Positions 1 through 32,000 of a stretch of DNA of 32,000 nucleotides are shown piece after piece; within the stretch, counting starts at the first letter, position 1; the number at the start of each line of letters is the position of its first letter. The DNA comes from Butyricimonas paravirosa (lineage in GTDB: Bacteria; Bacteroidota; Bacteroidia; Bacteroidales; Marinifilaceae). The stretch is from the NCBI RefSeq assembly GCF_032878955.1, contig NZ_CP043839.1, positions 4,473,185-4,505,184 of the forward strand. The letters run 5' to 3'. The notes under the pieces are model-generated. The model made no database searches and had not been told where the DNA came from. It worked only from the letters and a program-made list of their open reading frames with translations. The position numbers and the translations under genes are program-made.

Positions 1-914
1 TGCGACGTTCTTTCATGCGTTATGCCGCTGTGTTATTACCGTTCGTGGCTTTGTTTGCTTGGTGGCTACTGAAGACGGGAGATGTGGAGTCAAGCGTGGA
101 GGTTACTGCTAATGAGGATGGTATTATGTTGTTTCTTTCTAACGGGGAGCGGGTGAACATTAGTCAGTTCGATTCGACTGGAGTACTGGAAAAGAACGGG
201 ATGAAAATTAGGATGACGGAGAAAAGGGATCAAATCGTGTACGAGAATCATGATGACATTTCCAAGGAATTAATTTATAATACATTGAGTGTTCCCGCCC
301 GTGCAGAATATTGTCTGACCCTAGAAGATGGTACAAAGGTGTGGTTGGCGGCAACCTCCCGGTTAAAGTATCCGGTTAATTTTGTGGGAACTTCTCGGGA
401 AGTGTATTTGGAAGGTGAAGCGTTTTTTGACGTGGCGAGGGATACGTCAAAACCTTTTATCGTAAATTGTGCCACTTTTTCGGTGAAAGCCTTGGGGACA
501 TCTTTTGATGTAAGTTGCTATAATGATGATGAATTTGGTTTGGCGACTCTTGCCTCGGGAAAGATTGAAGTAGCCCTTGGGGATCAGAAAAAAATATTGA
601 GTCCCGGGGAGCAAGCCTTGATTAAAGAACAATCCTTATCAGTGAAAGAGGTGAATATTTTGCCTTATACGTCTTGGATGGAAGATCGGCTTTACTTTTT
701 TAATGAAAAACTGGAGTCGATTATGAAACGGATGGCTCGTTGGTATGGAATTGAGGTGTGTTATGCGGACCTGGGCATTCGGGAATTACACTTTACAGGG
801 AATGTGCCCAAGTATACCGATATTGAAAAAGTATTTGATATACTGGAGTTCGCTACCCATTTGGATTTTTCTTTAGAAAAAGGTAAAGTACTCATTTCCC
901 GATCGAAGAAATAA
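1..914 (+). CDS. FecR-family anti-sigma factor, 5' end cut off by the window edge
   Basis: The reading frame is open back to the window start (RRSF precedes Met at 15). A hydrophobic TM helix (AAVLLPFVALFAWWLL) is followed by a periplasmic domain. Its motif LTLEDGTKVWLAATSRLKYP is mirrored in the second FecR at 31361 (LTLNDGTVVWLNSESELRYP). The gene lies directly upstream of a SusC that carries an STN signalling domain. Confidence 0.8.
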   Translation, partial: RRSFMRYAAVLLPFVALFAWWLLKTGDVESSVEVTANEDGIMLFLSNGERVNISQFDSTGVLEKNGMKIRMTEKRDQIVYENHDDISKELIYNTLSVPARAEYCLTLEDGTKVWLAATSRLKYPVNFVGTSREVYLEGEAFFDVARDTSKPFIVNCATFSVKALGTSFDVSCYNDDEFGLATLASGKIEVALGDQKKILSPGEQALIKEQSLSVKEVNILPYTSWMEDRLYFFNEKLESIMKRMARWYGIEVCYADLGIRELHFTGNVPKYTDIEKVFDILEFATHLDFSLEKGKVLISRSKK

Positions 915-1019
915 GGAATTTTTGAGTAAATAATGTGTGATATTGAACGTGAAAATGTTCAATAATGGGAATACTATATACTAATGTTTTTTAATCATAT
1001 AAATTAAAACCAATAACTT

Positions 1020-4000
1020 ATGATGAAAAAAGTTGTGATTCAATCGCGGAAATTCTTGTTTATTTTCGTGACTCTGTTGCTGGCTTACGGGACCATGCTA
1101 AGGGAAGAGGTTTCAGCCCAAACGCAACAAATGAGTGTTAAGTTTGAAAATATGTCTCTTTTGGATGCCTTGGGACATTTAAGCAAACAAACGGGTGGAA
1201 AGATATTATACAATCATGAGCGGATTGATAAATCCGTGAGGATTAATGTCGTATTGACGAACAAAGCTCTTCCTGATATCCTGAATAAATGTTTGCAAGG
1301 GACAAAGTACATGTACAAGGAAGTAGATGGGGTATATGTTATTTCCGAGAAAGAAGAGGTGGTTGTTCAAGAAAAGAAGGAGATTGTGGTGAAAGGAAAT
1401 GTAAAGGATGAGAGGGGTGAGCCCATGCCGGGTGCCACGATTATATTGAAAGGTACGACGATCGGTATAACCTCTAATGAGACGGGAGATTTTACATTAC
1501 TTCTGCCTGCTAAAGACTCGTTGATATTACTTGTTTCCTTTATCGGTTATGAAACACAGGAGATAAAAGTACAAGGTGACAAGAAACTGAATATACGGAT
1601 GAAGATCGAAACAAGTGCTTTGGAAGATGTGGTCGTTACAGGATATGCCAATATTGATAAAAAGAGCTTTACCGGAAATGCTGTTAGCGTGAGCAAAGAG
1701 GAATTACTGAAAGTTTCCAAGTCGAATGTGATCCAAGCGTTGCAAGTGTTTGACCCCTCCTTTAGAATTCGGGAAAATAATAAATGGGGATCAGACCCGA
1801 ATGCATTACCAGAGGTGAATATCCGGGGTACTTCCAGTACGGGAGTGAAGGCGTTGGATGCCGATCCGCTGGATAAATCGAATTTGAAGAATAATTCAAA
1901 TTTACCGACATTTATTATGGACGGCTTCGAAATTAGTGCGGAGAAGTTATACGATTTTGATCCCAATAGGATTCAAAACATTACAATTTTGAAGGATGCT
2001 GCTGCAACTGCGATTTACGGTTCTCGTGCTGCCAATGGGGTGGTGGTCATTACAACCGTGGCTCCGAAAGCCGGACAGTTGTCTGTAACGTATAGTTTGA
2101 CCGGAAAAGTTTCTACTCCTGATTTGAGTGATTATAATTTAATGAATGCCAGAGAATTGTTGGATACAGAAATTGCGGCAGGTTTTTATGAGGCAGAGAC
2201 TTTTCCCGAATTGTATTCTAAGCGGGAGGAATTGTTAGCTAAGGAGGCGAATATAGCGCGGGGAGTGAATACTTATTGGTTGTCGCAACCTTTACGTACA
2301 GAATTCAACACGCAGCATAGTTTGTACATGGAAGGAGGGGCTCAAGGTTTACGATATGGGATTGATTTTAGTTATCGGAATGATAAAGGGGTGATGAAAG
2401 AATCTTTCCGAAAGAGAATAGGGGGAGGATTTTCTATTAATTATCAAGTTAAAGGCTTGTCGGTGCGAAATTATATCTCTTATAGCGTGATGAATTCAGA
2501 GGATTCTCCATACGGTTCTTTTTCTAGTTATGCATCAGCATTGCCTTATGATCGTTATAAAGATGAAAATGGGGTAATTGCCCAAAATTTGCCTCAATGG
2601 CATAATAGATCCGGGATGACGACTGAGGATTTGGGACGGGTAAATCCATTGTACGAGTCAACTTTGAATAATTTCAGTGGATCAAAGTATGAGGAGTTAA
2701 TTGATAACTTTGGTGTGAATTGGATGTTTGCCGAGCATTTTCAGTTAAAGGGTGATTTTAGTGTGACCCGCCGTTTTTCTACGACAGAACGTTTCGTTGA
2801 TCCAAAGTCTTTACAAAATAAGAATGAATCATTGTCTGTAAATAATATGTCTTCTGGCTCGTATAATTTAAGTAAGAGTGAAGAACTTAGTTGGAATACC
2901 AATATTTTGTTTGCATATAATCAAATGGTGAATAGGCATAATATAAATTTGACTGCCGGGTTGAATATTATGGCAAATAAGAGTGAGGGGACTTCTAGTC
3001 AATATAAAGGTTTTCCGTCCGGCTCGTTGAATTCTATTAATTATGCAGAGGAAATATATGAAAAGCCGACTGCTAATGAGCGTTTGAGTAGAATGATTGG
3101 TTTTTTGGCTGGATTGAATTACACGTATAATAATATTTATTTGTTGGATGCTTCTTGTCGTTTTGACGGTTCTTCAGATTTTGGTAAGGATAAAAAGTTT
3201 GCTCCTTTCTGGTCGGCTGGACTCGGTATTAATATTCATAACTATGAATTCATGAAACAACAAGGTGTGTTGTCAACTTTAAAATTGCGGGCATCATACG
3301 GGGCCACGGGTAAAGTGAATTTTCCCCCGTATGTAGCGAAAACAACCTATGAGGTTTTAACTGATCAATGGTATCGTACGGGATTTGGTGCATTACTGAA
3401 AGCATTGGGTAATCCAGCTTTATCTTGGGAGAAAACGAAAACTTTTGATGCTGGATTCCAATTAGGTTTTATGCATGACCGTTTGTTTATCACGGGAAGT
3501 TGGTATCACAAGAAAACGACAGGTTTGATTACCACGGTAGCTATTCCGACATCCTCTGGTTTCAATGATTACTATGATAATATGGGTAATGTTTTGAATA
3601 AAGGTATTGAGTTGGATGTGAAGTACGAGATTGTAAGATGTCAGGATTGGAATTTCTCTGTCTATGGAAATTTGTCTCATAATAAAAACGAGATATTAGC
3701 GATCTCTGAAGCTTTAAAACGGTATAATGACCGGGTAAATCAGTATTACCAACGGAGTTCAAATTTGAAATCGTCTTCGGAAATTTTAACAAAATATGAA
3801 GAAGGAGGTTCTAATACAGCCAAATATGGTATGAAATCTTTAGGAATTGATCCGGCAAACGGTAAAGAGATGTTTTTAAAGAAAGATGGGACGATTACTT
3901 ATACTTGGTCTGGAGACGAGATGGTGATTATCGGTGATACAGAACCGGATGCTCAGGGGTCTTTCGGGTTTAATGTACGTTATAAAAATTTGTCATTGTT

Positions 4001-4403
4001 CGCTTCGTTTATGTATAAGTTTGGTGGCGATGCCTATAATTCTACTTTGGTGACGAAGGTTGAGAATGCTAAGATTTACGAGGAAAATGTGGATAAACGT
4101 GTTTTGAAACAAAGATGGCAGAAACCAGGAGACAACGCTAAATATAAGGATATTAGAAATCAAGATGGGTACACAAAACCGACATCTCGTTTTATGCAGA
4201 AGGATAATGAACTTAGTTTGAATTCTATTACATTAGGTTATGATTTGGATTCTAAATTCTTACGAAAATATAAATTTGGCTTGGTTCGTTTTGAATTAGG
4301 TGCAAATGAATTGTTCCGAATCTCAACGATCAAGCAAGAGCGGGGAACGGAGTTTCCTTATGCCCATTCGTATAATTTCTCTATTAAAATTAATTTCAAT
4401 TAA
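1020..4403 (+). CDS. SusC/RagA-family TonB-dependent outer-membrane transporter with N-terminal STN (trans-envelope signalling) domain
   Basis: 1127 aa with a signal peptide. The STN-like segment is MSVKFENMSLLDALGHLSKQTGGKILY...VDGVYVIS. The carboxypeptidase-regulatory-like segment is VKGNVKDERGEPMPGATIILKGT...FIGYETQEI. The plug motif is ITILKDAAATAIYGSRAANGVVVITT. The protein ends in a C-terminal beta-barrel with terminal F. Confidence 0.95.
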   Translation: MMKKVVIQSRKFLFIFVTLLLAYGTMLREEVSAQTQQMSVKFENMSLLDALGHLSKQTGGKILYNHERIDKSVRINVVLTNKALPDILNKCLQGTKYMYKEVDGVYVISEKEEVVVQEKKEIVVKGNVKDERGEPMPGATIILKGTTIGITSNETGDFTLLLPAKDSLILLVSFIGYETQEIKVQGDKKLNIRMKIETSALEDVVVTGYANIDKKSFTGNAVSVSKEELLKVSKSNVIQALQVFDPSFRIRENNKWGSDPNALPEVNIRGTSSTGVKALDADPLDKSNLKNNSNLPTFIMDGFEISAEKLYDFDPNRIQNITILKDAAATAIYGSRAANGVVVITTVAPKAGQLSVTYSLTGKVSTPDLSDYNLMNARELLDTEIAAGFYEAETFPELYSKREELLAKEANIARGVNTYWLSQPLRTEFNTQHSLYMEGGAQGLRYGIDFSYRNDKGVMKESFRKRIGGGFSINYQVKGLSVRNYISYSVMNSEDSPYGSFSSYASALPYDRYKDENGVIAQNLPQWHNRSGMTTEDLGRVNPLYESTLNNFSGSKYEELIDNFGVNWMFAEHFQLKGDFSVTRRFSTTERFVDPKSLQNKNESLSVNNMSSGSYNLSKSEELSWNTNILFAYNQMVNRHNINLTAGLNIMANKSEGTSSQYKGFPSGSLNSINYAEEIYEKPTANERLSRMIGFLAGLNYTYNNIYLLDASCRFDGSSDFGKDKKFAPFWSAGLGINIHNYEFMKQQGVLSTLKLRASYGATGKVNFPPYVAKTTYEVLTDQWYRTGFGALLKALGNPALSWEKTKTFDAGFQLGFMHDRLFITGSWYHKKTTGLITTVAIPTSSGFNDYYDNMGNVLNKGIELDVKYEIVRCQDWNFSVYGNLSHNKNEILAISEALKRYNDRVNQYYQRSSNLKSSSEILTKYEEGGSNTAKYGMKSLGIDPANGKEMFLKKDGTITYTWSGDEMVIIGDTEPDAQGSFGFNVRYKNLSLFASFMYKFGGDAYNSTLVTKVENAKIYEENVDKRVLKQRWQKPGDNAKYKDIRNQDGYTKPTSRFMQKDNELSLNSITLGYDLDSKFLRKYKFGLVRFELGANELFRISTIKQERGTEFPYAHSYNFSIKINFN

Positions 4404-4407
4404 TGCG

Positions 4408-5871
4408 ATGAGTATGAAAAACAAAATATTGTTACTATTGTTTTTACCGCTATTGTTTGGATGCAATGGCTGGTTGAATGTCACTCCGCAATCGGAAGTT
4501 GATGAAGAAGACCTTTTTGCAGACGGGGAAGGGTATCGTAATTCGTTGAACGGCGTTTATTCCCGGATTTCGGAATCGGATATGTATGCTCAACAATTGA
4601 CTTGGGGATTTATGGATGTGCTGGCTCAATATTATAATTTTGACAAAATGAATCAATATGGAGCTTATCCTAAAGCTTACAAAGGTGATTACGATAATAA
4701 TGAGGTCAAAGGGATTTTAGAGAATATTTGGCAGGGGGCTTACAAGTCAATAGCAAATTGTAATAATTTGATTCAGAATATAGATAAGGAGGATGTTACA
4801 AAATTTTTGGGGCGTGAGGGAGAAAAGAATATGGTGAAGGGAGAAGCTTTGGCTTTACGGGCTTTTTTGCACTTTGATTTATTACGCTTGTTTGCTCCCG
4901 TGGCTGTTGAACTAAATGGGGATAAAACGGGATACGTGCCTGTTAATGATAATAACGAGTATCTTCCTTATTGTGAGACTCATCCTGCAGTGTTCCAGAA
5001 ACGGGAGAATGTGCAAGATTATTTGGACAAAGTTATTCGGGATTTAAAAGATGCCAAAACTTTATTGGCTACGTTTGATACTGTTTCTTCTGTGAGAAAA
5101 GATCAATTAAGAACAACTAATCGTTTATTGGGAACTGCAGGAGCGGTAGAGGATTTATTCTATTGTTTCCGGGGGTTCCGGATGAATTACTATGCGGCAA
5201 CCGCAATGTTGGCTCGTGTATATAATTATAAAGGCGAGCTGCAATTAGCGGCAGAACAAGCTCAGGAAGTGATAGATAACGGGTCTTTTCCGGTTAAGGG
5301 AGATTATGCTAAGCCCAAGCAATATGAGGATGTTATATTTGCATTGAGTAATCGGAAATTGACAGAACTTTTTGAGGCTTACTATACCGGAACCAATAAG
5401 GTGTTATGCGTGTCGAATACGGCGCTAAATAAGATATTGGGATCCGATACTTATGATTATCGTGGGTATTATCATATGCAAAATTTGGATGGAGCGAATA
5501 AAGTGAGTAAAAAGTATCTTCCTGTAAGTTCTGATCAAGGAACGATCCCTAATGAAATCATCCCGATTATTCGTACAAGTGAGATGCAGTATATTGCGGG
5601 AGAGTATTATGCCTCTATTAAAGATTATGCGACGGCAGCTTCTCGTATCACGGTGGTAAAGCAGGCATCGGGTGCCTATACCCCGGTAACGGTACAAAGT
5701 CTTGAGGATTACCATAAGACATGGATAAATGATGCTTACCGTACGTTTATCGGTGAAGGACAGTTATTTTTCTTGTATAAGAAGTTGGGGACAGAATTTT
5801 ATTCGGGAATGAAGGATGGGGCGTTTGTTTTCGAAATTCCGGATAGTGAAGATGTAACTTTAAATCAATAG
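4408..5871 (+). CDS. SusD/RagB-family nutrient-binding outer-membrane lipoprotein
   Basis: It begins immediately after the SusC stop (4401-4403). I trimmed the start to ATG 4408 (or 4414), which gives the lipoprotein signal MSMKNKILLLLFLPLLFGC. Typical SusD motifs are present: ALALRAFLHFDLLRLFAP, RMNYYAATAMLARVY and FIGEGQLFFLYKK. Confidence 0.9.
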   Translation: MSMKNKILLLLFLPLLFGCNGWLNVTPQSEVDEEDLFADGEGYRNSLNGVYSRISESDMYAQQLTWGFMDVLAQYYNFDKMNQYGAYPKAYKGDYDNNEVKGILENIWQGAYKSIANCNNLIQNIDKEDVTKFLGREGEKNMVKGEALALRAFLHFDLLRLFAPVAVELNGDKTGYVPVNDNNEYLPYCETHPAVFQKRENVQDYLDKVIRDLKDAKTLLATFDTVSSVRKDQLRTTNRLLGTAGAVEDLFYCFRGFRMNYYAATAMLARVYNYKGELQLAAEQAQEVIDNGSFPVKGDYAKPKQYEDVIFALSNRKLTELFEAYYTGTNKVLCVSNTALNKILGSDTYDYRGYYHMQNLDGANKVSKKYLPVSSDQGTIPNEIIPIIRTSEMQYIAGEYYASIKDYATAASRITVVKQASGAYTPVTVQSLEDYHKTWINDAYRTFIGEGQLFFLYKKLGTEFYSGMKDGAFVFEIPDSEDVTLNQ

Positions 5872-5878
5872 AAAAATA

Positions 5879-6610
5879 ATGGTCACCAAAAATATAAAGA
5901 TTATGAAAGGACAGTTTCTCTTTTTATTTCTTCTTTTGGCCGTTTTCGGATGTAAGGAAGATGAGTTCGATACATATAGTAGTGTTAATTATTTGAGTTT
6001 TTATAATAATCCGGCTACGGATAGCATCGTGGAAACCTTCTTCTTTCATCAGGGGAAGGATGCGATTGAAGTTCCCGTGAAATTTAATTTGGGAGGCCAG
6101 TTATTGACCGAGGATTGCCCGATCAAGTTGTGTGTGGTGGATTCTTTGTCGGGATTGTTGAAAGATGGGAAGGTGGTATCTCCGCTTTCAGATGCGGATT
6201 TTGCATTTCCGGATGAGATGGTTTTTCATAAAGGTATGAATGTCGATTCGGTGTTTGTAGTATTGAAGAAAACGGCTCAATTGGAGGATGCTTATTGTCG
6301 GGTTGTATTACAAATTGAGCCGAATGAATTTTTTGAAGTAGGTGAAACTGTTTATAGCCAAGCAAAGATATACTTTACTTCAGCGATTTCAATTCCAGGA
6401 TGGTGGGATGAGACGGTTGATAAATATTATTTAGGTGGATTTACACCCAGGAAATACGAGATTTTTTGTCGGGAAGTGGGTGTGACTGATCTGACGGGTG
6501 TTGAGGAAAAATATATACGGGAGTATGCCTTGAAGTTTAAGCGTTATTTGGAGGCTCATCCGGAATACGAGGATGATGGAACTAGAATAACAGTGACAGT
6601 AATCGGTTAA
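5879..6610 (+). CDS. DUF4843-like PUL accessory lipoprotein
   Basis: ~240 aa with a lipobox (LLAVFGC, probable true start Met 5903). It occupies the third position after SusC/SusD and precedes a PKD-like lipoprotein. This matches the recurrent Bacteroidota SusC-SusD-DUF4843-PKD-like arrangement. The family call rests on size, position and pattern, not on a search. Confidence 0.6.
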   Translation: MVTKNIKIMKGQFLFLFLLLAVFGCKEDEFDTYSSVNYLSFYNNPATDSIVETFFFHQGKDAIEVPVKFNLGGQLLTEDCPIKLCVVDSLSGLLKDGKVVSPLSDADFAFPDEMVFHKGMNVDSVFVVLKKTAQLEDAYCRVVLQIEPNEFFEVGETVYSQAKIYFTSAISIPGWWDETVDKYYLGGFTPRKYEIFCREVGVTDLTGVEEKYIREYALKFKRYLEAHPEYEDDGTRITVTVIG

Positions 6611-6612
6611 TA

Positions 6613-8145
6613 ATGAATGTTATGAAAAAGATATTGATATTGTGTCTTGTGATGGCTTGGAGCATAACAGGATGTTACGAAGATAAAGGTGATTATGATT
6701 ATCGTAATTTGGCAGAAGGTACAATCGGAAATGTAAATGGATCATACCATGTGTCTGTTGGAGATACGTTGATTATTGAGCCGGAGATCGTGTTCGATTT
6801 GGAAACGAAAGTTGGGTTAAAGTACGAATGGTCCGTGGAGCTTGATTCTGTGTTTTCCCGGGAGAAAAATATAGAATATATTATTCCCCTGGATGCTCCG
6901 GAGCAGATGAAATGGGTGTTGCAGGTAACTGATACATTGAGTGGATTAACTTTTATGACCCAGACGATGGTAAGGGTTAGTTCACTTTATTCCGATGGTT
7001 TTTTGATTTTATCAGAAAAAAATGGTGTGTCATCATTAAGTTTTTTAAAAAGAGTGAAAGGGGAGTGGGCTCGGTGTATCTATGATATTTATGAAGGTAT
7101 TGAAGGCGTTTCTTTGGATGGGAAGCCTGTACAGATTCATCTGCATGATTTAGGAAATCAGACAGACGAACATATTATGCTATTGCAGGATGATTTTTAT
7201 AAATGTCTTGACTTGGATGGTGCGAATTTGGAAAAATCTTTGGAATTGTCGAAAGAATTTCAAGTGATCCCGGAGAACGTGAGACCTAAGCAAGTATTCT
7301 TTGATGATTGGTATAGTTTTTTGCTGGCCGAGGACGGACGGGTATTCGGGCGTAAGAATTTTAGTTCAGAAGCTTTCCATACGGGATATTTTTCGCAATA
7401 TCCGATGGTGTATATGGAACCTGATGCTGTGGGTGAAGAGGTTGCTCATCAATTGAATGCAGATCGTTTCGTGTATGATATGAATACAGAAAATGGGTAC
7501 GTGTTCGTGTATGAAAAAGAGAGAAAACGATTCTTGTATATCCGGGGGGCTTCCAGCTATGGAACTATTGGAGAGCCGAAATGTGCTGGTTATCCGAATG
7601 GATTTATTCCCATGGATAACTTGGGTAATAATGAGTTAATAGCAACAAGCGGGTATTGGTGGAATGACTATTATATTCCGGCTGGCGGGTTGTATAATAT
7701 CATCAAACGTGCGGATGGAACTTACGTGGGACAAATGTTGTTAACGGATGACCCTGAAGATATTGTGGCAGAGTCTCAACGGGAATTTAAGGGGGATATG
7801 ATGAATGACAATATTTTATTGTTGATTCCGGATAATGGTAGAGGCCGGGGATTTGGTTGTCCGTATGCTTTCATTGCTTCCGGTAATGTTTTGTATTATT
7901 TTGGAAAAGATGCGGAGGGTGAGATTGTGCCGGAACGGTATTATAGTTTTCCGGCAGAAATTAAGGCGATGGAGGATGAATTCTATGCTAATGAATATTT
8001 GTGTGTTGGATTGGCTAATGGTGCAGTTTACCTCTTGAAGATTAATTCAGAGGGATTTGCGTCGGACGAGGCGGGACGTTTGGTCATGAAGATGGATCAA
8101 AATGTTGGTATGGTAAAACAGATTATTCATAAAGCAGCGGAATAG
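6613..8145 (+). CDS. PKD-like family surface lipoprotein (PUL accessory)
   Basis: 510 aa with lipobox WSITGC followed by YEDKGDYDYRNL. This matches the N-terminus of its paralogue at 28610 (CFDDKGNYDYHEV). It sits in the fourth gene position of the PUL. Confidence 0.6.
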   Translation: MNVMKKILILCLVMAWSITGCYEDKGDYDYRNLAEGTIGNVNGSYHVSVGDTLIIEPEIVFDLETKVGLKYEWSVELDSVFSREKNIEYIIPLDAPEQMKWVLQVTDTLSGLTFMTQTMVRVSSLYSDGFLILSEKNGVSSLSFLKRVKGEWARCIYDIYEGIEGVSLDGKPVQIHLHDLGNQTDEHIMLLQDDFYKCLDLDGANLEKSLELSKEFQVIPENVRPKQVFFDDWYSFLLAEDGRVFGRKNFSSEAFHTGYFSQYPMVYMEPDAVGEEVAHQLNADRFVYDMNTENGYVFVYEKERKRFLYIRGASSYGTIGEPKCAGYPNGFIPMDNLGNNELIATSGYWWNDYYIPAGGLYNIIKRADGTYVGQMLLTDDPEDIVAESQREFKGDMMNDNILLLIPDNGRGRGFGCPYAFIASGNVLYYFGKDAEGEIVPERYYSFPAEIKAMEDEFYANEYLCVGLANGAVYLLKINSEGFASDEAGRLVMKMDQNVGMVKQIIHKAAE

Positions 8146-8146
8146 T

Positions 8147-10123
8147 ATGAAATATATATGGCTTTTTGTAATCCTTCTGTGCGGGTGTGCAGGACAATCG
8201 TTTTTAAATGTACAAGCTGACTATCGTAATGTACTGAATATATCTAACTGGCCTCAAGGCATCAGAGAAGGAGTTTCTCTTTTCTCCGATTTGGGGGCAT
8301 GGCATGGATTTGCCTTTATTCCGGATAGTGTCGGAATGGCAGGAGGTTTTTCCGGTCCCATGTCTATGGCATCCAATTATGCCGTGGGCTCTTATACTGC
8401 GGTTGCATCAGTGGTTGTTGACGGAGTATTACAGGAAGTTACGAATGCTATTGTTGAAAAAAGTTATTTTCCGGGTCGGATGATTCAGTCCTTTACCTGG
8501 GAGACTCTAACCTTGACACAGGAGATTGTTTTTGTAAACAATCGGACTTCTTTGTTGCGGACTCGGGTCCGCAACACGGGAGGTCCCAAAGAGGTTAAGA
8601 TTATTTATGAGGGGAGCTTTTTTACTCAATATTTCCAAGGTCAGGTTATTGACGGACGGACGGTGTATTTGGAGTTTCCCGCAACGAAATGTTGTTTTGA
8701 AATAGAGGCGGGTGAAGGCTGTCATGCGGTAGTTCGGGATGGAAAGTATCGTTTTGAAACGGAGGTGCGAAAATTCGGGCGAGGTGAGGAACGGGAGGAT
8801 ATGTTTGTTTATTCCGCTTATTTTAATGATGAACCAGAACACGTGAAGCATCCGGTATTGGAGGAAAATCCTTTCGAGGAGAGTGAACCATTTTTTGAAA
8901 TGGCCGCTCAACGATGGGAGCGCTATATTGAAAAGTTGTTTGAAAATAAGTCGGAATTATTTACTAATTTGAAATACAGAAGAATAGCAGTCAAGTGCTT
9001 GATGACGTTGATGGCGAATTGGCGGAGTGCTGCACATGATTTATTGCATGATGGAGGTTATCCTTCTTATTGGGGATTCAGTACGGGATTCTGGTCATGG
9101 GATTCTTGGAAGATTGCTGCGGCGATCGGGCGTTGGGAACCGGAGTTGGCTAAAGATCATATTCGGGCTTTGTTTGATTACCAAACAGAAGAAGGTATGA
9201 TTCCGGATTTTGTCAGCCGGATAAAGTATATTAATAATTTGCGGGACACGAAACCCCCTCTGGCTTCATGGGCCGTGGAGGAAATTTATGATGCGGACGG
9301 GGATTTGTCCTTTGTCGAGGAGATGTTTGATCGGTTGTTGAGGTATCATAATTGGTGGTATGCTTATCGGGATGTTGATCAGAACGGACTGTGTGAGTAC
9401 GGGGCAACGGACGGGACTTTGCAGGCTGCGGCTTGGGAAAGCGGGATGGATAATGCTGTGCGTTTTGATAGTACAGAGATGTTGAAGGGTGAGTTACCGA
9501 AAGCTTGGTCTATGAGTCAGGAAAGTGTGGATTTGAATACTTACTTGTATGATGAAAAGATGACGCTTGCCCGCTTTGCCCGCTTGCTAAACCGGGAAGA
9601 GTTTGCTAATCAGTTGGAAAAAGATGCGGGTATTCTGGCCGACAGGATTCGACAAATCATGTTCGATGATGAGAATGGATATTTCTTTGATGTTCGGTTA
9701 AAATCACACGCTCTTATTCCGGTTTACGGACCGGAGGGTTGGTTACCTCTTTGGGCCGGAGTAGCAAACCAAAAACAAGCGGATCAGGTGAGAAATATTA
9801 TGATGGATGTGAATCGGTTCAATTCCTTTGTGCCTTTGGGAACCTTGGATCTAAGTCATCCCCGCCTGGAACCGGAACGAGGTTATTGGAGGGGACCGGT
9901 TTGGTTGGATCAGGCGTATTTCGGTATTCGGGGGTTGAGAAATTACGGGTATGATAAAGAGGCAAATGAATTGACATTAAAAATATTAAATAATTGCCAG
10001 GGGTTGCTGGGGGATCAACCTATTCATGAAAATTATAACCCCTTGACCGGAGAGACCTTGAATGCTCCGCATTTTGGTTGGTCTTCAGCACATTTGTTAT
10101 TAATGATGTTTGAATATAAATAA
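8147..10123 (+). CDS. (alpha/alpha)6-barrel glycoside hydrolase, GH63 / MGH1 / trehalase-like
   Basis: 658 aa with a lipoprotein signal (ILLCGC). Motifs recalling YgjK/GH63-type six-hairpin glycosidases are GFWSWDSWKIAAA, EEGMIPDF, GMDNAVRFD, GPVWLDQAYF and the C-terminal ENYNPLTGE...FGWSSAHLLLM. Its start lies 1 nt after the previous stop. Confidence 0.6.
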   Translation: MKYIWLFVILLCGCAGQSFLNVQADYRNVLNISNWPQGIREGVSLFSDLGAWHGFAFIPDSVGMAGGFSGPMSMASNYAVGSYTAVASVVVDGVLQEVTNAIVEKSYFPGRMIQSFTWETLTLTQEIVFVNNRTSLLRTRVRNTGGPKEVKIIYEGSFFTQYFQGQVIDGRTVYLEFPATKCCFEIEAGEGCHAVVRDGKYRFETEVRKFGRGEEREDMFVYSAYFNDEPEHVKHPVLEENPFEESEPFFEMAAQRWERYIEKLFENKSELFTNLKYRRIAVKCLMTLMANWRSAAHDLLHDGGYPSYWGFSTGFWSWDSWKIAAAIGRWEPELAKDHIRALFDYQTEEGMIPDFVSRIKYINNLRDTKPPLASWAVEEIYDADGDLSFVEEMFDRLLRYHNWWYAYRDVDQNGLCEYGATDGTLQAAAWESGMDNAVRFDSTEMLKGELPKAWSMSQESVDLNTYLYDEKMTLARFARLLNREEFANQLEKDAGILADRIRQIMFDDENGYFFDVRLKSHALIPVYGPEGWLPLWAGVANQKQADQVRNIMMDVNRFNSFVPLGTLDLSHPRLEPERGYWRGPVWLDQAYFGIRGLRNYGYDKEANELTLKILNNCQGLLGDQPIHENYNPLTGETLNAPHFGWSSAHLLLMMFEYK

Positions 10124-13222
<3,099 letters not shown>

Positions 13223-13233
13223 ATAGTTCGAGT

Positions 13234-14700
13234 ATGAGATATTGGATTTTGATTTTATTGATCGGTTGGTGTTGTTCGGTGAAAGCCCAACATGAAAAGA
13301 TGTCCAAGGAGATAATGGATGTGTTTCACTCTATTTCAAGTGATGAAATTATGGAATATGTGCATGAATTATGCAAGGAAGAATATAACGGACGGCTTGC
13401 CGGAACGGGAGAATATATGAAATGTGCTTTTTGGTGCGCGGAACAATTGTGTGATTTCGGGTTAGAACCCGCGGGGGATGATGGTTCTTATTTACAACAT
13501 TTTCGGATGCCTACGACGAGTTTGATCGATTGTAGATTGAAAAAAGTGGGAAATGAACAAGAGTATGTCTTCCCGCGGGATTTTTATCCGGGAATGAACT
13601 CTGATTCGAGGAAGGTGGAAAATGCAGAAGTGGTGTATGCCGGGTATGGGATCACGGCCCCGGAATACGGGTATGATGATTACGAGGGGATAGATGTAAA
13701 GGGAAAGATTGTGATCATTGAACGGGGTATACCATATCGGGATAAGGATGAGAAGAAACGTTTTGATCTTTATATGCGCTATGCTTCCGAGAGTTATAAA
13801 TTACCTCAGGCTTTAAAGAAAGGTGCGGCAGCGGTGTTGTTGGTTGGAAAACTGGCACACACGGGAATTGCTTTTTCGAAAGAGATGATTTATACTCACG
13901 TGGATCCTTCCATGGTGGATGAATTGGTTGCAAAAGCCGGGTATACGCGGGACGGGTTAAAAAAACAGATCAGTGAGAAACAAAAGCCCTGTTCTTTTAA
14001 TACCGGATGTCGTTTGAATATGGATGTTGTGACTCGTCACTATCCTTATGCGACCACCTGTAACGTGATCGGCGTGATCAAGGGGGTGGATACGACTTCT
14101 TCCATTGTATTGGGGGCACACCTCGATCATTTGGGTAACAATGGATTAATGTTTCCCGGTGCTTTGGATAATGCTTCGGGGGTTGCTTTACAGTTAGCCG
14201 TAGCGAAGGCTTTGGCTGCTAGTGGAATCAAACCGGAGAAGAATATCGTGTTCGCTTTTTTCGGGGCGGAGGAAAGAGGTATTAAAGGAGCAATTCATTA
14301 TTTGAATCATCCTACGTTTCCGCTGGACAAAACCATGTGTATGTTGAATATAGATATGGTTGGAAATGGAAATGGTTTATCGGTTTGGGGGGCAGAAAGC
14401 TTTCCGGCGGTGGCAAAAATATTCGCTCAAGTGAACGATCGATGGTTGCACCGGGAATTTGAGGTAACTCCTTATGAGCGGGCCGTGAGTTATTCCCAGG
14501 CGGATGGTGATGAATTTTCCAAACGGGGGATTCCGGCCTTATATATAGCCACGACCGAGGAGTTGAAACCTATGTATTATCATGATCCGAGAGATCGGGC
14601 TGAAACATTGACTCCTGAAATTATGGAGGATGCAGCTAGAATGTTGTTTCTGGCATTACCGGAGATTGTAAAGATCAAAGGTGTTTTGAGAGAAAAATAG
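13234..14700 (+). CDS. M28-family Zn aminopeptidase with PA (protease-associated) insert
   Basis: 488 aa with a signal peptide. The PA-like block is VVYAGYGI...YEGIDVKGKIVIIERG. The M28 metal-ligand motifs are GAHLDHLG, GALDNASGVA, FFGAEERGIKGA and NIDMVG. Confidence 0.85.
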   Translation: MRYWILILLIGWCCSVKAQHEKMSKEIMDVFHSISSDEIMEYVHELCKEEYNGRLAGTGEYMKCAFWCAEQLCDFGLEPAGDDGSYLQHFRMPTTSLIDCRLKKVGNEQEYVFPRDFYPGMNSDSRKVENAEVVYAGYGITAPEYGYDDYEGIDVKGKIVIIERGIPYRDKDEKKRFDLYMRYASESYKLPQALKKGAAAVLLVGKLAHTGIAFSKEMIYTHVDPSMVDELVAKAGYTRDGLKKQISEKQKPCSFNTGCRLNMDVVTRHYPYATTCNVIGVIKGVDTTSSIVLGAHLDHLGNNGLMFPGALDNASGVALQLAVAKALAASGIKPEKNIVFAFFGAEERGIKGAIHYLNHPTFPLDKTMCMLNIDMVGNGNGLSVWGAESFPAVAKIFAQVNDRWLHREFEVTPYERAVSYSQADGDEFSKRGIPALYIATTEELKPMYYHDPRDRAETLTPEIMEDAARMLFLALPEIVKIKGVLREK

Positions 14701-14726
14701 ACGTGTAAATTATAAAATTTAAATGT

Positions 14727-15656
14727 ATGGATGTCGCTATTGTAAAAGTAGAAAATCTTTCTCATCGCTATAGTTCCCAGTGGGCTATACAGGATATTAG
14801 TTTTGAGATTAACCAGACGGGAGTCCTTGGGTTATTGGGCTCGAATGGAGCCGGGAAATCAACCACGATGAATATCATGTGTGGCGTGTTGAAACAGACG
14901 AAGGGGGAAGTATATATTAACGGGGTGAGTTTGCGGGATAACCCGGTGGAGGCGAAGAAGCATATCGGTTTTTTGCCGCAGAAACCGCCTTTACATCTGG
15001 ATTTGAATGTGGATGAATATTTAACACATTGCGCTTATTTGCGTTCCGTGGAACCCAAGCATATCAAAGCTGCCGTGGAGAAGGCGAAGGATAAATGTGG
15101 AATTATGCATTTCAGCAAGCGTTTGGTGCGTAATCTTTCCGGAGGATACCAGCAGCGTTTGGGAATAGCGCAGGCTATCGTGCATGATCCGAAATTCGTG
15201 GTATTGGATGAACCGACAAACGGGTTGGACCCCAACCAGATTGTGGAAATCCGGAATTTGGTAAAGGAGATTGCGGTGGATCGAGCCGTGATGCTTTCCA
15301 CGCATATTTTACCAGAAGTGCAAATGACTTGTGATCAGATCCGGATGATTGAGTCCGGGCATATGGTGTTTGCGGGGACCATGGATGAATTTAATAATTA
15401 CATCAAACCGGATTCGTTAGTCGTGCTAATGGATGCTCCGCCAAGTGAAAATGAACTGCGAGCCATTCCGGGAATCGTAAGCGTGGAAAATTTGACAAAC
15501 AAGCGTTTCCGTTTGCACTTTGACACAATGGATGCTATTTCGGAAAGAGTGATCGAAGCGAGCGTGGCTAACGGATGGCATTTGCAAGAGATCAATATGG
15601 AAAAGAGTTCATTGGATGTGATCTTTGCTAAATTATCGGGTAAAAAAATCAATTAA
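14727..15656 (+). CDS. ABC transporter ATP-binding protein (ABC-2 / GldA-like subfamily)
   Basis: Walker A is GSNGAGKST, the Q-loop is FLPQ, the signature is LSGGYQQRL, Walker B is VVLDEPTNGLD and the H-loop is LSTHIL. Confidence 0.92.
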   Translation: MDVAIVKVENLSHRYSSQWAIQDISFEINQTGVLGLLGSNGAGKSTTMNIMCGVLKQTKGEVYINGVSLRDNPVEAKKHIGFLPQKPPLHLDLNVDEYLTHCAYLRSVEPKHIKAAVEKAKDKCGIMHFSKRLVRNLSGGYQQRLGIAQAIVHDPKFVVLDEPTNGLDPNQIVEIRNLVKEIAVDRAVMLSTHILPEVQMTCDQIRMIESGHMVFAGTMDEFNNYIKPDSLVVLMDAPPSENELRAIPGIVSVENLTNKRFRLHFDTMDAISERVIEASVANGWHLQEINMEKSSLDVIFAKLSGKKIN

Positions 15657-15667
15657 TAAAGAATCTT

Positions 15668-17959
15668 ATGAGAAAAATATATAGAATAGCAAGAACGGAA
15701 TTGCAAACCTTGTTCTATTCCCCTATAGCCTGGTTAATTCTTATCGTGTTCACTTTTCAGACCTGTATGGTTTTCGTACAGGAAATGGAAGGATATGTAA
15801 GGTCTCAAGCCCTTGGTTATGGGGTGTATAGTGTTACTTCCCGTCTATATGCAAGCTGGACGGGTGTATTCTCGAATGTACAGAATTACCTGTATCTTTA
15901 TATGCCATTGCTGACTATGGGGTTGATGAGCCGGGAGTTGAGCAGTGGTTCGATTAAATTGTTGTATTCTTCTCCAGTCACGAGTTGGCAGATTATTCTG
16001 GGAAAATATCTGGCTATGGTGATTTATGGTTTGGTATTGATCGGCATATTATGTGTGATGGTTATCTTTAACCTATTCACGATAGAGAATATGGATTGCG
16101 GACTGGTCTTTACCGGATTGCTGGGAATATACTTGTTGATCTGTGCTTATGCGGCCATCGGGTTATTCATGTCTTGTTTGACTTCCTATCAAGTGGTTGC
16201 TGCTATCGGTACTTTAGCCTTGTTGGCTGCTTTGAATTTCGTGGGAGGAATGTGGCAAGGTGTAGATTTGATTCGCGATATCACGTATTGGCTCTCTATT
16301 TCCGGACGTGCGGATGAGTTGATTGCCGGATTGATTTGTAGTGAAGATATTTTGTACTTTATTATCGTTATCGCTGTATTCTTAGGTTTCTGTATCATTA
16401 AGTTGCAATCAGGTAAGCAACGGACGACTTGGTATATGGTGTTTAGCAAGTATGTAGGAGTATTTATTGTTGCAATTTTCTTGGGTTATCTCAGTTCTCG
16501 GCCGATGCTGAAATTCTTCCATGATTCTACTGCTAATAAAATAAAAACGTTGACTAAAAGTAGTCAAGATATCATGAGCCAGATGACAGGTGATTTGACA
16601 ATAACAACGTACGTGAATCTGTTTGAGGACAATTGCTGGTCAGGTTTACCAATCAGTAGAAATGGAGATATTGGTCGTTTTGCTCAATATATCCGTTTTA
16701 AACCGGATATTAAAATGAAGTACGTGTATTACTATGATAGAACTTATAATCACGCTGCATTACAACAACGTTATCCGGGATTAAGTGACGAAGAGATCGT
16801 GGAAAAATTGTGCGAAACGATGAGTCTGAATCCCAAGATGTTTATGAAACCGGAAGAATTTCATAAGATTATTGATTTATCAGATGAGTATAATCGTTTT
16901 ATTCGAGTGTTAGAAAGAGAGAGTGGGGAAAAGACATTTTTGAGAGTGTACGAGGATAATCAAAAACATCCACATGAACGGGAAATCTCTGCAGCAATGA
17001 AACGTTTGGTGATGGATTTACCGAAAGTTGGTTTCGTGCAAGGACATGGTATGCGTGATATAGGGAAAACGGGTGATTTGGATTATTACAATTTTGCTCA
17101 TAATAAGATATTCCGTTATTCTCTGTTGAATCAAGGTTTTGATGTGACTTCACTGACGTTAGATCAAGATGTACCGGAGGATATTAATGTATTGGTTATT
17201 GCCGAGATGAAAACTCCATTCTCAGCTGAAGAAATGGAACGTTTAAACAAGTATATAGAACGAGGTGGTAATTTGTTAGTTGCAGGAGATGCTGAAAGAC
17301 AGGAAATTATGAATCCAGTGATCGCTCCGTTTGGTGTGAAATTCTTACCTGGTCGTTTGGTGCAATCAAGTGAACATGTTGCTAATTTAATTGTGGGGAA
17401 TGTGACGAGGGAAAGTTGTAGCTTGAATTATATGTTTAGTGATATGTTCCGTCTCTATAGTGTGACAATGCCGGATGCAGTTGCTTTGGAATGTGATACA
17501 ACGAAAGGATTTATTTTAACACCTCTTTTAGTAACCCCAAATAAGGGTAGCTGGATTGAATATAAAACAACTGATTTTATAGATGATAAAGTAGAATTGA
17601 ATCCAGAAGATGGAGAAGTGGAACAGGCGAATTTAACTGCAGTAGCTTTGAATCGGAAAGTTGGGAATAAAGATCAGAAAATAATTATTTTGGGAGATGC
17701 TGATTGTATTAGTAATGGGGAAATTAGTCGCCAGAGATCAAATATTGTGGCTTCTAACTACTCTTTTATCAATGCTATGTTTTTTTGGTTCTCGGATAAT
17801 GAGGTGCCTATTGATGTTCGTCGTCAACAAGCAGAAGATAATAGTGTGAGTTTGAGTATGGATGCGATGGCTGTTGCGAAAGTTGGATTCTTGGGTGTGT
17901 TGCCGATATTACTGTTAATTTGTAGTGTATTTATTTGGGTGAGAAGAAGAGGAAAATAG
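15668..17959 (+). CDS. Fused ABC-2 permease (GldF-like, ~6 TM) + GldG-like auxiliary periplasmic domain with C-terminal TM anchor
   Basis: 763 aa. The N-terminal ~250 aa are multi-pass hydrophobic. A large soluble region follows (DLTITTYVNLF..., GFVQGHGMRDIGKTGDLDYYNF, NVLVIAEMKTPF, IIILGDADCISNGE). The protein ends in the helix VGFLGVLPILLLICSVFIWVRRRGK. Its start is 11 nt after the ATPase stop. Confidence 0.75.
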   Translation: MRKIYRIARTELQTLFYSPIAWLILIVFTFQTCMVFVQEMEGYVRSQALGYGVYSVTSRLYASWTGVFSNVQNYLYLYMPLLTMGLMSRELSSGSIKLLYSSPVTSWQIILGKYLAMVIYGLVLIGILCVMVIFNLFTIENMDCGLVFTGLLGIYLLICAYAAIGLFMSCLTSYQVVAAIGTLALLAALNFVGGMWQGVDLIRDITYWLSISGRADELIAGLICSEDILYFIIVIAVFLGFCIIKLQSGKQRTTWYMVFSKYVGVFIVAIFLGYLSSRPMLKFFHDSTANKIKTLTKSSQDIMSQMTGDLTITTYVNLFEDNCWSGLPISRNGDIGRFAQYIRFKPDIKMKYVYYYDRTYNHAALQQRYPGLSDEEIVEKLCETMSLNPKMFMKPEEFHKIIDLSDEYNRFIRVLERESGEKTFLRVYEDNQKHPHEREISAAMKRLVMDLPKVGFVQGHGMRDIGKTGDLDYYNFAHNKIFRYSLLNQGFDVTSLTLDQDVPEDINVLVIAEMKTPFSAEEMERLNKYIERGGNLLVAGDAERQEIMNPVIAPFGVKFLPGRLVQSSEHVANLIVGNVTRESCSLNYMFSDMFRLYSVTMPDAVALECDTTKGFILTPLLVTPNKGSWIEYKTTDFIDDKVELNPEDGEVEQANLTAVALNRKVGNKDQKIIILGDADCISNGEISRQRSNIVASNYSFINAMFFWFSDNEVPIDVRRQQAEDNSVSLSMDAMAVAKVGFLGVLPILLLICSVFIWVRRRGK

Positions 17960-17984
17960 GGATAAATATTTAAATATATGTAAG

Positions 17985-18017
17985 GTTCATCCGGTAATAT
18001 TAAATTACCGGATGAAC
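17985..18017. terminator. Bidirectional intrinsic terminator hairpin between convergent genes
   Basis: GTTCATCCGGTAAT (17985-17998), a 5-nt loop, then ATTACCGGATGAAC (18004-18017): a perfect 14-bp stem. It is followed by TTTTG on the + strand and by an A/T-rich stretch on the - strand. The right arm overlaps the last codons of the dehydrogenase gene. Confidence 0.65.
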
Positions 18018-19049
18018 TTTTGTTATCGCAACCTTGATCACTCCGTCAAGTTTGTTTTCGAATATGCGATAGGCTTCTTCAATTTCGTTTAATGGAAAAC
18101 GGTGTGTGATGAGTGGGGTAGTATCAATTTTGCCCTCTTCTATCAGGTGAAGAATTTCGGCACAATCGCAACCATCTACACCGCCGGTTTTGAACGTGAG
18201 ATTTTTGCCATACATATTGGGTAACGGCAAAAGTTGCGGTTTGTCGTAGAGGGCAACTACGGTTACAATGGCGTTGGGACGGGCACATTCCCATGCAAGA
18301 TGGAAGGAATCATCGCTTCCGGCTACTTCTAGTACCACGTCGGCTCCGCCATGATCGCTGTGCTCAAGGACGAATTTTTTGCATTTTTCCGGTTCGGTTA
18401 TCAATACATCGGGATAGTGTTCCCGAACAAACTGAATCCTTTCGGGGGATTTTTCACAGACAATAATTCGCTTCGGATTCTTCAACATCGCACAAAGTAG
18501 CGTGCATATTCCGGTTGGTCCGGCACCAATGATCAATACAGTATCGTCTTCCGTGATTTCAGAAATACGTGCAGCCCAAAAGCCGGTGGCAAGTACGTCA
18601 CCCACGAAAAGAGCTTGTTCGTCACTAACCATATCGGGAATACGGTTTAGTCCGCTATCGGCATAGGGGACACATACATATTCGGCTTGTCCCCCGTCAA
18701 TGCGGCATCCCAAAGCCCAGCCGCCATGGGGATCAGTACAATTGTTTACGAATCCTTTTTGGCAAAAGAAGCACTCTCCGCAAAAGGTTTCCACGTTAAC
18801 GGTGACTCGGTCTCCGGGCTTTACGGTCGTCACGTCAGCTCCTGTTTGTTCTACAATACCCACCATTTCATGCCCGACGGTAATTCCTGGTACAGCACGG
18901 GGGACACTTCCGTGTTTGATATGTAAATCGCTGGTGCAGATGCTGCCTAATGTGACACGCACGATAGCATCTCGTGAATCTTCTATCTTGGGGAGCGGCT
19001 TCTCTTGAAGCTTGAAATTTTCCTTGCTGATGTAGGTGTATGCTAACAT
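18000..19049 (-). CDS. Zn-dependent alcohol dehydrogenase (medium-chain dehydrogenase/reductase family)
   Basis: 349 aa. The catalytic Zn motifs are GSICTSDLHI and GHEMVGIVEQTG, the structural Zn Cys cluster is CGECFFCQKGFVNNC, and the Rossmann motif is IIGAGPTG. Confidence 0.9.
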   Translation of the reverse strand: MLAYTYISKENFKLQEKPLPKIEDSRDAIVRVTLGSICTSDLHIKHGSVPRAVPGITVGHEMVGIVEQTGADVTTVKPGDRVTVNVETFCGECFFCQKGFVNNCTDPHGGWALGCRIDGGQAEYVCVPYADSGLNRIPDMVSDEQALFVGDVLATGFWAARISEITEDDTVLIIGAGPTGICTLLCAMLKNPKRIIVCEKSPERIQFVREHYPDVLITEPEKCKKFVLEHSDHGGADVVLEVAGSDDSFHLAWECARPNAIVTVVALYDKPQLLPLPNMYGKNLTFKTGGVDGCDCAEILHLIEEGKIDTTPLITHRFPLNEIEEAYRIFENKLDGVIKVAITKVHPVI

Positions 19050-19168
19050 AGGGGCGTAGATATATATTTAAATATTGCAATTAATAAAAAGCGTTTTTTA
19101 TCGGGTTTCAAATATAAGGTATAAATCTCAAAAGAGAACTTCGAGAGTTCTGAATTAGGAGAAAAAAG

Positions 19169-19188
19169 CTAGTTTTATCTAGTTTTAT
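19169..19188 (+). promoter_or_regulatory. Perfect tandem 10-bp direct repeat (CTAGTTTTAT x2) upstream of abiEi; possible operator
   Basis: CTAGTTTTATCTAGTTTTAT was read directly at 19169-19188, ~48 nt before the abiEi ATG. The near-consensus -7-like word TATATTTA follows just downstream. AbiEi antitoxins are known autorepressors that bind repeats in their promoters. The operator role here is inference only. Confidence 0.3.
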
Positions 19189-19235
19189 TTCTGAAATGCA
19201 TTATATTTACAGCATAATGGAAACAAAATAAAAGA

Positions 19236-19853
19236 ATGACCTTTTTAGAATTTAAGAATCAACTATTCGATTTAGCATGTTTCAATATCTATCAGGTATA
19301 TGCATGGCAACCGGATTTTGACCGCAATAATCTTACCCGTTGGGTGAAAAAAGGGTATCTTGTCCGTTTACGGCAAGGATATTTTGCTTTTTCTGAATAC
19401 AAGAGTAAGCTGGATTATTCCCTTTATTTTGCTAATCGGATTTACCGGCCCTCTTATATTAGTCTACATACAGCATTAGCGTTTTACGGGATGATACCGG
19501 AAGCAGTAGTGCAAATTACCAGTGTGACATCACTAAAAACTGTCTCATTTAATAACGACTTTGGTGAATACTCCTATAAAAATCTCAAAGAGAATCTAAT
19601 GTTCGGGTATGAATTAAAGCCAGTGGCAGATAATCGTACCATGCAGTTTGCTACACCTGAAAAAGCATTGCTTGATTTACTGTATCTTTATCCATTTTAT
19701 GATAACGAGCAGGAATTAGAGGAGTTGCGTTTGGATGAAGATTATCTACATGATGATTTAAATAAGGATTTATTGATGGACTATTGTGGCAAGTTTCAAA
19801 ACAAGGCACTTGACCGTCGGATAAAATTACTTTTTAAGACTTATGATTTATGA
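19236..19853 (+). CDS. abiEi: AbiEi-family antitoxin / transcriptional regulator (type IV TA, abortive infection)
   Basis: 205 aa. The N-terminal wHTH-like segment is LTRWVKKGYLVRLRQGYFAF. There is a 4-nt ATGA overlap with the downstream AbiEii nucleotidyltransferase gene. Confidence 0.75.
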   Translation: MTFLEFKNQLFDLACFNIYQVYAWQPDFDRNNLTRWVKKGYLVRLRQGYFAFSEYKSKLDYSLYFANRIYRPSYISLHTALAFYGMIPEAVVQITSVTSLKTVSFNNDFGEYSYKNLKENLMFGYELKPVADNRTMQFATPEKALLDLLYLYPFYDNEQELEELRLDEDYLHDDLNKDLLMDYCGKFQNKALDRRIKLLFKTYDL

Positions 19854-20638
19854 TACAAATAGAGCAGATAAGAAATTATTTTCCAGTTCAGATTCGTGGA
19901 AATTCAAGTTTCGATAAGTATATGTTGAAAGAGTATTTGCAGTTGATGATTTTAGATTACCTTTCTTCTACTCCAACCATTCAAAAGATGGTTTTTATCG
20001 GGGGAACAAACCTGCGTTTAGTCAAAGGGATCGATCGGTTCTCCGAAGACCTGGATTTTGATTGTAAAGAATTATCGAAAGAAGAGTTTGTTGAAATGAC
20101 AAATGGGGTAATCCGGTTTTTGGAGCGTTCAGGGTTAAGGGTCGAAGCGAAAGATAAAGAAAATCCGAAGTTAACAGCATTTAGGCGTAATATCTATTTC
20201 CCGGAACTCTTGTTCGATTTAGGATTGAATGGACACAAGGAAGAACGTTTTTTAATAAAGGTCGGGAGCCAAGATCAACAAGTTAATTATTCCCCGGTTG
20301 TTACAAATATCAAGGAGTGTGGATTCTTTTTTCCGTTTCCCGTTCCTTCTGATGGTGTATTATGCAGTATGAAAATTGCAGCTATGTTAGCTCGTGCTAA
20401 AGGTCGTGATTTTTATGACCTGATGTTTTTGCTTTCACAAGCAAAAACGGATTACAATTATCTATCACAACGTTGTGGAATACATAATTTGCAAGAATTT
20501 AAGCAAGTGACGGTCGAATTGCTAAAAACAGTTGATTTGAAGGAGAAACAAAAGGATTTTGAACATTTACTTTTCAACAAAGTGAATAGTGAGAAGATCT
20601 TAAGATTTGGGGAATTTGTGGATTCTCTGACAGAATAA
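19850..20638 (+). CDS. abiEii: AbiEii/AbiGii-family nucleotidyltransferase toxin (DUF1814)
   Basis: 262 aa. The Pol-beta-type NTase motif is FIGGTNLRLVKGIDRFSEDLDFD (GG-x-R.SEDLDF), with a C-terminal RDFYDL motif. It is translationally coupled to abiEi. Confidence 0.85.
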   Translation: MIQIEQIRNYFPVQIRGNSSFDKYMLKEYLQLMILDYLSSTPTIQKMVFIGGTNLRLVKGIDRFSEDLDFDCKELSKEEFVEMTNGVIRFLERSGLRVEAKDKENPKLTAFRRNIYFPELLFDLGLNGHKEERFLIKVGSQDQQVNYSPVVTNIKECGFFFPFPVPSDGVLCSMKIAAMLARAKGRDFYDLMFLLSQAKTDYNYLSQRCGIHNLQEFKQVTVELLKTVDLKEKQKDFEHLLFNKVNSEKILRFGEFVDSLTE

Positions 20639-20717
20639 TTATGTGAGGATGATATTTGCCTGTTTTATTATTTTATGTATATTAGCATGGCGTAATTTCT
20701 AAAGATATAGTTATAGT

Positions 20718-21803
20718 ATGGAAATTCCTTCATCAAAGGTTTTGACCACCAATTGTTTGAGTCGGGTATTTAATTCGACAGTAGCTACTTATAAATATTA
20801 TTGGTTTATTTCTATTTTAGAGATATATGTGGGGACGGAAACTTCACGGATAAAGCTTTGGGATATTATTATTTCGATGATTGCTAATGCATGGTATCCG
20901 GTTCATTATTTTCGTCTTTCGTTTGGGAAAAATGATTCGATGTATGGGGCAATTAAACAGCTCCAAGTGTTGGCCGGAATACCAATAGATGCAAATAAAA
21001 AAGATATTGTAGATGCTTTAAGGAAAGAATTGCATCGCAAAGAAATTAAGTCGTTGTTACGTGTTTTCACGTTGAATGTCCCTTTTCGATTTCTTCGCCC
21101 GTGGATAGATACATCTGATGATAAACAGATGGTTGTACGTTCTCAGGCATTTGAAAATGTTTGTTTGTATGCCTTGAAAAAAGAGGAAAATGAATGGTGG
21201 ATTGAGATAAATCCTGCTTGGAGTGATTATTTGAAGGAGAATTACCGGATATTGATGGATTTTGCTTATTGGAATCTTACATTGTTTTTGCAAACTCGTA
21301 ATCCCAATGTACCTAATATCCCTAATAAATTAATTAAACCAGAATACCGGGATTCACTTACAAGGCAGCGTATGTTTTGGAATACAGTGATTCAGACAAA
21401 TGGACAATTAACGTGTATTTATACGGGACGAGAATTGCATGTGGGAAATTATGATTTAGATCATTTTATCCCATGGAGTTTTGTTTCTCACGATTTATTG
21501 TGGAATCTATTACCTGCTGATCCAAGTATTAATTCATCGAAGAGTAACAAATTACCATTATTAGATGTTTATCTCCCCGGATTGGCAAATGCTCACCATA
21601 GGGCTTTGTGTACTTATATAACATTGGATAAAAACAAGATGGTGTTAGAAGATTACTTGTCATTGGGGCATACTCCAAATGAATTAGCAAATATGAATGA
21701 CGTTCATTTTTATGAGATTTTTTATCAGACATTTTCTCCAATGGTTCAAATTGCTATGAATATGGGATTTGAGTTATGGAATTATACATTTAATTATGAA
21801 TAA
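20718..21803 (+). CDS. HNH (beta-beta-alpha-Me) endonuclease with a ~230-aa unassigned N-terminal domain
   Basis: 361 aa. The Cas9/McrA-like HNH core at aa ~233-280 (nt ~21414-21557) reads CIYTGRELHVGNYDLDHFIPWSFVSHDLLWNLLPADPSINSSKSNK. I do not recognise the N-terminal region (LSRVFNSTVATYKYYWFISILE...). Confidence 0.8.
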   Translation: MEIPSSKVLTTNCLSRVFNSTVATYKYYWFISILEIYVGTETSRIKLWDIIISMIANAWYPVHYFRLSFGKNDSMYGAIKQLQVLAGIPIDANKKDIVDALRKELHRKEIKSLLRVFTLNVPFRFLRPWIDTSDDKQMVVRSQAFENVCLYALKKEENEWWIEINPAWSDYLKENYRILMDFAYWNLTLFLQTRNPNVPNIPNKLIKPEYRDSLTRQRMFWNTVIQTNGQLTCIYTGRELHVGNYDLDHFIPWSFVSHDLLWNLLPADPSINSSKSNKLPLLDVYLPGLANAHHRALCTYITLDKNKMVLEDYLSLGHTPNELANMNDVHFYEIFYQTFSPMVQIAMNMGFELWNYTFNYE

Positions 21804-22182
21804 AACGATTGTTGAATGTCCTTTTTGTAATTTAAAAAAGGAAATCGAGATTATTTCTGAAACTGAAAGTTGTATTGCTTTTTATGATGGTTTCCCTGTG
21901 AATCCGGGGCATGCGTTGATAATTCCTAAACGTCATGTGTCTAATTATTTTGAACTTACTCGTGATGAAGTTCTGGAAATGCAAGAGATGTTGTGGTATG
22001 TAAAGAAGGTTATAGATGAACGTTATCATCCGGATGGGTATAATATTGGGGTCAATGTAAACGAGTCTGCAGGACAGTCTATATTTCATGTACATATGCA
22101 TCTTATTCCAAGATATAAGGGGGATATGGAGAATCCGAAGGGGGGAGTCCGTGGGGTGATTCCTTGTAAGCAAAAATATTGA
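21796..22182 (+). CDS. HIT-family (histidine triad) nucleotide hydrolase/transferase
   Basis: 128 aa from ATG 21796; the ORF track offers an earlier ATG at 21769. The N-terminus has ECPFCNL, the triad is SIFHVHMHLIPR and the tail is GGVRGVIP. ATG 21796 overlaps the HNH stop (21801-21803) by 8 nt. Confidence 0.88.
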   Translation: MNKTIVECPFCNLKKEIEIISETESCIAFYDGFPVNPGHALIIPKRHVSNYFELTRDEVLEMQEMLWYVKKVIDERYHPDGYNIGVNVNESAGQSIFHVHMHLIPRYKGDMENPKGGVRGVIPCKQKY

Positions 22183-22598
22183 ATTAGTCTTGATTGTAAT
22201 TTAGGGTAGATTATTGTTAGCAGGAATTCAGAGGATACGATCAAAACGAAATCACGCAAAAGAGTTATAAAGTTATCCCTTGTTTCATAGATAACTAAGG
22301 TTGGACTATCCTTTCCCTTGATTATTGGCGTAACATGAATATAGTATGAACATAGCATATACACTTGTCTATGTTTATGATTTGTTAATGGTGTGTTGGC
22401 ACTCCCTTGGTATCCTTATCTAACGGTAAAGAAAGGTTTCACAAGATATGTCTCATATAATCTCCGAATTTACGGAAGATCCCATTTTGAAGCTTTAAAT
22501 ATATGCTTTCTAGATGTAGAGTTGTAATATGTTGTAGCGGTGTAAATGTAAAAAAAGCTATGTTGTATGATTATTGACTGTTAATTTGTGAAGTGATA

Positions 22599-22629
22599 TT
22601 TGTTTATTGTAAAAATGTTTATATATTTG
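22599..22629 (+). promoter_or_regulatory. Bacteroides-type sigma-A promoter (-33 TTTG / -7 TAnnTTTG)
   Basis: TTTG lies at 22599-22602, followed by a 19-nt spacer and TATATTTG at 22622-22629. This places a start site at about 22634-22637, exactly where the long closing helix of the structured element begins. Confidence 0.5.
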
Positions 22630-22633
22630 TAAT

Positions 22634-22793
22634 GCGTAACATACTCAAGGGTAGGGAATCCTGCCACTGCATAGCAGGCATTTTTTATGCCTGTTATCTC
22701 CATACGGCGGTTCCGAACCCCCGTGATGGAGTGTGTAATGCACCCACAGCCCTTGAGGTGTTACGCAGCGGGACAGGCGGAACCGTTTTTTTT
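22634..22793 (+). ncRNA. Unassigned ~160-nt structured RNA (sRNA or riboswitch-like leader) ending in U8
   Basis: Closing helix: GCGTAACA-ta-CTCAAGGG (22634-22651) pairs with CCCTTGAG-g-TGTTACGC (22750-22766). Internal competing hairpins: CCTGC(22660-64)/GCAGG(22674-78) versus CAGGCA(22675-80)/TGCCTG(22688-93). Extended hairpin at 22698-22731: CTCCAT-ACGG-c-GGTT-ccg-AACC-c-CCGT-g-ATGGAG. Its apex CGGTTCCG (22708-15) is complementary to CGGAACCG (22778-85), which directly abuts T8 (22786-93). Confidence 0.5.
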
Positions 22794-23147
22794 CGTCCTA
22801 ATCTTTAAACAAAAAGGCTTATGAGGGTAAATCGTGATCATATTTTTGTGAGGGGAATTGCTGATCTGCTTTCCATATTTCTTTGATTTTACTATTGATT
22901 TGTAATTAGGTCGGCTAGGAGAGTATTCGAAGTTAGGAATGTTTTGATCTTTATATCTTTTGATCAGTTTTGTAAAATCTTTATCTTGTATGGTAAAGGT
23001 AGGGATGGGTATGTCAAATTGTTACGAAATGTAAATTGTGAAAGAAGAAACAGAAAAATAAAAGAGGGGTGTATTCTATGCCTGAGAAACGTTGAATATC
23101 ACCCCCTTGTGTAAATCAATTTTATCAATTAATTAACAATCAAAGTT

Positions 23148-26100
23148 ATGAAAAAAACTTATGACAGGAAAGTTTTTAAGCGAAAGTTACTGTCGGATCG
23201 AAGGACGGTAACCGTGACAATCCGGTTATTTATGATTTTATTGTTGGGCTTCCCGCTATTGACGAGGGCCGGGACGGTGGATTCCACTCGTGTAGCGAAT
23301 CGGGAGGTGAGGGGAAAGGTGGTGGACGAGAAGAAGCTGCCGATACCGGGAGTCTCGGTGCGTCTGGGAGGAACGTCGATGGGAACGGCCACTGATGTTG
23401 ATGGGAAGTTCAAGTTGTTGATCCCGGCTGACACGGCCACGCTGGTAGTTTCCTTTATCGGGATGAAGACCGAGATCGTGAAGATTCCCCGGCTGAAAAC
23501 GGGTGCGGAACAAAAGGAGTTGACGATCGTGTTGCGGGAAGAGGACGTGAAACTGGAAGACGTGGTGGTGACGGGTATCTTCACCCGTAAGAAGGAAAGT
23601 TTCACGGGATCGGCTTCCACTTACTCGGCTGCCGAGTTGAAAACGATGGGTACGCAGAACGTGTTACAAAGCTTGAAGACTTTGGACCCGGCTTTCGCCA
23701 TTATCGAGGATAACCAGTTCGGTTCTGACCCGAATCGCTTGCCGAACATGGAAATCCGGGGAAAGTCGAGCATGTTGGGATTGCGGGACGAGCTGGATGC
23801 CGACCCGAACCAGCCATTGTTTATCCTGGATGGTTTCGAGTCTACGTTGGCAGCGATTAATGATCTGGATATAAACCGGGTGGCCTCGATCACGATCTTG
23901 AAAGATGCGGCATCGACGGCAATTTACGGTTCGAAGGCGGCTAACGGGGTGATCGTGGTAGAAACGGTGAAACCGGAAGCGGGGAAGTTACAGGTGAGCT
24001 ACAACGGGAACATGAATCTCTCGATACCCGATTTGTCGAGTTATAACTTGATGAATTCAAGGGAAAAACTGGAATTTGAATTATTGGCAGGAAGGTACGA
24101 CCCGGCGAATTGGTCGACAGCGAACGAAGTGGAAATGAATCGGTTGTATAACGAGAAATTGAAGGAAATCGAGAGCGGTGTAAACACGTACTGGCTGGCA
24201 GAACCTTTACGGGTAGGGGTGAACCAGAAACACTCGCTCTATGTGCAGGGCGGTGAAGGAAACTTCCTGTTTGGTTTAGGTGCGGGATATAACGGGATAA
24301 CCGGGGTTATGGAGAAGTCTGATAGGGAGGTGCTTAGCGGTAATATTGATTTGATTTACCGGATGTCGAAATTTCAGTTCTCCAATAAATTCTCGTTGAC
24401 TTCAACTGATTACAAGAACCCGATCGTGGCTTTCAGCGCGTATGCCGCGGCGAATCCTTATTACAGAAAGTATAACGAGGATGGAACCGTGGATAAATGG
24501 TTGGAGAATAACAAATTTTTCAAGGCGGCTAACCCGTTGTGGAATGCCCGACAGAATAGTCGGGACGAGGGGAAAAATCTCTCTATTAGTAATTATTTCA
24601 TGGCGGAGTATTTCCCCACCGTGGAATGGCGGGTACGTGCCCGGTTAGGGCTGACTTACGGGAATGACGACACGGAAAAGTTCTATTCCCGGAATGATAC
24701 CCGTTACGAGAATGTGGAAACGATCAAGAAAGGGGAATATCGTTCAACGAATACCAGAAAAAATCAAGTGGAGGCGGAATTGAGTGTCACGTATGCCAAG
24801 ATGTTGGGGAGACACCGGATTAACTTGGTGGCCGGGGGAAATATTTCCAGTAACAAGTCGTTAACGCAGGGATATTCAGCATTAGGATTCCCGGAGGGTA
24901 ATTTTTCTTATCCCTCATTCTCGAACGGTTACCCGGAAAATGGCACGCCGACATACTACGAGACGGTGTCCCGCTCGGTGAACGGTTATTTCAACGCGGG
25001 GTACTCTTTTGACGATCGTTATTTGATGGATTTCAGTTTGCGGACAAGCGGGTCTTCGGTTTTTGGAACCTCCCGAAAGTATAACACGACGTGGTCGGTC
25101 GGGTTAGGCTGGAACTTGCACAAGGAGAAGTTTATCATGGATCACGTGGAATGGATTAACATATTGAAACTGCGGGCCTCTATCGGTAATCCCGGAAACC
25201 AGAGTTTTGACTCGGCGCAATCCTTGTTGACTTATTCTTTCCAGTACGGTTCGATGAACTATTTCGGGCTGGGTGCCGTGTTGTCACAAATCGGTAATCC
25301 CGATTTGGAATGGCAGATCACGGTCGATAAAAATATTGGTCTCGACGTGACGTTGTTTAACAAGCGTTTCTCGCTGACGGCGGATTATTATTACAAGGTG
25401 ACCGACCCGTTGTTGATCAAGGTAAGTACGCCGCTTTCTTCCGGAACGCCGACTTACATGACGAATGCGGGAGAACAGGTGTCACAGGGATTGACGGCAT
25501 CGGTGTCTTATTATATTTTCCAAGATTTTGAGAAACGTTTCTCGTGGATGATACGGGCGAACGTGCGAACTCAGAAAACCCGGATTGACAAGATCGGGAA
25601 CAAGCTCTCCACGTTGAACGCCAGTGGAAAGGGAGAAAACACGGTGAGGTATTATGACGGGGCAGACCCGGATGATATTTGGGCGGTGAAGTCCGCGGGG
25701 ATTGATCCCTCGAACGGGAAGGAGTTGTTCTATGCCAAGGATGGTAGCTACACGTACGATTTCTCGTATGATGACGAGGTGATTTGCGGGAACACCCGTC
25801 CCGACGTGGAAGGTGTGATCGGGACCTCGCTCAACTGGAAGGGATTTTCCGTGAGTTTGAATTTCCGTTACCAGATGGGTGCGGACGTGTTCAACGAGGC
25901 CCTTTATAGTAAGGTGGAAAATATTTCAAGGAGTGATTTGAACAAGAATCAGGATAAGCGGGCGTTGTACGAACGTTGGCAGGAAGTGGGGGACATCGTG
26001 CGTTTCAAGGATATTGCCAGTGCGGAGACGACCCCGATGTCTTCCCGTTTCGTGCAGACAGAGAACGTGTTGACCTTGGAGTCTCTCTATCTGGGGTACG

Positions 26101-26258
26101 AGTTTTACAACGGGTGGATCGAGAAACTTGGCTTGAGTAGCCTGAAACTACAATTCTCCATGCGTGACGTGTTCCGGGCATCGACAATCCGGTCTGAAAG
26201 AGGAATATCTTATCCTTTTGCCCGGAGTATGGAGGCAGGACTTTCGTTTAATTTTTAA
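23148..26258 (+). CDS. SusC/RagA-family TonB-dependent transporter (no STN domain)
   Basis: 1036 aa. The carboxypeptidase-regulatory-like segment is VRGKVVDEKKLPIPGVSVRLGGT...FIGMKTEIV and the plug motif is ITILKDAASTAIYGSKAANGVIVVETV. It shares NTYWL..PLR and LKLRASIGNPGN motifs with the first SusC, and it ends in terminal F. Confidence 0.95.
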   Translation: MKKTYDRKVFKRKLLSDRRTVTVTIRLFMILLLGFPLLTRAGTVDSTRVANREVRGKVVDEKKLPIPGVSVRLGGTSMGTATDVDGKFKLLIPADTATLVVSFIGMKTEIVKIPRLKTGAEQKELTIVLREEDVKLEDVVVTGIFTRKKESFTGSASTYSAAELKTMGTQNVLQSLKTLDPAFAIIEDNQFGSDPNRLPNMEIRGKSSMLGLRDELDADPNQPLFILDGFESTLAAINDLDINRVASITILKDAASTAIYGSKAANGVIVVETVKPEAGKLQVSYNGNMNLSIPDLSSYNLMNSREKLEFELLAGRYDPANWSTANEVEMNRLYNEKLKEIESGVNTYWLAEPLRVGVNQKHSLYVQGGEGNFLFGLGAGYNGITGVMEKSDREVLSGNIDLIYRMSKFQFSNKFSLTSTDYKNPIVAFSAYAAANPYYRKYNEDGTVDKWLENNKFFKAANPLWNARQNSRDEGKNLSISNYFMAEYFPTVEWRVRARLGLTYGNDDTEKFYSRNDTRYENVETIKKGEYRSTNTRKNQVEAELSVTYAKMLGRHRINLVAGGNISSNKSLTQGYSALGFPEGNFSYPSFSNGYPENGTPTYYETVSRSVNGYFNAGYSFDDRYLMDFSLRTSGSSVFGTSRKYNTTWSVGLGWNLHKEKFIMDHVEWINILKLRASIGNPGNQSFDSAQSLLTYSFQYGSMNYFGLGAVLSQIGNPDLEWQITVDKNIGLDVTLFNKRFSLTADYYYKVTDPLLIKVSTPLSSGTPTYMTNAGEQVSQGLTASVSYYIFQDFEKRFSWMIRANVRTQKTRIDKIGNKLSTLNASGKGENTVRYYDGADPDDIWAVKSAGIDPSNGKELFYAKDGSYTYDFSYDDEVICGNTRPDVEGVIGTSLNWKGFSVSLNFRYQMGADVFNEALYSKVENISRSDLNKNQDKRALYERWQEVGDIVRFKDIASAETTPMSSRFVQTENVLTLESLYLGYEFYNGWIEKLGLSSLKLQFSMRDVFRASTIRSERGISYPFARSMEAGLSFNF

Positions 26259-26264
26259 AGAAGA

Positions 26265-27746
26265 ATGGTTATGAAATTATGGAATATCATTTGGATCGGG
26301 GTCATGCTCGTGTGTGGTGCCGGGTGTTCGAGCTTTCTGGACGTGCAACCCAAGGACAAGCAGTCGGAGAAACAATTATTCGCTACGAGAGGCGGATTCT
26401 ACACGGCGGTAAACGGGATATATAACAAGGTGGCCTCCACGGCTCTTTACGGGAAAAATCTTTCCTACGAGTTGGTGGACGTGATTTCGAAACGCTACCT
26501 GCCTCTCTCTGTGAACACGTACTTGACCGCGTTAAGTACCTTTGCTTACACGGGTGAAGAGGTCGAGAAAGAGTTGGAGAACACGTGGACGACGGCTTAC
26601 AACACGGTGTTGAATTGCAACGTGTTGCTGGAGAATCTTGAAGAGAGCGAAGGCGTGTTGCAGGGGCAGGAGTATCGCGTGCTGAAAGGCGAGATGCTGG
26701 CCGTTCGAGCTTTCCTGCACTTTGATATGTTGCGTTTGTTCGGTCCGGTTTACAAGCTCCACCCGGAGGCGGCATCCATTCCCTACAACGAATCGTCGAA
26801 AGTGGCGGCCCTGCCGTTAATGACGGCCGATTCTGTGTTACACGAGAAAATATTGCGGGATCTGGATGAGGCCGAGAAGTTACTGGCGGATAGTGACCCG
26901 GTGATCGAGAACGGGCCGATGGCCTCTCTCGGGGAAGACGAGGAAGTTTACCTGCGCTATCGCCAGTTGCGGATGAATTATTACGCCGTGTTGGCATTGA
27001 AGGCGAGGGTGTACCTGTACGCGGGAGAACAGGCGAACGCGCTGGCTGCTGCCCGGAAACTGTTGACGGACCCGAAAGTGGATGAATATTTCCCGGCGGT
27101 GGACCCGAATAAACTGCTGGCCAACCAGAGCAATCCCGACCGGGTATTCTCCACGGAAGTACTGACGGGAATTTATAAAAAGGACCGAAAGGAGATTTAT
27201 ACCCGTTATTTCAGCTCGGAGCAGGCGGGAAATAATCTCCTGCATCCCCGGAAAGATTTCGTGGGAACGAGCCTTTTTGCCGGAGAGACACAGGATTATC
27301 GATTCCAGACGTGGTGGCAGGTAGCATCCGGCGTGGGTGAGAGCGGTCACGTGATGATTAAATACAAGGAGATAGACCAACCTGACGGGACGGCGGGATC
27401 AGAGTATTTCTACGCTGTTTTCATGTCGTTGATCCGGTTGAGCGAAGTATATTACATCGCGGCGGAGAGCGAGCCCCTGTTGGCGGACAAGTATGGTTGG
27501 CTGAACCGGGTTCGAGCCCGGAGAGGGTTACCCGACGCGCCTGTCGTTTCAGAGGATGATTTCATGAAGCGGTTGCGTTCGGAGTACGTGCGGGAGTTTA
27601 TCGGCGAGGGGCAAATCTTTTTCATGTATAAACGGCTGTATATAAATATCAATAGTTACGAGAACGGGTATGATACCAATACTTACGGGGCCCGGGAAGA
27701 ACGCTACGTGCTACCGGTGCCTTCCAAGGAAATTGCTAATCGTTAA
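26265..27746 (+). CDS. SusD/RagB-family lipoprotein
   Basis: The lipoprotein signal is MLVCGAGC. SusD motifs are MLAVRAFLHFDMLRLFGP, RMNYYAVLALKARVY and FIGEGQIFFMYKR. It starts 6 nt after the SusC stop. Confidence 0.9.
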   Translation: MVMKLWNIIWIGVMLVCGAGCSSFLDVQPKDKQSEKQLFATRGGFYTAVNGIYNKVASTALYGKNLSYELVDVISKRYLPLSVNTYLTALSTFAYTGEEVEKELENTWTTAYNTVLNCNVLLENLEESEGVLQGQEYRVLKGEMLAVRAFLHFDMLRLFGPVYKLHPEAASIPYNESSKVAALPLMTADSVLHEKILRDLDEAEKLLADSDPVIENGPMASLGEDEEVYLRYRQLRMNYYAVLALKARVYLYAGEQANALAAARKLLTDPKVDEYFPAVDPNKLLANQSNPDRVFSTEVLTGIYKKDRKEIYTRYFSSEQAGNNLLHPRKDFVGTSLFAGETQDYRFQTWWQVASGVGESGHVMIKYKEIDQPDGTAGSEYFYAVFMSLIRLSEVYYIAAESEPLLADKYGWLNRVRARRGLPDAPVVSEDDFMKRLRSEYVREFIGEGQIFFMYKRLYININSYENGYDTNTYGAREERYVLPVPSKEIANR

Positions 27747-27758
27747 AATGACAAGGTT

Positions 27759-28592
27759 ATGAAATGGAAAAATATTTTATTGATCGTGGGACTGGGTTTT
27801 GTCGCAAGTGCTTGTGAAAAACAGGATAGCTCGATTTTTACCACAGATGATGCCGGGATTTATTTTCAAATGGTGACGATGTCTATTTACGGGACGACCA
27901 CGGAATATTACACGGATTCGCTCTCTTCTTCCTTCGCGTCTGTTCGAGCCTCGGCGAAGAGTGCGGTGCTTGCCGCTACGGTTCGGACGATGGGTAAAGT
28001 GGCTGACTATGATCGTCCTTTCAAGGTAGTCGTGGATAAAGAAGGTTCGACGGCTGTTGAAGGCGAGCATTACGAGATCGACCTGGACACGCTGGTTGTT
28101 CGTGCGGGGGAGAGTTCCGCGAGAGTGCGTGTACGTTTTTTTCGCACGGCAGACTTGATGAAAAGAACGATACGGTTGGTTCTCCGGCTGGAAGATAACG
28201 AATATTTTAAGTGTTATTTTCCGGAGTACAAGAACACGAATGCGTACTCGTCCACGGGGGTGATGATTCACGGGAATCTGTTTGCCTTTTCGGTGAGCGA
28301 GATGTACACGGAACCGGGCTACTGGACGGATTTCGGGACAGAATTTTTCGGGAATTGGACACCTGAAAAGTATGTCGTGGTTAACTCGGTTTGTGGGTTG
28401 ACTCCCACGGATTGGAGTGGTGCTGGGTATGCCGGGGCGAAGGTGCAATACGGACGGTTTAATTTTTTCGCTCTCGCCGTGCAGAAATATTTGCAGGAAC
28501 AGGCGGATGCCGGAACCCCGGAACTGGACTCTGACGGGGAATATATGCAACTTGACCCGTCCTACTCGGTCGATTACTCCCGGTATGAATAA
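27759..28592 (+). CDS. DUF4843-like PUL accessory lipoprotein
   Basis: 277 aa with lipobox GFVASAC. It has the same position and size as the gene at 5879, and shared features such as Y(Y/F)..(G/E)..W(W/T)D and PxKY(E/V)(I/V). Confidence 0.6.
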   Translation: MKWKNILLIVGLGFVASACEKQDSSIFTTDDAGIYFQMVTMSIYGTTTEYYTDSLSSSFASVRASAKSAVLAATVRTMGKVADYDRPFKVVVDKEGSTAVEGEHYEIDLDTLVVRAGESSARVRVRFFRTADLMKRTIRLVLRLEDNEYFKCYFPEYKNTNAYSSTGVMIHGNLFAFSVSEMYTEPGYWTDFGTEFFGNWTPEKYVVVNSVCGLTPTDWSGAGYAGAKVQYGRFNFFALAVQKYLQEQADAGTPELDSDGEYMQLDPSYSVDYSRYE

Positions 28593-28609
28593 TATTAAAA
28601 CGAGATGTT

Positions 28610-30220
28610 ATGAAAATGAATTATATTATATTGTTTTTACTTGTTGTTTCTCTTTGTGCTTGCTTTGATGACAAGGGAAATTACGATTACCATGAGGTGG
28701 CGGAAATAACCATTGAGAATGTTCCGGAGGTGATTGAGGTGCTGGGAAATTCCGATCATATCATCGTGAATCCTAAGGTGGTTTCTTCACTGGAAGGAGA
28801 GATCGGGACGGGGAACACCAATTTCGAGTTTAGTTACAAGATTGAGAAAAAATCCGGGGGAACGATCGTGCTTAACCAAAATTGGGTAAACCTGAATCCT
28901 GCCGGGACGTTGAACTTGGACACGTTGGCCGCTTTTTCCGCTGATACGTATATCGGTTGGTTTGCCGTGACGGACAAACGCTCCGGCATACAGACGTCCG
29001 CAACGTTCGATATAAGGGTTTCGTCCCCCACTTACGAGGGATGGATGATACTTTGTGAGGAGGGAGAGAACGCAAGAGTGCGGATGGATATGATTTCCGT
29101 GATCTCGGCCGAGCGGATTATACCGGCTTATGACTTGTTGGCACCCTTGGGGTTACCGGAATCGAAGGGGGCAAAGGGAATCGCATTCTACCCGAACCGG
29201 TATTATAGTCCCAACGACCTGATCTACGTGATGACGGGCGAGGGGGCGTATAAACTGGATCGGGAAACGTTCAAGACGGATAAATCATGGGAGATCGGGT
29301 TTGTCGATTTTATCCTTCCCCCGGAAGGAGAGTATGTCGTACGCTATGAGACGGTAAATAACGCGAGTAACGCGGGTGCGTTGGCCTGCCTTTGCGTGAC
29401 GGATGCCGGAAATGCCTACGCACAGGTACTGGATTATGGTGGGGCCGCTTTCGAGTACCCGATCAACACGTCGGAACGAGGGAAAGCTCCGGAGTACCGG
29501 GTAGCCCCGTACGTGGGTGTGAGCATGGCCCGCTTGGGTAACGGGAAAACGGCTCTGTTTTATGACATGGACAACAAGCGTTTCATGGGATGGAAGTATG
29601 GTTATGTTGCCGATGCCATGCAAACTTTGACTCCCGTGGCTGACCCGGAGAACAGTTTGTTCAGTTTCAAGACGGGGATGGAGCTGGTGTATATGGAGAG
29701 TACCCGTTATTCCAATGGTTTGGTATACTCCGTTTTGCAGGATGCCGGAGGAAAGCGTTGTATTTACGGGATCAATATGTCGAATAACGGTTTCGTACAG
29801 GAGGCGAAGTACGAGAATTTGAATGCACCCGATTTTGACAAGGCGACGATTTTTGCTTTCCATTCTCAATTCCCTTATATGTTCTATGCCGTGGGGAATA
29901 AGGTGTATTTGCATAATTTAGGAACAAACACGACTTACCCGATGAATAATATTGCTTTAGGGGAAAACGAGACTGTTACGATGTTGAAATTTAACCTGTA
30001 CAGGCAATGTTCGTTAAGCGATCTGAATAATCAGTCCGACGAGTTTATGGCTCGGCAGTATGAGTTGATGGTGGGTTCGTATAATACGGCGGCTCCGGAT
30101 AACAATGGCGGGAAGCTAGGGTTCTACCCGGTGGATGGGGTGAATAATAGTGTGACGAAAAGGGCGGAATACAGTGGTTTTGCAAAGATAAAGGATGTCG
30201 TGTATCGTGAGCGGCGATAA
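28610..30220 (+). CDS. PKD-like family surface lipoprotein (PUL accessory)
   Basis: 536 aa with lipobox SLCAC followed by FDDKGNYDYHEV. It is a paralogue of the gene at 6613, with the same order and size. Shared blocks include Y.GW(L/M)IL.E. Confidence 0.6.
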   Translation: MKMNYIILFLLVVSLCACFDDKGNYDYHEVAEITIENVPEVIEVLGNSDHIIVNPKVVSSLEGEIGTGNTNFEFSYKIEKKSGGTIVLNQNWVNLNPAGTLNLDTLAAFSADTYIGWFAVTDKRSGIQTSATFDIRVSSPTYEGWMILCEEGENARVRMDMISVISAERIIPAYDLLAPLGLPESKGAKGIAFYPNRYYSPNDLIYVMTGEGAYKLDRETFKTDKSWEIGFVDFILPPEGEYVVRYETVNNASNAGALACLCVTDAGNAYAQVLDYGGAAFEYPINTSERGKAPEYRVAPYVGVSMARLGNGKTALFYDMDNKRFMGWKYGYVADAMQTLTPVADPENSLFSFKTGMELVYMESTRYSNGLVYSVLQDAGGKRCIYGINMSNNGFVQEAKYENLNAPDFDKATIFAFHSQFPYMFYAVGNKVYLHNLGTNTTYPMNNIALGENETVTMLKFNLYRQCSLSDLNNQSDEFMARQYELMVGSYNTAAPDNNGGKLGFYPVDGVNNSVTKRAEYSGFAKIKDVVYRERR

Positions 30221-30250
30221 CGTGATAGAGAAAAAGTGTTAGAAGTCTTG

Positions 30251-30358
30251 TTTTAAATGACTACCCCCTCCAACTCCCCCTTACACAGGGGAAGGGATGA
30301 TTACCAAGCGGTTCCCCCTCCTGTGTAAGGAGGGGTTAGGGGAGGTAGTTGTTTAAAA
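30251..30358. repeat. ~108-bp imperfect palindromic element rich in C5/G5 tracts (REP/MITE-like; probable terminator of the cassette)
   Basis: The left arm is TTTTAAAtgACTACCCCCTCCAACTCCCCCTTACACAGGGG. The reverse complement of the right arm is TTTTAAAcaACTACCTCCCCTAACCCCTCCTTACACAGGAGG. The arms are roughly four-fifths identical with a perfect TTACACAGG core. The element begins 31 nt after the PKD-like gene stop and has TTTAAA at both ends. Confidence 0.6.
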
Positions 30359-30455
30359 GATGATTTCTTTTCCTTTTGATAAATTCTCTTTTTACTCTTT
30401 GTTATGCGTGAGATCGGTCTACGGCTAAAGAGTGGGAAGAGATCTCCGCGAGGAT

Positions 30456-30581
30456 GGGGGGAAATAAGGGCATACAGATTTCAGATAGGCGTGTCCCCGT
30501 CGGTGTAAAGACGTTCAAGGGGAGCGATTATCGAACGAGGACGAAACGTCTGTGATCTGTGCGTGTGGCCTTATTTCCCCC
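30456..30581. repeat. Long-range inverted repeat enclosing nested stems (unassigned structured element)
   Basis: GGGGGAAATAAGG (30457-30469) pairs perfectly with CCTTATTTCCCCC (30569-30581). ACAGAT (30474-79) pairs with ATCTGT (30555-60). Inner stems are AGACGTT (30510-16)/AACGTCT (30544-50) and TCCCC (30494-98)/GGGGA (30519-23). Confidence 0.45.
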
Positions 30582-30761
30582 TGATCTGTTTTGTAATCGG
30601 GAATGTGATGTAAATAAAATGTGATGGAAGGGGAATTTGTTTTTTGTGGAAAGAAGGTTTGTTGAATAAGATTATGATTAAAATAAAAATATTTATCTTT
30701 GAACTGGACATGAGGAAAAAAGGATCGATGCAAAAAGTATGGATCAAATTGAAAGATTATA

Positions 30762-31292
30762 GTGGATAAAGAAAAGAGGGACACGTTTGAGTTATTGTAT
30801 AAAACTCATTATAAAGAGTTGTATATTCATGCTTTAAGCTTTGTTCGGGATGAAGAAGAAGCAAAAGACATCGTGACGGATGTTTATGAATACGTGTGGA
30901 AGAATTTTGAAAAATTGGATTCTTCGGTTTCTCTGCGTCCCTTTTTATATTCACTGGTTCGTTCCCGTTCTCTTGATTTTTTGAGGAAGGAAAAAACAAA
31001 AGAAAAGTTTTTGGCTTATAAAAAGACCTTTCCCGAAGAGGAGGAGGAATACGTGGAGTATGAGCAACTCATCGAAAAGGTGATGCATATTATTGAGAAT
31101 ATGCCCCAACAGACAGCTACTGTGTTCAAAAAATGTTTTATCGAGCGGAAAAAATATCAAGAGGCGGGGGATGAGTTGGGAATTTCTATTAACACGGTTC
31201 GTTGGCATATAACGAAGGCAATCAGTATATTAAGGGGACAAATGTCTGATGTCGAAATGATATTGTTATATGCGTTTTTCTTAAAAAAATAA
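30762..31292 (+). CDS. ECF (sigma-70 family, group IV) RNA polymerase sigma factor
   Basis: 176 aa from a GTG start. The region 2-like segment is YKELYIHALSFVRDEEEAKDIVTDVYEYVW and the region 4 HTH is YQEAGDELGISINTVRWHITKAISILR. A TATCTTTG (-7-like) word lies at 30694-30701. A FecR gene follows. Confidence 0.85.
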   Translation: MDKEKRDTFELLYKTHYKELYIHALSFVRDEEEAKDIVTDVYEYVWKNFEKLDSSVSLRPFLYSLVRSRSLDFLRKEKTKEKFLAYKKTFPEEEEEYVEYEQLIEKVMHIIENMPQQTATVFKKCFIERKKYQEAGDELGISINTVRWHITKAISILRGQMSDVEMILLYAFFLKK

Positions 31293-31360
31293 AAAATATT
31301 GTTTTTTGACCCACATCATTTACCATGCTTTACGTGTAATAGTAAAATGAACGTGAAGTT

Positions 31361-32000
31361 ATGAAATTCGAGAAAGAAGAAGATCGTTTAAATTTTGTCA
31401 TTGAGATACTGAATCATCCTGAGTTATTGCAGGAAGTTCGGGTGCAGGAATGGTTGGCAGAACCCCGTAACAAGGATTTGTACGAGGAATGTCGGAGGTA
31501 CTTGGAAGGAGGGCTTCGGCTGACCGTGGGTGATCAGTTGGATGTGGAGGGAGAATATCGGAATTTTACCCGGAAGATGAAATCCGGTGGTCGGTCTCGA
31601 CGAATGACTTGGTTTTCTGTGGCTGCAGCCGTGGTTATACTTATTTCCGCCAGTTGGTGGTTGTTGGAAAATTCGTTGTCGTCGAAAAAGCAAGAGGTGA
31701 TTCCGGTGGCAGAGCACATTGTCCCCGGAAAAAATCAAGCTGTGTTGATTACGGAATCCGGAGAGGAACTTGTTTTGAGTGCATCCGGGAGTGAAAGTCG
31801 GGAGCTGGGTGAAGGTATCCGTGTGGAGTACGATAGTCTGAGAGGGATTAATTACAATTTGGCCAAGGGGGCTGTGGTCAGTTATCACACGCTTCGAGTA
31901 CCCAAGGGGGCAGAGTATAAATTGACCTTGAATGATGGAACCGTTGTATGGTTGAATTCTGAATCGGAATTGCGTTACCCAACTTCTTTCGTGGGTGAAA
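31361..32000 (+). CDS. FecR-family anti-sigma factor, 3' end cut off by the window edge
   Basis: This is my own translation from ATG 31361; it is absent from the ORF track because no stop falls in the window. It reads MKFEKEEDRLNFVIEILNHPELLQEVRVQEWLAEP..., then the TM helix WFSVAAAVVILISASWWLL, then ...YHTLRVPKGAEYKLTLNDGTVVWLNSESELRYP. This is colinear with the first FecR. Confidence 0.8.
   Translation, partial: MKFEKEEDRLNFVIEILNHPELLQEVRVQEWLAEPRNKDLYEECRRYLEGGLRLTVGDQLDVEGEYRNFTRKMKSGGRSRRMTWFSVAAAVVILISASWWLLENSLSSKKQEVIPVAEHIVPGKNQAVLITESGEELVLSASGSESRELGEGIRVEYDSLRGINYNLAKGAVVSYHTLRVPKGAEYKLTLNDGTVVWLNSESELRYPTSFVGE

Follow-up and report, generated by a model that had tools for sequence, protein, structure and literature searches.

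Which function is served by a gene pair that encodes an HNH nuclease and a HIT-family protein in overlapping frames, directly behind an AbiE cassette, is the question raised by this locus of Butyricimonas paravirosa, which was analysed within a window of 32,000 nucleotides. The initial annotation had described a 361-aa HNH ORF that overlaps a 128-aa HIT ORF by 8 nt, and its coordinates are borne out by the ORF reading of the window, in which the HNH stop and the HIT start share these 8 nt (Table 1). The AbiEi/AbiEii cassette claimed upstream of the pair matches the respective PADLOC models (E 7e-97 and 5e-119), and around the pair there are also a dehydrogenase gene and large ORFs for outer-membrane uptake proteins of the SusC/SusD-like kind. 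The AT-richness of the pair is also confirmed, with a GC content of 33-36% over positions 19200-22600 versus 46-54% in the flanks formed by the dehydrogenase and susC.

Table 1. Coordinates of the gene pair, its upstream region and the parts of the nuclease within the window.
Feature	Position	Strand	Basis or remark
Intergenic region 5' of the HNH-HIT pair	20639..20717	+	probable own promoter region; module boundary ~20652
HNH nuclease gene	20718..21803	+	ORF, 361 aa; stop codon 21801-21803
N-terminal helical domain, conserved, no assignable fold	aa 1-225, about 20718-21392	+	AF2
HNH_4 His-Me finger	aa 233-280, about 21414-21557	+	Pfam HNH_4, E 1.2e-11
C-terminal helical tail of the HNH nuclease	C-terminal to the finger	+	
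Stand-alone HIT gene	21796..22182	+	ATG 21796 to stop 22182; 128 aa

The 361-aa protein belongs to the HNH/His-Me finger nucleases (Pfam HNH_4), and its AF2 model contains a beta-beta-alpha element at residues 239-275. Residues Y25, K26, G70, N195, K204, P252, N263 and K275 form invariant family columns, D248 and H249 are nearly invariant, and N272 falls in an invariant or nearly invariant column, in agreement with the proposal that His249 is catalytic. Structural matches of the protein in the PDB were confined to Cas9-HNH domains and remained below significance (best E 0.036). The preceding part of the protein, about 230 aa that could not be placed from the sequence alone, proved just as elusive in database searches: residues 1-230 gave zero matches in Pfam, NCBIfam and PADLOC, and the first 225 aa, modelled by AF2 with a pLDDT of 96.9, resembled no fold in the libraries of solved and viral structures that were searched. 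Neither the sulfur-binding domain of ScoMcrA nor SspB/DUF4007 nor any solved fold bears a detectable similarity to this domain, structure searches revealed no resemblance of the protein to SRA/EVE/PUA reader folds, and hhalign comparison rated the HNH family as unrelated to SspB/DUF4007 and to a Synechocystis TIGR04096 protein (hhalign probability 0.2). The N-terminal domain is also found fused to an SF2 helicase, a combination that would suit a role in DNA binding or sensing. The family counts over 2,800 full-length homologues (clusters at 90% identity), for the most part from gut and rumen Bacteroidales, comprises 528 clusters of 50% identity at E<1e-30 and is currently labelled only as 'HNH endonuclease domain-containing protein'. 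Some distant homologues are solitary or have different neighbours.

HIT domains, like HNH domains, are very common, and housekeeping enzymes are frequent among HIT proteins. The HIT protein of the window is a member of the HIT superfamily (Hint/Fhit branch), with a Pfam HIT match at E 5.6e-25 and PDB HIT proteins at E 1e-20; among solved structures it comes closest to Ap4A phosphorylase, Fhit and HIT proteins that are uncharacterised. As annotated, it carries both the N-terminal CPFC and the FHVHMHLIP motif, and the catalytic triad is intact and conserved in the HIT partners throughout the family.

A near-consensus promoter word, GATATTTG, had been put forward as a sign that the pair is its own transcription unit. 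This word is a one-mismatch version of TAnnTTTG, the exact form of which occurs 27 times in the window against 28.5 expected and is absent from the gap 5' of the pair, so that GATATTTG is not evidence on its own; promoter and terminator consensus scans of the surroundings of the pair likewise stayed at chance level and yielded nothing statistically meaningful. The separate transcription unit itself is nevertheless backed by a second Butyricimonas locus (L001), in which the pair follows the same dehydrogenase without AbiE and homology to the window restarts at 20652. Since the pair occurs there without AbiE, a functional AbiE link is ruled out. The AbiE cassette is, by this comparison, an independent insertion, and its position next to the pair, which had been taken as meaningful context, is incidental.

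The conservation of the pairing was assessed in 97 related loci with sufficient downstream sequence, in which partners were called by tblastn. Of these, 91 have a partner gene that adjoins or overlaps the HNH gene, namely a fusion of a small class-I SAM methyltransferase with HIT in 69 loci, HIT alone in 16 (counting the window and one metagenome contig of the same locus) and the methyltransferase alone in 6. The HNH-HIT adjacency, which the initial annotation had proposed to survey, is thereby kept: a HIT or methyltransferase-HIT gene lies directly 3' of the HNH gene in 85/97 loci. In the other 12 the HIT partner is swapped for an unrelated methyltransferase domain or is missing, with the HNH residues intact, and partner-less HNH forms also exist. 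HIT-only forms have at least five independent origins and methyltransferase-only forms have two, the HNH catalytic and invariant residues being retained in all partner classes, and the same pairings recur at 27-38% identity. Judged from these comparisons, the HNH-partner pairing is conserved and not a product of chance. The proposal that HNH plus HIT constitutes the module thus holds in so far as the coupled pair is conserved, but the methyltransferase-HIT fusion is prevalent and the stand-alone HIT is a reduced form. Given that HIT-only forms arose at least five times, the window pair appears as a reduced variant, and on comparative grounds it is a derived form, with the methyltransferase domain lost, of a widespread Bacteroidota operon in which HNH is followed by methyltransferase-HIT.

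The partner methyltransferase domain, of which the window partner has no trace, comprises about 150 aa and matches Methyltransf_23/25/11/12 in Pfam. A consensus of 61 methyltransferase-HIT proteins contains only small-molecule class-I motifs (ILDFGCGxG, CNYVLNVLEP) and neither a DPPY/NPPY or PCQ motif nor a target-recognition domain, and the domain accordingly does not qualify as the classical DNA methyltransferase of a restriction-modification system. The domains of the relatives match TIGR04096, 'DNA phosphorothioation-associated putative methyltransferase' (dnd_rel_methyl), at profile positions 5-97 with E about 1e-17; at ~55-63 bits, against a cut-off of 150 bits, and with ~95 of 478 profile positions covered, they fall outside that family. 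They are 33-39% identical to the TIGR04096 proteins of the cyanobacterial clusters that contain HNH homologues.

The flanks of the module are not conserved, as 615 neighbour ORFs fall into 481 clusters. The defence-islet context that had been suspected is seen in these variable and defence-rich surroundings, where 128 immediate neighbours match 479 PADLOC families, including HerA, MkoA/C, DRT, mad8 and many PDC candidates (raw counts, with no background control). A phage origin was considered and set aside, with just 3 weak matches in 2.9 million viral contigs, and the module is not typically phage-borne. In keeping with the claim that the pair belongs to no named system, scans of both proteins with PADLOC v2, Pfam and NCBIfam assigned it to none; beyond the domain families, the matches were confined to Cas9 HNH motifs, to PDC-M01B at a weak level (E 3e-3) and to ThsC at the generic level. 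Literature searches on HNH+HIT, HIT+defence, DUF4007+HNH and the TIGR04096 name likewise brought up no account of the module. The pair may best be regarded as a nuclease module of defence islands that is complete in itself and moves horizontally, a view that we hold, as part of the preferred explanation as a whole, with slightly better than even confidence.

A functional clue comes from distant relatives. At 27-36% identity, HNH homologues sit within or beside sspA/B/C/D phosphorothioation operons, and the nuclease can no longer be treated as an orphan family. The order sspB-sspC-HNH-sspD is found in Cyanobacterium HL-69 and Geminocystis, the HNH gene adjoins sspA and sspB-C-D in Hymenobacter, and similar arrangements occur in Synechocystis pSYSM, NIES-970, Leptolyngbya, Annamia and locus L115, with the Ssp identities confirmed by PADLOC models (E 1e-92 to 0). 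Within Bacteroidales, clusters of the order sspB-sspC-AAA_21-(small protein)-HNH-methyltransferase-HIT are present in loci L013, L016, L092 and L108, and sspB with a partial sspC in L083; these clusters lack sspD and sspA. A tblastn search of the 32-kb window with SspA-D queries found nothing, so that no SspABCD locus (adjacent sspB, sspC and sspD, with or without sspA) lies there, and no sspA-D homologues were found adjoining ~90% of the Bacteroidales loci; the phosphorothioate link in Bacteroidales is for this reason an extrapolation. The possibility, raised at the outset, that the gene belongs to a known Dnd/Ssp pathway applies to the relatives inside SspABCD operons, but the protein is no named Ssp/Dnd component. 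The restriction branches reviewed to date for phosphorothioate systems are dndFGH/sspFGH, sspE and pbeABCD only (PMC12707154), and the position of the HNH relatives in Ssp operons suggests that phosphorothioate-based immunity has a fourth restriction branch, as yet undescribed. Phosphorothioate systems are common among gut Bacteroidota, Butyricimonas included (PMC12914056). By the narrow margin of belief that we accord to the preferred explanation in its entirety, the nuclease family probably accompanies Ssp-type systems of DNA phosphorothioation as a partner not described so far.

On balance, we lean towards an undescribed nuclease module derived from Ssp, in which HNH is the effector and HIT, alone or together with the methyltransferase, is an accessory enzyme for the processing of nucleotides. 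The gene structure, domains, conserved pairing, variable defence-rich context and links to Ssp and TIGR04096 are observed; the defence function, DNA as the target and the whole of the chemistry ascribed to HIT and the methyltransferase are inferred. The 225-aa N-terminal domain would bind DNA and read its state, and the Cas9-like HNH finger (D248/H249/N263/N272) would introduce nicks or cuts into the DNA of the invader. HIT, translated together with the nuclease and accompanied in most relatives by a SAM methyltransferase of the small-molecule type, would play an accessory part with a nucleotidyl-phosphate or thiophosphate adduct as its substrate, for instance in the removal of AMP from an adenylated DNA intermediate or in the desulfuration or hydrolysis of nucleotide by-products. 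HIT would be no antitoxin and, together with the methyltransferase, no classical protective DNA methylase.

Other readings of the same evidence place the partner differently. The commonest partner domain is a methyltransferase, the tight gene coupling resembles that of restriction-modification operons, and in the clusters with sspB-sspC but without sspD/sspA the methyltransferase-HIT looks as though it stood in for sulfur insertion; the partner, be it methyltransferase-HIT or HIT alone, might thus mark the host DNA for protection, perhaps through a new modification of the backbone or one linked to nucleotides in place of SspD/SspA chemistry, with HNH cutting unmarked DNA. We regard this as unlikely, considering that the methyltransferase was lost at least five times and HIT twice while the HNH catalytic and invariant residues were all retained, that partner-less distant homologues exist, and that the small domain has motifs of the small-molecule type and neither the catalytic motifs nor the target-recognition domain of a DNA methyltransferase. 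Somewhat further removed, and doubtful, is the idea that methyltransferase-HIT, or HIT alone in the window, acts on the DNA backbone or on adducts of nucleotides through an enzymology not known before and defines a new class of backbone-chemistry immunity. Such enzymology could take two forms, either a new mark in place of the sulfur insertion by SspD/SspA in the sspB-sspC-HNH-methyltransferase-HIT clusters, or the erasing or alkylating of phosphorothioate or adenylated backbone intermediates of invaders. The suggestion that HIT is an immunity or antitoxin subunit, binding and restraining an HNH toxin that is freed upon infection, draws on the overlapping, translationally coupled genes beside the AbiE toxin-antitoxin system; it fits poorly, as AbiE lies beside the pair only incidentally, the partner has an enzyme's catalytic triad that is intact family-wide, and the HNH gene in Ssp operons has no HIT neighbour. 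Obligatory co-inheritance of this kind is further disfavoured by the 12 loci in which HIT is exchanged or absent and the HNH is undecayed, and we consider the reading improbable.

A modification-dependent (type IV) enzyme would use the N-terminal domain to spot phosphorothioate or otherwise modified invader DNA for cutting by HNH, with HIT, with or without the methyltransferase, detoxifying the released thio- or modified nucleotides. Hint-type HIT enzymes can desulfurate nucleoside 5'-phosphorothioates, which speaks for such a role, as does the fact that most Bacteroidales loci are solitary and without modification genes. The plan of a reader domain plus HNH is that of ScoMcrA/TagI-type enzymes (PMC10853773), and DNA with phosphorothioate modifications is widespread in the gut community (PMC12914056). 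However, in cyanobacteria, Hymenobacter and L115 the gene shares an operon with the phosphorothioate-writing enzymes, where phosphorothioate-dependent cutting would be suicidal, and the fold resembles neither a sulfur-binding domain nor the SRA/EVE/PUA readers, which makes this an unlikely account too. Least credible is the absence of any functional link, with a housekeeping HIT lying by chance beside a selfish or homing HNH endonuclease; both domains are indeed frequent and the HIT is a generic member of the Hint/Fhit branch, but chance neighbourhood is effectively refuted by the survey, in which adjacency persists across hosts and contexts with start/stop overlap and HIT is fused to the other recurrent partner domain. 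The nuclease moreover keeps its conserved N-terminal domain, and has no context of introns or inteins. We estimate the probability of mere coincidence as very small.

The preferred reading of an Ssp-derived nuclease module would bear on a very abundant nuclease family, whose confidently folded 225-aa domain is unmatched in the searched libraries of solved and viral structures. With its dedicated partner of HIT and methyltransferase, the module points to a chemistry of nucleotides or of the backbone that has not yet been met with in any named defence system, and backbone-chemistry immunity of the HNH plus methyltransferase-HIT kind, if true, would abound in the human gut. Given how frequent phosphorothioate modification has proved to be in the gut microbiome, traffic of plasmids and between phages and hosts in gut Bacteroidota may be shaped by the module, and the compact two-gene format is handy for experiments.

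Among known systems, the HNH domain of Cas9 is the best sequence and structure match to aa 225-300 and has the same DH...N...N arrangement, although this likeness is confined to the domain; RuvC, REC and PAM-interacting domains are missing, as is a guide RNA locus. In type II Thoeris, too, a HIT-family protein, the accessory ThsC, is encoded alongside an immune effector; the PADLOC ThsC model matches the window HIT (E 2.4e-11) over the generic HIT core only, and neither the ThsA effector nor the ThsB TIR protein is present at the locus. The TIGR04096 protein comprises 690 aa, whereas the partner has a 150-aa domain fused to HIT. The ScoMcrA/SprMcrA enzymes (SBD-(SRA)-HNH) share the plan of an N-terminal reader, putative in our protein, and a C-terminal HNH, and their link to Dnd is paralleled by the genomic association of the present family with phosphorothioate modification genes. 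The family is set apart from them by an N-terminus unlike the sulfur-binding domain (a wHTH, often followed by SRA) in sequence and fold, by a Cas9-like HNH_4 without zinc-binding cysteines, and by its dedicated co-encoded enzyme partner. Homology to the SspE (DUF262+DUF1524) and SspF/G/H models is absent; neither DUF262/DUF1524 in Pfam nor any Ssp/Dnd model in PADLOC matches the window protein or a cyanobacterial homologue, no methyltransferase/HIT partner is known from published Ssp systems, and ssp genes are absent near the window and most Bacteroidales loci. SspE is nevertheless similarly built, with a sensor-like domain followed by a C-terminal His-Me-type nuclease domain, and the HNH relatives lie in or beside sspA/B/C/D operons, in the place that a restriction partner would be expected to take.

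The nuclease family is conserved along its full length and comprises 2,821 clusters at 90% identity in a word-indexed search; an exhaustive search gave 2,159 clusters at 50% identity with E<=1e-3, and 528 with E<=1e-30, and the top genome match was from Butyricimonas (90%). We fetched 25 genome and 80 metagenome loci, mostly from Bacteroidales, and classified 109 loci by including three viral ones and the window itself. In the neighbourhood survey that the initial annotation had proposed, covering the 97 loci with sufficient downstream sequence, methyltransferase and HIT domains lie directly 3' of the HNH gene in 69 and HIT alone in 16, a total that includes the window and the metagenome contig L029, which covers the window's own locus. 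Methyltransferase alone occupies this position in six loci and neither domain in another six, and the partner usually starts -20 to +6 nt relative to the HNH stop. The majority partner is one protein of 260-390 aa in which a class-I SAM methyltransferase domain (Methyltransf_23/25/11/12) is joined to HIT. In a neighbour-joining tree of the nucleases, HIT-only partners occur in five or more distinct clades and methyltransferase-only ones in two, every one nested within methyltransferase-HIT forms, and the window pair is therefore a reduced derivative of an HNH plus methyltransferase-HIT operon. The invariant and catalytic nuclease residues (Y25, K26, G70, N195, K204, D248, H249, N263, N272 and K275) are kept regardless of partner.

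Longer methyltransferase-HIT partners of 360-390 aa (L011 and L013, both 11056-12228; L008, 1171-2262) carry about 100 aa C-terminal to HIT, with a weak HTH_10 match in one (E 0.09). At L111 (547-8146), genes for Cas1 and for a 1,274-aa Cas12f-like protein precede a tandem of two HNH paralogues, each sharing about 40% identity with the window nuclease, and a 123-aa HIT gene.

Most of what had been read from the window sequence was borne out: a 361-aa HNH ORF overlapping a 128-aa HIT ORF, AbiEi/AbiEii before them, AT-richness, and some 230 N-terminal nuclease residues of no recognizable family. The HNH stop codon (21801-21803) overlaps the HIT start by 8 nt; the HNH_4 His-Me finger covers aa 233-280 (Pfam, E 1.2e-11), and the HIT domain spans nearly the entire small protein (Pfam, E 5.6e-25), in which both CPFC and FHVHMHLIP are found. 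Nuclease residues 1-230 matched nothing in Pfam, NCBIfam or PADLOC. The GC content is 33-36% over 19200-22600, whereas the flanks with the dehydrogenase and susC have 46-54%.

Coordinates and gene orders of features in the window and at loci carrying HNH homologues
Feature	Locus	Position	Strand	Remark
AbiEi	window	19236-19853		upstream of HNH-HIT; PADLOC E 7e-97
AbiEii	window	19850-20638		directly upstream of HNH-HIT; PADLOC E 5e-119
HNH nuclease gene, 361 aa	window	20718-21803	+	ORF; Pfam HNH_4
HIT gene, 128 aa	window	ATG 21796, end 22182	+	ORF; Pfam HIT
sspB-sspC, AAA_21 ATPase, small unassigned protein, HNH, methyltransferase-HIT	L013	3884-12228		Bacteroidales
same order	L016	2352-10403		Bacteroidales
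same order	L092, L108			Bacteroidales
sspB, split sspC, HNH, sspD	Cyanobacterium HL-69, Geminocystis			plasmid
HNH, sspA (opposite strand), sspB-sspC-sspD	Hymenobacter			plasmid
sspB, truncated sspC, LAGLIDADG insertion, HNH, sspA, AAA ATPase, DUF4276 protein, 690-aa TIGR04096 protein	Synechocystis pSYSM			plasmid
HNH, sspA, TIGR04096 protein	Synechococcus NIES-970			plasmid
sspC, HNH, sspA	Leptolyngbya			plasmid
HNH, sspB	Annamia			plasmid
SF2 helicase with N-terminal-domain segment	L027	7409-11152		IMG/VR contig; ResIII + Helicase_C
same	L028	7610-11161		IMG/VR contig; ResIII + Helicase_C
620-715-aa neighbour protein	L021	7930-9987		
same	L022	11079-12935		
same	L035	12466-14613		
same	L048	11695-13776		
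same	L051, L085			

That the pair forms its own unit is supported by the Butyricimonas locus L001, where HNH-HIT directly follows the same dehydrogenase in an otherwise collinear region lacking AbiE. Homology to the window is lost at 19197 and returns at 20652, so the AbiE cassette is an independent insertion, its interval being 19198-20651. Together with about 4.3 kb of unrelated DNA between HIT and susC in L030, this absence marks the dehydrogenase-susC interval as a variable insertion hotspot. The HNH protein of L029 (an ERZ857951 contig) is 100% identical to that of the window, with only about 90% nucleotide identity over a 12.3-kb blastn alignment to window 19452-31801, which suggests mosaic divergence across the locus. 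The promoter argument was the only weak part of the initial sequence observation: the supposed near-consensus word GATATTTG is TAnnTTTG with one mismatch, exact words occur at chance frequency across the window with none in the gap upstream of HNH, and sigma-70 and terminator scans were at chance level.

Gene context places the nuclease family in the Ssp neighbourhood. Among 12 distinct plasmid-borne homologues with 27-36% identity, ssp genes surround or adjoin the HNH gene in seven, and a metagenomic homologue (L115, 34% identity) has the order sspD-HNH-methyltransferase. PADLOC models identified SspB (3.5e-119), SspC (down to E 0), SspD (2e-114) and SspA (2e-142), and the HNH protein itself matched no Ssp or Dnd model. 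In Bacteroidales, four loci combine sspB-sspC with HNH and methyltransferase-HIT, L083 has only sspB and a partial sspC, and L107 has sspB downstream. Neither sspD nor sspA was found within 10 kb in these six loci; the clusters are thus Ssp-like without the sulfur-insertion enzymes. Since most Bacteroidales loci have no ssp genes, the phosphorothioate link in this lineage is uncertain. The partner methyltransferase domain matches TIGR04096 (NCBIfam 'DNA phosphorothioation-associated putative methyltransferase') below cut-off (E ~1e-17, positions 5-97 of 478 only) and shares 33-39% identity with a segment (residues ~185-289) of the TIGR04096 proteins from the cyanobacterial clusters. Some distant homologues are paired with a methyltransferase (Francisella plasmid, P0136), that at P0158 with methyltransferase-HIT and that of Nostoc with an AAA ATPase and a DUF4276 protein; others are solitary, close to restriction-modification, NERD-helicase or GmrSD genes.

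The Synechocystis PCC 6803 homologue (L116, pSYSM 17880-30168) is 458 aa long with an additional N-terminal HTH_3, in a decayed ssp cluster broken up by a LAGLIDADG endonuclease and several toxin-antitoxin pairs, the TIGR04096 protein lying about 5 kb off. This model cyanobacterium offers an experimentally tractable host.

AlphaFold2, using a 115-sequence alignment, modelled the entire nuclease with a pLDDT of 96.9, as it did residues 1-225 by themselves. Foldseek against the PDB matched the C-terminal part to Cas9 HNH domains alone, and a profile search of PDB sequences with the nuclease likewise gave nothing else. For the N-terminal domain the best Foldseek hit in the PDB had E 0.27, with faint ORC/Cdc6 and MarR winged-helix likeness, and a viral structure library gave no match. 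This domain also forms part of the C-terminal region in SF2 helicases of 1,180-1,250 aa from two viral contigs (27% identity to residues 14-198), indicating a portable module that plausibly serves DNA binding or sensing. The methyltransferase has a class-I consensus of small-molecule type (ILDFGCGxG ... FDTIxCNYVLNVLEP), contains neither DNA-methyltransferase motif IV nor a target-recognition domain, and matches only generic methyltransferases weakly in the PDB. The HIT protein is a generic member of the Hint/Fhit branch, closest among solved structures to Fhit, to Mycobacterium Ap4A phosphorylase and to HIT proteins that are uncharacterised. HIT enzymes act on phosphoramidates, anhydrides and adenylated DNA, from which they release NMP by hydrolysis or transfer it, and they can desulfurate nucleoside 5'-phosphorothioates; an adenylated DNA intermediate has been proposed in phosphorothioate synthesis.

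Flanking genes are unconserved (615 neighbour ORFs in 481 clusters), and the 128 non-redundant genes lying at most two positions from the module match 479 PADLOC families (E<=1e-5), including HerA, MkoA/MkoC, DRT, mad8 and numerous PDC candidates, some with E<1e-200, lending qualitative support to a defence-island location. The family is rare in viral contigs, with three weak matches. The largest neighbour cluster (six loci) is a 620-715-aa protein with an N-terminus like MPALRFYYSDTIEDFL..., which we would guess from its sequence to be DUF2075-like.

We consider it on balance probable that the pair is a self-contained defence-island nuclease module that evolved from Ssp phosphorothioate systems. 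Its N-terminal domain would read DNA, the Cas9-like HNH finger would cut or nick, and HIT, with or without the methyltransferase, would be an accessory enzyme whose substrate is a nucleotidyl-phosphate or thiophosphate adduct, a chemistry we infer. A logic of the restriction-modification kind, in which methyltransferase-HIT would be the writer, appears unlikely, and a toxin-antitoxin pair somewhat more so; that partner domains are repeatedly lost or swapped with the nuclease intact speaks against both. A modification-dependent type IV enzyme is as unlikely as the restriction-modification reading, and sharing operons with phosphorothioate writers speaks against a phosphorothioate-dependent cutter. 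Adjacency by chance is highly improbable. The initial proposal of an undescribed defence module stands in part: the arrangement is conserved, unnamed and found in defence contexts, but represents a reduced version of HNH plus methyltransferase-HIT, with a nuclease of the Ssp neighbourhood.

About 6-8% of gut isolates, Bacteroidota and Butyricimonas among them, carry phosphorothioate systems (PMC12914056), and a review from 2025 names no restriction branches linked to such systems other than dndFGH/sspFGH, sspE and pbeABCD (PMC12707154). Analyses of Dnd and BREX systems by the Aravind laboratory cover wHTH-SRA-HNH and GmrSD-type HNH proteins and mention neither the window HNH family nor its HIT partner (PMC10853773, PMC12839542). 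Among named defence systems, the window HIT protein is matched by the PADLOC model of ThsC, which is the accessory HIT protein in type II Thoeris (PMC8565338).

Follow-up and report, generated by a model that had tools for sequence, protein, structure and literature searches.

What is the element preceding the SusC-like gene in this part of the Butyricimonas paravirosa chromosome, and is it there to regulate that gene? The region analysed (hereafter the window) is a 32,000-nucleotide stretch of contig NZ_CP043839.1 (assembly GCF_032878955.1, positions 4,473,185 to 4,505,184, forward strand). From sequence alone, the original prediction proposed that positions 22599-22793 encode a promoter-driven RNA of about 160 nt with competing helices and a long-range, pseudoknot-type pairing abutting a U-run, with the logic of a riboswitch or attenuator for the SusC operon downstream. 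The sequence features so described are all present and the observation is confirmed, whereas its interpretation is only partly supported. The RNA belongs to a large family, absent from Rfam, that normally heads antirepressor and other accessory genes of Bacteroidota phages, and the copy in the window is best regarded as an orphan or co-opted one.

A structured RNA absent from Rfam

The promoter comprises a -33 TTTG (22599-22602) and a -7 box, TATATTTG (22622-22629). The -7 word alone occurs at chance frequency in the window, so support for it comes from its conserved position: TAnnTTTG is present in 83 of 105 family members and in 77 lies exactly 3 nt before the closing helix, P1, which therefore begins at about the first bases of the transcript. 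P1 is formed by pairing of 22633-22642 with 22758-22767 and of 22644-22651 with 22750-22757, A22643 being bulged, giving 18 bp rather than the 16 originally counted. CGGTTCCG (22708-22715) is exactly complementary to CGGAACCG (22778-22785), which is followed directly by eight T (22786-22793). The only local hairpin adjacent to the U-run is of 4 bp (ACGG/CCGU), as had been predicted. The + strand RNA (22633-22793) is predicted to fold at -74.2 kcal/mol, compared with -49.5 +/- 4.6 for 200 shuffles (z -5.4); the minus strand folds about as well, so strand had to be assigned by other means.

Assignment to a known RNA family had been named in advance as an outcome that would overturn the proposal, but scans against Rfam 15, including C4 (RF01695), sRNA-Xcc1 (RF02221), FopS, cobalamin and other riboswitch models, gave no hit on the element at E up to 10 in the window or in 6 loci with divergent members, and none at gathering score in 14 loci. 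AGGGAA and GCCACTG, as in cobalamin riboswitches, are present in this copy, but GCCAC is not conserved in the family; likewise a tRNA-like T-arm, GGTTCCGAACC, is not conserved. No paper describing the element was found in the literature searched, which lacked most subscription journals.

The second outcome named beforehand, an absence of conservation or covariation among homologues, was not observed. Five copies are present in this genome, and a covariance model (R1) built from 21 copies identified the RNA in 33 of 97 genomes of the same taxonomic family, with a distribution that is patchy by genus (8/10, 7/8, 13/20 and 2/2 in some genera, but 0/11, 0/9 and 0/8 in others); one genome has 11 copies and some have tandem arrays with copies 1-2.2 kb apart. 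The RNA is present in 6 of 150 other genera sampled across the order, but matched, weakly, only 1 of 150 genomes in a phylum-wide sample. A pattern scan of a genome collection was too loose when used alone, giving many chance hits in high-G+C genomes, so only loci confirmed by the model were used; these include records of Butyricimonas, Alistipes, Odoribacter, Rikenellaceae, Parabacteroides, Paludibacter, Chitinophagaceae and Flavobacterium. The same approach gave at least 78 matches, in 80 IMG/VR viral loci, and the family as a whole occurs on more than 100 viral contigs. One viral locus is a true phage with a tape-measure gene and three element-plus-small-ORF cassettes. In the published Porphyromonas phage phage016a_WW2866 (BK068097.1), the RNA lies at 3715-3897 in the early region, just after an annotated anti-repressor. 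By contrast, searches of GenBank phages and plasmids with the window copy or with locus L242 gave no match. The window copy (22616-22796) scores 197.4 bits (E 2e-60) over the full length of R1, although it was in the seed alignment; independent members score 23-200 bits.

In an analysis of 105 distinct members, 92.1% of pair cells are standard pairs, compared with 70.6% after shuffling of partners and 28-45% when partners are slid, and 49 of 54 pairs show changes on both sides. All 18 pairs of P1 show double compensatory changes. The P3 hairpin (22671-22697; AUAGCAGGCAU/AUGCCUGUUAU with a U-rich loop; helices 9-11 of the analysis), i.e. the predicted CAGGCA/TGCCTG hairpin, is supported, though it is replaced or absent in the most divergent members. 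The long-range pairing is also supported, as a true, two-part pseudoknot (helices 12-18; 96-100% paired with many compensatory pair types). Its 5' strands are PK1 CGGUUCCG (22708-22715), CC (22718-22719) and PK2 CCCGU (22720-22724), and its 3' strands are PK2 GCGGG (22768-22772), then, after a conserved ACA loop, GG (22776-22777) and PK1 CGGAACCG (22778-22785). PK1, of 8 bp, is 96-99% paired, with variants such as CGGUAUCG:CGAUACCG, CGGCAUUG:CAAUGCCG and CGGUCCUG:CAGGACCG; PK2 (CCCGU:ACGGG in the family) is nearly invariant, with rare compensations, e.g. CCUGU:ACAGG and CCCUC:GAGGG. The pseudoknot was not part of the model used to make the alignment, so these counts are not fitted to it.

Two of the originally proposed helices, the CCTGC/GCAGG alternative and the 14-bp CTCCAT/ATGGAG hairpin (22698-22731), exist in this copy but are not kept in divergent members. 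Covariation instead supports a P2 hairpin with a GNRA-like loop (22652-22663; UAGG-GAAU-CCUG, consensus CGGG-GAAA-CCUG; helices 7-8), with compensatory variants including GCGAG/CUCGC and GGACGA/UCGUCC, and a P4 hairpin (22727-22746; helices 19-20) with a conserved UUAAUG-type loop, all 6 pairs of which covary. G.U pairs outnumber A.C by 367:111 in the nested helices and by 82:7 in the pseudoknot, which fixes the + strand and argues for selection on RNA, not DNA. The element is not protein-coding, since its body is free of stops in only 30 of 105 members.

The possibility of a DNA-level element, i.e. an invertible promoter segment (inverton), raised at the outset as an alternative, or an attC-like recombination site shuffling gene cassettes, bears on these same data. 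Inverted repeats flank about 100 bp, cassette-like tandem arrays of element plus ORF occur, the upstream flank is hypervariable between relatives, and partial 3' copies exist (L008, L023). However, the repeats differ in sequence in every copy and covary, whereas recombinases need conserved sites; a covarying helix pairs the inside with a segment outside the repeats; promoter and U-run sit at fixed positions; a third copy of the repeat word is tied to a start codon (below); and no recombinase was seen next to the copies inspected. With the G.U asymmetry, this leaves the inverton alternative rejected and the DNA-level reading in general very improbable, although the orientation of the segment was not examined in reads. 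A relationship to the rAID-1 integron-like intergenic repeats (bioRxiv 10.1101/471110), not tested directly, is unlikely because the family was not found in 11 of 11 genomes of one large-genome genus, taken without verification to be Bacteroides, where rAID-1 is common.

Downstream genes and a matched start-codon strand

Whether homologues always precede SusC-like genes had been set as a test of the proposed link, and they do not. In 84 of 101 members with enough flank, a same-strand ATG ORF of at least 50 aa starts a median 34 nt after the PK1 end (IQR 31-37), i.e. about 25 nt after the U-run; this leaves no room for a separate promoter, so it can be inferred that the ORF is expressed only by read-through of the U-run. 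The 84 proteins fall into 37 unrelated clusters, mostly phage antirepressors and small unknown proteins. The largest cluster (20 proteins) comprises Bro-N, KilAC and Rha type phage anti-repressors by PHROGs. The second (11 proteins) is a 137-188-aa family followed by a ~340-aa protein; neither has a Pfam, NCBIfam or PADLOC match, and they lie in small chromosomal islets next to core genes. That the cargo proteins are unrelated to each other also rules out a type III toxin-antitoxin RNA.

The 3' strand of P1 (22750-22767 in the window), often together with the PK2 3' strand, can in intact members pair with the sequence ending at or including the start codon of the next gene, because that sequence is a direct copy of the P1 5' strand. 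Cognate duplexes average -17.2 kcal/mol compared with -12.9 for non-cognate ones (mean rank 23.6 where 51.5 is expected; 0 of 5000 permutations as good). After removal of duplicate addresses, an exact shared word of at least 8 nt occurs in 43% of cognate pairs but in 2.1% of non-cognate pairs, starting 8-21 nt before the ATG or at +1 or +2. In addition, the segment right after the U-run is complementary to AGG plus the first half of the PK1 3' strand, again in a cognate-specific manner (0 of 5000 permutations), which would put the U-run in a hairpin loop in read-through transcripts. The 3' half of the leader therefore has two mutually exclusive, cognate-matched sets of partners: with the upstream set it forms P1 plus the pseudoknot, and with the downstream set one long hairpin that buries the start codon. 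P1, the variable 'address', is the fast-changing part; among 11 close relatives its identity is 82%, compared with 92% for the rest of the RNA, with pairing always kept, and copies within one genome or phage all differ in P1.

A cis-acting switch is the somewhat favoured explanation. The analysis itself establishes the promoter, the four-helix junction (P2, P3, P4) closed by P1, the sequence-conserved pseudoknot whose 3' strand runs straight into a U-run, the ORF about 25 nt later in intact members and the alternative, cognate-matched partners. It is by inference that the pseudoknot plus U-run act as an intrinsic terminator releasing a ~160-nt RNA, that read-through transcripts carry the ORF, and that the P1 3' strand can hide the start codon whenever the P1 5' strand is not holding it, so making a two-state on/off switch with a private address. 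A stable G+C-rich helix immediately followed by a U-run, as in intrinsic terminators, is present, with a U-rich run following PK1 in nearly all members. However, this helix is long-range rather than local, a simple terminator scan did not find it (returning only a different 7-bp candidate hairpin, 22776-22797, spanning the U-run), and a pseudoknot acting as a terminator is unusual and untested; transcript starts and ends, read-through, processing and any trans action were not measured here. Minimum-energy, nested folds of full-length leaders keep P1, rather than the start-codon pairing, in 75 of 85 members, so the hiding fold needs an unknown factor that removes, occupies or out-competes the P1 5' strand, unless the short RNA acts in trans; the present data do not distinguish these.

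In the trans alternative, the terminated RNA, possibly after removal of its 5' strand, would be an immunity RNA that pairs through its P1 3' strand with the start-codon region, or nascent leader, of cognate transcripts, giving each phage or cassette private repression of its antirepressor. Three matched copies of one variable word, the antirepressor cargo, the different addresses within one genome or phage, the faster evolution of P1, the closed P1 in full-length folds (which calls for an extra step or a trans partner), and a terminator placed so as to make the short RNA in excess are consistent with this proposal. By contrast, in the short RNA the antisense strand is locked in an 18-bp helix, no processing site or enzyme is known, cognate matching is explained equally well by a purely cis switch, and the window RNA has no matching target in its own genome beyond chance. 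This reading is possible but less likely.

A cis-acting processive antiterminator, like the put RNAs of HK022, would be consistent with the position directly after a promoter at the head of phage early or accessory units and with a highly conserved fold independent of the cargo. It does not, however, explain the cognate-specific start-codon copy or the post-U-run complementarity, and many units are single small genes with nothing further to read through, so it is very unlikely.

Comparison with known regulatory RNAs

The logic is closest to that of two phage immunity RNAs, although there is no homology to either. The CI RNA of satellite phage P4 is a short RNA made from the untranslated leader of the operon that it controls, with one segment complementary to two copies of a word, seqA and seqC, one upstream and one downstream in the same transcript, the outcome being shut-off of downstream genes (PMC4825925). 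The P1 5' strand, P1 3' strand and start-codon copy have the same three-copy layout in the family, whereas in the window only the upstream word is present. There is no sequence or structure similarity to P4 CI, which acts by antisense-dependent transcription termination in a proteobacterial host; here the downstream copy sits on the start codon, after the U-run, and the RNA has a large conserved pseudoknotted scaffold. The c4 antisense RNA of coliphages P1/P7 is reported (Citron and Schuster 1990) to be embedded in the leader upstream of an antirepressor operon and to pair with the translation start region downstream, variable pairing words giving immunity specificity; c4 is, however, 77 nt, has no pseudoknot and pairs through loops rather than a helix strand.

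In translational ON riboswitch platforms, such as the Vibrio add adenine riboswitch, the P1 3' strand similarly pairs either with the P1 5' strand, leaving the start site free, or with the translation start region, hiding it, but there is no homology to these, and here no ligand is known or indicated, the cargo genes are unrelated to each other, and a pseudoknot and U-run lie between P1 and the start site. IsrK of Salmonella prophage Gifsy-1 likewise has one promoter giving a short terminated RNA and a longer read-through mRNA, translation of which the short form controls, in a prophage regulatory unit (PMC4825925); its sequence is unrelated, it activates rather than hides, and it has no three-copy address. 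The FopS/GibS RNAs of Bacteroides thetaiotaomicron are multicopy, have canonical promoters and affect SusC translation starts (PMC11697453). However, FopS RNAs are of 65-70 nt, with a single-stranded seed plus a terminator, and are in Rfam, whereas the window RNA has no free seed and no complementarity to the SusC start. The UG27 reverse-transcriptase ncRNAs of gut Bacteroidota prophages (bioRxiv 10.64898/2026.09.22.753630) are units of about 150 nt with a pseudoknot, conserved structure and diverse sequence, but form head-to-tail arrays beside an RT and carry AUCN7UANAG and UUYA motifs. The AUCN7UANAG motif was found in only 1 of 105 members, each unit here has its own promoter, U-run and ORF, and no RT was seen in the loci annotated, although RT neighbourhoods were not searched systematically; a retron ncRNA was rejected likewise.

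The window copy and the SusC operon

In the window, the ATG at 22821 opens only a vestigial 21-codon ORF (22821-22886) where intact members carry their cargo gene; relatives have 18-36 codons with poorly conserved peptides. There is no copy of the P1 5' strand there (duplex rank 69 of 104), near the SusC start, or elsewhere in the genome beyond chance; a weakly similar word about 45 nt upstream of the SusC ATG does not covary with P1. The SusC-like gene (23148-26258, + strand) starts 354 nt after the U-run. Orthologous SusC genes (91-98% identical N-termini) follow the RNA at 350-450 nt in eight loci of related genomes, all in one close subfamily, and in two further loci an ECF sigma gene follows. 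The upstream flank differs every time, with AbiE, HNH and HIT here and RhuM, HigBA and others elsewhere. Promoter, fold, pseudoknot and U-run are kept under selection, P1 still changing by compensation among close relatives. In this view the copy still makes a structured, terminated RNA and can act only as a terminator/attenuator, or as a free small RNA, any effect on SusC coming through attenuation of read-through rather than the address mechanism, though function is least certain here, where the downstream half of the switch is missing.

The originally proposed ligand-sensing riboswitch or attenuator, in which binding of a small molecule or universal host factor to the invariant junction and pseudoknot core decides whether the terminator forms, and so controls the SusC operon, is thus only partly borne out. 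An RNA on the + strand with its own promoter, a U-run whose only strong upstream helix is the pseudoknot, and switch-like alternative pairings are all supported. Invariant core nucleotides (UACCCCCGUG, UUAAUG, CAACGGGAMAGG) inside variable, covarying helices are typical of aptamers, the terminator strand is shared with the core, and the synteny with SusC and ECF sigma genes is consistent with such a role. By contrast, the downstream genes have no shared pathway, most members are on phage contigs, no known riboswitch model matches, and SusC lies behind a decayed ORF and a second -7-like word at 22841. A metabolite riboswitch is not indicated by the gene context and this reading is unlikely; ligand-dependent structural change was not assayed. 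A broader version, also unlikely but not excluded, is that the core is a receptor for a universal cellular signal, either a metabolite or a host protein such as RNA polymerase or an RNA chaperone. The family would then be a new sensor class gating antirepressors, and hence lysis-lysogeny decisions, of phages across Bacteroidota, with the address adding cassette-specific immunity and the orphan copies before SusC operons and ECF-sigma genes being host domestications.

The results correct the annotation of BK068097.1, in which a hypothetical CDS is called across the RNA. For the window, they place the SusC cassette, without a dedicated riboswitch on the favoured reading, behind a phage-derived promoter-RNA-terminator module next to a defence islet. 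How temperate phages of gut and oral Bacteroidota control antirepressors and accessory genes is almost unknown; a single RNA device found on more than 100 viral contigs and in many genomes would be a main control point, and its private address would make it a set of orthogonal, programmable switches for Bacteroides engineering.

Genes and cassettes downstream of other copies of the RNA

Two other copies of the RNA in this genome, at loci L003 (11-1476, minus strand) and L004 (1734-3201, plus strand), i.e. around 597,000 and 3,976,000 of its contig (G000:C1), head a two-gene operon encoding a protein of 147-165 aa followed by one of about 340 aa. The operon, which gave no Pfam, NCBIfam or PADLOC match, lies in tiny islets beside uvrB/HigBA and yidC/pyrG, and its two protein products appear to share a repeated motif (LLxxLxxxWxxxxxxxxxxxxYV). 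In L015 and L050, two further loci with the RNA, the ORF following it (80-108 aa, including FLAGVWLKEAGFEVGDFARITV) looks like that of a SymE/AbrB-fold toxin, though no family search was run on it.

Tandem arrays of three element-plus-ORF cassettes, 0.3-2.2 kb apart, occur in loci L083 (G231:C8:8000-24000), L082 (G240:C1:1498000-1512000) and L236 (3899-4922); in one phage these are located between tail genes and the tape-measure gene, in an arrangement like that of morons. In the published Porphyromonas phage phage016a_WW2866 (L312, BK068097.1), the hypothetical protein CDS DBA55287.1 (3686-4255) is called straight across the RNA (3715-3897), and the real ORF probably starts about 25 nt after the U-run.

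Sequences between the RNA and SusC

A hairpin (GGGGTG..ATTC / GAAT..CACCCC; window 23066-23117) is present about 45 nt before the SusC start. The 3' arm of this hairpin, with its flank (AACGTTGAATATCACCCCCTTGTG), weakly resembles a decayed copy of the PK2 plus P1 5' words, but does not covary with P1 among relatives, so it is probably not a working target. A 17-nt inverted repeat (76% complementary) links the -7 box and P1 start (window 22625-22641) with a site 110 nt upstream of SusC (window 23020-23036), possibly by chance.

Partial copies and the variable upstream flank

Partial copies holding only the 3' part of the RNA were observed (L008:1056-1267, L023:1500-1570 and L022/L029), one of which lies 400 bp upstream of a full copy, and one of which is cut off next to a transposase-like gene; these suggest recombination or insertion events inside the element.

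The DNA just upstream of the promoter of the RNA differs in every related locus, as seen by comparing window 19236-22182 with the upstream flanks of loci L002, L003, L006, L008, L010, L021 and L025. In the window this region comprises AbiEi/AbiEii plus HNH plus HIT, whereas RhuM/Bro-N, HigBA and other unrelated genes are present elsewhere; by contrast, the RNA and the downstream genes stay the same. It seems that the element marks the edge of a hotspot for small defence or toxin-antitoxin islets without an integrase.
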